Positions 1 to 64,000 of a stretch of DNA of 64,000 bases are shown here, piece after piece. The stretch is from Clostridia bacterium (lineage in GTDB: Bacteria; Bacillota; Clostridia; Christensenellales; Aristaeellaceae). The notes beneath the pieces were generated by a model. It saw only the letters and a program-made list of their open reading frames with translations. It was not told where the DNA came from and ran no database searches. The stretch covers positions 3,337 to 67,336 of the forward strand of contig JAFRLY010000008.1 of NCBI GenBank assembly GCA_017431005.1. The letters run 5' to 3'. Positions within the stretch are counted from its first letter, which is position 1. Every line of letters starts with the position of its first letter. The position numbers were made by a program, and so were the translations under genes.

Positions 1-1403
1 CTGCGCTCGATATCGACCGGAAAAATCTCACTGATTTCCAGCGTTTTCTGTTCCTTCAGCAGATTGTCCAGCAGCGCCCGCTGCATGCCCAGCTCCTCGA
101 GATCGCTGTCAATGCGGATATCGTTCGCGTTGATCAGCAGAATCATGTAGAAATCCGCGTCCTTCCGGATGCCGAGGCCCTCCAGCGCGTTCAGTTTTTC
201 CTCTTCACTGAGGTCCTCCCCGGTCAGCAGCCGGATGAACGCCTCCGCCCTGACCGCCGAAAGCTGCCGGCTGATCGTTTCCTGCATCTGCTCATTGCTC
301 CGGGCCAGCTCCCGCACCTTATCAGCGATCTGCGGAAAATCCGACCTCTGCGTTCCAGTCCGGAGAATGCTCGCAACCTCATAGGCCGGATACGCCAGTC
401 TGACTCCGTGGAGAATCAGCAGCATAATCCCGGCAAGCAGAGCCACTATGAACAGAATCAGCATCGGAATGCGGAAGGCGCTAGTGGCGGACAGAACCTG
501 CCGGTAAGGCAGCGCGGCAACGCAGGTCCACCCCCGTCTGGTGCTGCGGCAGTAGGTAACGGATGTCTCCTCTCCGTTCACCTTCAGATTGTAAGAGCCG
601 CTCAGATCTCCATGGCCGTCCAGCTCCAGGGTTTCGGAAACAGCGCCGTCCGGGATTGCCCCGTCGCCGTGCCGCACCAGGACATCTCCCTTTTCGTTCA
701 GCAGAAAGAGGTTGCTATCCTCATAGGAATCCAGAGCCAAAAACATGTCAAGCAGATGGTTTTCCGAAAGATAGAAAAGAATCCGGTTGCTGCGGCCGCG
801 GATGCTGGTGCCGATATGCCGGATCTGATAAATCAGTGTGGATTCAGGGCTGTGAAAGCGCGTCCCTGTCGCGATTCCCCTGCTGCAGCCCAGAAACTCC
901 TCCCCTTCCAGAAAGTCCGCCTCAAAGCCCTCCCGGTCATAGTTCTCCAGCAGGAAGCTGCCGCCGTAATAGCGCTCCGGATACAGGGAGATCGTGCTGA
1001 AATCAAGCAATGTCCGGCTTTGCGCCGAATACAGCTGAATGTTCAGGACATCATCGTTCGCCACGCCAACGCTGCTCAGCACCTGCTGAGCCTTCAGAAA
1101 GGCGGTCAGGTTGCTGCCCGTCTCCTCCCGGCCGACATTGTAAAAGCTGACAATATCCGAGTTGTCTCCGAGATAGACGGCAATCTGATCCAGATTGTCA
1201 AAGATCACTTCCAGGCTTCCCAGACTGCTGCGCAGGGTGGTTCTGCTTCTGTCGTAGTATTGCTGCAGAATCTGTTCGTTCATCTGCCGGTATATGAATC
1301 CCAGCAGGATCAGAGGAATCATGAGGCACAGAAAAACGTCGGCGGAAACTCTTCGCAGCACCGCCAGATTGAGACGAGGCTCCCGTCGCGTTCTCGCGCT
1401 CAT
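1..1403 (-). CDS. Membrane-anchored sensor / AraC-family (YesS-like) transcriptional regulator, 3' end beyond window start
   Basis: ATG at 1403 after an AGGAG RBS. Begins MSARTRREPRLNLAVLRRVSADVFLCLMIPLILLGFIYRQ (TM segment), has a second TM near 410-480, and reads ...LKEQKTLEISEIFPVDIER at the window edge. Lies downstream of the ABC importer. The HTH is not visible, so the AraC call is inferred. Confidence 0.65.
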   Translation of the reverse strand, partial: MSARTRREPRLNLAVLRRVSADVFLCLMIPLILLGFIYRQMNEQILQQYYDRSRTTLRSSLGSLEVIFDNLDQIAVYLGDNSDIVSFYNVGREETGSNLTAFLKAQQVLSSVGVANDDVLNIQLYSAQSRTLLDFSTISLYPERYYGGSFLLENYDREGFEADFLEGEEFLGCSRGIATGTRFHSPESTLIYQIRHIGTSIRGRSNRILFYLSENHLLDMFLALDSYEDSNLFLLNEKGDVLVRHGDGAIPDGAVSETLELDGHGDLSGSYNLKVNGEETSVTYCRSTRRGWTCVAALPYRQVLSATSAFRIPMLILFIVALLAGIMLLILHGVRLAYPAYEVASILRTGTQRSDFPQIADKVRELARSNEQMQETISRQLSAVRAEAFIRLLTGEDLSEEEKLNALEGLGIRKDADFYMILLINANDIRIDSDLEELGMQRALLDNLLKEQKTLEISEIFPVDIER

Positions 1404-1420
1404 TTTTCTCCTCCTGTCAG

Positions 1421-1458
1421 AAAAAGGCCGCAGCCCGGATGGGCTGCGGCCTTTGTTT
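1421..1458. terminator. Intrinsic terminator hairpin after SBP gene
   Basis: AAAAAGGCCGCAGCCC-GGAT-GGGCTGCGGCCTTT perfect stem with A/T tracts. Confidence 0.8.
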
Positions 1459-1487
1459 ATGTATGCCTGATCAGACCGTTCAGGGAC

Positions 1488-3116
1488 TTATTCAGCCGTC
1501 TGCGCGTCATAGGTCTTCTGAATCAGCTCAATCATTCTGCCGTAACCCAGATTGTCCAGATCCTTCAGATAAGCGTCCCAGTCGGTCTCAATGCTGCGCT
1601 CGCCGGTAATGAACTCGGTAATAGCGATCTTGGCATAGTCACCGATGGCCGTATTCAGCTGGTTATAGGTCGTGCTGTCATCGTTGGTGAACCGCAGCGT
1701 GGGAATGGGATCCACATCCGCCGCGAAGGGCAGCAGCTTGGAGGTCTCAAAGGCCAGGCGGGATTCAAAGTTGGCAGGATCCATAATGGCGTCGGGATCC
1801 GTCTGGATCAGGTTCTTCCAGTCGATCTCCATGCCGCGGTAGGTCCACCACCAGGCGTCCACAACCTGGGCAGGAGTCTGGTACTGCAGGAACTTATACT
1901 TCGCCGGCGTCACGCCGTCCATACCGAGGGTTCCCTCGTCCGCGTAATCCCACTCGATGCCGCGGGTGCCGACCTGGCCCTGCAGCGTCCAGATCGGATC
2001 ACTGAACAGATCCGCGATCTGAATGGCAATTTCCGGATGCTTGCAGGCGTCGGTAATCATGAACATACCGCCGCTGACGGATACAGACTTTGTATAGGGA
2101 ATGGCGCGGTAGCCGTTCGGTCCTTCCAGCGGAAGCATCATGGCATACTGAATATACCGCGGCACATTATTGATGTCAAGCAGCATGCCGACGTGTCCGG
2201 CAGGAGAGCAGCCGAGGATTTCGATATCCGCATTGTTGCCCAGAGCAGTCAGCTGGCTGTTGTCCTGGGTGAAGGCAGCGGGATCGATCAGGCCTTCCTT
2301 GTACAGATCATTCATGTATGCCAGGCCTTCCTTAATGTAGTCCTGGTCAAGAATGCTCTTGAAGGAGCCGTCCTTCAGGTAATAGTAATTCGTATCAAAA
2401 TATCCGAAGGCATTCAGCAGGAACAGATAAGGATCCGCGTTCCAGGAATTGATGCAGCCGCTGAGCGGAATTTCGTCGGCGATGCCGTTTCCGTTCGGGT
2501 CATCATTCTTGAAGGCCAGCAGGACTTTCTTGAACTCTTCCGTGGTCTGGGGCATTTCCAGATTCAGGTTCTTCAGCCACTGCTCATTGATCCAGTACTT
2601 CATGGCGCAGTTTACATGGCCGACACCGGCGGAGTCGACAGCCGGAATGGCATAGATGTTGCCGTCGGAGCAGGTCATATCAACCTTCCAGTTCGGATGG
2701 GCCGCCAGCTGCTCGGAAATCTTCGGCGCATACTGGTCAATCAGGTCGTTCAGCGGAAGCAGGATGCCTTCCTGCACGCCGTAGTTTTCAAGATCCTGGC
2801 TGTTCAGGCCGATACCCATGATCACTTCCGGGTAATCTCCGCTGTTCAGCAGCAGGTTCAGCTTTTCCTTGCCGTCCTGGCTGGGAACCGTCACCAGGTC
2901 GATATCAATATTGGTATATTCCTTCAGAAGGTTGAAAACCACATTGTCCTTCAGATCCACCACGTCGCTCTGCTGCGGCATGATAATGGTCATGGACACA
3001 GGCTCCGCCAGCGGGAAATTCTCGCTGACCTGCAGTTCTTCCGGCACGTCCGCGAACGCGGTTACGCTCACCAGCAACAGGGCAAGCAGCAGTGCCACAA
3101 ATTTGTTCATCTTCAT
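1488..3116 (-). CDS. Carbohydrate ABC transporter solute-binding protein (LplA-like)
   Basis: Signal peptide ending AFA-D; DPNGNGIADEIP motif; adjacent to two CUT1 permeases. Confidence 0.9.
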   Translation of the reverse strand: MKMNKFVALLLALLLVSVTAFADVPEELQVSENFPLAEPVSMTIIMPQQSDVVDLKDNVVFNLLKEYTNIDIDLVTVPSQDGKEKLNLLLNSGDYPEVIMGIGLNSQDLENYGVQEGILLPLNDLIDQYAPKISEQLAAHPNWKVDMTCSDGNIYAIPAVDSAGVGHVNCAMKYWINEQWLKNLNLEMPQTTEEFKKVLLAFKNDDPNGNGIADEIPLSGCINSWNADPYLFLLNAFGYFDTNYYYLKDGSFKSILDQDYIKEGLAYMNDLYKEGLIDPAAFTQDNSQLTALGNNADIEILGCSPAGHVGMLLDINNVPRYIQYAMMLPLEGPNGYRAIPYTKSVSVSGGMFMITDACKHPEIAIQIADLFSDPIWTLQGQVGTRGIEWDYADEGTLGMDGVTPAKYKFLQYQTPAQVVDAWWWTYRGMEIDWKNLIQTDPDAIMDPANFESRLAFETSKLLPFAADVDPIPTLRFTNDDSTTYNQLNTAIGDYAKIAITEFITGERSIETDWDAYLKDLDNLGYGRMIELIQKTYDAQTAE

Positions 3117-3256
3117 GTTTTTTCCTCCTTCACTTTCCTAATCGGTTGTTATACTGCGCGTCTTTTTCCGTTCTGTCGTCATTCCATGGCCCGTCCCCCT
3201 TTTTTATCGATGCAGGGGAATGCGTCTTCCCCCGGAAACCTGTTTCATTGCCGCTT

Positions 3257-4192
3257 CTATCCCTTGATGGATCCGATCATGGTCCCCTTGATGAAGTATT
3301 TCTGCAGGAAAGGATAGACAACCAGCAGCGGCGCGCTGGAAACAATAATCAGGGAATACTTCAGCAGCTCGGAAAGATACTGCTTGTGCATCTGGTTGTT
3401 GACGTCCCCGGCCACTGCGGAATTGGTGATGTCCACGGAATTCTGAACCAGAATATCCCGCAGTACGATCTGCAGCGGGAATTTTGAGGCGTCATTGAGG
3501 TAGATCAGCGCGCTGTAGTAGGAATTCCAGTGGCCCAGCGCAAAGTTGATCGCCAGAACCGCAAGAATCGGCTTGCTCAGCGGAAGCACCACCCGGAACA
3601 GGTACTGGAGATAGCTTCCTCCGTCCAGGGAAGTGGCTTCAAACAGCTCCTCGGGAATCGTTGACTGGATGAAGGTTCTCGCCACGATCACCAGCCAGAC
3701 GCTGACCGCGCCGGGAACGACAATCGCCCACAGGGTATTGAGCATCTTCAGGCTCTTCAGCCACAGGTACATCGGGATGGTTCCGCCGCTGATGAACATG
3801 GTGATCATGAAGAAAACTGTCAGAAAGCCCCGGATGGGAAACTCACGGCGGGAGAGCACATACGCAGCGATCATCGTGGCGCAGGTGCTGATGGTGGTTC
3901 CCAGCACGGTATACAGGATGGTATTGGCATATCCGCGCCAGATCCGTGAATTGGAAAACACAGCCTCATAGCCCTGAACGCCCGGCTCCACCGGCAGGAA
4001 GAAAACCCGCCCCTGAATCAGGGCTTCCGGGCTGGAGAAGGAACAGCTGACCACGTACAGCAACGGATAAATGACCATCAGCAGGAAAATTCCGAGAAAC
4101 AGGTAAACGATGGAAAGATAGATTTTATCGCCCGCCGGCAGATTGCTGAACTTGTTCAGCCTGCTTTTACGGTGTTTCACTTGCGTCGTCAT
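3257..4192 (-). CDS. Carbohydrate ABC transporter permease (LplC-like)
   Basis: EAA loop EELFEATSLDG; C-terminal YPFLQKYFIKG. Confidence 0.92.
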   Translation of the reverse strand: MTTQVKHRKSRLNKFSNLPAGDKIYLSIVYLFLGIFLLMVIYPLLYVVSCSFSSPEALIQGRVFFLPVEPGVQGYEAVFSNSRIWRGYANTILYTVLGTTISTCATMIAAYVLSRREFPIRGFLTVFFMITMFISGGTIPMYLWLKSLKMLNTLWAIVVPGAVSVWLVIVARTFIQSTIPEELFEATSLDGGSYLQYLFRVVLPLSKPILAVLAINFALGHWNSYYSALIYLNDASKFPLQIVLRDILVQNSVDITNSAVAGDVNNQMHKQYLSELLKYSLIIVSSAPLLVVYPFLQKYFIKGTMIGSIKG

Positions 4193-4202
4193 ACCCTGCC
4201 TC

Positions 4203-5108
4203 CTAGAACAGACTGGTCTCGCTGATCTTGCCTACAATGGTGTTCACCAGGATCAGCATGATGCAGTTCACAACAGAGTTGAACAGACCCACCGCGGTCG
4301 CGAAGCTGAACTGCGCCTGTTCAATGCCTGTCTTGTAAACATAGGTGGCAATGATCTCCGAATACTTGTAATTCACCGGGTTCTGCAGCAGGTAGGCCTT
4401 TTCAAAGCCGATGCTCAGAATGTTGCCCACATTCAGGATCAGTGTGATCACAATGGTAGGCATGATGCAGGGAATGTCGACATTCAGCACCTTCTGCAGC
4501 CGGCTGGCCCCGTCTATCGCCGCCGCGTCGTACAGGGTGACGTCCACGGCGGACAGAGCGGAAATATAGAGGATCGAGCTGTATCCGGCCCCCTGCCAGA
4601 TACCGGAAATGATGTACGCCGGCCGGAAAAAGCCGGCAATGCCCAGGAAGTTGACCGAATCTCCCCCCAGCGCCTTGATGATCGTGTTGACCACGCCGTA
4701 GCGGTAGGAAAACATCTGGAAAATAATGCTGACCACTACAACCGTGGAGATAAAAAACGGCGCGAAGGAAACCGTCTGGAGCACCTTCCGGGTGTGCCTG
4801 TTCGCAATTTCATTGAAAGCCAGGGCCAGCAGGATCGGGAAGGGAAATCCGATCACCATGCTCTCCAGGCTCAGCACGATGGTGTTCCGCAGAATCAGCG
4901 GAAAATTCGGAATTGTGAACAGCTGATTGAAATACTTGAGTCCGACCCATTTCCCGCCGAGGATTCCGCGTTTGATGCTGTAATCCTTGAACGCCAGCAG
5001 AATACCGTACATGGGCATGTAGCTGAACAACAGAACAAGGGTAAAGGGAATCAGGGCCAGCAGATAAAGCTGCCAGTAACGTTGCTGCCTTTTTAAAAAG
5101 CGGATCAT
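4203..5108 (-). CDS. Carbohydrate ABC transporter permease (LplB-like)
   Basis: LYDAAAIDGASRLQ EAA motif; PMYGILLAFKDY. Confidence 0.92.
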   Translation of the reverse strand: MIRFLKRQQRYWQLYLLALIPFTLVLLFSYMPMYGILLAFKDYSIKRGILGGKWVGLKYFNQLFTIPNFPLILRNTIVLSLESMVIGFPFPILLALAFNEIANRHTRKVLQTVSFAPFFISTVVVVSIIFQMFSYRYGVVNTIIKALGGDSVNFLGIAGFFRPAYIISGIWQGAGYSSILYISALSAVDVTLYDAAAIDGASRLQKVLNVDIPCIMPTIVITLILNVGNILSIGFEKAYLLQNPVNYKYSEIIATYVYKTGIEQAQFSFATAVGLFNSVVNCIMLILVNTIVGKISETSLF

Positions 5109-5226
5109 AAGGCGGATGGTTCACCTCCCGTCTGTTCTGTATGCACTTTGATACTCTCTTGCTGTCTCAGATTTTAGAAGCTCCCCGGGCCGATCTCAAG
5201 GGTCTATTTTTGTCCGATTCAGGTAA

Positions 5227-8415
<3,189 letters not shown>

Positions 8416-8512
8416 CAAGGCGGAAAAACACGTTTTCATCTTTGATCAGCCGTCCCTGTTTATGGTATGATGAACAGGACGGTTTTCATATTTATCGGGA
8501 AAGGATGATCCC

Positions 8513-9634
8513 ATGCGCTTCCTTCATTTGGCCGATCTGCACCTGGGCAAGCAGATGAACGACCTTTTGCTGCTTGACGACCAGGAATATATTCTGAATC
8601 AGATCACGGATATCGCCGATGCGGAAAAAATCGACGCCGTGCTGATCGCCGGCGATGTTTATCAGCGCTCCGCGCCTCAGGCGGAAGCCATGGCGCTCTT
8701 CGACCGTTTCATATCCGGCCTGGCGGAGCGCGGCAAAAAGGTGTTTGTCATCAGCGGAAATCACGATTCCGCCCTGCGGATTTCCTACTTTTCGTCCCTG
8801 GTCCGGTCCTCCGGCATCTATGTGACCGAGGCCTTTGACGGAACCCTGCAGCAGGTAACCCTCCGGGATGAGTCCGGGGACATCGTCGTCTGGATGATGC
8901 CCTTTCTCCGGCCCTCCCAGGTGAAACGCCTCCTGCCGGAGGAAAAGATTGTCTCCTTCCAGGGCGCGGTGCAGGCCGTACTGCGCGGGGCGTCCGTCGA
9001 TACCCGGAAGCGCAACCTACTGCTCTGCCATCAGTTCATCACCGGCAGCGAAACCTCGGATTCCGAGGAGCAGGCGGTGGGCGGGCTGGATAATATTGAC
9101 GCCTCCGTGTTCGATGCCTTCGATTATGTGGCCCTGGGCCATATTCACAAGCCTCAGCGGGTTCTCCGGGACACGCTGCGCTATGCGGGCTCCCCTCTGA
9201 AGTATTCCTTCTCCGAGGCCGGTCATCATAAGTCCGTAACCATTCTGGACCTGGGCCCCAAGGGGGATGCCTCCATCCGGACCGTTCCCCTGTATCCGCT
9301 TCATGACGTGCGGCTGCTGGAGGGCACCCTGGATGAGCTGATGCGCCTGCCCTATTCTGAGGATTATGTATGGCTCACCCTTCATGATGAGATTGTTCCC
9401 CCGGACGCCCGGGTCACCCTGTCGGTGAACTTCCCGAACATGATGAAGTTCTCCGTGGTCAACTCGAAAACGAAGTATGACGTGGACGTTCTGGCTGTCC
9501 GGAGCATGGAGAACAAAAGCATTCAGGAGCTGTTCGCGGATTTTTACCGGCTGCAGAACAATGACCGGGAGCCCGGTGAAGCTCACATGCAGGTCATTGA
9601 AAAAGTGCTGAAGGAACTGGAGGAAAAGGCATGA
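8513..9634 (+). CDS. sbcD: Exonuclease SbcCD subunit D
   Basis: DLHLG, GDVY, GNHD and GHIH metallophosphoesterase motifs; overlaps sbcC start (ATGA). Confidence 0.95.
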   Translation: MRFLHLADLHLGKQMNDLLLLDDQEYILNQITDIADAEKIDAVLIAGDVYQRSAPQAEAMALFDRFISGLAERGKKVFVISGNHDSALRISYFSSLVRSSGIYVTEAFDGTLQQVTLRDESGDIVVWMMPFLRPSQVKRLLPEEKIVSFQGAVQAVLRGASVDTRKRNLLLCHQFITGSETSDSEEQAVGGLDNIDASVFDAFDYVALGHIHKPQRVLRDTLRYAGSPLKYSFSEAGHHKSVTILDLGPKGDASIRTVPLYPLHDVRLLEGTLDELMRLPYSEDYVWLTLHDEIVPPDARVTLSVNFPNMMKFSVVNSKTKYDVDVLAVRSMENKSIQELFADFYRLQNNDREPGEAHMQVIEKVLKELEEKA

Positions 9635-12261
9635 AACCGCTGAAGCTGACCCTGTCCGCCTTCGGCCCTTACGCCGGGGAAACCACGATTGACTTTACCG
9701 TTTTCGGTGAGAACGGCCTGTTCCTCATTGCCGGGGACACCGGCGCCGGAAAAACCACGATCTTTGACGCCATCAGCTTCGCGCTCTACGGCGAGGCCTC
9801 CGGCGGCAAGGAGCGCAGGAAGAGCAGAACCTTCCGCTCGGACTACGCGGATCCCCGGACCGAAACCTACGCGGAGCTGACCTTCAGCCACCGGAATGAA
9901 ATCTGGACCATCCGGCGCAATCCGGAATATGAGCGTCCGAAAAAGTCCGGGGAAGGCACCACCACCCAGAGCGCCGGCGCCATCCTGTTCCGGGAAGGCG
10001 ATGACCGGGTGATCGACGGCCTGCAGGAGGTCAGCGCGAAGATCGGCGAGCTGCTGGGGCTGACCCAGGATCAGTTCACCCGCACCATGATGATCGCCCA
10101 GGGGGATTTTCTGAAGATCCTGAACGCCTCCTCCGACGAGCGGAAGGCGCTGTTCCAGAAGCTGTTCAACACCTCCGTTTACGCCGATCTGCAGAAAAAG
10201 CTGCAGGAAATGAACGCCGCCTGCGTCCGGGAAAAGGAGGATCTGGACCGCCGCATCGCCATTGCCGCCGCCAAGGCGGATCCGGAGCCGGACTTCCCGG
10301 AACGGGAAAACCTTGCGCTGTATCAGTCGGATCCGAAATATGCCGATCTGCTGGCGGAATGTCTGGATCGGCTGATTGAGCGTGAAAAAGCCGCAGGCGC
10401 CGGTCACAGCCGGGTGAAGGAAGCGGCTGAGCAGGAAATCGGCCGCCTGATCGCCCTCATTGAGCAGGCCCGGGCCGCCAACGCGGACTTTGCCGCGCTG
10501 GAAGCCGCCGAATCCTCCCGGAAGCAGCTGGCGGAGCAGCAGACGGCCATGGACGGGCTGGCGGACCGGCTGCGGATGGCCCGGAAAGCCCTGGGGCTGG
10601 CTCCGGATGAAGCCCTGCTGACAAAAAACCAGGCGGACATCCGGAAGCAGGAGGAGGCCGCCGCCGCTGCGGAGAGCGCGCTGAAGGCAGCGGAGCAGGC
10701 GCTGCCGGAGGCGGAAAAGCGGAAGGCAGAAGCGGACAGTCATGCCGCGGAAGCAGACGGGCTGCAGGCCTCCGCCAGACAGCTCAGCGACTGTGTGCCG
10801 GTACTGCTGGACCTGGAGGGCCTGCAGAAAAAACTGCAGAAGCAGCAGGCGCAGATGCAGTCCCTGCTCAATGACAGCACCCGGGCGGATGCCGCCTATA
10901 CCGCTGCCAAGGAAGGCTATTACCGCAGTCAGGCCGGACTCCTGGCCCTGGAGCTGGCGGACGGCATGCCCTGCCCGGTCTGCGGGGCCGTGTCTCATCC
11001 TCATCCGGCACAGCTGACAGAGGATGCCGTCTCCCGGGAGGATCTGGAGCAGGCGGACCGGAAGCACCGGGAAGCCGCGCAGGCGCTGAATGAAGCCGGC
11101 ACGGCGCTGTCAGCGCTTCAGGCCGCGGCGGATGCCGGAAAGAAGCGCCTGCAGGAGCTGAACATCGGAGAAAACGAAACCGCGGCCGGTCTGAGGAAAC
11201 AGGCGGAAGCCCTGCTGCTGCAAGCAAAGCAGTACCGGAGTGAAATGGAAAAAAGCGCTCAGGCGCTGCAGCAGCTGCAGATTGCCCTGGCGCAGAACCG
11301 CACGGCAGCGGAGCACAGCCGGCAGCAGCTGGATTCCCTGCGGCAGAATGCCGAAGTCCTCGCCGCCGCCTTCCGGGATCATCTTTCATCCGCCGGCTTC
11401 CCCGACGAGCGGGCATACCGGCTGGCGAAAATGCCGGAACGGGACATGAATGAAGCCGACCGGAAGCTGAAATCCTGGAGCGAAGCGCTGAAATCCCTGG
11501 ATGACCGGATCGCTGCGCTGCGGGACAGGCTGAAGGACCGGGAGAAAACGGATCTCAGCGTCCCGGAGGGGCGGCTGCGGGAGCTGCAGGCTCAGAAAAC
11601 GGATGCCGAAAAGGCTGAAATGCTCCTGTCCAGAAAGCGCGCTCTCCACGAGGACGCCCTGAAAGCGGTCCGGGACGCGCGCCGGCAGCAGAAGCGCCGG
11701 GAAAACCACTGGGCAGTGGTCCGTGAGCTGTATAACTGCTGCGCCGGCATCACCGGCGGCGCGTTCCGCGGAAAGCTCACCTTTGAGGCCTATGTGCAGC
11801 AGTATTATTTCAGGCAGGTGGTCGCCGCGGCCAACAAGCGGCTGACGGTGCTTACAGAGGGAATGTTCACCCTGCGCTGCAGGGAAACCGCCCGGGACCG
11901 GGTGCATCAGAGCGGGCTGGATCTGGACGTGCTGGACCGGGGCACCGGCCAGTGGCGGGAGGTCAGCACCCTCTCCGGCGGCGAATCCTTCCTCGCCAGC
12001 CTGGCGCTGGCCCTGGGCCTGTCCGATGTGGTGCAGAGCCAGAGCGGCGCCATCCGCATGGACGCCATGTTCATCGACGAAGGCTTCGGCACCCTGGATG
12101 AAAACGCCCTGCGCGCCTCCCTCCGGGTGCTCTCGGATCTGGCCGGCGGCCAGCGGCTGATCGGCATTATTTCCCACGTCCGGGATCTGGAGGAGCGCAT
12201 TGACAGGCAGATCATCGTCACCAAAACCCTGAAGGGCTCAGCTGTACAGCTCAACGCATGA
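9631..12261 (+). CDS. sbcC: Exonuclease SbcCD subunit C (SMC-like ATPase)
   Basis: Walker A GDTGAGKT, coiled coils, CPVC zinc hook, LSGGE signature, FIDEGFG Walker B. Confidence 0.95.
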   Translation: MKPLKLTLSAFGPYAGETTIDFTVFGENGLFLIAGDTGAGKTTIFDAISFALYGEASGGKERRKSRTFRSDYADPRTETYAELTFSHRNEIWTIRRNPEYERPKKSGEGTTTQSAGAILFREGDDRVIDGLQEVSAKIGELLGLTQDQFTRTMMIAQGDFLKILNASSDERKALFQKLFNTSVYADLQKKLQEMNAACVREKEDLDRRIAIAAAKADPEPDFPERENLALYQSDPKYADLLAECLDRLIEREKAAGAGHSRVKEAAEQEIGRLIALIEQARAANADFAALEAAESSRKQLAEQQTAMDGLADRLRMARKALGLAPDEALLTKNQADIRKQEEAAAAAESALKAAEQALPEAEKRKAEADSHAAEADGLQASARQLSDCVPVLLDLEGLQKKLQKQQAQMQSLLNDSTRADAAYTAAKEGYYRSQAGLLALELADGMPCPVCGAVSHPHPAQLTEDAVSREDLEQADRKHREAAQALNEAGTALSALQAAADAGKKRLQELNIGENETAAGLRKQAEALLLQAKQYRSEMEKSAQALQQLQIALAQNRTAAEHSRQQLDSLRQNAEVLAAAFRDHLSSAGFPDERAYRLAKMPERDMNEADRKLKSWSEALKSLDDRIAALRDRLKDREKTDLSVPEGRLRELQAQKTDAEKAEMLLSRKRALHEDALKAVRDARRQQKRRENHWAVVRELYNCCAGITGGAFRGKLTFEAYVQQYYFRQVVAAANKRLTVLTEGMFTLRCRETARDRVHQSGLDLDVLDRGTGQWREVSTLSGGESFLASLALALGLSDVVQSQSGAIRMDAMFIDEGFGTLDENALRASLRVLSDLAGGQRLIGIISHVRDLEERIDRQIIVTKTLKGSAVQLNA

Positions 12262-12285
12262 CCGATACTGAAAGGAAGAAAGCCG

Positions 12286-13653
12286 ATGAATATTCAGGTA
12301 TCCTATGATGAAAACAGCCGGATGGTTCTTTCCGGTCTTTCCTGCGGCTGCGGCAGCGAACACCGTCAGATGGACAAAGACATCTATGTGGGCAAGGGTC
12401 TTCTCCCGCGCGTGCCGGAAATGATCCGGCGCCGGGGGCTCGGGCTGCACTGCGTCCTGGTGGCGGATGACACCACCTATGCCCTGGCCGGCAGAACCGT
12501 TCATGAGGCGCTGGCCGCGGACGGCTTCACCGTCGTTCCCTGCGTCATTCACCGGGAGGAGGATGTGCTGCCGGATGACAGCGCCTGCGGCGAGGTGCTG
12601 CTGTCCATCACCCGTGACACGGAATTCCTCATCAGCGTCGGCAGCGGCAGCCTGACGGACACAACCCGCATCAACGCGGAGCGCACCGGCCTGCCCTTCG
12701 TGGCCGTGGGCACTGCGCCGTCCATGGACGGATATACCTCCGCCGTGGCGCCGCTGCTGCACCGGGGCGTCAAGATCCAGCGTCCCGCCGTCTGCCCGGA
12801 GATCATCGTCTGCGACCTGGATATCTTCGCAACGGCGCCGATGCCGATGATTGCCAGCGGTGTCGGCGATGTGCTGGGAAAGTATATCGCCATTGCCGAC
12901 TGGCGCCTCGGGGAAATCATCAACGGCGAGGTTTACTGCCCGCTCTGCGGGGAACTGGTCATGAACGCGGTCAACGCCCTGGTGGAAAACGTGGACGAGA
13001 TCGCCGTGAAAAGCGAAAAGGGCATCCGGATCCTGACGGAAGCCCTGCTGCTGGCCGGAGTGACCATCATGCTGATCGGCCATACCCGGGCCGTTGCGTC
13101 CATTGAGCACAACATCGCCCAGTACTGGGAAATGATTCTGGTGCAGCGCGGGGTCCGGCCCCCGATGCACGGCGCCTCCGTGGGCGTGGCCACGCTGCTG
13201 GTCTGGCCGCTGTTCGAACGCTTCGCGCATGAAGATCTCTCAGGCCTGGATATTGAGGCAATCAAAGCCAGGCGGCTCTCCCGGGAACGCCGGGCAGAAT
13301 GGATGCGCCATGCCTTCGGCGCGGAAGGCGGGGAGCAGATCATGCGGGACAATCCGGAGGATTTCCTTTCCTGGGAGGAGCAGCTGCGCCGGATCCGGGC
13401 CGCACAGTCGCGCATCGATGACATCCGCGCGGTGCTCCGTTCCCTCCCGCCCCGTGAAACGATCCGGCGGGTGCTGCAGACCCTGAACGGAGACCTGACC
13501 CCGCAGGATGAGCAGATCCCGGAGGATCTGCTGAATCTGAGCATGTGGTGCGGCAAGGATTACCGCACCCGCTATACCCTTTTCAAAACCATTGACGAAT
13601 GCGGTCTGGCGGACGATTATCTCTCGGCCTGGCCGTACAGAATGCCCGGATAA
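12286..13653 (+). CDS. araM: sn-glycerol-1-phosphate dehydrogenase family (AraM/EgsA-like)
   Basis: GSGSLTD, TAPSMDG, GDVLGK, EH and HG metal ligands; N-terminal CxCGxxH. Confidence 0.8.
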   Translation: MNIQVSYDENSRMVLSGLSCGCGSEHRQMDKDIYVGKGLLPRVPEMIRRRGLGLHCVLVADDTTYALAGRTVHEALAADGFTVVPCVIHREEDVLPDDSACGEVLLSITRDTEFLISVGSGSLTDTTRINAERTGLPFVAVGTAPSMDGYTSAVAPLLHRGVKIQRPAVCPEIIVCDLDIFATAPMPMIASGVGDVLGKYIAIADWRLGEIINGEVYCPLCGELVMNAVNALVENVDEIAVKSEKGIRILTEALLLAGVTIMLIGHTRAVASIEHNIAQYWEMILVQRGVRPPMHGASVGVATLLVWPLFERFAHEDLSGLDIEAIKARRLSRERRAEWMRHAFGAEGGEQIMRDNPEDFLSWEEQLRRIRAAQSRIDDIRAVLRSLPPRETIRRVLQTLNGDLTPQDEQIPEDLLNLSMWCGKDYRTRYTLFKTIDECGLADDYLSAWPYRMPG

Positions 13654-13822
13654 TTCCCGCCCTGTTTTCCGGATCCGGCAGGTCCCCCTGTTTACTCTTC
13701 CGGGCCGGTTATGGTAAAATACTCAGGATTGCAGAAAAAAGAGCCGCCTGCGGCGGCCGGATCTTTCGGAAACAGGAGCATCCTCCTGTGCCTGAATCAA
13801 TAATCGTTTGGAGGAAAAGCCA

Positions 13823-14119
13823 ATGACCATCACGAAGCAGCAGAACGGAACAACCTTGCTTCTGGCCCTGGAGGGCCGTCTGGATACCATGACTGCCCCG
13901 GAGCTGGAGGAGGAGCTGGCCGGGTCTCTGGACGGTGCGGACAGCCTTGTCCTGGATTTCACCGCCCTGAATTATATTTCTTCCGCCGGGCTGCGGGTGC
14001 TCCTGTCCGCGCATAAGCAGATGAGCGCCAAAGGCGGCCTGACGATAAAGAACGTCAATGAGATCGTCCGGGAAGTGTTCGACGTCACCGGCTTCTCGGA
14101 TATTCTGACCATTGAATAA
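13823..14119 (+). CDS. Anti-sigma factor antagonist (STAS domain)
   Basis: LEGRLDT, YISSAGLRVLL (phospho-Ser motif); ATG 13823 after GGAGG. Confidence 0.9.
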   Translation: MTITKQQNGTTLLLALEGRLDTMTAPELEEELAGSLDGADSLVLDFTALNYISSAGLRVLLSAHKQMSAKGGLTIKNVNEIVREVFDVTGFSDILTIE

Positions 14120-14132
14120 GGAGGGACGACTT

Positions 14133-14705
14133 ATGAAATCTGATATCCTGACCATTTCAAGCGACGGTAGCAACATGGAAGCCGCGCTGGCGCAGGTGGA
14201 CAAAATCGCCGCGTACAAGGAGCTTTCCCCCCGGGACGCGATGTGCCTGCGGCTGCTGGCCGAGGAAACCATGGCCATGGTCCGGGCCATTGCGGGCAAT
14301 GTGAGCGGCGAGTTCTGGATTGATGAGGAAGACCGGGTCTACTCCCTGCATCTGAAGGTCAGCGGTCTGTTTGACGATCAGCAGCGGGAACAGCTGCTTT
14401 CCGCTTCCACCACCGGGGTCAACGAAGCGGCCCGGGGCTTCATGGGCAAAATCCGTTCCTTCTTTGAGCCCGCCAGCAATGTGCCCATGTTCTCCGCCGG
14501 ATTGTTCGGGGGATCCCCGCAGAAATACAGCAGCTATGTCTGGTCCATGACGGTCTACAGGGATGAGCTTCAGAAGTCCGGCGTGAGTAAAGAGGCATGG
14601 GACGAACTGGAGAAATCTGTGGTCGGTCATCTGGCGGATGATGTAAAGGTTTCCATTTCGGGACGCGAAGTGGAAATGACCATCCTGAAAAAGCTGCAGG
14701 CATAA
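14133..14705 (+). CDS. Hypothetical protein, possibly a degenerate RsbW-like anti-sigma factor
   Basis: Strong RBS AAGGAGG, directly after the STAS gene; LRLLAEE resembles the RsbW N-box helix but lacks Asn and G boxes. Confidence 0.6.
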   Translation: MKSDILTISSDGSNMEAALAQVDKIAAYKELSPRDAMCLRLLAEETMAMVRAIAGNVSGEFWIDEEDRVYSLHLKVSGLFDDQQREQLLSASTTGVNEAARGFMGKIRSFFEPASNVPMFSAGLFGGSPQKYSSYVWSMTVYRDELQKSGVSKEAWDELEKSVVGHLADDVKVSISGREVEMTILKKLQA

Positions 14706-14824
14706 AGCCGCCGCTGCGAAGTATTACTCCGGCCCGGATTTGAGAAGATCAAAACGGGCCGGTTCTGTATTATACCCGTATAATTTCATGGACAGACAAA
14801 CGAGCTGAACGGAGCAGTCCATAA

Positions 14825-17308
14825 ATGAATAATGAAATGCCAAACAGGATACTGGTCAGAGGAGCAAGGGTCCACAATCTGAAAAACATCGATGTGGATA
14901 TTCCGCTGAACAGAATCGTCGGAATCGCCGGGGTGTCCGGTTCCGGAAAATCCTCCCTGGCCCTCGGCGTACTTTACGCGGAAGGCTCCCGCCGGTATCT
15001 GGAATCCCTTTCAACCTACACCAGGCGGCGCATGACGCAGGCAGCCAAAGCGGATGTGGACGAAGTGCTGTACGTGCCGGCCTCCCTCGCGCTGCATCAG
15101 CGTCCGGCCGTGCCGGGCATACGCTCGACCTTCGGCACGGGAACGGAGCTGCTGAACAGTCTGCGGCTTATGTTTTCACGTCTGGGCAGCCACAGATGCC
15201 CGAACGGTCATTATCTTCCGCCGTCCCTTTCTGTCGCAGCCGGACAGGAACTGGTATGCCCGGAATGCGGCGAGCGCTTCTACGGTCCCGGCGCGGAAGA
15301 ACTGGCGTTTAACAGTCAGGGCGCCTGTCCGCGGTGCGACGGGACCGGAATCGTCCATGTGGTGGATGAATCCACCCTGGTCCCGGATGAGACGCTTTCC
15401 ATTGATGAAGGCGCGGTGCTTCCGTGGCAGACCCTGATGTGGTCTCTGATGAAGGACATCGCCAGGGAAATGGGCGTGCGGACAGATGTACCCTTTAAGG
15501 ATCTGACGGAAAAGGAAAGGGACATCGTTTTCCACGGCCCGGCCGTAAAGAAAAATATCATCTATCAGAACAGAACCAGCGGCGCCGCGGGGGATATGGA
15601 CTTCACCTATTTCAACGCGATTTACACCGTGGAGAACGCGCTCTCCAAAGTGAAGGACGAAAAAGGCATGAAGCGCGTGGAGAAGTACCTGCGGCTTTCC
15701 GTCTGCCCGGACTGCGGCGGAACAAGGCTTTCGGAAAAAGCCAGGGCGCCCAGGCTCATGGGCATCAGTCTCGCCGAAGCCTGTACCATGACGCTTGCGG
15801 AGTCTGTTGACTGGGTAAACAGGGTTCCCGGTTCCCTGCCGGACGAAATGAAACCGATGGCGGAAAGCATCTGTGAATCCTATCATACGGCGGCAAAGCG
15901 TCTGCTGGATCTCGGTCTTTCCTATCTGACCCTCGACCGCGCGGCATCCACCCTTTCCACCGGAGAACGGCAGAGAATGCAGCTTGCCAGAGCGGTCCGG
16001 AACCGCACGACGGGGGTTCTCTATGTCCTGGACGAACCGTCCATCGGCCTGCATCCTGCCAATATCGCGGGATTGAACGGTGTCATGCATGATCTTGTCG
16101 CGGACGGCAATTCCGTGCTGCTGGTTGATCATGATACCCGGATCCTGAAGGAATCCGACTGGCTGATCGAGATGGGCCCGAAAGCCGGAGCCGACGGCGG
16201 GAGGGTGATCGCGGAAGGAACCATTGACCAGATTACGGAAAACCCGGATTCCATGATCGCGCCGTTTCTGAAAGAGAGCCGGCCGGCAGCCGGAACGAAG
16301 CAGAATACCAGCCTTTTTGAGAACGGTTCCGTCCGTATGCAAACCGCTCCGATTCATACCGTAAAGCCGTTGGATGTGAAAATTCCGATGGGGAAACTGA
16401 CCGTTGTGACCGGAGTATCGGGTTCCGGGAAAACAACGATGGTCCTGGAAAGCCTGGTTCCCGGACTGGCAGCCGCAACTGCCGGGGAAAAGCTGCCGGA
16501 ACACGTGCGCCTGCTGGAAGCGGAGGGTATCCGTCATATCAAGCTGATCGACGCGACACCCATCGGAATCAATATCCGTTCCACAGTCGCCACCTATGCC
16601 GGCGTCCATGATGAACTCCGGAAAATATACGCCCGGGAAAAGAGCGCAAAAGCCCATGGATACAGTGCGGGAGATTTTTCCTATAACACGGGAAATCTGC
16701 GCTGTCCCGTCTGTGACGGCACCGGTTCCGTCAGCCTGGACGTTCAGTTCCTGCCGGATGTGGATATTCCATGTCCGGAGTGCAGAGGCTCCAGATATGC
16801 AAAGGAAGCGTACCGGGTAAGGCACAAAAATAAAGCGGGAGAGGAACGGGCTCTCCCGGAGCTGATGGATATGGATGTAAACACGGCGGTCAGGTTCTGC
16901 AAAGACATGAAGAATGTGGAGCCGAAACTGTCCGTTCTGAAGGATCTCGGGCTCGGATACCTGACTCTCGGTGAGGAAACTCCCAGCCTGTCCGGCGGTG
17001 AAGCGCAGCGGCTGAAGCTTGCCAGTGAAATGGGCAAGGTACAGTCAGATTCCGTGTTTGTGTTTGATGAGCCTACAATCGGCCTGCATCCCCTGGATGT
17101 ACAGACGCTGCTGGATGTGTTCCGGACGCTCATTCAGAACGGAGCGACAGTCGTCGTAATCGAACATGATCTGGATGTGATCCGGAGCGCGGATTACATC
17201 ATCGACATGGGACCCGGCGGCGGTGATGAAGGCGGCCGGATCGTTGCCTGCGGTACACCGGAGGAAATCCGGAGCTGTGCCGAAAGCGTAACGGGAAGAT
17301 TTATCTGA
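14825..17308 (+). CDS. uvrA: UvrA-like ATPase, class II (UvrA2/DrrC-like)
   Basis: GARVHNLKN; two Walker A motifs (GVSGSGKS, GVSGSGKT); LSTGE and LSGGE signatures; CxxC zinc fingers. At 827 aa it appears to lack the UvrB-binding insertion. Confidence 0.85.
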   Translation: MNNEMPNRILVRGARVHNLKNIDVDIPLNRIVGIAGVSGSGKSSLALGVLYAEGSRRYLESLSTYTRRRMTQAAKADVDEVLYVPASLALHQRPAVPGIRSTFGTGTELLNSLRLMFSRLGSHRCPNGHYLPPSLSVAAGQELVCPECGERFYGPGAEELAFNSQGACPRCDGTGIVHVVDESTLVPDETLSIDEGAVLPWQTLMWSLMKDIAREMGVRTDVPFKDLTEKERDIVFHGPAVKKNIIYQNRTSGAAGDMDFTYFNAIYTVENALSKVKDEKGMKRVEKYLRLSVCPDCGGTRLSEKARAPRLMGISLAEACTMTLAESVDWVNRVPGSLPDEMKPMAESICESYHTAAKRLLDLGLSYLTLDRAASTLSTGERQRMQLARAVRNRTTGVLYVLDEPSIGLHPANIAGLNGVMHDLVADGNSVLLVDHDTRILKESDWLIEMGPKAGADGGRVIAEGTIDQITENPDSMIAPFLKESRPAAGTKQNTSLFENGSVRMQTAPIHTVKPLDVKIPMGKLTVVTGVSGSGKTTMVLESLVPGLAAATAGEKLPEHVRLLEAEGIRHIKLIDATPIGINIRSTVATYAGVHDELRKIYAREKSAKAHGYSAGDFSYNTGNLRCPVCDGTGSVSLDVQFLPDVDIPCPECRGSRYAKEAYRVRHKNKAGEERALPELMDMDVNTAVRFCKDMKNVEPKLSVLKDLGLGYLTLGEETPSLSGGEAQRLKLASEMGKVQSDSVFVFDEPTIGLHPLDVQTLLDVFRTLIQNGATVVVIEHDLDVIRSADYIIDMGPGGGDEGGRIVACGTPEEIRSCAESVTGRFI

Positions 17309-17309
17309 A

Positions 17310-18257
17310 TCAGATCACCTTATTGATCTGCGTGCCCTTCAGCCAGTTCTCCAGATTGTCAAATACGATCTGTGCCCGCAGCTGCATGGATTCCTGCGTG
17401 GCGAAGGCCACATGGGGTGTCAGCAGCGTATTGGCGGTCTGCAGCACAGGCAGCGCCGGATCCAGGGGCGGTTCCTTCTCGAACACGTCCAGCGCGGCGC
17501 CTGCGATGACCCCGTTCTCCAGCGCGGCCAGCAGATCCTTTTCAGCCACGACAGGCCCCCGGGCCGCGTTGATCAGCAGGGCGGTTTTTTTCATCATCGC
17601 CAGCCTGCCGGCGTTGATCATGCCCCTCGTGGAATCGTTCAGCGGGCAGTGCAGCACGACGATATCGGACTGCTGCAGCACCTCCTCCAGCGTCGTCTGG
17701 CGGATATAATCCGGGGCGTCCGCGTGCACGCTGCGGCTGTGGGCCAGGATCTCCGCCCCGAAGGCATGGAACAGCTCCGCCGTGCGGGTGCCGATCTTTC
17801 CCAGACCGATGATGCCCGCCGTCTTTCCCCGGATTTCCCAGCCGACCAGACCGTCCTTGGTTTTCCCGGCCCTGCAGCGGTCCTCCACCGCCCGCAGGTT
17901 CCGCGCCATGGACAGCGCCATGCCCAGCACCAGCTCCGCCACAGCTTCCGTCGAATACCCTGAGGCATTGCTGACCGCGATGCCTTTTTCCTTCGCGGCC
18001 GCCAGCGGAATATGGTCCACGCCGGTGAACGCCACGTCAATGAATTTCAGATGATCGCAGGCGTGCACCACCGCCTCCGGCACCGGCATGTTGGCGACGA
18101 TCATCACGTCGGCATCCTTCGCCTCGGCAATCAGCTGCTCCGGGTCGGCCGTTTTCGCGTATTCCGCGAAGGTCATTCCCTGCGCCTCAAACTTTTTCTC
18201 ATACTTCCGCATAATCTCCGCGGAAACGCCCAGAGATTCCATAATCACTGTTTTCAT
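17310..18257 (-). CDS. D-isomer-specific 2-hydroxyacid dehydrogenase
   Basis: GLGKIG, HCPL, INAARG, DVFEKEP and TPHVA motifs; start after GGAG RBS. Confidence 0.9.
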   Translation of the reverse strand: MKTVIMESLGVSAEIMRKYEKKFEAQGMTFAEYAKTADPEQLIAEAKDADVMIVANMPVPEAVVHACDHLKFIDVAFTGVDHIPLAAAKEKGIAVSNASGYSTEAVAELVLGMALSMARNLRAVEDRCRAGKTKDGLVGWEIRGKTAGIIGLGKIGTRTAELFHAFGAEILAHSRSVHADAPDYIRQTTLEEVLQQSDIVVLHCPLNDSTRGMINAGRLAMMKKTALLINAARGPVVAEKDLLAALENGVIAGAALDVFEKEPPLDPALPVLQTANTLLTPHVAFATQESMQLRAQIVFDNLENWLKGTQINKVI

Positions 18258-18451
18258 ATGTTTTCTCTCCTTCCGTGCTTCCGGGTCATTATACCCGATG
18301 ACTGCATCTTCCATCAATACGCGCAGGGTGTTTCATGGTTTTTCCGCTGTATCCGCCGGTCGCGGACGCGGGGCAGGAATTGACGGCGGCAAATCCGAAT
18401 TAAACGGACAGGAGATTCCGGATTTCACGCAGGGAAAGGAGGCGGTCCATC

Positions 18452-19669
18452 CTGGATCAGATTATCATTCACGTGGATATGGATGCTTTCTATGCCTCTG
18501 TTGAAATCCGGGACAATCCGTCCCTTCGCGGCAAGCCGCTGATCATCGGATCGCTGCCGCAGGAGCGGGGTGTCGTCGCCACCTGCAGCTATGAAGCCCG
18601 GAAATTCGGCGTCCACTCCGCCATGAACATCAAGGAAGCCTTCCGCCTGTGCCCGCAGGGTGTCTACATGCATCCGGATTTTGAGAAATACCGGGCGGTC
18701 TCCGCGCAGCTGCATACGATCTGGAACACGTATGCCTCCGTCTCTGAAACCATCGCCCTGGACGAGGCCTATCTGGATGTGACGGAAAAAGCGGGCACCT
18801 GGGAAAACGCCTGCGAAATTGCCCGCACCATCAAGCGCCGCACCCTGGCGGAACTGGGGCTGACCTGCTCCGTCGGCGTAGCCTATTCAAAAACCGCGGC
18901 CAAGATTGCCAGCGAAGAAAAAAAGCCCGACGGCTATTTTGAAATTCCCACGCCGCAGGCCTTTGTGGATCTGATCATTGACCGGGATGTCCGGGTTCTG
19001 TACACCGTCGGCGGCAAAACAGCGGAAAGGCTGAGCAGCGCCGGCATCCGGACCGTCCGGGATATTCAGCAGAACCGGGAAACTGTCATCCGCCTGTTGG
19101 GAAAGCAGGGTGTCTGGATCACGGAGATCGCCTTCGGCCGGGATGACCGGAAGGTTGTCGCCTACAGGCCGGAGGAGGCCAAATCCGTCAGCCGGGAACT
19201 GACCTTTCAGGAGGATGTGGACGATTTCGCTTTCCTGTCAGATGTTCTGCTGCTGCTTGCGCTGAGCGTCGAGAGGCGTGCCGCCCGGATCGGCCTGTAC
19301 GGGGAAGGCGTCAGCCTGAAGCTCACCTATGCTGACATGAAATCCATTTCCCGCTCACGGATGATTCCTCCCGCCCGCTCCGCCGCCGTGATCTACCGGG
19401 AAGCGTCAAAGCTGCTGGAACAGGTTCCCCGGAAGCCGGTACGGCTCATCGGCGCCGGTCTTTATCACCTGACCGGTGAAAACGGGCGCCAGCTCAGCTT
19501 CGACGACGTCCTGCCGGATACCGACTCCCGCCGGCAGCGGGAAACAGAAGCCGCCCTGCAGCGCCTGCAGGCGCGCTACGGACTGGATTTCAGCGGCAAT
19601 CTGGATAAGATTTTTCAGGGGGAAACCCTGTACCGGACGGTGGAATACATGCGGAAGCATGCGCCATAA
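18452..19669 (+). CDS. dinB: DNA polymerase IV (Y-family)
   Basis: IIHVDMDAFYASVE, SYEARKFGVHSAM, LDEAYLD, KIASEEKKPDG; probable CTG start at 18452 after AGGAGG. Confidence 0.93.
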   Translation: MDQIIIHVDMDAFYASVEIRDNPSLRGKPLIIGSLPQERGVVATCSYEARKFGVHSAMNIKEAFRLCPQGVYMHPDFEKYRAVSAQLHTIWNTYASVSETIALDEAYLDVTEKAGTWENACEIARTIKRRTLAELGLTCSVGVAYSKTAAKIASEEKKPDGYFEIPTPQAFVDLIIDRDVRVLYTVGGKTAERLSSAGIRTVRDIQQNRETVIRLLGKQGVWITEIAFGRDDRKVVAYRPEEAKSVSRELTFQEDVDDFAFLSDVLLLLALSVERRAARIGLYGEGVSLKLTYADMKSISRSRMIPPARSAAVIYREASKLLEQVPRKPVRLIGAGLYHLTGENGRQLSFDDVLPDTDSRRQRETEAALQRLQARYGLDFSGNLDKIFQGETLYRTVEYMRKHAP

Positions 19670-19678
19670 ACAGAATTC

Positions 19679-19707
19679 GCCCGGCGGCTTTTCAGCCGCC
19701 GGGCTTT
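19679..19707. terminator. Hairpin between convergent dinB and carboxylesterase
   Basis: GCCCGGCGGCT-TTTC-AGCCGCCGGGC-TTT. Confidence 0.7.
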
Positions 19708-19741
19708 GCGACAGAAACAGTTTTTGTAACGGCAATCCGGC

Positions 19742-21274
19742 TCAGGCCTGCATTACCAGTTCCGGCACGACTGCCGCGTGCTTTTCAAGCAGCTCATTGT
19801 CAAACCGGATTCCCAGCCTGCAGGGGGTATCAAAAATCATGGTTTCACAGTTTTCCGCCGTAAACGGCTTCCATTCCGGACCGGCGGGAAGCACCGGTTT
19901 GCCGTTCCGGGCAAAGGAAACCCAGGCGCCGCACATGTTCTCCTGCAGAGCTTCTGAATCTTCTCCCATGTTCGCCACAGGAACCAGATCCACATTGTGG
20001 AAAGCAAATGGAATATCAGCGCAGTGCCAGGCCAGGCGGCCGCCGTCAATCGGAAACTCCTGGGAGAAGACGTAATTGTAGACCGGCGCCGCGGACATGG
20101 CAGCCCGCGCCCTGCAGAAGCGCTGCCCTTCCCGGCGGATGCTGCTTTCCAGGTACATCAGGTCCGCAACGGGATGATTCGGATAGGCTTCCCGGAACAG
20201 GGGCACCAATACTTCTGCCGCGTCGCCGAATTTATCTTTCAGGGCCGCCATCTGTTCAGCTTCCGTCATGCGGTGCTTGTCCGGCAGCCACACGTCAAAT
20301 GCAAATTCGCCGATCACGGTTCCGACCATCACGGGAATATTTCGTGTTTCAGGCCTGAACCCGATTTCAATCCAGTCTCCCGGGAAGAAATCATCCGGCA
20401 GCGGCGTCTCTCCGCAGTAAACCCATTGTTTCCGCAAATCAGCCTGTACCCTTCCGTAAGCGGGTGAAAGTCTCTCAAACGGCACCTCCGCCAGCTTGTC
20501 CGCTTCGGACGCCTTCAGTCCCAGCTCCTTCAGCAGCGCGTCCACGATCTGCTTTCCGTTCTCTCCGCGGTGCGGATAACGGAAGTTCGCCGTGATACCG
20601 CTCATCATAATGCATTTGTGGAACAGTCCGTCGGCCTCAGGAATCTGCAGCAGGCTGGCCACCTTATGTCCGCCGCCGGACTGTCCGAAGATCGTCACAT
20701 TGTCCGGATCGCCTCCGAAGGCCGCGATATTGTCCCGGATCCACCGCAGTGCGGCGACAAGATCCTCCGTGCCGGCATTCGCGGAATCCGGAAAACGGTC
20801 CGTATGCTCCTTCAGATCCAGATAGCCCAGAATATTCAGCCGGTGGTTCAGGGAAACAACAACGACCTTCCCGTACCGGCTCAGCCTTTCCCCGTCAAGG
20901 GCTTCCAGCTCCAGCGAGGATCCCATCGTATAGCCGCCCCCGTGGATCCAGACCATCACCGGCAGCTTCTCCTGCGGATCCAGGCTTTGCGTCCAGACAT
21001 TCAGGTACTGGCAGTCTTCCGACTGGATCCATTCCCGGTGGGGAATCATAATATCCGAGGCATGGGTTTCCACAAAGGCCGTTTTGCAAATGGGGCCGTA
21101 ATGAAGCGCCTTCTGAACACCCTCCCACGGCTCGACCTCCTCCGGCCGTTCAAACCTTCTGGCTTTTGCGTAACGTATGCCGCGGAAAATGTATGTGGAA
21201 TCCAGGGCAAAGCCCATCAGCCTGCCGTATTTTGTTCCGACAGTGGTTCTTTCATCGCATATGAATCTGCTCAT
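19742..21274 (-). CDS. Carboxylesterase type B (PnbA-like)
   Basis: SEDCQYLNVW, WIHGGG, FGQSGG nucleophile, WHC catalytic His; start at MSRFICDE overlaps the upstream stop. Confidence 0.92.
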   Translation of the reverse strand: MSRFICDERTTVGTKYGRLMGFALDSTYIFRGIRYAKARRFERPEEVEPWEGVQKALHYGPICKTAFVETHASDIMIPHREWIQSEDCQYLNVWTQSLDPQEKLPVMVWIHGGGYTMGSSLELEALDGERLSRYGKVVVVSLNHRLNILGYLDLKEHTDRFPDSANAGTEDLVAALRWIRDNIAAFGGDPDNVTIFGQSGGGHKVASLLQIPEADGLFHKCIMMSGITANFRYPHRGENGKQIVDALLKELGLKASEADKLAEVPFERLSPAYGRVQADLRKQWVYCGETPLPDDFFPGDWIEIGFRPETRNIPVMVGTVIGEFAFDVWLPDKHRMTEAEQMAALKDKFGDAAEVLVPLFREAYPNHPVADLMYLESSIRREGQRFCRARAAMSAAPVYNYVFSQEFPIDGGRLAWHCADIPFAFHNVDLVPVANMGEDSEALQENMCGAWVSFARNGKPVLPAGPEWKPFTAENCETMIFDTPCRLGIRFDNELLEKHAAVVPELVMQA

Positions 21275-21993
21275 ACTGTACCTCCCGGGCGGACAGCGCT
21301 CCGGACAAATTCTTCCAGGCACGCCCCATAGCCCTTCCATCCCTGTTCTGCGGATGTAAACCAGTGCACGGGTTTTCCGGTCCTTTCCGCAAGTGCTTCC
21401 GCACCGGCATCCTGCGGATGAAGCCACAGCCGGGCTCCCTGTGTTCCGCTCTCTGCAGCCAGGCGCTGCAAATCCGTTTCAGCCAGAATCCCGTCCGCCA
21501 CAGGCAAACTGCCATAGACGCTTTCCAGATCCCGGCCGGAAATCTGCCCGGCGGCATAGCGGGACACCCGCAGATAATCCGCGCCTGCCGCACCGGCTGC
21601 TGCAAATCTTTCCGGGCACCGAAGTCCCAGCCGGATACTGGCCTCGCCGCCCATTTCCGCGCCGAAGCAGAGGCAGGTATCCTTTCGGATTCCGAAGATC
21701 TTTTCCAGATAGTCCGGAAGCTCCTTCGTCAGATAATCCCACCATTTCATGCCGTACACCATATTGCAGAAATCCGAGCTGACACCTTCCGGCATCACGA
21801 CTGCCAGGCCGTATTCCCGTGCCAGCTCCTCAATCCCTGTATATCGGATCCAGTCTGTTGCAAGGCCTCTGCGAACCGGCAGCAGATATAAAATACCCGG
21901 CGCGCTTTCTGCGCCGTTTTCCGGAAGGAGCAGACAGAACCGGGTACTGTTGCGGATTGAGCTGAACATATCCCGGCCTTCAATCAGTGCCAT
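21271..21993 (-). CDS. Alpha/beta hydrolase (tributyrin/acetyl esterase family) paralogue with degenerate active site
   Basis: Collinear with the neighbouring esterase (WIRYTGIEELAREYGLAVVMP, MVYG), but GxSMGG is replaced by GAEMGG. Confidence 0.75.
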   Translation of the reverse strand: MALIEGRDMFSSIRNSTRFCLLLPENGAESAPGILYLLPVRRGLATDWIRYTGIEELAREYGLAVVMPEGVSSDFCNMVYGMKWWDYLTKELPDYLEKIFGIRKDTCLCFGAEMGGEASIRLGLRCPERFAAAGAAGADYLRVSRYAAGQISGRDLESVYGSLPVADGILAETDLQRLAAESGTQGARLWLHPQDAGAEALAERTGKPVHWFTSAEQGWKGYGACLEEFVRSAVRPGGTV

Positions 21994-22762
21994 TTCCGTT
22001 TCCTCCTTCCAGCATCCAGTCCAGAATTCCTTCCAGCAGCGGATCCCACATGTCAAAGTTGTGGCCGCCCCGGCCGACCCGGGTTGTCAGCGGAATCCCC
22101 ATTTTCCTGAATTTTTCCGCCGTTGTCAGATCCTCTGCCTTTGCATGGTCCTCATCTCCCCAGCAGAGAAACAGACGCGGCAGACGGGTACCGCGCGCCG
22201 CGTGCTGCGCCGCCATGTGGATCACATCCCGGTTCGTTCCCCGGCAGGCATCCGCGCTTCCGAAGGTATGGAAAAGCTCTGCTCCGCCGAAATGCTTCCC
22301 TGACTCCAGCAGCTCCATGGTTGCCACAATGTCGATAGGCGACGAGCAGGCCGCAGCCGCACTGAACCGGTCCGGATACTCCATAGCCAGCTTGAATGCC
22401 CCGTGCCCTCCCATGGAAATTCCCAGGAGAAACCGTTTCTCCCGATCCTGCGGAAGCACCGGAAACAGCCTGCCGGAAAGGCTGACCGCTTCCCTGACCA
22501 TGGAATAGCCTTTTTCCCCGTATTCCATATCGCAGTAAACACCGAGATGTGAGGAAGGCGCCACCACCGCCATGTTCCGCGTATCGCAGTACCGTGCAAC
22601 GGAGGAGAAAAGCAGGGAGCTCTTATATTCGGAGAACGCCCCGTGAAGCAGGAACAGCACCTTCAGGCTTTCCGTATTCCTCCACTTCTCCGGCAGAAAT
22701 ACGCCAAGCTCGCCTTCCCCGCCCAGTGCTTCAGAGCGATACTGGATGTGATACAGTGTCAT
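21980..22762 (-). CDS. Esterase, tributyrin esterase / S-formylglutathione hydrolase family
   Basis: LFLLHG, GISMGG, GDED and GGHNF motifs. Confidence 0.88.
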   Translation of the reverse strand: MTLYHIQYRSEALGGEGELGVFLPEKWRNTESLKVLFLLHGAFSEYKSSLLFSSVARYCDTRNMAVVAPSSHLGVYCDMEYGEKGYSMVREAVSLSGRLFPVLPQDREKRFLLGISMGGHGAFKLAMEYPDRFSAAAACSSPIDIVATMELLESGKHFGGAELFHTFGSADACRGTNRDVIHMAAQHAARGTRLPRLFLCWGDEDHAKAEDLTTAEKFRKMGIPLTTRVGRGGHNFDMWDPLLEGILDWMLEGGNGNGTD

Positions 22763-22776
22763 CTCCTCCGTCCTCC

Positions 22777-24297
22777 TCAGAAACCGATTTTCCGGGCCAG
22801 CGCATTCTGGATCACCGGTGCTTTTCCTTCATGGCGCATCGATTTGGATACTGTGATTTCAAGATCGAGCCCATCGCGGTGCAGGACCACATCATAGGCC
22901 ATCCAGGAATTCAGCCAGTGCACCGTGAACCGCACGGTGTTTTCATCGGTGAAATATCCATGACAGCAGGTCATTGGCATTCCCGGAATCACCTGAGCGG
23001 TGGAAACCGCCCGCATCGTTCCGTCCAGGGACACCTCAAACACGGACTTTCCGTTCACCGTAACCCGCAGCATTCCCGCCTCCAGGCAAAGGTTCAGATA
23101 CCGGATTTCCCGGGTAACGGAGGGATCATAGAACATATGATAAAACTCCACATTCCCGGGGAATGCCTCCATCCAGAAATTGGCGTTTCCTTCCCGCACG
23201 GCATAGGTTCCGTTCAGCTTCACTGCGCCTTCGGGCACCGGCCGGATTTCCGGCACAGGCAGTGAACGGCTGTTTTCATAATCCCGCAGCTGTCTCATCG
23301 CTTCCGGGTCCGGCGTCATCGGCTTTCCGGTCATGTCCCGCAGCAGGTCCTGCAGAATATCCAGCGTCTTCTGCACGCCGTTCGGATGCATGCCGCCCTC
23401 CTGCAGGGAAATCACGGCACGCTTCTCCGGATCCATCAGGCAGAACTGCCCCTGGCCGCCGTCGAAACGGTATACTCCCGGTTTCCGGCACATCCAGAGC
23501 TGCCAGCCGTATCCGACCTTCGCGTCCGCGGTTCCGGGATCCGGCGTGGTATCCACCTGCTTCCGGGTCGCCTCATCCATCCATTCCCGGCTGATGATCT
23601 GTTTCCCGTCCGCAAAGCCGCGGGCCAGATAGAACAGACCCAGGCGCAGGTTTGCCTCCGTCGTGGACGCCGTACCGGGTTCCGCGCAGATTCCGCTGCC
23701 GAACCGGCACCAGACCAGGTCTTTCTCCCCCACGCCGATCCGGTCCAGCAATTCCTCCCGCAGATACTGCTCCACGGTCTTCCCTGTCCGCTTTTCAATC
23801 AGCGCTCCCAGCATGCAGGATCCGACGGAGTTGTAATAAAAATACGTTCCGGGTTTTTTCTCAACCGGATAGCGCAGGAAGTTTTCCATCCAGCAGTCAT
23901 CGAAATACGGCATCCCCGTCATGCCGCAGGACATGCTCATCAGATCCCGCAACCGGGCTTCGCGCATCCCCTGGCTGATTTCAACACCGTAGCTTTCAAA
24001 TTCTTCGGCGAACAGATCCGCCACCCGGTCTTCGGGAGACAGCAGCCCCTGTGTGCAGGCAATTCCCACAGCCGTGCAGGTCCAGCTTTTGCCCATGGAA
24101 TGATTGGTATGAGGAAAGGACGGATCAAAAGGCCGCGGCCAGGACTCGGAAATCACTTCCCCGTCCACCGCGATCATGACACCGTGAATTTCGTTTTCCG
24201 TCGCGTCGAGCGCCCGGAGCGCCTGCAGCACGCGCAGACTGCTGACGCCTTTTTCTTCGGGCGTTGCGCGCTTCAGAGGCCTGTTGTTCAGTTCCAT
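22777..24297 (-). CDS. Serine hydrolase, beta-lactamase class C / NylB-like family
   Basis: SxxK (SMGK), YNS, YGWQLW, DGGQGQ; no signal peptide. Confidence 0.85.
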   Translation of the reverse strand: MELNNRPLKRATPEEKGVSSLRVLQALRALDATENEIHGVMIAVDGEVISESWPRPFDPSFPHTNHSMGKSWTCTAVGIACTQGLLSPEDRVADLFAEEFESYGVEISQGMREARLRDLMSMSCGMTGMPYFDDCWMENFLRYPVEKKPGTYFYYNSVGSCMLGALIEKRTGKTVEQYLREELLDRIGVGEKDLVWCRFGSGICAEPGTASTTEANLRLGLFYLARGFADGKQIISREWMDEATRKQVDTTPDPGTADAKVGYGWQLWMCRKPGVYRFDGGQGQFCLMDPEKRAVISLQEGGMHPNGVQKTLDILQDLLRDMTGKPMTPDPEAMRQLRDYENSRSLPVPEIRPVPEGAVKLNGTYAVREGNANFWMEAFPGNVEFYHMFYDPSVTREIRYLNLCLEAGMLRVTVNGKSVFEVSLDGTMRAVSTAQVIPGMPMTCCHGYFTDENTVRFTVHWLNSWMAYDVVLHRDGLDLEITVSKSMRHEGKAPVIQNALARKIGF

Positions 24298-24324
24298 ATC
24301 TGTTCACCGCTTTCCTGGTACAGA

Positions 24325-24349
24325 GGGAGCCGGCGGTTCGCCGGCTCCC
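24325..24349 (-). other. Stem-loop after SBP gene (probable mRNA stabiliser or attenuator)
   Basis: GGGAGCCGGCG-GTT-CGCCGGCTCCC; no U tract on the minus strand. Confidence 0.55.
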
Positions 24350-24370
24350 CCGTTTCAGTCGTCTGTTGTC

Positions 24371-25885
24371 TTACTTTCCGAGATACTCGGCCAGCTGGGC
24401 CTTGAAGTCTTCCTCAATCTTGTCGATGCCGGCTGCATGCACTTCATTGCGGAACTGTTCCACCATCGCTTCGGTATCGTCCCCGTAAAGCCCGAAGCCC
24501 AGTGTCCACTGGTATTCAGTCCACAGCGCGGCGATTACGGAAGCCTCGGCAGCATACTTTGAAGAGTCATAGGAGAATCCGATGGCAGGCATGGAATCGT
24601 TCACGCGCTCCTCAGCCAGCTTCTTCCAGGCAGCCAGATCCTCATTCTCAATCTTCAGCTGCGGATTGCCCAGCCGCTGCATGGAGAAAATCATCTGGTC
24701 CGTGTTGTAGCGATCCTGGGCAGGGCCGTTGCTGTAGGTGCCGTCATCGTTCAGAATGTAGTGTTCACCCTCAAAGCCGTAAACCAGCAGCATGTTGATT
24801 TCCGGATCGTTCATCATCATATCCAGCGCAACAGCGGCACGCTCTGTTTTCGTGGACTTGTTCGGGAAGGAGTTGCCATAGCGCATGAAGCGGTCGCGGC
24901 TTGTGCGGGTGGTGTCATCCATGCACAGATACAGCGGTACCAGGTCGTCATACTGCTCCATATAAGCCATGGTCAGCGGAATGCCGGAGAAGTTGATCAC
25001 AGATGTTCCGGCGGCAAAATTGTCTTCCAGCGTGCTTTCGGAGGAGATAACGTCGGAAGGATATACACCGTTTTTGTAGTATTCCGCCATCTTCAGACAG
25101 TATTCCTTGAATTCAGGGGTATCGCCGAACCAGGTCAGGTCGTCCAGTGTAACCGGATCCTTCTTCAGGTCATAGAAGTACCAGATGCCTGTGGAGGAGC
25201 TGCCGGCCGTTCCCAGATCGTACTTGGGGTTCAGAAGGCAGAAATGGCTGGGCCAGAACCCCTGGCAGTTGATCGGATACACGCCCGTGCCCTTTTCCTT
25301 TTCGGCGATGGCATACAGGAATTCATCCAGCTTGTCCCAGCTGGTGATATCCTCGGCCTTAAAGCCGGCTTCATCCAGCCAGCACTTACGGGTCAGGATC
25401 AGCTGGGGAACGGTCACTTCGGAATAATCCCGCGGTACGGTATAAATGGTCCCGCCGACCTTTACCTCCGCCCAGGCGAAAGAGGGCATCGCTTCATAGG
25501 TTTTCGGCATATAGGTCTTCAGAAATTCCTCATCAATCGGCTTGAACGCGCCGTTGCGGGCATTATCCGCGTAGTTGCACCACTCTGCCGTGTAAAGGAT
25601 ATCGATATCCGGGCTGGCGCAGTAGAGCGTGTAGTTGGCAATGAAATCCGCAAAGGAAACATGAACAAAGTTGACGGTCGTGTTGATTTTCTGTTGCAGC
25701 AATTCGTTCACTTTGGCGGAAACACGGTCCCAGTCCGCCAGGTCGTTACCTACATGGTACATGGTAATGGTTTCAGGAGCCGAGAGGTCCACGCCCGGAT
25801 AATCAGCCGCAGTCTCAGCGGAGGCTGAGGCGCAGACGGATATCAGCAGAGCAAGCGACAGCAGCAGAGCAAGCAAACGTTTCAT
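24371..25885 (-). CDS. ABC transporter solute-binding protein (DUF3502-type)
   Basis: Signal peptide ending ASA-E; C-terminal AAGIDKIEEDFKAQL; follows two permeases. Confidence 0.88.
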   Translation of the reverse strand: MKRLLALLLSLALLISVCASASAETAADYPGVDLSAPETITMYHVGNDLADWDRVSAKVNELLQQKINTTVNFVHVSFADFIANYTLYCASPDIDILYTAEWCNYADNARNGAFKPIDEEFLKTYMPKTYEAMPSFAWAEVKVGGTIYTVPRDYSEVTVPQLILTRKCWLDEAGFKAEDITSWDKLDEFLYAIAEKEKGTGVYPINCQGFWPSHFCLLNPKYDLGTAGSSSTGIWYFYDLKKDPVTLDDLTWFGDTPEFKEYCLKMAEYYKNGVYPSDVISSESTLEDNFAAGTSVINFSGIPLTMAYMEQYDDLVPLYLCMDDTTRTSRDRFMRYGNSFPNKSTKTERAAVALDMMMNDPEINMLLVYGFEGEHYILNDDGTYSNGPAQDRYNTDQMIFSMQRLGNPQLKIENEDLAAWKKLAEERVNDSMPAIGFSYDSSKYAAEASVIAALWTEYQWTLGFGLYGDDTEAMVEQFRNEVHAAGIDKIEEDFKAQLAEYLGK

Positions 25886-25945
25886 TGAAAAAACCACCTT
25901 TCATTTTATTAATCAGGCCATCCGGCCTTACTACCGGTTCAGGAT

Positions 25946-26842
25946 TTACCCCTTTACAGCGCCGATTGTCATACCTTTGATAAAATAGCGCTGCAGGAAG
26001 GGATACAGAAGAATAATCGGCCCCACGGTCACACACGTCATCGCCATCTTCATACTGGCCGACGGGATGTCCATGGAGGAAATGGTGGTCACTTCCCCGG
26101 CAGCTGCCATCTGCTTCATCGCCTGGATGCTTGCCAGGATCTGCTGCAGCAGATACTGCAGGCTCTGCATCTGAGGCTTTGAAATAAACAGCATGGAATA
26201 ATACCAGTCATTCCAGTATGCCAATGCGGTAAACAGCGTCAGCGTGGCCACCAGCGGCTTGGTCAGCGGCAGGATCAGCTTCATAAAAATCTGCATATCG
26301 TTTGCGCCGTCGATCTTGCCGCTTTCAGTGATTTCAAATGCAATACCCTTCATGTAGTTCTTGGCCAGAATCACGTTCCATACTGAGAACATCAGCGGCA
26401 GGATCCGGGCAAGATAATTATCCTTGAATCCCAGATAGGTGGTGCACATCAGGTACCATGGAACAAGTCCGCCGTTGAACAGGGTCGTGAAGAAGAAAAA
26501 CAGGGAAAAATGGTTGTGCCATCTGAAGTCGCGCCGCGCCAGCACATACCCCGTCATGGACGCGATGGCCACTGCCAGCACCGTACCGATTCCCGTCACA
26601 AGGATCGTATTGCCGTAAGCCCAGAGAATGCGTGACGGATTGGAAAAGATGAACCTGTATGCCTCAACGGAAAACTCCTCCGGCCACAGTCCGTATCCGT
26701 TCCGAAGCAGCGATACCTCGGAGGTGAAGGAAGACACCAGCACAATGCAGAACGGAATCAGGCAGGCCATTCCAAGAAGAAAGAGCACAAAATAGCTGAG
26801 AAAGGACAGGGTGAGCTTATCCCACTGGATTTTTTTCCTCAT
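25946..26842 (-). CDS. Carbohydrate ABC permease
   Basis: EITESGKIDGA; YWNDW; YPFLQRYFIKG. Confidence 0.92.
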   Translation of the reverse strand: MRKKIQWDKLTLSFLSYFVLFLLGMACLIPFCIVLVSSFTSEVSLLRNGYGLWPEEFSVEAYRFIFSNPSRILWAYGNTILVTGIGTVLAVAIASMTGYVLARRDFRWHNHFSLFFFFTTLFNGGLVPWYLMCTTYLGFKDNYLARILPLMFSVWNVILAKNYMKGIAFEITESGKIDGANDMQIFMKLILPLTKPLVATLTLFTALAYWNDWYYSMLFISKPQMQSLQYLLQQILASIQAMKQMAAAGEVTTISSMDIPSASMKMAMTCVTVGPIILLYPFLQRYFIKGMTIGAVKG

Positions 26843-26858
26843 CGCATATCACCTCTTC

Positions 26859-27815
26859 TCAGAACAGCGAATAGTCCGGCTCAATCCATTTCACCAGCGC
26901 GTTCACCGCCATAATCGTGACGAAGCACAGCACGCTCTGGTAGAAACCTGCAGCCGCCGTCATGCCAAGGTTTGAGTTGCCCAGCATGCTGCGGTAAATA
27001 TATGTGTCCAGAATATCCGTTTTCCGCAGCAGCACGCCGTTATTTCCGATCAGCTGGTAGAACATGCCGAAATCTCCGCGGAAAATCCGTCCCACCGCCA
27101 GCAACACCATGATGATGACCGTGGACAGCAGAGCGGGCAGTGTTACATAGCGGATCTGCTGCCATTTGTTGGCGCCGTCCAGCTCCGCCGCCTCATACAG
27201 ACCCGGGTCAATTCCGGTGATAGCGGAAAGATAGACAACGCTTCCGTATCCGACCGATTTCCAGGCGCTCAGGGTCACCAGCAGCGTCGGCCAGACGGAT
27301 GCTGTTGTGTTGATATTGATTTTGTTTCCCGAAACAATCTCCAGGATCTTATTAATTGCGCCGTATTCATAGCTGAGAAGCGCCTGCACGATAGCTGCCG
27401 CCACAACCCAGCTGATGAAATACGGCAGGAAAATAAAGGACTGAAAGGATTTTTTGAACCATTTGCAGGTAATCTCGTTAAGAAAAACGGCGATAAGCAC
27501 CTCCAGGAAGGTGTTCACCACAATGAAGCCAAAGTTGTAAAGCAGGGTGGCTGATGTCAGCGTTCCCAGCTTGCCTGAGATGAGCAGAAAGCGGAAATTG
27601 TCCAGCCCGTTCCATGGGCTGCCGAATACACCGTCCACATAATTGAACTGCTTGAAGGAAAGAACCAGACCGGACATGGGCAGGTAATGGAAAACCAGTG
27701 TATACAGCACAGCCGGCAGGAGCATCAGCAGCAGCATCCAGTCTTTCCGGATCGTATGCCCGAAGGTTTCCCGCCGGATCCGGACCGGTAAGGCGGGCGG
27801 ATTTTTCTTACTCAT
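26859..27815 (-). CDS. Carbohydrate ABC permease
   Basis: LYEAAELDGANKWQQ; FRGDFGMFYQ. Confidence 0.92.
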   Translation of the reverse strand: MSKKNPPALPVRIRRETFGHTIRKDWMLLLMLLPAVLYTLVFHYLPMSGLVLSFKQFNYVDGVFGSPWNGLDNFRFLLISGKLGTLTSATLLYNFGFIVVNTFLEVLIAVFLNEITCKWFKKSFQSFIFLPYFISWVVAAAIVQALLSYEYGAINKILEIVSGNKININTTASVWPTLLVTLSAWKSVGYGSVVYLSAITGIDPGLYEAAELDGANKWQQIRYVTLPALLSTVIIMVLLAVGRIFRGDFGMFYQLIGNNGVLLRKTDILDTYIYRSMLGNSNLGMTAAAGFYQSVLCFVTIMAVNALVKWIEPDYSLF

Positions 27816-27855
27816 CAGGAACCTTCTCCTTTCAGCAGTCACGGCTGCAGGTCAA

Positions 27856-29061
27856 TCAGGCTGTTTGCCCGGAAGGCGCCGGGTCCGGGTTCTTCCGCTT
27901 CCACAATGTATAACCGGTAAGGATCAGCAGCTCGATTCCGATTGGAATCAGCATCCAGAGATAGATGTCGGAATATCCCGCCTTGTCCGCGATCATGCCG
28001 GCCAGGTAGGAGCCGATACCGCTGCCGATATCCAGGCCGGTATAGAATATAATCTGCGCCATCCCGATCTGGCTCTTGTCCACAGAACGGACGCTCCAGG
28101 CCTGGGTTGTCGGGTTGATGCTGCCGTAGCTCAGCGCGTAAAACAGCGCTGTCACCAGGAACGCCGGCAGGCTTGCAGCATAGTGCAGGGAAACCATCAC
28201 GCCGCCGAAAATCAGCAGCGACGGGATCATCAGGGTCCACGGCGGGATCCGGTCGGACATCCGTCCGAAGAAGGGCCTGGCGAACAGAAGCGTGAAGGCG
28301 TTCACCGTAAAGAACAAGCCGATATTTGCCACTCCGCGCTCGGCTGCCGTCAGCGCGATAAAGGAGCTGACAGCGCTCGCCGGAATCATGGAGACCAGGA
28401 TAAACAGAGTCGGAAATGCGGGACGCCAGTCGATCGTTCCGGGTTTTTGCGGCGTCTTCCTTTTCTCACCGCGCTGAGCCCCTTCAATATCCTTCAGGCA
28501 GAAGCACAGAATCACGGAGATAACCAGCAGCCCGGCGGCAATGCGGAAGGTATTGGCATAGCCGACCAGCTCCACAAGCGTAAGCCCCAGATTCGGCGCC
28601 AGCGCCTGTCCCAGCACTGAGCCGAGGCCGAAAAGACCGATTCCCGCGCCAATCCTGCTTTCCGGCAGCGCCATGGCCGCCAGAGTCGCCAGGCCGACTG
28701 TACAGATGCCCCAGCCGACACCCTGCAGGAGACGGAAAGCATACAGCGCCGCAGCGGAAGTGCTGACGGAAAATCCGAACATGGCAACGGCTATCAGACC
28801 CAGGCCCAGGATGATGCCCTTTCTGTACCGTCCTTCCAGGCTGATCCGTGTCAGCGCCACCCGGCTCGCGATGGATGTAATGGCGAACATTGTTCCCAGC
28901 ATACCTGCCACCGCGTTTCCCAGCTGCAGGTCAACCGCATACATGGGCAGAGTCGGCGTCAGGATATGAAACCCCATCGCGTTAAAAAAATTGACAGCAA
29001 AAATGGTAATAAAAGGAACAGACCACACCGTGTCTGCACGTGCGGTTTTTTTTGAAAACAC
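27856..29061 (-). CDS. MFS transporter
   Basis: About 12 hydrophobic segments, FRLLQGVG, GRMSDRI motif A; GTG start after AAAGGTGG. Confidence 0.88.
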   Translation of the reverse strand: MFSKKTARADTVWSVPFITIFAVNFFNAMGFHILTPTLPMYAVDLQLGNAVAGMLGTMFAITSIASRVALTRISLEGRYRKGIILGLGLIAVAMFGFSVSTSAAALYAFRLLQGVGWGICTVGLATLAAMALPESRIGAGIGLFGLGSVLGQALAPNLGLTLVELVGYANTFRIAAGLLVISVILCFCLKDIEGAQRGEKRKTPQKPGTIDWRPAFPTLFILVSMIPASAVSSFIALTAAERGVANIGLFFTVNAFTLLFARPFFGRMSDRIPPWTLMIPSLLIFGGVMVSLHYAASLPAFLVTALFYALSYGSINPTTQAWSVRSVDKSQIGMAQIIFYTGLDIGSGIGSYLAGMIADKAGYSDIYLWMLIPIGIELLILTGYTLWKRKNPDPAPSGQTA

Positions 29062-29088
29062 CGATATGACCACCTTTCTATGGCTCAG

Positions 29089-29196
29089 AATATACCACAT
29101 AGTACAATTCTGCGTGTCATAAAAAGCAATGCAATCCCCCCGGATGGTAATAAAAAGTATTATTTTCTTGTTTTCAAATCCCCAATCGGCTATAAT
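29089..29196. promoter_or_regulatory. Divergent promoter region for MFS/ABC cassette and AraC
   Basis: Plus strand TTGTTT-17-TATAAT (29168-29196); minus strand extended -10 TGGTATATT (29089-29097); ATAAAAAG direct repeats at 29119 and 29150. Confidence 0.55.
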
Positions 29197-29235
29197 GATT
29201 TCCGGCGAATCACTTTTCAGGAGTCAGAACACACA

Positions 29236-30069
29236 ATGGACAATATCAGCACCGGACTTCCGTCCGATTACGTTTCGCTGGTTTCCTTCTTCATCCGGGA
29301 TGAGGATGAGGAAACGGCGCTTCTTCGTCCGGGAGACACTCTCTTTATTTACTGCCGGACCGGCGTCGTCTCCGTTTCAGACAACGGTATCGTACACAGC
29401 CTGACACCGGGCTGGTTTCTTCTTTCCCATCCCCGGGGCAGCGTTCAGCTCCGGATGTCCGGCATCCATTCAGAGTGCTGCGTGCTGGAAATCGCCTCCG
29501 GCAGGACAGGGATCGCTTCCTGCTCCGCCTCCATTTTCAATTTTCAGGCCTTCGACACCCTGACCCGCCTGGATACTGAGGAAAACCGGATTCTGCTGAC
29601 ACTGAATGAGATAGCCAATGAAATCTCCAGCCATAACGAAGCGGAAAAAAGGATCATGGATCTGCTGTTCAATGTTTTTCTGGTCAAGCTGGAGCGGGCC
29701 GTCCAGTCCCACGGGCGGGCCACCGGCTTTCGTTATGTTTCCGAAGCCAAGCAGTTCATCCGTGAAAACCTCAGCGGCAGCATCACTGTTCAGACCCTTG
29801 CCGATCATCTCGGCATTCACCGTTCTTACCTGATGAGTATTTTCCGCCAGCAGACGCATATGAGCGTCAAAAAATACATCAACCGTATGCGGATCACCCA
29901 GGCCACCATTCTGCTGACAAATTCGGATCTTTCCGTCACGGAAATCGCTTTCCAGGTTGGTTATAACAGTCGTCAGAATTTTTACGTCGCCTTTGAGAAA
30001 ACCTTCGGCTGCTCACCCAGCCAGTTCCGCGTATCCCAGGTTGCCGACGGAAGATGGCGGACAGAATAA
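29236..30069 (+). CDS. AraC-family transcriptional regulator
   Basis: LADHLGIHRSYL...EIAFQVGYNSRQNFYVAFEKTFGCSPSQFR double HTH. Confidence 0.92.
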   Translation: MDNISTGLPSDYVSLVSFFIRDEDEETALLRPGDTLFIYCRTGVVSVSDNGIVHSLTPGWFLLSHPRGSVQLRMSGIHSECCVLEIASGRTGIASCSASIFNFQAFDTLTRLDTEENRILLTLNEIANEISSHNEAEKRIMDLLFNVFLVKLERAVQSHGRATGFRYVSEAKQFIRENLSGSITVQTLADHLGIHRSYLMSIFRQQTHMSVKKYINRMRITQATILLTNSDLSVTEIAFQVGYNSRQNFYVAFEKTFGCSPSQFRVSQVADGRWRTE

Positions 30070-30116
30070 AAAAAGCAGGGGGAACGCACCCAAAGGGCCG
30101 TTCCCCCTGCTTTTTT
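30068..30116. terminator. Bidirectional intrinsic terminator
   Basis: AAAAAAGCAGGGGGAACG...CGTTCCCCCTGCTTTTTT. Confidence 0.85.
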
Positions 30117-30118
30117 AT

Positions 30119-31852
30119 TTATTTTGGAATCACCGGCAGAATCAGTCTGGAAGGATGTTCTGCGTCATGCCAGATTTTCTGGTGTGCCACAACGCCCTCC
30201 GATTCATATCCCACCCTGCCGAAGGTGTTCAGGTTCCTGTCCGCGTCCGGGAAAAGGGAGCTGGTCACATCCAGCCGGATGGCTTCACCGGGCTGGAGTA
30301 CGATGCAGGTGTTCCCCGCCTCAATCTCAAACCGGTAAATTTCTCCGGGCACCATCTCCTCGGCATGCGGCCCGTTGCGGTACCGGCCGCGCACCAGCAG
30401 CGCTCCCAGCTTATAGACCGTCCCGTCCTTTCTGACAACGCCGACCCGTGCGCAGAAGTCTGTATCCCGCGCGCTGGTGGAAGCGTAGATCACTGCCTTC
30501 AGCGGGCCGGTAATCTCCGTTTCTTCAGTAAATGCCGGTGTTGTATAAACCAGCACATCGTCCCGCGTCTGAAGCAGCGCCTGGTTCTGCATCAGGTTTT
30601 TCAGCGGTTCTCCCGTCCCGGAGGGGCAGGGGTTCATGGGATCATAGTCATACGCGTCCGGTGCTTCCCTGCCGGCGGGCTCCGTTGACAGCGTTCCGTC
30701 ACCGTTCAGCGTGTTGGCATGTCCGGCCGAATGCAGGTAGTAGTCCGTAAATACCGTCCGTGCCAGCGGCCATTCATATTCATCCCGCCAGATGTTGGGA
30801 CCCATCACGAAAAGGCTGATCGGTGCGCCGGAGGTGTAGGCTGTTTCCTTTCCCTTGCACCAGTGGTCAAACCACTGCGCCAGCCGGTCCGTGACGCCGA
30901 AGTCATCGCCGGAGCCCTGCGGTCCGTAATACACGCCTTCGATCCAGCCCTCCAGCCGGTCGCTGTGAACCCACGGCCCGACAATCAGCTTTGAATGCTT
31001 TCTGCAGGCCTCGCTGCCGCCGCGCTTCACAAACTGGGTATAGTTATAAATCGTCTTGTCTCTCAGAAAATCGTTCCAGCCGGTCAGGTTCAGCGTCGGA
31101 ACCGTGGTTTCCTCAAAGCCCTCCACCCGGCCGATGGAAGCAAGATATTCCTGATTGTCAATGTTTTCCAGCAGCTCACGGTGGAAACGCAGCTCGGGCA
31201 CCCCTTCCACATTGCCCGCCGGCATGTCTTTCATAGGCAGCCAGTTCACCTGCTCCATCATATCGAAGCTGTTCATTTTCGCCACAGCCTCCGGCGAGTA
31301 CTGATCCGGGAAATACTTCAGCCGATCCAGGGCCCGCCCGGTGATCCACCCGAACAGCACCGGGGAAAAGATGCCGAAATCATAGATCGCCGGAAATTTC
31401 GTCCAGGAGGTCATGAATGGGCAGATGGCTTTCAGATGGGGCGGATTCGCCCTGGCGCACGCCAGCTGGGAAAAGCCGTGATAGCTTTCCCCCAGCATGG
31501 CCACATTCCCGTCGCACCACGGCATCCGCGCAATCGCCTCAATGGTGTCGTATCCGTCCTCGTCCTGATGCCCCGCCGGATCGCAGACGCCTTCGGAATG
31601 GCCGGTTCCCCGCACATCCTGAATGACCACATTGTATCCGCAGCCGGCCAGGTGATGGGCATGGATATAGCCGGCCAGATGCCCGGTATTGTCCTTCAGG
31701 TAAGGGGTACGGTTCACAATGGCCGGATAGGGCCTGTCATCATCCGGGCGGTATACGTCCGCGTACAGCGTTACGCCGTCGCGGGTCTTTACCGGAACGT
31801 TGTACAGGATTCTGACATCCTGTATCTCATGCCCGTTCAGGGTCATCGGCAT
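30119..31852 (-). CDS. CocE/NonD-family hydrolase (peptidase S15-like)
   Basis: TRDGVTLYADVYRP, RTPY, QDVRGTGHSEG, GESYHG, GPWVH; PepX C-terminal domain. Confidence 0.92.
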   Translation of the reverse strand: MPMTLNGHEIQDVRILYNVPVKTRDGVTLYADVYRPDDDRPYPAIVNRTPYLKDNTGHLAGYIHAHHLAGCGYNVVIQDVRGTGHSEGVCDPAGHQDEDGYDTIEAIARMPWCDGNVAMLGESYHGFSQLACARANPPHLKAICPFMTSWTKFPAIYDFGIFSPVLFGWITGRALDRLKYFPDQYSPEAVAKMNSFDMMEQVNWLPMKDMPAGNVEGVPELRFHRELLENIDNQEYLASIGRVEGFEETTVPTLNLTGWNDFLRDKTIYNYTQFVKRGGSEACRKHSKLIVGPWVHSDRLEGWIEGVYYGPQGSGDDFGVTDRLAQWFDHWCKGKETAYTSGAPISLFVMGPNIWRDEYEWPLARTVFTDYYLHSAGHANTLNGDGTLSTEPAGREAPDAYDYDPMNPCPSGTGEPLKNLMQNQALLQTRDDVLVYTTPAFTEETEITGPLKAVIYASTSARDTDFCARVGVVRKDGTVYKLGALLVRGRYRNGPHAEEMVPGEIYRFEIEAGNTCIVLQPGEAIRLDVTSSLFPDADRNLNTFGRVGYESEGVVAHQKIWHDAEHPSRLILPVIPK

Positions 31853-31854
31853 GT

Positions 31855-33324
31855 TTATTCTCCTTTCACCCATGCACCGCGGGCTTTCTCCTCCGGCACG
31901 TCGAACCCGCCCACGGACACGCGTACCGTGGAAATATCCGCCCCGTTTTCGTCAAAGCGGAAGGTCAGGTAATGGACACGGCAGGACTCCAGCCACCGCA
32001 GCTCCAGGCGCAGCGTTCCGTCCTCCTCAAAGGCGCCCGTCATGCAGGCTGTCCGCGCCGGGTTGCTGCTGACCGGTTCAACATCTGACAGGATCCGCTG
32101 GCCCTTCAGGCCGACAGGGCAGAATACTGTCCTGCCCCTCGCCGTCACGCCCAGCGTCAGATCGCCGTTCCGGGCTGTAAAGGTAAAGGCCTCCACCGGC
32201 GTGTCATATGCCAGGTTGAAGATGCACAGATCATCCGCGAAGAAACGCGCTTTCCCCTCCGTGACCTTCAGGGTGCGTCCGTCCAGCTTCCGAAGCGCAG
32301 CCCGGTTCTCGCCGTAGCGCGGCGCCGGAATCGCAAGGCAGGACAGCCGCCGCTCAAAAGCACGGGTCTCCTCCTGTGTCCACGGCACCGCTTCATCCCG
32401 CAGCCCGGCAGCGAAATCCGCCAGAGCCGTACGGACACGGTCAACCGTTTCCTGGCTGGTAATCGTCTCCTGAATGGAAATAACCGTATCCTTTTCAGGG
32501 AAGAGCATACTCCACTGGCCCATGGCGCCGTCCGCCATCATGAAGCCCGGATACATCCACATCATGCCGCCGTAGGTCGCCCCGTCCGAATGCGGATTCT
32601 GAACCTGCAGAGCAAAATCAACCCATTCCCGGCACAGGATCTGTTCTCCGTCCCAGACGCCTTTCCGCCGGTACAGTTCCATCAGCAGCGCGTTATCCCG
32701 GACCGTTGAAATCCAGCCGCCGCTGCCGTTTTCCAGTCCGTCCGCGTGCTTATGCCAGGCGATCCGCCCCGGATCAATTCCGATCTTCTCAAACACACGC
32801 GGCGTCAGATAGTCAATGAGACCCAGCCCTGTCTTTTTCCGGATGCACGCGCCGACCATGGAGCAGGCGATGCTGTTGTAATACAGCGCGGTCCCAGGCT
32901 GATGGACGATATCCATCGTAAAGAATTTTTCCACCCATTCCGGGTCCGTCACCGGAGGCTGGCTCTCCATGCCTGTACCCATCGTGCAGATATGGCGCAC
33001 CTTCAGCTCATCCCACCATTGTTTTCCCTGCGTATGGTGCGCATACTCGGGGAACAGATCGATAAGCCTGTCCTCCAGGGACAGCAGTCCTTCCGTGACG
33101 GCCGCGCCCAGAGCGATGCCCGTCAGCGTCTTGGTCAGGGACTGATCCCCGTGGATGATTCCGGGGCCGTAAGGCGCCCAGTAGCCCTCAAAGGCAGGGA
33201 TGCCGTGACGCATCACCAGCAATGCGTGCGGTTCCGTCCCGGAGGCTTCGATAGCATCCAGTAAACGATTGGCGTCCCCACAGGAGACGCCAACCGTACC
33301 CGGATGCTGAAATTTCCAGATCAT
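31855..33324 (-). CDS. Serine hydrolase, beta-lactamase class C-like
   Basis: SLTK, YNS, DGAMGQ; paralogue of 22777-24297. Confidence 0.85.
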   Translation of the reverse strand: MIWKFQHPGTVGVSCGDANRLLDAIEASGTEPHALLVMRHGIPAFEGYWAPYGPGIIHGDQSLTKTLTGIALGAAVTEGLLSLEDRLIDLFPEYAHHTQGKQWWDELKVRHICTMGTGMESQPPVTDPEWVEKFFTMDIVHQPGTALYYNSIACSMVGACIRKKTGLGLIDYLTPRVFEKIGIDPGRIAWHKHADGLENGSGGWISTVRDNALLMELYRRKGVWDGEQILCREWVDFALQVQNPHSDGATYGGMMWMYPGFMMADGAMGQWSMLFPEKDTVISIQETITSQETVDRVRTALADFAAGLRDEAVPWTQEETRAFERRLSCLAIPAPRYGENRAALRKLDGRTLKVTEGKARFFADDLCIFNLAYDTPVEAFTFTARNGDLTLGVTARGRTVFCPVGLKGQRILSDVEPVSSNPARTACMTGAFEEDGTLRLELRWLESCRVHYLTFRFDENGADISTVRVSVGGFDVPEEKARGAWVKGE

Positions 33325-34859
33325 TTGGATTCCGCAATGAAGGCATCCAGCTGCGTCCGGTAGTCATTCACGATATCGTCAATGCCGATGGCCTTGCACT
33401 GCTTGATGAACTCATCCAGCTTGGCTTCGGTCTGGTCGCCGAAAATGCCGAAGGAGAAGGAGAAGCGGTATTCGTTGAACAGTGCCGTCACCGCGGACAG
33501 CTCCGCCTCGTAGTTGCACTGATAGTTGAATCCGTTGACCGGGAAGATATCAGACGGAACCTCCGCCGCCTCATACATTTCCTGGTATTCCGCGATGGCG
33601 GGGTTCAGCGCCTGCCGCGGATCCGAGTCATGCTGCAGAGCGGCGTTGTTGCCGATCGCGAAATAGGGATATTCAGAGGCTTCCGGCCCAAGGGTGTAAT
33701 ATTTTCCGTCCTCGGACAGATTGTAGTGGCGTCCCTCGATACCGAACACCAGCAGACGGTTGATGATCGGATCGTTCTTCATGACGTCCAGGGCGGTGGC
33801 TGCCCGGCTCATGTTCGCCTTGCTGGCCGGCGGGAAGCCGATGCAGTACACAAAGTAGTTGCCGTGGCGGAGCACGCACTCGTCATCCCACAGGCAGTTC
33901 AGGAATACGGGGGTATCATCCTGGAGATTCTGCACCAGGCTGTCGTAGCTGGTGGGAATGCCGAAGGTGATGGCAGAGGTGCCGGCGTAGAAGTTGTCGT
34001 CCACCATGGTCTCATTGGAGATAACGCTGGCCGGGAAATAGCCCTTCTTGTAGAATTCGGCCATCTTCAGGCAGAAGGCGCGGTATTCATCCGTCTCCGC
34101 GAACCACTTCAGATCCTCGGTGCTGAATTCCTTGCCGGTGTTGTACTGCCACACCAGCCAGTTGGCCGTGCCGACATTCACATCCATCATGTGGTTCTTG
34201 TAGGTGAACCAGTAGGTGGTATCCAGCGGATAGGTACCCTGGGGATTGAAGACATAGACGCCGGTTTCGGCGGTATCAGCGGCGATCGCGTCCATGAACT
34301 TCTCCAGATCCTCGCCGGTCTTGATATCCTCCGCTTTGAAGCCGTATTTGTCCAGGGTGGACTGGCGGGTCCAGACGCCGTTGGCGCTCAGCGTGTTGAT
34401 GCTGTTGGTGATGCCGTAATACAGGTCGCCGAACTTCATCTCACGCCAGCTGGTGGGCGCCTGGGTCTTGGCTGTCATGGGCATATAGGTTTCCACAAAG
34501 TCCCAGTCAAAGCCCGTGTAGGCGCCGTTGTTGACATAGTCGCCGAAATTGAACCAGTACGCGCCGTACACCAGATCATAGTCATCCCCGTTCAGGAACA
34601 GGCTCAGCTTGGTGCCGAAATCCGCGTAGGAAACAAAGTCGATGTTAACCTTGGTGTTGATCAGTTCCTTCATACGGTCATTGACCATGCCCATGATCTC
34701 GTCAAAGGCCCCCGGCTTGTTGCCGGGAATGATCATATTGATCTCCTTGTACTCGGACAGGTCCAGTCCGGCCCAGGGATTCTCCTCTTCAGCAGCAGCT
34801 GTGCCGATGGCACCCAGCAGCATTGCCAGTATCAGGAGCAGAGACAGGATACGTTTCAT
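33321..34859 (-). CDS. ABC transporter solute-binding protein (DUF3502-type)
   Basis: Signal peptide ending AAA-E; paralogous to 24371-25885 (e.g. CLKMAE.YK.G, NF.AGTS). Confidence 0.88.
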   Translation of the reverse strand: MKRILSLLLILAMLLGAIGTAAAEEENPWAGLDLSEYKEINMIIPGNKPGAFDEIMGMVNDRMKELINTKVNIDFVSYADFGTKLSLFLNGDDYDLVYGAYWFNFGDYVNNGAYTGFDWDFVETYMPMTAKTQAPTSWREMKFGDLYYGITNSINTLSANGVWTRQSTLDKYGFKAEDIKTGEDLEKFMDAIAADTAETGVYVFNPQGTYPLDTTYWFTYKNHMMDVNVGTANWLVWQYNTGKEFSTEDLKWFAETDEYRAFCLKMAEFYKKGYFPASVISNETMVDDNFYAGTSAITFGIPTSYDSLVQNLQDDTPVFLNCLWDDECVLRHGNYFVYCIGFPPASKANMSRAATALDVMKNDPIINRLLVFGIEGRHYNLSEDGKYYTLGPEASEYPYFAIGNNAALQHDSDPRQALNPAIAEYQEMYEAAEVPSDIFPVNGFNYQCNYEAELSAVTALFNEYRFSFSFGIFGDQTEAKLDEFIKQCKAIGIDDIVNDYRTQLDAFIAESK

Positions 34860-34929
34860 GTGTAATCCTCCTTTAAAAAATTGGTACATATTTCCAGGAA
34901 CGGTTTCCTCCGTTCCGGTGGATCATGTT

Positions 34930-35835
34930 TCAGCCCTTCACCGCGCCGATGGTCAGTCCTTTCACAAAGTAGCGCTGCACCAGCGGGTAAAGGAAAATAA
35001 TCGGGCCAGTCACCACGCAGGTCATGGCCATTCGCATGCCGGTGGAGGGCAGCGTGGCTGTTTCCACGGCCTGGAACTGGCCCTCAGCCACCAGCTGCTT
35101 CAGTGCCTGAACCGTACCCAGCATATCCTGCAGGAAATACTGCAGCGACTGCATTTCCTCCTTCGTGCTGAACAGCATGGAGTTGTACCAGTCATTCCAG
35201 TACCCCAGGGCGGAAAACAGCCCCAGCGTCGCCAGCAGCGGGGTGGCCAGCGGCATATACAGCTGCGCGTAGATCCTCAGTTCCCCGGCGCCGTCCAGCT
35301 TGGCCGACTCAGAGATTTCAAAGGGAATGCTCTTCATGTAGTTCTTGGCGATAATCATGTTCCACACGGAGAAAACCATGGGCAGAATCAGCGCCAGGTA
35401 TGTATTCCGCAGGTGCAGCACCTTCGTATACAGGGAATACCACGGAATCAGGCCGCCGGAAAACAGCGTGGTGAAGAAGAAAAAGAAAGAGAAGCCGTTC
35501 CGCCATTTGAAATCCCTGCAGGACAGCACGTAGCCCGTCAGCGTGTTCAGCAGCAGGGACACGGCCGTCCCCACGGCGGTTACAAAAATCGTGTTCAGGT
35601 AAGCTCTGCCGATCCGTCCAGGATTGGTGAACACCATCTCGTAGGCCCGGAGGGAAAACTGCTGCGGAATAAGCTGAAACCCGTTCCGGATCAGCGACGA
35701 TTCCTCCGCGAAGGAGGAAACCAGAATCAGGTAGAACGGAATCACGCACAGCATTCCGAAGATGAACAGCAGCACATACCCGAGCCCGTAAAAGCTCCAT
35801 TCACTGACTGACTGTTTATATCTGCGTCCGGACAT
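34930..35835 (-). CDS. Carbohydrate ABC permease
   Basis: EISESAKLDGA; YWNDW; YPLVQRYFVKG. Confidence 0.92.
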   Translation of the reverse strand: MSGRRYKQSVSEWSFYGLGYVLLFIFGMLCVIPFYLILVSSFAEESSLIRNGFQLIPQQFSLRAYEMVFTNPGRIGRAYLNTIFVTAVGTAVSLLLNTLTGYVLSCRDFKWRNGFSFFFFFTTLFSGGLIPWYSLYTKVLHLRNTYLALILPMVFSVWNMIIAKNYMKSIPFEISESAKLDGAGELRIYAQLYMPLATPLLATLGLFSALGYWNDWYNSMLFSTKEEMQSLQYFLQDMLGTVQALKQLVAEGQFQAVETATLPSTGMRMAMTCVVTGPIIFLYPLVQRYFVKGLTIGAVKG

Positions 35836-35849
35836 GTCACTCGCCTTCC

Positions 35850-36800
35850 TCAGAACAGGGTGTAATCGGGCTGAATTTTCTTCACTACGAAGTTGGCTGC
35901 CAGGATTGTCACAAAGCACAGCAGCGACTGAAACAGTCCGGCCGCCGCGCCGTATCCGAGGTTGCCGTTCCCCGCCATTGCCCGGTAAACATACAGATCC
36001 AGAATGTCGCCGATCTCAAGCAGCACGCCGTTATTGCCGATCAGCTGGTAGAACATGCCGAAATCCCCGCGGAAAATCTGTCCGCAGGCCAGCAGGAACA
36101 TGATGACCATGGTCGGAATCAGGCTTGGCAGCGTAATGCTGAACACCTTCTGCCAGCTGTTGGCCCCGTCAATCTCTGCGGCCTCATACATTTCACTGTC
36201 AATGCCGGTGATGGCGCTCAGATAAATGATGCTTCCGTATCCCACACCCTTCCACATCCGGAAAAAGACCAGCAGAAACGGCCAGGGGCGTTTGTCCACA
36301 TAGACGTTGACCATATCCAGACCCAGGCTTTTTACGATGCGGCTGATCAGCCCTGTATCATAATCCAGCATCGTCTGAACCACAGCCGAGGCAATAACCC
36401 AGGAGATGAAATAGGGCAGGAAGATGAAAGACTGGAACACCTTCTTGAACCATCTGCAGCGCATTTCATTGATGATGATGGCAAACCCGACCTCCAGCAC
36501 CATCCCCACCACAATGAACGCCAGGTTGTACAGCAGCGTGTTCCGCGTCAGCGGCCACAGCTTGTTGGATACCGTCAGGAACCGGAAATTCTTCAGCCCG
36601 ACCCACGGACTGTTGAAAATGCCCAGGGAAAAATTGTATTTCTCAAAAGCCATCACCACGCCGACCATTGGCGCATAGCTGAATATCAGCACATACACGA
36701 CCGCCGGCAGCAGCAGAATCAGGTAAATCCTGTTCCTTTTCAGTTCCCTGGGAAGTTCCCTGAACCCGCTTCTGCGGCCGGCAGAGGGATTTTTCGTCAT
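35850..36800 (-). CDS. Carbohydrate ABC permease
   Basis: MYEAAEIDGANSWQ; FRGDFGMFYQ; start 2 nt after the upstream stop, with GGAGG RBS. Confidence 0.92.
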   Translation of the reverse strand: MTKNPSAGRRSGFRELPRELKRNRIYLILLLPAVVYVLIFSYAPMVGVVMAFEKYNFSLGIFNSPWVGLKNFRFLTVSNKLWPLTRNTLLYNLAFIVVGMVLEVGFAIIINEMRCRWFKKVFQSFIFLPYFISWVIASAVVQTMLDYDTGLISRIVKSLGLDMVNVYVDKRPWPFLLVFFRMWKGVGYGSIIYLSAITGIDSEMYEAAEIDGANSWQKVFSITLPSLIPTMVIMFLLACGQIFRGDFGMFYQLIGNNGVLLEIGDILDLYVYRAMAGNGNLGYGAAAGLFQSLLCFVTILAANFVVKKIQPDYTLF

Positions 36801-36802
36801 CC

Positions 36803-37990
36803 TTATTCCTCCTCCTGCGCGTCCTCCGCGGAAATGAAGACGCTGCGGACGCCGGAAAGCCGGTACGCCGCGTCCCTTGGTTTTGTCACACCCATAAAGA
36901 ACAATCCGCTGTGATAGGTAATCAGGAAGGCGCCGCCGGAAAGCGGCATGGCCTCTCCCTCCGTCCGGATCCAGCGCCATCCGAGCCTCTCGGACAGCCC
37001 GTTCCCGGGCGGCATCAGTCCTGCCAGCTTCAGGATTTCAGGCACCTTCAGGCCGGGTTCTGCCCCGACATTGCTGAAAGCGCAGTTCCCTGTTGCCGGC
37101 TCCGGGATCCCGGTTGTCAGCCTCACCCATCCGTCGCCGCCGGTGAAATGCAGGGTTTCCCGGGTACCGGGCAAAGCCTTCCGGCCTTCCGGATCCAGAG
37201 CGTACCACAGTGCGGAATCCCGGCTGTAATCGCAGGCCGGATCCGTCATGGCTTCAGTATCCATCAGCTGAAGCTCTCCGTCCGCCAGTCGGAAACCGCT
37301 GTCCCACTCATTCAGGTTACCCACCAGATCCCAGATACCGTCCGTTCTTCCGTTATGTGTCCACGGCACGGGACCGCTCCCGGTCAGCACAGACCCGCTC
37401 TGTGTCCGGATGCCGGTCTCCTCATGATGATAGTAATCCCGTCCCCGGTCCGTGTTTCCCGTCACTTCCCGCCCGTTTTTCAGGCACTGAAGGGAAATAG
37501 CCGCCCGGAGGGAAACCGGCATCGGCATCCATCCGGCTCCCTTGCCCTTCACGCTTTTCACCGCGTCGTCAAAGCAAGGGATCCCGGCCGGCTCGCTCAT
37601 CGGCAGGGAAACTGCCCTTCCGTCCGCCAGGCAGTTCAGATATTTGGAAACATAGATTCGCCGAAGTATTTTTCCTCCCACCCGGAAAGCCGGATGTGCG
37701 CCTTGCAGCTGAATCCCCTCCGGCATGTCCGCGCCTGTGACCGCCGGAACAATGACCATGACGGAAGGCAAACCCCCGGCGTCGAACAGAACGGTATTGG
37801 TGCCGCCGGAAAGCTTCTCCACGGCCTTTTTCAGCACGCTTCCCGCCTGTTCCGTTTTTCCGTTATCCTCCAGGCCGCGCAGCTCTTCCAGTTCATCGCT
37901 CACCTTTTCCGGGCATCCGGAAACCCTGCACTCATTGATCAGAATCTGACTGAAGCTGATTTCCCGCAGTGACTTTCCATACATATCCAT
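36803..37990 (-). CDS. FGE/SUMF1-type C-type lectin-fold protein resembling phage major tropism determinant (DGR target family)
   Basis: HPAF, SKY, GIWDLVGNLNEW and C-terminal SGGAF...GLF...R...GVR pattern of CLec/FGE domains; no signal peptide; RBS AAGGAG. Confidence 0.75.
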   Translation of the reverse strand: MDMYGKSLREISFSQILINECRVSGCPEKVSDELEELRGLEDNGKTEQAGSVLKKAVEKLSGGTNTVLFDAGGLPSVMVIVPAVTGADMPEGIQLQGAHPAFRVGGKILRRIYVSKYLNCLADGRAVSLPMSEPAGIPCFDDAVKSVKGKGAGWMPMPVSLRAAISLQCLKNGREVTGNTDRGRDYYHHEETGIRTQSGSVLTGSGPVPWTHNGRTDGIWDLVGNLNEWDSGFRLADGELQLMDTEAMTDPACDYSRDSALWYALDPEGRKALPGTRETLHFTGGDGWVRLTTGIPEPATGNCAFSNVGAEPGLKVPEILKLAGLMPPGNGLSERLGWRWIRTEGEAMPLSGGAFLITYHSGLFFMGVTKPRDAAYRLSGVRSVFISAEDAQEEE

Positions 37991-38082
37991 ATCATCCGGC
38001 CGGCACGCCGCTCCTTATCCTAATAAAGTTATCAGCAAACACATATGCCTGTTTTCCGCTTTTTCAATCTCTTCCCCTCAGT

Positions 38083-38119
38083 ATTATAATTGACATGCTT
38101 TTCCAATGTGGAATATAAT
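38083..38119. promoter_or_regulatory. Overlapping divergent promoters
   Basis: Plus strand TTGACA (38090)-18-TATAAT (38114) towards AraC; minus strand TATAAT (38083-38088) with a poor -35, consistent with activator dependence. Confidence 0.65.
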
Positions 38120-38214
38120 ATCGACACGGTCCTTAAAAAGAAACATATTCTCCACTTTTTTATATCGCCTGCAAATACTAAACCGGTTGAATCTGGGAGG
38201 TTTTAGCCTGAATC

Positions 38215-39060
38215 ATGCCATATCCATACGCAGTCAAACTCCTTCTCTGGCCTTCTTCCGGCCAGACAGTGGATGTTTTATCACCTTTGGAGATTGCGGC
38301 AGGCCCGGAAGAAAACATTGTCCTGCTGCTTGCCTCCGGGCGGGCTGAGATCACCTGTGACCAGGCTGTCAGCCCCCTGAATATGGAGGGTATCGCCGTG
38401 CTCGGCCGGAACATCGCGGTAACTGTAGAAAGCAAGGGCGCGCAGCCCTGTCAGATCATGATCCTGCGGCTGGGCACTGTTGAACGGCCGCCCTATATTG
38501 ACCTGAACCATCTGTGCCTGACCATTCCCATCATTGATGCCTTCTTCAGCTATAAGCAGCGCTTCTCTATCCTGCAGGACCGCGGAAGCATCCGGCCGAC
38601 CTTCAACGCCGTTATCGAAGAAATCAGCCGGCATGAGCCCGAATGGGAAAAAATGACGGCCCTGCGTCTGCAGGAGCTGCTGATCCAGCTGGCCAGGTCC
38701 TTCCATACCCACGGCCATCCCGCAGGCACACAGCTGCTCTCCGCTGCCCGGGATTACATCCGCGCGCATTACAATGAGGAGCTGACCGTCGGCAGAATCG
38801 CCGCCCACGTGGGCATCAGCCGCTCCTATCTGGCCCAGCTGTTTTCCGGCTATCTGGATTACAGCACCGTGGATTACATTCAGGCCGTACGCTGCGACCA
38901 CGCTGCCTATCTGCTGCGTGCGACACGCTTTACCATCCTCGATATCGCCCTGAATGTCGGCTTCAACAGCCGTCAGCATTTCACGCGCACCTTCCTCAAA
39001 ATCTACTCCGTCACCCCCATGCAGTACAGGAAGCAGCAGCGCAGCAATACCCGCACATAA
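38215..39060 (+). CDS. AraC-family transcriptional regulator
   Basis: IAAHVGISRSYL...DIALNVGFNSRQHFTRTFLKIYSVTPMQYR. Confidence 0.92.
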   Translation: MPYPYAVKLLLWPSSGQTVDVLSPLEIAAGPEENIVLLLASGRAEITCDQAVSPLNMEGIAVLGRNIAVTVESKGAQPCQIMILRLGTVERPPYIDLNHLCLTIPIIDAFFSYKQRFSILQDRGSIRPTFNAVIEEISRHEPEWEKMTALRLQELLIQLARSFHTHGHPAGTQLLSAARDYIRAHYNEELTVGRIAAHVGISRSYLAQLFSGYLDYSTVDYIQAVRCDHAAYLLRATRFTILDIALNVGFNSRQHFTRTFLKIYSVTPMQYRKQQRSNTRT

Positions 39061-39111
39061 AAAAAGAACCGGACAGGCAGGCGCGCCGTCCCGCCGCCCG
39101 TCCGGCTTTTT
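39059..39111. terminator. Bidirectional terminator
   Basis: A tract, CCGGAC...GTCCGG imperfect stem, T tract, between convergent genes. Confidence 0.6.
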
Positions 39112-39736
39112 ACTTTCTCTTCATGACCCAGCTGAACGCCTTCGCGGTTCTCGCGTCGGCGTCCCGGAAATGGTTCCCTTCGTTCCATTCCAGCACGCAG
39201 TCCGTTCCGCGCTCCCGCAGCAGGGCGTATGCCGCGCGGATCTCATCGCCCACCGTCCGCATGACCGGGTTCCGCGTCCGCTCCTCCCTGTCCCCCAGGC
39301 TGAGATATACATGCCCGCTCCGGATTTCATGGTCCCTCAGGTATGCCGGAAAGCCCGGAAACCAGACGGAGGGAGACGCCGCCGCGACGCCGCTGAACAC
39401 GTCCGTTTCACACGCGGCCCACAGTGCGAACAGCCCCGCCAGGGAATAGCCGCCGATAATATACGTTTTTGTCCCGTCCGTGCAATAAGTTAATATTTCC
39501 TCCAGCGTGTCCCGGGCCCGGCCGCCGAAACCCTCCTGTCCGAACACCGGCGGAGCCTCCCAAGGGGACAGATCCCTGTTCCAGTCCCCGACCCGGAAGG
39601 CAGTCAGCCGGAAGTCCTCCCCGGCGCTTCCGCGGATCAGGGCCAGCTCATTTTCAATCGTTTCCGCGTCGTGCTCATCCACCGGCTGAAGCAGCACCGT
39701 CCGGGCCGTTTTGCTGCCGTATTCCATGATTTCCAT
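39110..39736 (-). CDS. Alpha/beta hydrolase-fold esterase (IroE/BesA-like)
   Basis: WNRDLSPW, GYSLAG, SPSVW, LSLGDRE, GNHF; start uncertain (39736 or 39763). Confidence 0.85.
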   Translation of the reverse strand: MEIMEYGSKTARTVLLQPVDEHDAETIENELALIRGSAGEDFRLTAFRVGDWNRDLSPWEAPPVFGQEGFGGRARDTLEEILTYCTDGTKTYIIGGYSLAGLFALWAACETDVFSGVAAASPSVWFPGFPAYLRDHEIRSGHVYLSLGDREERTRNPVMRTVGDEIRAAYALLRERGTDCVLEWNEGNHFRDADARTAKAFSWVMKRK

Positions 39737-39947
39737 TCCAAGTTCCTCCGCCGGAAAGCTCACGCTGCGCTTCCCGCCCTGTCCCTTTCTGAAAAAAACT
39801 GCGATCCAATGCTTATTCTACGTAAAAAAACGGATCCGTCAACGCGGTTTGCCGGACAGAACCCGCGTATCCCCGGCTGTCCGGAACGGACGCCCGGCGG
39901 ATTTCTGTTTTTTTACTGTTTCAGCGGTCAAAAGCCGGCGGATACCG

Positions 39948-40004
39948 TTGCGCAAAACAGAAAAGCCCGTTATAATAAGCGCAGAATAAAATGTACGTAC
40001 AACT
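39948..40004 (+). promoter_or_regulatory. Sigma-A promoter with AraR-like operator
   Basis: TTGCGC-17-TATAAT (39948-39976), then palindrome TGTACGTACA (39992-40001). Confidence 0.7.
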
Positions 40005-40040
40005 GAATCGGCCTGTATCCGGAGGGGAGGAGTCTGTGCA

Positions 40041-41156
40041 ATGGGTGAAACAAGGGAATATCCGAATCTGTTTGCGAAAATCGGTGTGGACGCGGAGACG
40101 GTACGCCGGAAGGCGGAGGCCTGCTTTGAAACCCTGTTCTTTGATCCGGAAGAAAAAATCTATACCGATGTGGATCCGGACAGCGGCTGCATGATCGACA
40201 CCGGGAACATCGACGCCCGCACGGAGGGCATGAGCTACGGCATGATGATGTGCGTGCAGATGGACCGGAAGGATCTTTTTGATAAGCTCTGGACCTTTTC
40301 CATGCGCTATATGTATCATCCGGACGGCATCTATGCCGGCTATTTCGCCTGGTCCGTATCCCTGCAGGGGAAGCACAACGCGGAAGGTCCCGCCCCGGAC
40401 GGGGAGGAATACTTCGCCATGGCGCTGCTGATGGCCTCCGCCCGCTGGGGAGACGGTGAGGGTATCTTCAGCTACGCTGCGCAGGCCCGTGAAATCCTGC
40501 GCCACTGTCTCCATCAGCAGGAGCTGGTGCCCGGCGGCCGGGCCATGTGGGATCCGGAGAACAGGCTGATCCGGTTCGTCCCGGAAACGGACTGGTCCGA
40601 TCCCAGCTATCATCTGCCGCATTTCTACACGCTTTTTGCCGAACGGGCCGACGAGGCGGACCGGCCGTTCTGGAAGGCCGCTGCGGAAGCTTCCAGGGCT
40701 TATATCGCGCTCAGCGCGCATCCGGTGACCGGCCTGTGCGCGGAATACGCGGAGTATGACGGCACGCCCCGCCTGATGTTTGGTAAGCCCTTCGCCTTCT
40801 ATTCCGACGCCTACCGCGTCGCCATGAATATCGCCCTGGACACCCTGTGGTTCGGCCGGCACGAAGCGCTTTCGGCCGTGGCGGCCCGTATCCAGGATTT
40901 CTTCCGGGATATTCACATGGAGGACTATAAGGCTTATCAGCTGGACGGCACTCCCGCGGACGAGCCTGCCATGCACCCCACGGCGCTTCTTGCCACCGTG
41001 GCCGCCGCGTCCGCGGCCAGTGACAGTCCCGCCGCGGAGACGTTCCTGCGCCGTTTCTGGGAGACCCCGCTGCGCCGCGGCAAACGCCGGTATTACGACA
41101 ACTGTCTTTATTTCTTCTGCCTGCTGATGCTGGGCGGCCTGTACCGGATCTGGTAA
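40041..41156 (+). CDS. GH8 reducing-end xylose-releasing exo-oligoxylanase
   Basis: DARTEGMSYGMM, PAPDGEEYFAMAL, DPSYHLPHFY, SDAYR, RYYDNCLY; no signal peptide. Confidence 0.9.
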   Translation: MGETREYPNLFAKIGVDAETVRRKAEACFETLFFDPEEKIYTDVDPDSGCMIDTGNIDARTEGMSYGMMMCVQMDRKDLFDKLWTFSMRYMYHPDGIYAGYFAWSVSLQGKHNAEGPAPDGEEYFAMALLMASARWGDGEGIFSYAAQAREILRHCLHQQELVPGGRAMWDPENRLIRFVPETDWSDPSYHLPHFYTLFAERADEADRPFWKAAAEASRAYIALSAHPVTGLCAEYAEYDGTPRLMFGKPFAFYSDAYRVAMNIALDTLWFGRHEALSAVAARIQDFFRDIHMEDYKAYQLDGTPADEPAMHPTALLATVAAASAASDSPAAETFLRRFWETPLRRGKRRYYDNCLYFFCLLMLGGLYRIW

Positions 41157-41366
41157 GCGGAGGAGAACAGCTGCCGCTTTTTCCCCGGCGCGGCAAAACT
41201 GCCATTTCCCTTTTTTACTCCGTATCAAATGGTGTAGGCAGTGAAAACGGTTCCTGCCCGTCCCGCGGCAGCGGCGTGGGAGAGGAAATCCGTTTTCAGA
41301 TACCGAAACCATTACACCGGGCCTGAAGGCCCATGAACTTCCATGAAGGAAAAGGAGTAATCCGCA

Positions 41367-42095
41367 ATGAAGAAATGGCTTTCCCTGATTCTGGCTGTAT
41401 GTTTCTGCTTTACCGTTCCGGCCGCTTTCGCGGAAGAGGATTTCGGTTATTATCCTGACACAGTCCCGGAGGCCCGGCCTTTTGTGAACACCTGGATCGC
41501 GGAGGACGGAGACTGGCGGATCGAGGTATACGGTGAGGACGGCGGCCTCAAGCTGATGGCTGTTCACAGACTGGGGGACAACATGGAGGACATCTGGGAA
41601 TACGCCGCTGCCATGGGTGAAAATAACGCGCTCGTCTCGGTTCCCCTGGGTCTGCATTACCGGCAGGATACCGTTTCCGGCGACTGGCTCATCACCTGGT
41701 ATGAGGACGGCGATGCCGCCTTCACGATCAATGAAAACGGCAGGCTGCTCTGGAACGACCTGAAGGAAGACGCCGGCAAGGGGCTGGAGTTTGAGCCGAT
41801 CGGCAACTTCTACGGCGGACGCTGGATGAAGGGTGACACCGAAGTCATCTTCTACGACTGGTACGATAACGAGTATGATATCCGCTGCTACCAGCTCGGT
41901 GAAAACAACGAAATCCTGGCGGACGCAATCCTGAAGGGCACCTACGATCCCGAAAGCGACACCATCACCGCTTATGGTTTCTTTGATCCTGACAAGCCCT
42001 TCACCGTAATTTTCTCCTATAACGAAAACAACAACGTGGTCTGGACGGAGAACGGTGAAAGCACCGCGATGGAATACAGCTGCCTGACCTGGTGA
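41367..42095 (+). CDS. Secreted acidic hypothetical protein
   Basis: RBS AAGGAG; signal peptide ending AFA-E; Trp/Tyr/Asp-rich, apparently two beta-rich domains. Confidence 0.75.
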   Translation: MKKWLSLILAVCFCFTVPAAFAEEDFGYYPDTVPEARPFVNTWIAEDGDWRIEVYGEDGGLKLMAVHRLGDNMEDIWEYAAAMGENNALVSVPLGLHYRQDTVSGDWLITWYEDGDAAFTINENGRLLWNDLKEDAGKGLEFEPIGNFYGGRWMKGDTEVIFYDWYDNEYDIRCYQLGENNEILADAILKGTYDPESDTITAYGFFDPDKPFTVIFSYNENNNVVWTENGESTAMEYSCLTW

Positions 42096-42108
42096 GTTTC
42101 ATCCGGAC

Positions 42109-42145
42109 ACATAAAAAGGCGCTGCAGTGCAGTGCCTTTTTATGT
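42109..42145. terminator. Bidirectional intrinsic terminator
   Basis: ACATAAAAAGGCGCTGCA-G-TGCAGTGCCTTTTTATGT. Confidence 0.85.
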
Positions 42146-42169
42146 TTGATTATTGAAATCCGCAAATGA

Positions 42170-42964
42170 TCACACGGCATAGGAATGCAGTCCCGGCAGC
42201 AGCAGGTTCACCCCGGCGAAAGTGAAGATCACCAGGATCAGCGCGATGATCGCCAGCCATGCCATGCGTCTGCCCTGCCATTTGAGGCGCATCCGCTGAT
42301 GCAGATAAACCGCGTAGAAAATCCAGGTGATCAGCGCCCAGGTTTCCTTCGGATCCCAGCTCCACCAGGAGCTCCATGCCTGCTCCGCCCAGATGGCGCC
42401 GGAGAAAATCACGACGGTCAGCAGCAGGAAGCCAAGGCAGATCAGCCGGTATCCCATATAGTCCATCTGCTTCATCTTCACGTCGTCCTCGCTCCTGCCC
42501 TTCTTCAGCTGCGCCAGATAACTGACGCCCAGTCCGCCGGCGATCGCGAAGGCGGCATAGGAGAAAGCGGCGCTGCCGATATGCAGCACAAACCAGGTCG
42601 AGCGCAGGGCCGGCATGATGTCCTTGATTTCCATCGGCTGGAAGGCTGCGTAGCTGAGGATCAGGAAGGCCATCGGCATGGCAGCGGTCATCACCCATTC
42701 CTGCTTCAGCCTCCGGTACAGCACAAAACCGATGATCACCGTCGCCCATGCGAATCCGGAAGCGAATTCAAACTGATTGGCCAGCGGTACGCGCCGGGCC
42801 TCAATGCCCCGCCAGACCGAAAAGGCCGTGTGCAGCCCGAAGCTGACCGCCAGCAGCACGCGGGCGGTTTTCCGCAGTCCCTCCTTTTTCATGGAGGAGC
42901 CTGCAAACTGAAGCACCGCGGCGGCAAAATAACCGATCAGAGCAGCGAAAAACAGAAGATTCAT
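42170..42964 (-). CDS. ccsA: Cytochrome c biogenesis system II protein CcsA/ResC
   Basis: GAIWAEQAWSSWWSWDPKETW WWD domain; PALRSTWFVLH; GLHSY. Confidence 0.95.
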   Translation of the reverse strand: MNLLFFAALIGYFAAAVLQFAGSSMKKEGLRKTARVLLAVSFGLHTAFSVWRGIEARRVPLANQFEFASGFAWATVIIGFVLYRRLKQEWVMTAAMPMAFLILSYAAFQPMEIKDIMPALRSTWFVLHIGSAAFSYAAFAIAGGLGVSYLAQLKKGRSEDDVKMKQMDYMGYRLICLGFLLLTVVIFSGAIWAEQAWSSWWSWDPKETWALITWIFYAVYLHQRMRLKWQGRRMAWLAIIALILVIFTFAGVNLLLPGLHSYAV

Positions 42965-44208
42965 GTTTCATCCTCCTTTTCATGCATCAGCGCTTCCAGT
43001 TCCAGCAGCAGGCCCTGCTGATTTTTCGGGGACAGGACCGCGCATCCGTTCTCCCGCACGCGCACATAAACCGGCACCGCGAAGAAGCACAGGTACAGGG
43101 CGGCGACCATCAGTCCGAAACTGAAATACAGGCCGCCGAACAGCCAGGAAGACACGCGCTTGATCCGCAGGCCCGGATATTCCGCGGGGGCAAGGAAGGT
43201 AAAGCTGATATCGCCGAGGCGTATCTCCTCATCCGGAAAAGCCAGCACGGAGGTGGACATGCCGTCCGCAATGGACCGGACGGCATAAACAGGATGCTCA
43301 TAGCTGCCGGACGTACTGGTCATCAGGGTGTAGTTCCCTTCCGCGTCCTGGATAAAGCCGGGATAAAGCGCGTCAAAATATACGCCGTTCTGTCCGTCAA
43401 TGGAGAGGAAGCACGGATCGGTCAGGAACAGGATTTCCTCCGCGCCGTTTGTATGGTTCGTGATGCCGACCCGGCCGGCAGTGCCGTAGGTCTGCTGGTA
43501 TATCTTGTATTCTCCGAAGCGGAGGGGCTCGTTCACCCGGATTTCCTGCCGCTTCTGATGCCGGCCGTCAGCGCTGCCGGCCAGCAGCACGCTCGCGTAG
43601 TCCAGCTTGCCCGTATCATCCTGGATGTGAAAGCTTTCACAGGTGACCGTCGTACCGTCCTCCAGCGTCAGCGTCCCGCCCGGCATAACCGTCAGATCCT
43701 GAACGCTCGGCGTCATCAGAACCAGGGAGCCGAAGAGCAGAATCAGCAGAATGGACAGGTGGGTCAGAAAGGAGCCGTAAAAACCGGCGGTGTTCCTGCT
43801 GAACGTTTTGCCGTCCGCATCCTCCCGCGCTCTGTAATGCCGCGCGGTCAGCCAGGCCAGCAGCTTTTCCCGCTGCTCAGCCGTCAGCGGCCGGTCCGCT
43901 TCGGCGGCTTCCGCCCGCGCGAGCCATTCCCGGCCGGCCCGCCTGGTTTTCGGAAAGCGGACAATGGAACAGAGCGTCAGGTTCAGGCACAGCAGAATCT
44001 CCAGGGCATAAAAATACCAGGTATGAAAAATATCCGTCACGCCCGCCGCGGTCATAATCTGCGCCGTCTGCGTGCCGTAGGCCCGTACATAGCGCATGGT
44101 GCTGTCCTGCTGCGGGATCAGCGATCCCGCCAGCGAAAGAAGCATCACGATGATCAGCAGGATCATGCCGAACGTCATGGAACGAAAGAACCGGAAAACT
44201 TTCTTCAA
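42961..44208 (-). CDS. resB: Cytochrome c biogenesis protein ResB/CcsB
   Basis: GSLIPQ, DIFHTWYF, NLTLCS, FLTHLS, VNEPL, YQQTYG; TTG start; overlaps ccsA. Confidence 0.9.
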   Translation of the reverse strand: MKKVFRFFRSMTFGMILLIIVMLLSLAGSLIPQQDSTMRYVRAYGTQTAQIMTAAGVTDIFHTWYFYALEILLCLNLTLCSIVRFPKTRRAGREWLARAEAAEADRPLTAEQREKLLAWLTARHYRAREDADGKTFSRNTAGFYGSFLTHLSILLILLFGSLVLMTPSVQDLTVMPGGTLTLEDGTTVTCESFHIQDDTGKLDYASVLLAGSADGRHQKRQEIRVNEPLRFGEYKIYQQTYGTAGRVGITNHTNGAEEILFLTDPCFLSIDGQNGVYFDALYPGFIQDAEGNYTLMTSTSGSYEHPVYAVRSIADGMSTSVLAFPDEEIRLGDISFTFLAPAEYPGLRIKRVSSWLFGGLYFSFGLMVAALYLCFFAVPVYVRVRENGCAVLSPKNQQGLLLELEALMHEKEDET

Positions 44209-44251
44209 AGCGTAATCCTCTCCGCGTATTCAGTTTCTGTTCTGAAGCATA

Positions 44252-44291
44252 CGGAACGGGAGGGCCTTGCGGTTTCCCGCCTCCCGTTCCG
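44252..44291 (-). other. Stem-loop between nrfA and resB
   Basis: CGGAACGGGAGG...CCTCCCGTTCCG 12-bp stem with weak U tract. Confidence 0.6.
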
Positions 44292-44298
44292 CGAAGGA

Positions 44299-45489
44299 TC
44301 AGGTTCCGAGCAGGCCGAGGGCTTCGTCGATCAGCGATTCAGCCTCGTCCAGGCAGCTGTTGTCCAGCCTGGAGTTGTGCGCGCCTTCACTGTTCTCCAC
44401 AAATACGAAATCCCAGAACCACTGCCCCTTGCGGTTGAGTTCCCGCACGGCGTCCAGCTGCTCTTCCGTGTATTTGCCGGAGGCGACGGCGTCAGCCAGC
44501 TTGTTGGTAAGATCTTCCAGCTTCGTACCGACAGCGATGGTGCGCTCCTCCATTTTTTCCTGAATGCCGTGTACAAAGGCAGTCAGATCCGCATGGCAGG
44601 CGGCGCAGCTGGCCTGAATGGACTCGCTTTGCAGCGGGCTGATCAGCGTATGGCTGCGGTAGGTGGTTCCGTCTTCCGCTTTGACCTTTTCCATATGGCA
44701 GTCCGCGCAGGTGAACATCGAGGAATGAATGCTGTTCTTGCCCATATAGGTCTCGAACTCCGGATGCTGCGCCTTGAGCTGGCGAACGCCGGTCCGCGGA
44801 TTGGTATAATCCGCGAAATCCATCGCCTGATAATACGCGTACATGTCCTCAGGATTGGCCACGCCCATGCCGGTGTAGGGCAGCGTGGTGGCCTTGGAAT
44901 CGGGATCGAAGTAATACTCCACGTGGCACTGGCCGCAGGCCGCGGTGGCGGCAGCCACCTTGTCCGCGTCCTCGCCCATGGCATTCACCAGGTAGAGGTG
45001 CGTGAGGGTCACGCCCTGAGCCGGGTCGTTGGCATGGCAGGTGAAGCAGCCAACATCCTGCTTCATATCCGCCGCCAGGTCGTCAAAGGGGAGCGCATAG
45101 GCGCTGTCACCCATTTCCAGGGTCATATGGGTGAAGTCCGCCGTTTTGCAGGTGAAGCAGTTTGCCAGCTTATGGGGGCGGCCGGTAGCCGTAAGATCCT
45201 GGATGCAGTAATAGTGTCCCCGTGCGCTGCCGTAGTAGGTGCTGAAGGCGTTGCCTTCATACACCGTGGCAAGCATGGGATACTCCGTCACATGATCCAT
45301 GACCTCGCTGTTTCCGGCATTGGCCATGTAGCTGGCATATACGTCCGGGTAGGTGCTTTCCCACTGGTCCGCCGGGATCATGGTAACCCCGGTGCCGGTT
45401 TCCGCCACCTGGGCGGGAGCGGCCTGGGCCAGGCCCATGACGCACAGGAAAAGCACTGCCACGAACGCAGCTGCAGCAAGCTTTTTCAT
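44299..45489 (-). CDS. nrfA: Ammonia-forming pentahaem cytochrome c nitrite reductase (c552)
   Basis: CFTCK plus CFTCH, CGQCH, CADCH and CAACH; ARGH, CHVEYYF, KAQHPEFE, ENSEGAHN; signal peptide. Confidence 0.93.
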   Translation of the reverse strand: MKKLAAAAFVAVLFLCVMGLAQAAPAQVAETGTGVTMIPADQWESTYPDVYASYMANAGNSEVMDHVTEYPMLATVYEGNAFSTYYGSARGHYYCIQDLTATGRPHKLANCFTCKTADFTHMTLEMGDSAYALPFDDLAADMKQDVGCFTCHANDPAQGVTLTHLYLVNAMGEDADKVAAATAACGQCHVEYYFDPDSKATTLPYTGMGVANPEDMYAYYQAMDFADYTNPRTGVRQLKAQHPEFETYMGKNSIHSSMFTCADCHMEKVKAEDGTTYRSHTLISPLQSESIQASCAACHADLTAFVHGIQEKMEERTIAVGTKLEDLTNKLADAVASGKYTEEQLDAVRELNRKGQWFWDFVFVENSEGAHNSRLDNSCLDEAESLIDEALGLLGT

Positions 45490-45636
45490 CAGGTTTTTTC
45501 CCTCCTTGATCTATCAGGACGGGCGATGAATGAAGGCCGCATCCATCCCCGCAGTCCCCAAAACAAGATCCGATAAAAGAAGGACCGCAAATCTGGCTCT
45601 CCACCCGGTTTACAGTCCTCTCAATTTTTGTATGTA

Positions 45637-45665
45637 ATTATACCATATGGAAAAATTTCAGTCAA
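45637..45665 (-). promoter_or_regulatory. Sigma-A promoter of the nrfA operon
   Basis: TTGACT-17 nt-TATAAT with extended -10 TG on the minus strand. Confidence 0.8.
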
Positions 45666-45689
45666 ATATTGCAATTCTCAGTGTCTTCT

Positions 45690-45995
45690 TCATTCCGCGT
45701 TCCGCCGCCGGGCCTCGCTTCGCAGCCAGGCGTTGTAGCCGGCCTGGGCCTCCTGGCTTTCCTTCTTCTCCCGCCAGGCCTCGATCTCCGCGCAGATGGC
45801 AAGCATCTCGTCCATGATCATCTCCAGGGAGGCGGGGCGCGCCTGGTACAGGTAGGAGGTCATCCGGTCGATCGCCTTCGGGCTTCCCAGCTGCTGTGCC
45901 AGCAGACCGGCAAGCTCCTCCGGATACCCCAGCTCCGAAACCGCTCCTGCCAGCCGCTTGCGGGCTTCGGACCACATCCTCTGGTTCGGCGTCAT
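45690..45995 (-). CDS. Hypothetical protein
   Basis: 101-aa helical ORF with typical codon usage; overlaps upstream stop (ATGA). Confidence 0.7.
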   Translation of the reverse strand: MTPNQRMWSEARKRLAGAVSELGYPEELAGLLAQQLGSPKAIDRMTSYLYQARPASLEMIMDEMLAICAEIEAWREKKESQEAQAGYNAWLRSEARRRNAE

Positions 45996-46534
45996 GCGGG
46001 AATCTCCGCGTCCGGCAGCCGGCCCGTATCCGGGGCCTGCTCCTTCAGGCTTTCGCAGTAGCGCTCAAATTCCGCTTCCTTTGACCGGGAGGGGAAGCTG
46101 AACTTCCGTCCCTCCGTTTCTCCGCCGACCCAGTAGATGTACAGCCACGGCCCTGGATCACCATCGCTGAGCGACTCCGTGCGCAGGTCTGCCGTACCGC
46201 CATACAGCAGATCACAGAAGGCGGACCACTGCTCCTCCGTAAGCTCCACGGTGCCGGACACGGTCATGTCCTCCTCCGTCTGGGGCCAGCCGCCGCCCTC
46301 GCGGGTTTCATGGAAGAAAAAGTACCGGCTCCCTTCAATGTAGAACCTGTACCGCTGACAGAACGGCGGATCATACGAAGCGTCAAAGGTATAGTAGAAG
46401 TCATCAACATCCTCAAAGAATATATCCGTGCCGACGGTTTTGCTCTCTGAAAACATACCGGAAAACAGGCCCGCGGCATTGCCGAAGGCCGGAATCAGCA
46501 GCAAAACAAGCATGGCAGACAAAAACCGTTTCAT
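45992..46534 (-). CDS. Secreted hypothetical protein
   Basis: RBS GGAGG; MKRFLSAMLVLLLIPAFGNA signal peptide. Confidence 0.7.
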   Translation of the reverse strand: MKRFLSAMLVLLLIPAFGNAAGLFSGMFSESKTVGTDIFFEDVDDFYYTFDASYDPPFCQRYRFYIEGSRYFFFHETREGGGWPQTEEDMTVSGTVELTEEQWSAFCDLLYGGTADLRTESLSDGDPGPWLYIYWVGGETEGRKFSFPSRSKEAEFERYCESLKEQAPDTGRLPDAEIPA

Positions 46535-46729
46535 GGGAATCGTTTCCTCCTGTCGGACCCGGTTTCCGTAATCGGTCCGGTTTCCCGTCTGCATTATGCC
46601 ACAGCCGCGGGCATCGGTCAAATCCTTCGGAAAAAAACGGTTCCGGTTTTCCGGAATTCATGGTACTATAGACGCCGGACGAACCCGTCAGACAGAATCA
46701 TGCCCCCCGGGCGGAAAAGAGGAAAAGAA

Positions 46730-48541
46730 ATGGAATTAGCCGCACGCAAGGATGTACCTGTGGAGGAGACATGGGACCTGTCCCTGATCTTCCCGGATGA
46801 AAAGACGATGTGGGATACGCTGGAGCAGCTGAAGGAAAAGGTGAAGACTTTCGCCGCGGAATACGCGGGAAAGCTGAACACCGCGGAGAATATCGTGCGC
46901 TGCCTGGATGAAATGGAGCAGCTCCTGGTCACGGTCGGCGAGCTCTGGTCCTACGCCGGGCTGGCCATGGAGGCGGACTATACCGACAACGCGCTGCGCG
47001 AGCGCGAGGCGAAGGTCGCGGACGCGATGACGCGGCTGGAAAGCGATATTTCCTTTGTGGACAGCGAGATCCTTGAAGCCCCGCAGGAGGAGCTTGAAAA
47101 AGCGGTGACACTCGCGAAGGGATGCCGCCGGTATATCCAGGACCTGATCGCGAAAAAGGCGCACCGGCTTTCCGCGGAAACGGAGAAGGTGCTGACCTCC
47201 CTCTCCCGATCCCTGGAGGTACCCTACGATATTTACAACACGATGAAGCTCGCGGATATTTCCTTCGATCCCTTCACCGCGGAGGGAAAGGAATATCCGC
47301 TCGGCTACTCCCTCTATGAGGATAACTATGAGCTGGAGGCGGACACGTCTGTACGCCGGGCGGCGTTCCGCGCCTTCTATGACAAACTGAAGCAGTATCA
47401 GAACACGACGGCAGCCGCCTACAACGCCTGCGTCACGCAGGAGAAGACGATGTCCGAGCTGCGGAAATTCCCGGATGTGTTCAGCAGCCTCCTGTTTGAC
47501 CAGAAGGTCACGCGGGAAATGTATGACCGGCAGATCGACGTGATTACGGAGCGGCTCGCCCCGCATATGCGCAGGTACGCGCGGCTTCTCGGCAAAAAGT
47601 ACAGGCTGGATAAAATGACCTTCGGCGATCTGAAGATCGCCCTGGATCCGGAATATGATCCGAAGGTCACCATCGCCGAATCGCATCAGTATGTCCGGGA
47701 CGCCCTGTCCATTCTCGGGGAGGATTACACGGAAATGGTGGACAGAGCCTACCGCGAGCGCTGGATCGATTTTGCCCGGAACGTCGGCAAAAGCACCGGC
47801 GGCTTCTGCTCAAGCCTTTACCGGAAGAATTCCTTTATTCTTCTCAGCTGGAACAACCGGATGTCGGACGTGTTCACTATCGCCCATGAGCTCGGCCATG
47901 CCGGCCAGAGCCTGTACGGCGACAGGGCGCAGTCTTATTACGACACCGATCCGTCCACGTATCTGGTGGAAGCGCCTTCCACCATGAACGAGCTGCTGCT
48001 CGCCCATTACCTGACACATGCGAAGGAGGACAAACGCTTCCGCCGCTGGGTGCTCGCCAGCCTGATCAGCAACACCTATTACCACAACTTTGTGACGCAC
48101 CTCCGGGAAGCCTGGTACCAGCGGGAGGTTTACCGCATCATCGACGGCGGCGGCAGCGTGAACGCGGACGTGCTCAGCGATATCTTCCGGAAGAACCTGG
48201 AGCTGTTCTGGGGTGACGACGTGGAGATTCCCGAAGGCGCGGAGCTGACCTGGATGCGCCAGCCGCACTACTATATGGGCCTGTATTCCTATACCTACAG
48301 CGCGGGTCTGACCGTGGCCACCCAGGCCATGCTGCGCATTGAGAAGGAAGGAAAGCCCGCCGTTGAGGACTGGAAGAAGTTCCTGGCCGCCGGCGGCACG
48401 AAGGATCCCGCGGACCTGGCCCGGATTGCCGGCTTCGACATCACGACCGACGGCCCGCTCAACGCCACGATCGACTACATCGGCTCCCTGATCGACGAAA
48501 TCTGCCGCCTGACGGAGGAGATTGACGGCATCCGCGTCTGA
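46730..48541 (+). CDS. pepF: Oligoendopeptidase F (M3B)
   Basis: TWDLS, WID, GKSTGGF, HELGH, EAPST, HYY..LYSYTY. Confidence 0.95.
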   Translation: MELAARKDVPVEETWDLSLIFPDEKTMWDTLEQLKEKVKTFAAEYAGKLNTAENIVRCLDEMEQLLVTVGELWSYAGLAMEADYTDNALREREAKVADAMTRLESDISFVDSEILEAPQEELEKAVTLAKGCRRYIQDLIAKKAHRLSAETEKVLTSLSRSLEVPYDIYNTMKLADISFDPFTAEGKEYPLGYSLYEDNYELEADTSVRRAAFRAFYDKLKQYQNTTAAAYNACVTQEKTMSELRKFPDVFSSLLFDQKVTREMYDRQIDVITERLAPHMRRYARLLGKKYRLDKMTFGDLKIALDPEYDPKVTIAESHQYVRDALSILGEDYTEMVDRAYRERWIDFARNVGKSTGGFCSSLYRKNSFILLSWNNRMSDVFTIAHELGHAGQSLYGDRAQSYYDTDPSTYLVEAPSTMNELLLAHYLTHAKEDKRFRRWVLASLISNTYYHNFVTHLREAWYQREVYRIIDGGGSVNADVLSDIFRKNLELFWGDDVEIPEGAELTWMRQPHYYMGLYSYTYSAGLTVATQAMLRIEKEGKPAVEDWKKFLAAGGTKDPADLARIAGFDITTDGPLNATIDYIGSLIDEICRLTEEIDGIRV

Positions 48542-48561
48542 CAGTTTATAAATCTGCATGC

Positions 48562-48596
48562 AAAAACACCGCGTCCGGACAGGACGCGGTGTTTCT
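48562..48596. terminator. Bidirectional terminator
   Basis: AAACACCGCGTCC-GGACA-GGACGCGGTGTTT. Confidence 0.85.
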
Positions 48597-48606
48597 GTAT
48601 GAAAGC

Positions 48607-49314
48607 TTATTTTCCTTCGGGAGCGCCGAAACGGATCTGGGTCGCGCCGGTCATGGCATCGGCAGCCAGCAGGCAGATCGGAACATCCTCGAAGTGCAGG
48701 GTTGTGAAGGCGCCTTCGTAGCCGCTCTCGGTCTTGAAGCTCAGGGTTACGACATAGTCGGCCTTCTTGGTGCCGTTGATCTCAACGAATTCGCCGTCCG
48801 CGAGACCCTCGCCGGCATAGTTGTCGCTCTTCGCGCCGGTGGCGTTGTCGGTCACAAACAGCTCGGTGATCTTTTCTCCGGTCGTGTTGTACACCACATA
48901 GGTGCAGACAGGCGCGAAGAAGGAGAGGGGCGTCGCGCCGCTCGTGGCGTCAGCGCCGGCGGCCGCGATGTTGTCGGCAACCGTCTTCTCGGAGAACAGG
49001 GTGATCGGGACGGTCTCGAAGTGCAGGGTCTCGAAGGCCGCTTCATAACCGCTTTCGGTCTTGAAGCTCAGGGTGATCACATAGCCTTCCTTGTTGGTGC
49101 CGTTGATCTCGATGATCGCGCCCTTGTCCAGGCCTTCCTCGCCGGCATAGTTGTCGCTCTTTTCACCGGTGGTGTTGTCGGTGACATACAGCTCGGTGAT
49201 CTTTTCTCCGGTCTCGTTGAAGATCGTGTAGGTGCAGGTTTCCTCTTCAGCGAACGCGCAGGCGCAGCCGAGCATCATGCTGAGAGCCAGAATCATGGCA
49301 AAGACTTTTTTCAT
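48607..49314 (-). CDS. Secreted two-repeat protein with two putative FMN-attachment motifs
   Basis: RBS GGAGG; signal peptide; two domains of about 100 aa ending DATSGAT and DAMTGAT. Confidence 0.8.
   Translation of the reverse strand: MKKVFAMILALSMMLGCACAFAEEETCTYTIFNETGEKITELYVTDNTTGEKSDNYAGEEGLDKGAIIEINGTNKEGYVITLSFKTESGYEAAFETLHFETVPITLFSEKTVADNIAAAGADATSGATPLSFFAPVCTYVVYNTTGEKITELFVTDNATGAKSDNYAGEGLADGEFVEINGTKKADYVVTLSFKTESGYEGAFTTLHFEDVPICLLAADAMTGATQIRFGAPEGK
48691..49237. repeat. Intragenic direct repeat (48691-48907 vs 49018-49237)
   Basis: Shared blocks such as CCTCGCCGGCATAGTTGTCGCTCTT, ACAGCTCGGTGATCTTTTCTCCGGTC and TCGGTCTTGAAGCTCAGGGT. Confidence 0.9.
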
Positions 49315-49453
49315 GAAACGATTCCTCCAAAAAAATAATAGGGTTCCGGACCGGAACCCATTCTACTTTATCGGGCGCAATAAATCAATAGAAATATTCC
49401 TATATTTCAAATATGTAACAGGTAATCCTCCGCTGACGTTTTTCAGCCGGACA

Positions 49454-49780
49454 TCAGCAGCAGGGAGTTTTACCCTTGCCAGAATCCTTCCGGCATATTT
49501 CCTGCATTTTGATATTCAACTCCCTGAAAAAATCTTCGTTCAGGGAATAATAGATCCGCTTGCCGTCCCGCCGGCTCCGCACAAGATCCGCCTCGATCAG
49601 CACCCGCATATCATGGGACAGCGTCGGCTGTGTGATCTCAAAGCATTTCAGCAGAACGCACGCGCACAGTTCGCCGCAGGACAGCAGATCGATAATCCTG
49701 ACCCGTTTCGGATCCGACAGCGCTCTGAAAGCTTTTGCCAGTTTTTCATATTGCGTTTCCACGTCCGTCCCCCGATTCAT
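49454..49780 (-). CDS. ArsR/SmtB-family transcriptional regulator
   Basis: FRALSDPKRVRII, ELCAC, TQPTLSHDM, C-terminal CC; start may be GTG 49762. Confidence 0.9.
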   Translation of the reverse strand: MNRGTDVETQYEKLAKAFRALSDPKRVRIIDLLSCGELCACVLLKCFEITQPTLSHDMRVLIEADLVRSRRDGKRIYYSLNEDFFRELNIKMQEICRKDSGKGKTPCC

Positions 49781-49878
49781 ATTCAGCATTCCGCGTTCTT
49801 CCCTGAAGATGACGCCGTCACGCATTGTATCATACAAATGGGCAGCATGTCATGCAAAAAGCCGCGGAAATCCATCCT

Positions 49879-50478
49879 TCAATCAGTGATCCAGGTCACC
49901 GGATTCCCGGTGATCTCCCGCCGTTCCCTGACCGGAAGCCCCTCCGGACCCCGGCCGAGGATCAGGCCCCCTGTAATGGTTTCGTCCTCCCTCAGTCCCA
50001 GCGCCTCCAGGAAGGACCGGACGGCCGGATGCCCGTCCAGCCAGTGCAGCTGATTGATCCAGCAGGATCCCAGATCCAGGGCATTGGCGGCGATCATCAT
50101 GTTTTCCAGCGCGCACGCGCTGTCAGCCATGGCGTTCCCGTAATTCCGCCTGTTGGCTGTCACGATCAGCACAGGCGCGTTGTAATGGAATATATAGCCG
50201 CCCCTCTTTGATGCCTCAATGGAATGCCGGAGCGAGACATAGGTATCCGGGCCGGCCTCCATCTCCGCAAAAGCGTTCTGCACAATTCCGGCCAGCTCGC
50301 TGAGAACGGATTCCCTGGTGATCACAATCAGATGGGTGGTCTGGCTGTTGGAACCGCTGGGAGCTGACCGGCCGGCTTCAATCACCTGGCTGATCAGCTC
50401 CTTCTCCGGCATTTCCGGCTTCATTTTCCGGGTGCTCCTTCTGGTGAAAATCGCTTCCAAGGCTTCCATAATATTCAT
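49879..50478 (-). CDS. Nitroreductase family protein
   Basis: TRRSTR, APSGSNSQ, ENMMIAANALDLGSCW. Confidence 0.92.
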   Translation of the reverse strand: MNIMEALEAIFTRRSTRKMKPEMPEKELISQVIEAGRSAPSGSNSQTTHLIVITRESVLSELAGIVQNAFAEMEAGPDTYVSLRHSIEASKRGGYIFHYNAPVLIVTANRRNYGNAMADSACALENMMIAANALDLGSCWINQLHWLDGHPAVRSFLEALGLREDETITGGLILGRGPEGLPVRERREITGNPVTWITD

Positions 50479-50494
50479 TCCTCCCTTTTCATTA

Positions 50495-51367
50495 TCACAG
50501 CTCGCCGATCCGGGGAATCGCGGTGGCGGCCCCTTTCCGGGTCACGGCGGCGGCAGCCGCCCTGGCAGCCGTCCGCATGCTGTCCCGGATTCCTTCCCCC
50601 CGGCTCAGGCAGGCCAGCACATAGCCGGTAAAGGTGTCCCCCGCTCCCGTGGTATCCACCGGGCTGACAGGAAAAGCCTCCTGTGAAAGCGTTTCCCGTC
50701 CGTCCGACCACAGCGCTCCCTTTTCTCCCAGGGTGAGGATCACCTCCGCCCGGGGATATTTTTCGGCCATCTCCGCGAGTATGGCGTCCGGCTCCTTCCT
50801 TCCGGTCAGCCCTTCCCCTTCGTTCTCATTGAGCAGGAACAGGGACACCCGGTCCAGCGGACAGCGCAATACCGCCCCGTCCATGGGCGAAGGGTTGAAT
50901 ATCACCTTCATTCCCTTCTCTCCGGCCAGCTCCATCAGCAAACCGATGCAGGAAATCTCATTCTGCAGCAGCAGCCAGTCCCCGGCGGAAAACCGGTCCA
51001 GCACCTCGCGGCAGTATGCTTCCGTGTTCCTTCTGTTGGCTCCGCCGCTGAGCACAATGCTGTTCTGCCCGTTCCGGTCCACCTGAATAAAGGCTTTCCC
51101 GGTGCCCGTATCCTCCAGCACCCTGACGCAGCTGCAGTCTGCGCCGTCCTTTTCCAGCAGCTCCTTCAGAAAAAGCCCGTCCTTCCCGATCAGACCGGCG
51201 TGGAAGATCCGCCCGCCCGCCCTGGCAAAGGCAACGGACTGGTTCAGCCCCTTGCCGCCCGGAAAGCAGCTGACTCCCAGGGAATCAACCGTCTGCCCCG
51301 GGCGGACGATTTCGTTCACCCGAAAGGTATAGTCAATGTTCAGGGAACCGAAGTTGACGACGTTCAT
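50495..51367 (-). CDS. rbsK: Ribokinase (PfkB family)
   Basis: GSLNID, GGKGLNQ, LLQNE, NPSP, DTTGAGDTF. Confidence 0.88.
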   Translation of the reverse strand: MNVVNFGSLNIDYTFRVNEIVRPGQTVDSLGVSCFPGGKGLNQSVAFARAGGRIFHAGLIGKDGLFLKELLEKDGADCSCVRVLEDTGTGKAFIQVDRNGQNSIVLSGGANRRNTEAYCREVLDRFSAGDWLLLQNEISCIGLLMELAGEKGMKVIFNPSPMDGAVLRCPLDRVSLFLLNENEGEGLTGRKEPDAILAEMAEKYPRAEVILTLGEKGALWSDGRETLSQEAFPVSPVDTTGAGDTFTGYVLACLSRGEGIRDSMRTAARAAAAAVTRKGAATAIPRIGEL

Positions 51368-51540
51368 GGACTTTCTCCCCTTTTTGTTTCCGTGCGGGCA
51401 TTCATCCTTCTCCGGAGCTTTGCTGCAGATCTCTGTTCTCCGTCAGCTTGTCACAAAACGCGTTGTTTGTCAAACAGCTCCGGCAGGCAGGGCTGCAGGC
51501 GGCGGCGCATACAAAAGTTCTGAAATTCTTCAGAAGGCGC

Positions 51541-51591
51541 TTGACAGGTTAGATCAATCTAATTATAATGTGCTGCGTTAGTAGGCACTAA
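51541..51591 (+). promoter_or_regulatory. Consensus sigma-A promoter of the feo operon with two DtxR/MntR-type boxes
   Basis: TTGACA-17-TATAAT; TTAGATCAATCTAA (51549-51562) in the spacer; TTAGTAGGCACTAA (51578-51591). Confidence 0.85.
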
Positions 51592-51637
51592 TTTCCGGTT
51601 CCTTTGTAATCGCTTCATGGTTCGGGGGTGTTTTGGA

Positions 51638-51850
51638 ATGATACCATTAAGCTATGCAAACCAGGGGGAAGAATCAGTAATCCGGAAAATCGGCGGAAGT
51701 CCGGAGGTAAAAAAGCATCTTGAAAACCTGGGCTTTGTCGTCGGCGGTACGGCAACCGTCATCACATCCCTTAACGGAAATGTGATTGTGAAGGTCAAGG
51801 AATCCCGTGTGGCCATTGATGAGGAGATGGCCCGGAAGATCATGGTCTGA
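51638..51850 (+). CDS. feoA: Ferrous iron transport protein A
   Basis: MIPL, HLENLGF, VKVKESRVAI, ARKIMV. Confidence 0.9.
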   Translation: MIPLSYANQGEESVIRKIGGSPEVKKHLENLGFVVGGTATVITSLNGNVIVKVKESRVAIDEEMARKIMV

Positions 51851-51867
51851 CAGAAGGAGGAAGGAAT

Positions 51868-52089
51868 ATGGGTAATCTGCGGGAGGTGCCGGTAGGCGGC
51901 ACGGTAAAGGTTGTCAGAATTCACGGCGAAGGCGCTGTGAAACGCAGGATCATGGACATGGGCATCACCAGGGGTGTGGAAATCAGCGTGCGGAAGGTTG
52001 CGCCGCTCGGCGATCCCATCGAGATCACGGTGCGCGGGTATGAGCTTTCCCTGCGCAAGGCGGATGCTGAAAGCATTGAGGTTGAATAA
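51868..52089 (+). CDS. feoA: Ferrous iron transport protein A
   Basis: RRIMDMGI, APLGDPIE, RGYELSLRK. Confidence 0.95.
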   Translation: MGNLREVPVGGTVKVVRIHGEGAVKRRIMDMGITRGVEISVRKVAPLGDPIEITVRGYELSLRKADAESIEVE

Positions 52090-52148
52090 TTTTTTGCCCG
52101 GTGGTTAGCCCTATTTAATCAGCTGCATATAACAGGAGGAGACGCACG

Positions 52149-54611
52149 ATGGATATTCGCATTGCTCTGGCAGGCAACCCGAACAGCGGAAAAACAACGT
52201 TGTTCAATGCCCTGACCGGCTCCAACCAGTTTGTGGGAAACTGGCCCGGCGTAACGGTGGAGAAAAAGGAAGGAAAACTGAGGAAGCATGACGGTGTCAC
52301 CGTCACGGACCTGCCGGGCATTTACAGCCTGTCACCCTATACGCTGGAGGAAGTGGTGGCCCGGAATTACCTGATCGGTGAGCGTCCGGACGCCATTCTG
52401 AACATCATTGACGGAACCAACCTCGAGCGCAACCTGTATCTGACAACACAGCTCGTGGAACTTGGGATTCCCGTGGTGGTGGCCATCAACATGATGGACG
52501 TGGTCAGGAAAAACGGCGACAAGCTGAACACGCAGGATCTCTCCCGCCGGCTGGGGTGCAGGGTTGTGGAAATCTCCGCCCTGAAGGGCACAGGGGTCAT
52601 GGAGGCGGCGGAAGCGGCCATTGAAGCCGCGAAAAACGCGAAAACGGTGCCGCAGCATACCTTCTCCGGTCCCGTGGAGCATGCCCTGGCGCATATTGAG
52701 GAAGCCGTCGTGCACAATCTGCCCGAGGAGCAGCAGCGCTGGTACGCCATCAAGGTGTTCGAGCGGGACGACAAGGTGCTGGAGCAGCTGAACATCGCTC
52801 CGGAAACCATGAAGCATATTGAGGCTGACATCGCCGCGGCGGAGAAGGAGCTGGACGATGATGCGGAAAGCATCATCACCAACGAGCGGTATGTATATAT
52901 CGCCCAGGTGATCAAATCCTGCTACCGCAAGCACAACACAGGCAGCCTGAGCACCTCGGATAAAATTGACAAGGTGGTCACCAACCGCTGGCTGGGCCTG
53001 CCGATCTTCGCGCTGGTCATGTTCGCGGTATACTGGATCGCCATGGTGGCCGTCGGCACGCCGGCGACCGACTGGGCCAACGACGGTCTCTTCGGGGACG
53101 GCTACCATCTGTTCGGCAGAGGCACCGCCGAATATGAGGAAGCGGCCGAACGGTACGGCGATACCGACGCGGTCATTGAAGCCTTTGCGGAGCAGTACGG
53201 CGTTGAAATCGATGCCGAAAACCCGGAGGAATCGCTGAACGCTCTGCTGGCCGCGACGCCCGATGACGCAAGCGTGACCTATATCACCCAGGATGAGGAG
53301 ACGCTGGAGACGGAAGAGCATCCGGAAACCAGCAAGGCGGATCTGGAAGCTGCCGTCGCGGAATACCTGAGCACGGAGGAAGGGTATAAATCCGATGCCG
53401 GCGCTCCCGATCCGGCGAATTACGGCACCTGGGTCCCCGGCATTCCCGCCCTGGTGGAAAGCGGCCTGGATAAAATCGGCGCCGCGGACTGGCTCAAGGG
53501 CCTGATCCTGGACGGCATTGTGGCCGGTGTCGGCGCGGTTCTGGGCTTCGTGCCCCAGATGCTGGTTCTGTTCCTGCTGCTGGCCTTCCTGGAGGCCTGC
53601 GGCTACATGGCCCGTATTGCCTTCGTTCTGGACCGTATCTTCCGCAAGTTCGGCCTGTCCGGCAAGTCCTTTATCCCGATGCTGATCGGCGTGGGCTGCG
53701 GCGTGCCCGGCATCATGGCTTCCCGTACCATCGAGAATGAACGCGACCGCCGCATGACCATCATGACCACCACCTTCATCCCCTGCAGTGCGAAGGTGCC
53801 CTTCATTGCGATGATTGCCGGCGCGATCTTCCATAAATCCGCCTGGGTGGCCACCAGCGCCTATTTCATCGGCATGGCGGCGATCATCGTCAGCGGCATT
53901 ATTCTGAAGAAGACAAAACGTTTTGCCGGCGAGCCCGCTCCCTTCGTCATGGAGCTTCCCGCCTATCACTGGCCGACGGTGGGCAATGTACTCCGGTCCA
54001 TGTGGGAACGCGGCTGGAGCTTCATCAAAAAGGCCGGCACCATCATCCTGCTCTCAACGATTCTGGTCTGGTTCCTGAGCCGCTTCGGTGTGGCGGACGG
54101 CACCTTCCGGATGCTGGAGGAGGAAGAGCTGGAGCTCTCCATCCTGGCCAGAGTCGGCGGCGTCATCGCCTGGATCTTCAAGCCGCTGGGCTTCGGTACC
54201 TGGCAGGCGGCTGTCGCCTCCATCACCGGCCTGATCGCCAAGGAAAACATCGTGGGTACGATGGGTATCCTTTACGGCGGAACGGAAACCTACGCCAACC
54301 TGGCGGCGGCCTTCAGCGGAATTTCCGCGTATGCCTTCCTGGTGTTCAACCTGCTCTGCGCGCCCTGCTTCGCGGCCATCGGCGCGATCCGGCGCGAAAT
54401 GAACAACGCGGGCTGGACCTGGTTCGCGATTGCCTGGCAGTGCGGCTTCGCCTACGCGGTCGCGCTGATGATCAATCAGTTCGGCAGGCTGTTCACCGGC
54501 AGCATGAATGTCGTCGGGCTGATCGCCGCCCTGGCCGTGCTGGGTGTGATGATTTATATGCTGTTCTTTAAGAAGTATCAGGAGGCCACGAAACTGACCC
54601 GGAAGGTGTGA
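52149..54611 (+). CDS. feoB: Ferrous iron transport protein B
   Basis: GNPNSGKT, GNWPGVTVE, DLPG, NMMD; membrane domain with GCGVP and PC. Confidence 0.97.
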   Translation: MDIRIALAGNPNSGKTTLFNALTGSNQFVGNWPGVTVEKKEGKLRKHDGVTVTDLPGIYSLSPYTLEEVVARNYLIGERPDAILNIIDGTNLERNLYLTTQLVELGIPVVVAINMMDVVRKNGDKLNTQDLSRRLGCRVVEISALKGTGVMEAAEAAIEAAKNAKTVPQHTFSGPVEHALAHIEEAVVHNLPEEQQRWYAIKVFERDDKVLEQLNIAPETMKHIEADIAAAEKELDDDAESIITNERYVYIAQVIKSCYRKHNTGSLSTSDKIDKVVTNRWLGLPIFALVMFAVYWIAMVAVGTPATDWANDGLFGDGYHLFGRGTAEYEEAAERYGDTDAVIEAFAEQYGVEIDAENPEESLNALLAATPDDASVTYITQDEETLETEEHPETSKADLEAAVAEYLSTEEGYKSDAGAPDPANYGTWVPGIPALVESGLDKIGAADWLKGLILDGIVAGVGAVLGFVPQMLVLFLLLAFLEACGYMARIAFVLDRIFRKFGLSGKSFIPMLIGVGCGVPGIMASRTIENERDRRMTIMTTTFIPCSAKVPFIAMIAGAIFHKSAWVATSAYFIGMAAIIVSGIILKKTKRFAGEPAPFVMELPAYHWPTVGNVLRSMWERGWSFIKKAGTIILLSTILVWFLSRFGVADGTFRMLEEEELELSILARVGGVIAWIFKPLGFGTWQAAVASITGLIAKENIVGTMGILYGGTETYANLAAAFSGISAYAFLVFNLLCAPCFAAIGAIRREMNNAGWTWFAIAWQCGFAYAVALMINQFGRLFTGSMNVVGLIAALAVLGVMIYMLFFKKYQEATKLTRKV

Positions 54612-54615
54612 GACT

Positions 54616-54786
54616 ATGCTGCAGGGAATCATGGATAACGCGGGGACCATTGCCGTCACCCTTTTGCTGGCCGGAATCGTCGCCGCGGCCATTGCCACGC
54701 TCCGCAGGGATAAAAGAAAGGGGAAATCCGCCTGCGGAGGAAGCTGCGGCTGCTGTCCGATGGCCGGCTCATGCCATAAGAAATGA
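54616..54786 (+). CDS. FeoB-associated Cys-rich membrane protein (not in the ORF track)
   Basis: Translates MLQGIMDNAGTIAVTLLLAGIVAAAIATLRRDKRKGKSACGGSCGCCPMAGSCHKK (56 aa). Confidence 0.9.
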   Translation: MLQGIMDNAGTIAVTLLLAGIVAAAIATLRRDKRKGKSACGGSCGCCPMAGSCHKK

Positions 54787-54792
54787 GCAATG

Positions 54793-54846
54793 AAAAGGAA
54801 GCCGGGAAACGGAGAAACTGCTCTCCGGTCCGGCTTCCCTTTTTTT
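54793..54846. terminator. Bidirectional terminator
   Basis: AAAAGGAAGCCGG...CCGGCTTCCCTTTTTT. Confidence 0.8.
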
Positions 54847-54863
54847 ATTCCTTTTCCGCGGTG

Positions 54864-55778
54864 TCATGCGTTAACGGCTTCCGCGTTTTCACAGCTGTCC
54901 CCGACGTAGTATTTCACGTGCAGCCGGTCCAGGAACTCCCGGATGATATTCACATGCACGCACTGGCCGACGTGCAGGAACGGCTGGTTGTTGACGATCT
55001 CCTCCCTGCCGTGGAGGATCATCTTCTCCTTTTTCATGTCAAAGCCCAGATGGAGATGATGGGTTCTCGACTGCATGCCGTAAATCAGGCCGTTTTCGGC
55101 GAACAGCGGTCCGCCGCTCTGCCCGCGCAGCCCGGGTGTGCTCATTTCGATGCCGGAGATTTTGCCGTCCGCCCCGGCGATATGGCGTGTGATCATTCCC
55201 TCAATCGGGAAAAAGGGCGTGCTTCTGTTCCCCTCCGCCGTCCAGAGAATGTCGTCCGCTTTTTCGTCGTAGGTAAAGTTGGAGAACTCCGGGAAAGGGT
55301 AGCCCAGCCGGCAGAGCATCTTCCCCGGCTGAATTCCGGAGGCATCCTTCAGAAAAACCGCGTGCCCCGTATGCAGCGCGGGCTCGCAGTCAAACCGGAT
55401 CAGGGCGAGATCATGCTTTTCCGACAGGTTGATGCTGAAGCTCTTCAGCCCTTTGACACCGTCAAAGGAAACCTTCATCTGCGCCGTGCGTTCCGGCGTC
55501 AGTTCATGTCTTCTCTCCGCGTGCTTCTTTTCCGCGCTGAACCTGCCGTCCTTTTTCAGCTGCGCCAGTTCCTGCCGGAAGGCTGTGTAATTCTGATTGA
55601 GGGATTCCGCCCGGATGATCTCCCTGGCAACGTGCGCGCAGGTCAGGGCATATCCGTCCTCATTGATAAAGAAAAAGGTGGCGGTGCCCGGAATGACGCG
55701 GGCTGACGCGTAGCTTCTGGAGATAAAGCGCACCGGCTTTGTGAAGGGGCTGACCTTCTGAATGGCTTCAACAAACAT
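54864..55778 (-). CDS. Trypsin-like serine protease, cytoplasmic
   Basis: LTCAHV (His), HDLALI (Asp), LGYP, GQSGGP (Ser); no signal peptide or PDZ domain. Confidence 0.85.
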   Translation of the reverse strand: MFVEAIQKVSPFTKPVRFISRSYASARVIPGTATFFFINEDGYALTCAHVAREIIRAESLNQNYTAFRQELAQLKKDGRFSAEKKHAERRHELTPERTAQMKVSFDGVKGLKSFSINLSEKHDLALIRFDCEPALHTGHAVFLKDASGIQPGKMLCRLGYPFPEFSNFTYDEKADDILWTAEGNRSTPFFPIEGMITRHIAGADGKISGIEMSTPGLRGQSGGPLFAENGLIYGMQSRTHHLHLGFDMKKEKMILHGREEIVNNQPFLHVGQCVHVNIIREFLDRLHVKYYVGDSCENAEAVNA

Positions 55779-55780
55779 GA

Positions 55781-56077
55781 TTAACCTTCTTCCTCCTCTT
55801 CCCAGTCCTCGATCTCCAGCATTTCCTCCTCAAACGCCGTGCTGTCCTCCCGGGTTCCGCCGAACCGGGCGCCGCACCGGGGGCATACCATGCTTCTTCT
55901 GCTGAACCTGGCGCCGCACGCGGAGCACTCATACTCATCCGCGTCAATATAATGGGGATGATCCACACGCACGGCCGCGCTCTTTCCGGCCGCGGGCGGC
56001 GTTCCGCCATCCTTTTGCCTTCCGAAAAGCGCCGCGAGCACGATCACCCCGATCACAATCCATATAAAAGCCGGCAT
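55781..56077 (-). CDS. Membrane-anchored zinc-ribbon protein
   Basis: N-terminal TM, CSAC...CPRC, acidic tail; RBS GGAGGG. Confidence 0.75.
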   Translation of the reverse strand: MPAFIWIVIGVIVLAALFGRQKDGGTPPAAGKSAAVRVDHPHYIDADEYECSACGARFSRRSMVCPRCGARFGGTREDSTAFEEEMLEIEDWEEEEEG

Positions 56078-56147
56078 TTCCTTCCCTCCGGATGATTCCT
56101 CTTCCCGCATATTAACTGCTTCCGGTCCCGGGCGCAAGCCCCGCGGC

Positions 56148-56957
56148 TCAGGAAACGCGCGGCAGTCTCACCGTCTCAAACCGGTCCAGCACCTCCAGCA
56201 TATCCTGCGGCAGGCGTTTCCGGCAAGCTTCCGTCAGCTCCTCCGGAACACCGTAAAACGCCTCCGCCATGCTTCCGGCGATGCAGGTCAGCGTATCGCA
56301 GTCACCGCCGAGGGAAACAGCCGTCCGGATCGCGTCCTCAAAATCCGTTCCCTCCAGGAATGCCGTGATCGCTTCCGGGACCGTTTTCTGGCAGCTTTCC
56401 ACGTGGCGGTAGGCCGGGCGGATCTCATCGCAGGTCCGGGAAAGGTCATAGCCGAACTCCCGGATGATATACTCCCGGATCTCCTGCTTTCCGCAGCCGG
56501 TCCGGGCCAGGAAGATCGCGGCGGCCGTCGCCTCCGCGCCCTTGATTCCCTCCGGATGGTTGTGCGTCACCTCCGCGGTCAGGCGGGCGATTTTCCTCGT
56601 TTCCGCCATCGTTCCGTACAGCCATCCCGCGGCGGAAGCCCGCATGGCGGAACCGTTGCCGTAGCTGCCGTAGGGCTCCCGGCTTTCCGACCTCAGCCAG
56701 CGGCCGAAGTTCCCTCCGTAGCCGGCATCGGGATATTTCTTTCCCCACCGGTGCATCGCGCTGACAAGCTCCTCCCGGACGGCGTCCTCCGGCGCGCCGG
56801 GGGCCTGCTTCATCAGGGCGTCGGCCACCGCGATGGTCATCACCGTATCGTCGGTGAACTGGCTTTCCTTCGTGAACAGCGGAAAGTCCTTGGTTTTTCC
56901 GCCCCTGTCAAATTCATAGGGAGCTCCGATCATATCCCCGAGTATCGCTCCGTACAT
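56148..56957 (-). CDS. ADP-ribosylglycohydrolase (DraG/ARH family)
   Basis: GAILGDMIG, FTDDT, SYGNGSAMR, THNHP, GGDCDT. Confidence 0.93.
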   Translation of the reverse strand: MYGAILGDMIGAPYEFDRGGKTKDFPLFTKESQFTDDTVMTIAVADALMKQAPGAPEDAVREELVSAMHRWGKKYPDAGYGGNFGRWLRSESREPYGSYGNGSAMRASAAGWLYGTMAETRKIARLTAEVTHNHPEGIKGAEATAAAIFLARTGCGKQEIREYIIREFGYDLSRTCDEIRPAYRHVESCQKTVPEAITAFLEGTDFEDAIRTAVSLGGDCDTLTCIAGSMAEAFYGVPEELTEACRKRLPQDMLEVLDRFETVRLPRVS

Positions 56958-57117
56958 TCTGTATTTTCTCCTCTGCTCTTCTGATGCTTACAGTATAGCA
57001 CAGCCTGCCGGGCAGGCGGTCGCCCGCCGGGCGACAAAAAGGCGGCATGCTCCCGGTAAAGCAGCCGGCGGCGCCGCACGCAGCGGCGCCGCCGGTTTTT
57101 CTGTCTCCTCCGGATCC

Positions 57118-58005
57118 TTACCGGAGCCAGGGCGCCTCATGAATCACGCCCGGATCGATATGCCACACATCCGGAGAGCCGGTGCGCAGCATCATGGCCT
57201 TCAGCTGGTTCGTCATGGCCGTCAGGACTTCCGTAACGCCCGCCGCGCCCTTTTCATCGTAGGGCTGCATCAGCGCCTTGCCCACGCTGACGGCGTCCGC
57301 GCCGAGGGCCAGGGCCTTGAAGGCGTCAAACCCGTCCTCGATCCCGCCGTCAATAATGAGGAGGAAATCCTTCCCCACAGCCCGGCGGATATCCGGCAGC
57401 AGCGAAACATTCGGCGCGGCCCAGCGCAGCAGCCCGTTGTGGTGGCTCAGAATGACGCCCGCGCACCCGATTTCCTGCGCGCGGACAGCGTCCTGCACGC
57501 TGAAGGCGCCCTTGATCAGGAAGGGCAGCTTTGTCGCGGCGATATAGCCCTTCAGCTCCTCCAGGGTCGGGAGCTTCATCTGGTATCCCACAACCACGGA
57601 GTCCGCGTCATCGTCCGCGTTGACCGCGTGCTCCACGTCCATGCCCACCGCCGCGGCCCCGTGCTCCTCGGCAAAGCGCAGGCGGGAGAAGATTTCCTCC
57701 TGGTCTGCGTAAGGCTTGATGATCTTGATGACCTTCGCGCCGGTGGCCAGCACCTCGCCCAGCTGCGCGTTGTCGCCCATGCCGATCTGGCACAGGGCGC
57801 CGGCGTCCCCGGCTCCCCGGGCGAAGTCCGCCATACCGCGCTTCAGATGGCTGAGCGCCGCCGTCATGATGGGCGTCGAAACCTCCTGGCCCAGGAGCGT
57901 TGTCCGGGTGTCGGGATGCACGGAACCGATGATCCTGCCCTCCACCACCAGGGAATCCAGGTATTCCCGCGCGATCCGGATGGAATCGCCTTTGATGCTG
58001 CTCAT
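57118..58005 (-). CDS. FMN-dependent alpha-hydroxy acid dehydrogenase family protein
   Basis: TPIMTA, FLIKG, SHHNG, DGGIEDGFDAFKALALGA. Confidence 0.85.
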   Translation of the reverse strand: MSSIKGDSIRIAREYLDSLVVEGRIIGSVHPDTRTTLLGQEVSTPIMTAALSHLKRGMADFARGAGDAGALCQIGMGDNAQLGEVLATGAKVIKIIKPYADQEEIFSRLRFAEEHGAAAVGMDVEHAVNADDDADSVVVGYQMKLPTLEELKGYIAATKLPFLIKGAFSVQDAVRAQEIGCAGVILSHHNGLLRWAAPNVSLLPDIRRAVGKDFLLIIDGGIEDGFDAFKALALGADAVSVGKALMQPYDEKGAAGVTEVLTAMTNQLKAMMLRTGSPDVWHIDPGVIHEAPWLR

Positions 58006-58230
58006 GCTGTTTCCTCCCTGACTGTTTATTTACCTGTCTTTGTTTTGCATATCAATTCGACAGGACGCCCGCCGAACCCTTCCGGAGTCAGAGAAAGACG
58101 GTTCTCCGGGCCCGGGAAAAATAGGCGCGCGTATTTTTCTGTTTCTGTCATATACTCTGCCGCGTCCCGGTTGTATAATCATCATCGTAAACACAGTGCT
58201 GCCCGGCGGGAAAAAAGGAGAGAATGAGTC

Positions 58231-58551
58231 ATGGCTGCTGTCGCCGTTTTGCTGGTCGGGATATTCTTTATTTATATATACAGGCATTACTGGCTGCCGC
58301 TGCTTTCCGCCAGATGGTACGGTATTGAGGCGGACGCGTATGTCAGCCGGGTCGAGCGGGAGGTCAGGCACGCCGGGGGCGCGGATTACCCCGTACAGTT
58401 TTACTATGTCTGTTTTCAGACCCTGAACGGGCTCGAGAATGAAGCCAGACTGCTGAACCCGAAAAAAGCGCTGGTACCGGGCAGCAGGCTCAGAATCCGT
58501 TATCTGCCCGACAGGCAGAATACCGCGGTCCTGACAGAAATCCTGAATTGA
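58231..58551 (+). CDS. Small membrane protein (DUF3592-like)
   Basis: RBS AAGGAG; N-terminal TM then beta-rich domain with GSRLRIRYLP. Confidence 0.6.
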   Translation: MAAVAVLLVGIFFIYIYRHYWLPLLSARWYGIEADAYVSRVEREVRHAGGADYPVQFYYVCFQTLNGLENEARLLNPKKALVPGSRLRIRYLPDRQNTAVLTEILN

Positions 58552-58628
58552 TAATCCTGCCGGTATATGGTAAGATGGCCGCAGCAAAACCGAACCAGAT
58601 GAATATTGATCCGGAAGGAGACACAGCC

Positions 58629-60038
58629 ATGAAAAAGCAGGTGTTCAACCCTTATCTTCCCAGCTATGAGTATATCCCCGACGGGGAGCCCCGGGTGTTT
58701 GACGGCAGGCTTTATATCTATGGCAGCCATGACCGGTTCAACGGAAAGGTCTACTGCGCCAACGATTATGTCTGCTGGTCCGCGCCGGAGGACGACCTGT
58801 CCGACTGGCGCTACGAGGGCGTGATTTTCAGGAAAACCCAGGATCCGCGGAATCCGGACGGAGCGCACGCGCTGTGGGCGCCGGACGTATGCCGGGGCAA
58901 CGACGGCAAATATTATCTCTATTACTGCCTGGACTTCCTGAAGGAAATCGGCGTTGCCGTGGCGGACAAACCCACGGGGCCCTTCACCTTCCTGGACTTT
59001 GTGCGCCGCAAAAACGGCGAGATCCTCGGCTCCCGGCCGGATGAGATCCGCCAGTTCGACCCGGGCATCTTTATCGATGACGACAGGCGGATCTACCTTT
59101 TCTCCGGCAACAGTCCCCGCTACAAGCAGACCCCGACGGACAAGGACAGCCTGAAAATGGAGCTGGAGCAGGACATGATCACCGTGAAGGACGGCCCTTA
59201 TCATAACCTGCCCATCATCAACGACGCGGACGGTACGGAATATGAGGCGCATCCCTTCTTCGAGGCCAGCTCCATCCGCAAGATCAACGGAAAATATTAC
59301 TTTATCTATTCCTCCTGCTGGATGCATGAGCTCTGCTGGGCCGTGGCGGATTCCCCGCTGGGAGACTACCACTTCGGCGGCGTGCTGGTCTCCAACGCGG
59401 ACATCGGCGTGAACGGCAACACGGAAGCCATGAATTACCGCGGCAACACCCACGGCAGCGTTGCCCTGGTGAACGGAAAATGGTATGTGTTCTATCACCG
59501 GCAGACCAACCGTCATTTCTTCTCCCGCCAGGCCTGCGCGGAGGAAATCGTCTTTGACGGCAAGGCCTTCCACCAGGCGGAGATCACCTCCTGCGGCCTG
59601 AACGGCGGTCCGCTGAAGGATGAGGGCTGCTATGAAGCCCGCATCGCCTGCCACCTTTTCAGCAGAAACGGCACCACGGAGAGCCTGCCCGATCAGCAGA
59701 ATGAAAACCATCCCGCCTTCACCCAGGAGGGAGAGGACCGGGAGGACAATCCCAATCAGTACATCAGCAATATGGTGGACGGCGCCACAGCCGGCTACCG
59801 CTATTTCGACTTCCGCTCCGCGAAGAAGATCACCGTGGAAACCCGCGGCACCTGCGAGGGCGAAATGGTGGTGCGGGACGGCCGCGGCGGACCGGTCGCT
59901 GCGCGCGTGAAGGTTGCGCCCTCGGAAACCTGGACGCTGCATTCCGCGCCTCTCACCATCGGCGGCGGAAAGCGCGCCCTCTACTTCACCTTTGAAGGCG
60001 CCGGCGCGGCGGACTTCCTTTCCTTCCGCTTTGACTGA
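58629..60038 (+). CDS. GH43 xylosidase/arabinofuranosidase with C-terminal CBM6-like domain
   Basis: NPYLP..EYIPDGEP, WAPD, FDPG, FFEASS, GNTHG; C-terminal GYRYFDF. Confidence 0.9.
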   Translation: MKKQVFNPYLPSYEYIPDGEPRVFDGRLYIYGSHDRFNGKVYCANDYVCWSAPEDDLSDWRYEGVIFRKTQDPRNPDGAHALWAPDVCRGNDGKYYLYYCLDFLKEIGVAVADKPTGPFTFLDFVRRKNGEILGSRPDEIRQFDPGIFIDDDRRIYLFSGNSPRYKQTPTDKDSLKMELEQDMITVKDGPYHNLPIINDADGTEYEAHPFFEASSIRKINGKYYFIYSSCWMHELCWAVADSPLGDYHFGGVLVSNADIGVNGNTEAMNYRGNTHGSVALVNGKWYVFYHRQTNRHFFSRQACAEEIVFDGKAFHQAEITSCGLNGGPLKDEGCYEARIACHLFSRNGTTESLPDQQNENHPAFTQEGEDREDNPNQYISNMVDGATAGYRYFDFRSAKKITVETRGTCEGEMVVRDGRGGPVAARVKVAPSETWTLHSAPLTIGGGKRALYFTFEGAGAADFLSFRFD

Positions 60039-60090
60039 AGCGGCGGAAATGAAGCCTGTATAGAATAATACATGGAAGGATGAGAAAACT

Positions 60091-60321
60091 GTGGCGGATG
60101 AACTCTTTGAACTGTCTTCCGGGCTGTTTACCGGTGATGAGATTGACGATATGGAAGCTTTCCAGCTGGACGGTCTGTCCGCGGAGGAACTGAAGGCTTA
60201 TCTGGATAAGATCCGCAGAACCCTGAAGGAGGTCCGGCTCGAGGAGCAGCGGTGGAAGCAGCGGACCAACCGTCTGCTCGACATGAAGGAGGAAGCCGAA
60301 GCGCTTCTTGAGGATCTGTAA
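60091..60321 (+). CDS. Small acidic coiled-coil hypothetical protein
   Basis: 76-aa ORF, GTG start, typical codon usage. Confidence 0.55.
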   Translation: MADELFELSSGLFTGDEIDDMEAFQLDGLSAEELKAYLDKIRRTLKEVRLEEQRWKQRTNRLLDMKEEAEALLEDL

Positions 60322-60414
60322 CGGCCATTGCGGGCAAACCGGTTCCCGGATATCTCAAGGTCAGGTATAAGTCGCCGGGGAACGTCCCCGGGACTCAAAA
60401 CATAAGGAGGGTTT

Positions 60415-61800
60415 ATGATTCAGGACATTATTACTCCGCAGGCGAAACACTTTGCGGATAACGCGCAGACGGTGCTGCGCGGACACGAAAACCGCTCGCG
60501 GCGCGTGGTGCTGCTCAAGGGCAGCCTGGTGCAAAACGCCCGCAGCGAGAGCCGGGGCATCAGCGCCCGCGTGACCCGGAACGGGCGGTACGGCTTCTCT
60601 TCCGTCGCGTCCTATACCGAAAAGGACGCTGAAACGGTGCTGAAGGCGGCGACCGAAAACGCGCTGTTCCTGGACAGCCGGGCGGCAAAGGCGCGCGCCG
60701 GCTATCCGCCGCTGCCTGCCGGCGCCGTTCCGGCCTTCCGGCCGGTCATCGACACAGAGCAGAAGCGCCTTGTCGAAGCCTGCCAGGCGATCGACCAGTA
60801 CATCGCGGACAAGTATCCCGGCCTGCTGAGCCGGACGGTGGTTTACACGGAGGATTCCCAGGACAAGATCATCGTGACCTCCGACGCGGCCAGCGGCCAC
60901 GTCACCTATCCGCGGTGCTACATCTATGTCATGATGACTGCCGGAAGCAAGGCCGGCGCGCCGGTTGAGCTGTTCAAAGCCTTCGGCGGGGCGGGCTGCT
61001 TTGACGATCATTTCGCGGATCTGAAGGCCCTGGAGCCCGGCATTGACAAGCTGTACAGCCAGCTGATGGACAAGTGCGAAGGCGTGTACGCCGAAGCGGG
61101 CGAACAGACGGTCATCCTGGGCGGCATGATGGGCGGCATGCTCGCGCATGAAGCGGTCGGCCATACGGTCGAGGCGGATCTCGTGCTTGGCGGCAGTGTC
61201 GCCGGTCCCAATCTCCGTAAGCGTGTGGCTTCCGATCTGGTGACCCTCGTTGATTTCGCGGGAGAAGCCTTCGGCAAACCGGCGCCCCTGCCGGTTTACC
61301 TCGATGACGAGGGCACGCTCGCGAAGGATGCCGTGCTGATTCAGGACGGCATTCTGACCGGCTATATGCACAGCCGTGAATCCGCCGCGCATTTCGGCAT
61401 GGAGCCCATGGGCAACGCGCGGGCCTGGGCCTTCAACGATGAGCCGCTGATCCGCATGCGCAACACCTGCATCCTGCCCGGCACCCATCCGCTGGATGAG
61501 ATGATCGCCTCCATCGACAAGGGCTATTATCTGATTGACAGCGGCAACGGCCAGGCGGACCTGACCGGCGAATTCATGTTCGGCGTGACGCTGGGCTATG
61601 AAATCCGGAACGGAAAGCTGGGCAAAGCCCTTCTGGATACCACCGTATCCGGTATCGCGTTTGACATGCTGAAAACCGTGGATATGGTATCCGACAACGT
61701 GACCTGGTCCTCCAGCGGCTTCTGCGGCAAGAAGCAGCCGATGCCCGTCGGTATGGGCGGACCGGACATGCGCTGCCGCATCACCATCGGCGGACGCTGA
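60415..61800 (+). CDS. tldD: TldD metalloprotease
   Basis: HEAVGH..EAD, DDEG, RMRNT, CGK..Q.MPV..GGP. Confidence 0.93.
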   Translation: MIQDIITPQAKHFADNAQTVLRGHENRSRRVVLLKGSLVQNARSESRGISARVTRNGRYGFSSVASYTEKDAETVLKAATENALFLDSRAAKARAGYPPLPAGAVPAFRPVIDTEQKRLVEACQAIDQYIADKYPGLLSRTVVYTEDSQDKIIVTSDAASGHVTYPRCYIYVMMTAGSKAGAPVELFKAFGGAGCFDDHFADLKALEPGIDKLYSQLMDKCEGVYAEAGEQTVILGGMMGGMLAHEAVGHTVEADLVLGGSVAGPNLRKRVASDLVTLVDFAGEAFGKPAPLPVYLDDEGTLAKDAVLIQDGILTGYMHSRESAAHFGMEPMGNARAWAFNDEPLIRMRNTCILPGTHPLDEMIASIDKGYYLIDSGNGQADLTGEFMFGVTLGYEIRNGKLGKALLDTTVSGIAFDMLKTVDMVSDNVTWSSSGFCGKKQPMPVGMGGPDMRCRITIGGR

Positions 61801-61816
61801 GAAAGGAGGAGCTGAA

Positions 61817-63115
61817 ATGAACGATATTCTGAAAGTATCCGATCAGCTGACCGCGCTGCTGCGCGCTCAGGGCGTCGGCATCTATGAAACCTGCGTCAGC
61901 GAAAGCGAAAAGCAGGAGCTGAACACCGAAAAGGCGGACTTCAATCTGTTCCGCACCATCTTCAACTGCGGCGTATCCGTCACCGTGATTCAGGACGGCA
62001 AAAAAGGCGCGGCCTCCGGCAACGACCTGAGCGAAGCGGGCCTTGAAAAGGTCGTCGCGGACGCGATGGCGGCCATGGCCTCCGCCATTCCGGACGAAGC
62101 CAACGTCATCGCCGAAAGGGAGGAGCCGGAGGTCTTCCGGACCGGCTGCTATGAGGCGGACATGCCCCGGCTTTACGACAGCGTGAAGGCCATGATGGAC
62201 ACCATCGGGAGCGATTATCCGCGCGTGAACCTGATGACGGTCATCGCGGATCATACCAACAGCCATAAGATCTATGTCAACTCGAACGGTACCCGCTTTG
62301 AGCATTTCGACGGCGCGTACAGCGTGGGGGTTGAGATGTCCGGTTCCGACGGGGAGAAAAACACCGGCCTGGATTACGCGGGTGTTGTCACTCACGATCT
62401 CAGCACGCCCCTGCTCAGCCAGGGCAGCCTGACCCAGCACCTGAAGGATACCGAAGCCAGCCTGAACAGCGTGCCCCTGCCCGGGAAGTTTGAGGGCACC
62501 GTCATCCTGACGCCCGACTGTCTGGGGAACTTCATTTACATGCTGGCCAGCAACTATATCATGGGCTCGGTCATCATGGAGGGCACCAGCCAGTGGCTGA
62601 ACCGCCTCGGTGAGCAGGTCGCCAGCGACAAGGTGACCCTCTCCCTCAAGGCGCAGGACGACCGTCTGGCCACCGCGCAGCCCTTCACCGGCGACGGCTA
62701 CCGCTCCGAGGATGTGACCGTCATTGACAAAGGCATCCTGAACACCTTCCTGCTCAGCCTGTACGCGGCGAAGAAGACCGGCCGGCCGGTCACGAAGAAT
62801 ACAAGCTTCGCCCTGGTAATGGAACCCGGCGATACCTCCTTCGCGGACATGATCGCCTCGGTGGAAAAGGGTCTGATTGTCGGCGGCTTCTCCGGCGGCC
62901 AGCCCGGCGCCAACGGCGAGTTCTCCGGCGTGGCCAAGAACAGCTTCTATGTGGAGAACGGCAGAATTGTCGGTGCGGTCACGGAGACCATGATCAACGG
63001 CAACCTTGAGAATGTGTTCAAAAATGTCATCGCGGTTTCCAGAGAGCAGGTCTGCGACGGAAGCTCCGTTCTGCCCTGGCTGTCCTGCGGCGGCATCGTG
63101 ATCTCCGGCAAATAA
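61817..63115 (+). CDS. pmbA: TldE/PmbA partner subunit
   Basis: Follows tldD; same fold motifs (NSNG, G..VAS, GEFSG) without HExxH. Confidence 0.9.
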   Translation: MNDILKVSDQLTALLRAQGVGIYETCVSESEKQELNTEKADFNLFRTIFNCGVSVTVIQDGKKGAASGNDLSEAGLEKVVADAMAAMASAIPDEANVIAEREEPEVFRTGCYEADMPRLYDSVKAMMDTIGSDYPRVNLMTVIADHTNSHKIYVNSNGTRFEHFDGAYSVGVEMSGSDGEKNTGLDYAGVVTHDLSTPLLSQGSLTQHLKDTEASLNSVPLPGKFEGTVILTPDCLGNFIYMLASNYIMGSVIMEGTSQWLNRLGEQVASDKVTLSLKAQDDRLATAQPFTGDGYRSEDVTVIDKGILNTFLLSLYAAKKTGRPVTKNTSFALVMEPGDTSFADMIASVEKGLIVGGFSGGQPGANGEFSGVAKNSFYVENGRIVGAVTETMINGNLENVFKNVIAVSREQVCDGSSVLPWLSCGGIVISGK

Positions 63116-63184
63116 ACCGGATACGCGGAAATGCCCGGCGGAATGTGATTGTGCAGAGTTTTTCAGGAGATAATATCCGTGAAC

Positions 63185-63394
63185 ATGGAAATACTGAAGA
63201 AATCCCTTCTGCAGGGACTTCTGTCCGGTGCGGCAACATGGTTTGCCTACGGTGTGGTATACAACGCCATCGTTTACAAAGAGCCGATCGGGGAAGCCCT
63301 GTTCGGCATCGACAGTATCGTTTTCTTCATCATTGCCGTTATTGCGGAATCCTTCTTTTATTTCCTGAGCAACAGGAAGAAAAGCAGGCAGTAA
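63185..63394 (+). CDS. Small two-TM membrane protein
   Basis: 69-aa hydrophobic ORF with basic tail, AGGAG upstream. Confidence 0.6.
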   Translation: MEILKKSLLQGLLSGAATWFAYGVVYNAIVYKEPIGEALFGIDSIVFFIIAVIAESFFYFLSNRKKSRQ

Positions 63395-63409
63395 TCCCCG
63401 GACAAACAG

Positions 63410-63463
63410 GAGGGACGGTTCTGACTGACTCTGTTCATGAGTCACCGGAACCGTCCCTCTTTT
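63410..63463. terminator. Terminator between convergent genes
   Basis: GAGGGACGGTTC...GAACCGTCCCTC-TTTT. Confidence 0.75.
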
Positions 63464-63485
63464 GCTGTGATTCTTTTATCCGGTA

Positions 63486-64000
63486 TCAGAACGGGAACAG
63501 CTTCTTATAGTCCACGCCCTCATGGCTCGCGCCGTATTCGCAGGCCTCGTATGCCTCGCAGTACTGCACGCGGGCGGCATGCTCCGCGCCGTAGCGCTCG
63601 GCCAGCTTTTCGCGCATGGCGTCCGTCACCGCGCAGCGGGGCAGATACATGTCGCGTATCAGCTGCATGCGGCCCTCCTGATCAGTGGGCACAGACGCGG
63701 GATCCGCGCCGTCCACCCACTGCAGCCAGTCGAATACCTGGCTCTCATGCTGGGCATAAGCCAGAAGCCGCTGCTCGCTCACGTCGTCAATGTCAATGAC
63801 CACGTCCGGCGTGAAGGCGTTCGGCTTCCGGAAGCTGTCCCGCATATAGAAGATCAGCGGAAGCTTCTCCATCACGGGGACCGTCGGCAGGAAATTCGGC
63901 ACGCGCAGTAGGTAGGAGCAGTCCTGCACAAGCAGGCCTGTGTTGCGGTGGTCGGGATGGTAATCCCACGGCCGGTGCGTGATGATGATATCCGGCGCGA
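63486..64000 (-). CDS. PIG-L/LmbE-family deacetylase, 5' end beyond window
   Basis: APDIIITHRPWDYHPDHRNTG, HESQ, CEAY motifs. Confidence 0.88.
   Translation of the reverse strand, partial: APDIIITHRPWDYHPDHRNTGLLVQDCSYLLRVPNFLPTVPVMEKLPLIFYMRDSFRKPNAFTPDVVIDIDDVSEQRLLAYAQHESQVFDWLQWVDGADPASVPTDQEGRMQLIRDMYLPRCAVTDAMREKLAERYGAEHAARVQYCEAYEACEYGASHEGVDYKKLFPF

Follow-up and report, generated by a model that had tools for sequence, protein, structure and literature searches.

A TaqVP-family C-type lectin protein without a diversity-generating retroelement, likely captured from a prophage, heads a catabolic operon in Clostridia

The window, as the whole analysed stretch of 64,000 nucleotides from a Clostridia bacterium is called here, contains a gene for a protein with the fold known as C-type lectin (CLec) at the head of a catabolic operon. 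By sequence and structure homology, the whole CLec domain of this protein belongs to the TaqVP-type family of variable proteins of diversity-generating retroelements (DGRs). The gene is not an active DGR target, as it lacks a template repeat (TR), RT/Avd, and a hypervariable C-terminus. It has been retained for a long time in its host context under purifying selection. Comparison of the sequences indicates that transfer from phage to cell, in a single capture from a Clostridia prophage, is likely. A phage origin combined with a cytoplasmic role in the pathway of the operon is considered quite probable, and the chances are about even that the captured protein now acts, without its DGR, as a cytoplasmic enzyme on an imported, de-acylated compound. 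The features of the locus are listed in Table 1.

Table 1. Position of the CLec-fold gene, its parts and its neighbours in the window.
Feature	Position	Strand	Remarks
CLec-fold gene, TaqVP-family, cellular clade without DGR	36803..37990	(-)	395 aa
Variable-region equivalent, residues 350-382	36845..36943	(-)	clade-fixed L350, A354, H360, F365, G367, T369, Y376, L378
N-terminal three-helix bundle, residues 8-64	37799..37969	(-)	mainly beyond the TaqVP alignment (begins at residue 43)
ABC permease 1	35850..36800	(-)	ATG 2 nt past the CLec stop; BPD_transp_1
ABC permease 2	34930..35919	(-)	probable true start 35835; BPD_transp_1
Solute-binding protein (SBP), DUF3502	33321..34889	(-)	carbohydrate-uptake type
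Class C beta-lactamase-fold serine hydrolase	31855..33324	(-)	SxxK + Tyr present
CocE/NonD hydrolase	30119..31873	(-)	nearest solved structure that of cocaine esterase (E 1e-78)
AraC-family regulator, divergent	38215..39060	(+)	
Overlapping divergent sigma-70-like sites	38083..38119	(.)	minus strand 10/12, plus strand 12/12

The reading frame reported in a preliminary description of this DNA is present with every motif listed there, and its TAA is followed by GG and the permease ATG, in agreement with the stated distance of 2 nt. Domain matches agree with the described order of permease, permease, SBP, serine hydrolase, and CocE opposite an AraC gene. The reported absence of a signal peptide is matched by the lack of a hydrophobic N-terminus, judged by hydropathy only (best 11-residue Kyte-Doolittle mean of 0.98 within the first 45 residues). 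The sigma-70-like sites between the divergent genes are consensus matches only, with five seen against 3.8 expected. The stretch of the window from 29 to 41 kb contains no Rfam family. RT, Avd, a template repeat and phage genes were described earlier as missing from the window, and comparison of 51 window ORFs with Pfam revealed no phage hallmark. The window's own assembly, which is 85% complete, contains no RVT_1 match and neither a paralogue nor a second copy of the 3' end of the gene, the part proposed as a query for the template repeat.

The CLec protein has no match in Pfam or NCBIfam, including PF03781, but is matched by PHROG 2889 with an E-value of 9e-84. Its sole sequence match in the PDB is TaqVP (5VF4; E 1.6e-33, and 1.6e-67 in a second comparison), the variable protein of a Thermus aquaticus prophage DGR (PMC6328139). 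The structure model (pLDDT 96) superimposes on TaqVP with a Z-score of 48.2 and a rmsd of 1.9 Å over 340 residues at 32% identity, while the runner-up reaches a Z-score of 13.3. In the fold search, TvpA, PvdO, CarF, EgtB, an FGE paralogue, and Mtd lie between 11.8 and 13.3. Thus, the Mtd-like fold proposed earlier holds as far as the FGE-subtype CLec fold is concerned, but the nearest solved relative is TaqVP and Mtd itself scores just 11.8. In the window protein, the canonical RGG.W, GFR, and GNVWEW have become SGGAF, GVR, and GNLNEW. Residues 8-64 form an additional three-helix bundle in the model, and N-terminal extensions are also present in some phage members. A search of the ESM Atlas returned phage-type FGE-sulfatase clusters only and nothing usable for the N-terminal bundle. 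Longer fused forms of the protein were not retrieved, but this search is weak, since it also missed known long phage forms.

The resemblance to TaqVP extends to the whole-domain fold, the same inserts, the C-terminal variable region, and a single globular CLec domain (PMC6328139). In contrast to TaqVP, the window protein has neither TR, Avd nor RT, its variable residues are fixed, an N-terminal helical bundle is added, RGG.W is replaced by (C/S)GGA(Y/F) in the cellular clade, and the setting is a cellular catabolic operon. The PHROG 2889 DGR targets of FP_Lagaffe, Saumur, BalMu-1, VHML, and Clostridia prophages show about 27-41% identity and colinear motifs, but they are located after baseplate/tail genes and before Avd and/or RT, and their site varies. 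Mtd of Bordetella phage BPP-1 and TvpA of Treponema have the CLec fold in its FGE subtype as well (Z-scores of 11.8 and 13.3, respectively), at 12-15% identity; both are active DGR targets, and Mtd is a multidomain trimer. FGE/SUMF1, EgtB, PvdO, CarF, ToxD, and CalU17 are cellular proteins with the same fold (Z 9-13), some of them catalytic, and provide a precedent for an active site in a CLec-type fold. The window protein differs from them in belonging to the TaqVP branch and in lacking PF03781 and the Ser/Cys/Cys triad. Paralogues of cyanobacterial DGR variable proteins are likewise CLec genes, dispersed outside DGR cassettes and in part lacking homology to a TR; in the parts of PMC7517822 that concern them they are cellular, mostly kinase- or peptidase-fused signalling proteins, neither of phage type nor located in catabolic operons.

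The viral relatives of the CLec gene are real DGR targets. The protein search gave 103 matches, 56 of them (P0002-P0057, the first being the window's own) at 39-100% identity. An alignment of 48 of these 56 proteins was used as query and led to 25 genome loci, 23 metagenome loci, and 365 viral matches. The scan patterns for genomes and metagenomes were clade-specific, so phage-type copies could not be returned by those scans. Among the best 80 of the 365 viral matches, none of which exceeds 41% identity, an A-biased repeat (at least 60% of mismatches at A) occurs in 44 of the 62 loci whose downstream sequence reaches 1 kb or more, and a repeat of any kind in 51. Homologues of RT and Avd accompany 53 and 52 of these 80 loci, respectively. 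In the annotated phages Lagaffe, Saumur, and BalMu-1, baseplate/tail genes are followed by the TaqVP-family gene and then by Avd and/or RT, and three more distant marine phage genes have no annotated RT within the stretch examined. The cellular loci present a different picture: a template repeat was found in none of the 42 with at least 1 kb downstream, and homologues of RT, Avd, and baseplate proteins in none of the 49. No clade member occurs among the best 80 of the 365 viral matches, and 12 plasmid records hold no clade-level match (best 34%). A genome-wide search for a template repeat was negative in four carriers, namely the window's own assembly and three others, two of which are single-chromosome assemblies. 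Some RT is present in eight of ten carrier genomes tested, but these RTs are unrelated or belong to prophages.

The segment equivalent to the variable region is under purifying selection in the cellular clade. Nine disjoint pairs yield a dN/dS of 0.067 for residues 350-382 against 0.178 for the body, whereas ten pairs of DGR targets give 0.91 in the variable region and 0.088 in the body; a simple counting method was used, and some of the DGR pairs are near synonymous saturation. The earlier wording "frozen in one variant" is therefore apt. An independent DNA run yielded a 744-base contig over the variable region with five differences. The nine variable residues of TaqVP align to L350, A354, I357, H360, G367, K370, A374, Y376, and L378, and across 75 sequences of the clade six of these nine positions are fixed to 87-100%, H360 to 100%. 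Outside the variable region, N227, W338, and R339 are invariant and W340 and C303 are conserved to 95%, and all of them differ from the phage members. N227 takes the place of the first Trp in GNVWEW, which is probably the active-site Trp of FGE. The role of the active-site Trp in FGE is described in part of PMC6676471. The strands predicted to hold C303, R339, and G367/T369 match the sheet beneath the TaqVP ligand site, following the topology in PMC6328139. Mapped through TaqVP (PMC6328139), FGE Ser333, Cys336, and Cys341 (human numbering) correspond to A354, I357, and a position near H360. With the triad absent and PF03781 unmatched, an identity as formylglycine-generating enzyme was rejected.

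All 30 de-duplicated cellular loci form a single clade together with 45 database proteins. In a 45-row mixture-model tree that excludes the variable region, the cellular clade has a support of 100/99; a tree with prophage homologues had been suggested earlier, and the operon-linked copies do group together. Rooting on proteobacterial phage proteins, a root that lies inside the TaqVP family itself, places the cellular clade among the DGR targets. Closest to it there are L097 and L107, both prophage targets from Clostridia, and three proteins without known context. The nearest relatives outside the clade are thus phage DGR targets rather than ordinary FGE, EgtB or PvdO enzymes, the kinship that the preliminary description had set against its own reading. 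Three observations make a capture from phage likely: the breadth of the phage family, which ranges from Thermus to Vibrio, the letters common to FGE, EgtB, and Mtd (GNVWEW, GG.W), which phage members have kept, and the proximity of the clade to one prophage subgroup.

Operon linkage was counted over 49 cellular loci, or 32 after de-duplication at 90%; kin are not independent, so locus counts overstate the number of events. The CLec gene is followed by a permease in 42 loci, a serine hydrolase in five, and the contig end in two. It is preceded by a divergent AraC gene in 40, the contig end in six, and other genes in three. In the loci with at least 6.5 kb downstream, serine hydrolase and CocE are present in 32 of 32 (21 of 21 after 90% de-duplication), and the SBP in 28 of 32. 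The proposed linkage to an ABC cassette is therefore conserved, but the core partners are the serine hydrolase and CocE and not the importer. These two are the firmest partners of the CLec gene, co-inherited with it and kept where the ABC genes are lost. Five loci lack the importer, and an ABC_membrane/ABC_tran pair or an MFS gene is found nearby in four of these five. Comparison of the CLec tree with each hydrolase tree showed 11 of 14 supported splits in common and none of the 14 conflicting. Even where pairwise identity falls to 35%, the CLec gene keeps its place as first gene of the operon, and in many loci its stop overlaps the permease start. In 20 aligned orthologues of the serine hydrolase, S62xxK65 and Y149 are invariant. 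Solved structures match the SBP weakly (E about 2e-9). Frequent extras are two esterases, an MFS gene, and a second serine hydrolase, and the neighbours include carboxylesterases, GH2, GH31, GH43, and GH95.

The cassette is distributed unevenly. Among 201 genomes of Acetatifactor, the genus of L018, a CocE orthologue (62-64%) occurs in four and adjoins the CLec gene each time; a fifth carrier has the gene on a short contig. In the window's own genus, the clade gene and CocE are present in one of 54 genomes, which marks the cassette as accessory. Directly downstream of the operon, at 19745-30069 of the window, lies a paralogous cassette without a CLec gene that contains AraC, MFS, two permeases, a DUF3502 SBP, a serine hydrolase, an esterase, and a carboxylesterase; such importer-esterase operons can hence exist without CLec. 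L005 and L015 are flanked by similar tandem cassettes. In L012, L013, and L044, an upstream ABC_membrane + ABC_tran heterodimer stands in place of the SBP-dependent importer, and a MoaF-like gene and a carboxylesterase are close by in L012 and L013. In two metatranscriptome runs of one study, the gene for the SBP is matched by contigs at no less than 99% and none covers the CLec gene, which is uninformative on its expression; three further entries labelled as RNA share sample and size with DNA entries.

In the proposed pathway, the AraC protein would induce one transcript of the whole operon, and the importer would take up an acylated oligosaccharide or glycoside. The two serine hydrolases would then split ester or amide bonds of the imported compound in the cytoplasm. 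A de-acylation pathway is suggested by the SxxK and Tyr of the serine hydrolase and the closeness of CocE to cocaine esterase, and the substrate class, an acylated sugar or glycoside, by the families of the neighbouring genes only. Bile-acid chemistry was not adopted, as the serine hydrolase falls well short of the cut-off for 3-succinylated cholic acid synthase (147 of 800 bits). Having no export signal and staying with the hydrolases when the transporter is exchanged, the CLec protein likely acts inside the cell on the same compound. Its phage ancestor would have been a tail-region receptor-binding protein, although receptor binding by TaqVP-type phage proteins is itself deduced from gene position. 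H360, R339, N227, C303, T369, Y376, W338, and W340 may surround a pocket for a small molecule on what used to be the receptor-binding face. These polar, near-invariant fixed residues would fit catalysis or a metal site somewhat better, by a small margin, than plain binding. Given a phage origin and a cytoplasmic role in the pathway, catalysis by the CLec protein is slightly favoured.

The origin proposed here has to be weighed against a reversed or sister relation, in which the phage DGR targets arose from or beside a cellular protein of long standing in Clostridia. The AU test does not reject a root on the cellular stem (p-AU 0.31), in a tree that leaves out the poorly aligned Mtd and nine other rows, and the midpoint root of the large tree is the cellular stem. 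For this reason, the domestication of a phage protein put forward in the preliminary description is retained as the likely direction, well founded as regards the nearest outside relatives. When four FGE-family proteins served as outgroup, in runs that included a quick tree, the root was never on the cellular stem, yet its position shifted between runs. No outgroup ML tree places it there, and the clade is nested among phage homologues in every one of these ML trees. Moreover, the phage family spans phages of Thermus, Bacillota, and Proteobacteria, whereas every named cellular record comes from Bacillota; the FGE/EgtB/Mtd letters are altered in the cellular clade, and its nearest Clostridia prophage targets carry the CGG motif. 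A reversed direction is accordingly judged improbable. Still less credible, to the point of being very improbable, is a gene that a remote DGR continues to diversify in trans, an alternative raised in the preliminary description and not supported here. Remote targets do exist, according to parts of PMC5758913 and PMC7517822, and in one carrier genome there is a DGR prophage whose target belongs to this family (L177). Against this, the variable region is more conserved than the body, the template repeat is absent from the own assembly and three other carriers, RT is absent from the own assembly, and the independent contig differs at five of its 744 bases.

With the same phage origin, the protein could instead be a non-catalytic cytoplasmic binder that holds, channels or detoxifies the compound or the released acid, or that signals to AraC or a partner enzyme. 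The fixed aromatics W338, W340, F365, and Y376 are suited to stacking, and the fold search also brings up proteins other than FGE with this fold, among them CarF and ToxD. Binding is also the ancestral role of that face (PMC6328139). An invariant His, Arg, and Asn together with a 95% conserved Cys would be more typical of active sites, however, and the gene is kept in three loci without adjacent AraC and in five without an adjacent permease, so that the binder is regarded as a possible but rather unlikely reading. A passenger or anti-phage accessory, that is, a relic or decoy riding with the cassette and taking no part in its chemistry, would be in keeping with the phage origin of the gene and the patchy occurrence of the cassette. 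Its position at the operon head down to 35% pairwise identity and the congruent trees speak against this, as do its retention through transporter exchange, its coupling to the next gene, and the predicted cytoplasmic location, and such a passenger is thought to be distinctly unlikely.

The domestication of phage genes is well known in general. Parts of PMC5758913 and PMC7517822 report remote DGR targets as well as DGR-protein paralogues that lie dispersed, and PMC8867640, in the portion relevant here, deals with domesticated retroelements and not with frozen targets. Titles and abstract openings found in a literature search mention no DGR target of phage type that has become fixed within a catabolic operon, and neither this clade nor this operon; DGR target tables in surveys would omit such genes as targets, though they may mention them otherwise. 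The idea that TaqVP-like proteins gain enzymatic activity has been raised and doubted (PMC6328139). DGRs are studied as engines of ongoing variation, and what a winning variant later becomes is for the most part an open question. The clade described here is a natural case in which selection has fixed the variable positions themselves within a catabolic operon, and it makes the question of whether DGR output can become a fixed metabolic function directly testable. Cultured carriers are Acetatifactor muris DSM 23669 (L018) and Eisenbergiella porci (protein WP_321003859.1), with close DGR-active relatives as controls. The operon also points to a gut pathway, as yet uncharacterised, for acylated compounds of dietary or host origin. 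A tentative, broader reading is that one DGR variant gained chemistry at the hypervariable face, lost its retroelement, and founded an enzyme family of gut Clostridia, with a second, independent capture in Acetatifactor. If this were true, the DGR would have acted as a natural directed-evolution machine.

Several observations concern other members of the family. A. muris DSM 23669 holds an intact DGR prophage target (L177:2964-6103) in addition to the operon-type gene (L018), and this target belongs to the phage subgroup nearest to the operon clade, which provides a built-in comparison. A second TaqVP-family group with an identical variable-region segment occurs in three genomes of the same genus (L181:5163-6287, L182:5013-6146, and L183:5067-6200). 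No repeat, RT, Avd or baseplate match is present within the 10-11 kb around these genes, and the L181 gene is flanked by genes for carbamoyl-phosphate synthase and a PilT-like ATPase. As the group stands apart from the operon clade in the trees, it probably represents an independent capture. TaqVP-family homologues with a C-terminal extension and without a template repeat are found at L185:5148-6416 and L184:5188-6276, that of L185 amid an apparent phage early/replication module (exonuclease, SSB-like) and not among tail genes. In the viral loci L053, L058, L060, and L103, three or four tandem variable-region-like copies, some with A-biased mismatches, follow 3' of the target as arrays of alternative C-termini beside or replacing a single template repeat. 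Elsewhere in the window, a cytochrome c552 (NrfA-like) gene is accompanied by ResB and cytochrome c assembly genes at 42170-45489, and GH8 and GH43 glycoside hydrolases at 40041-41156 and 58548-60038 fit a xylan-using host.
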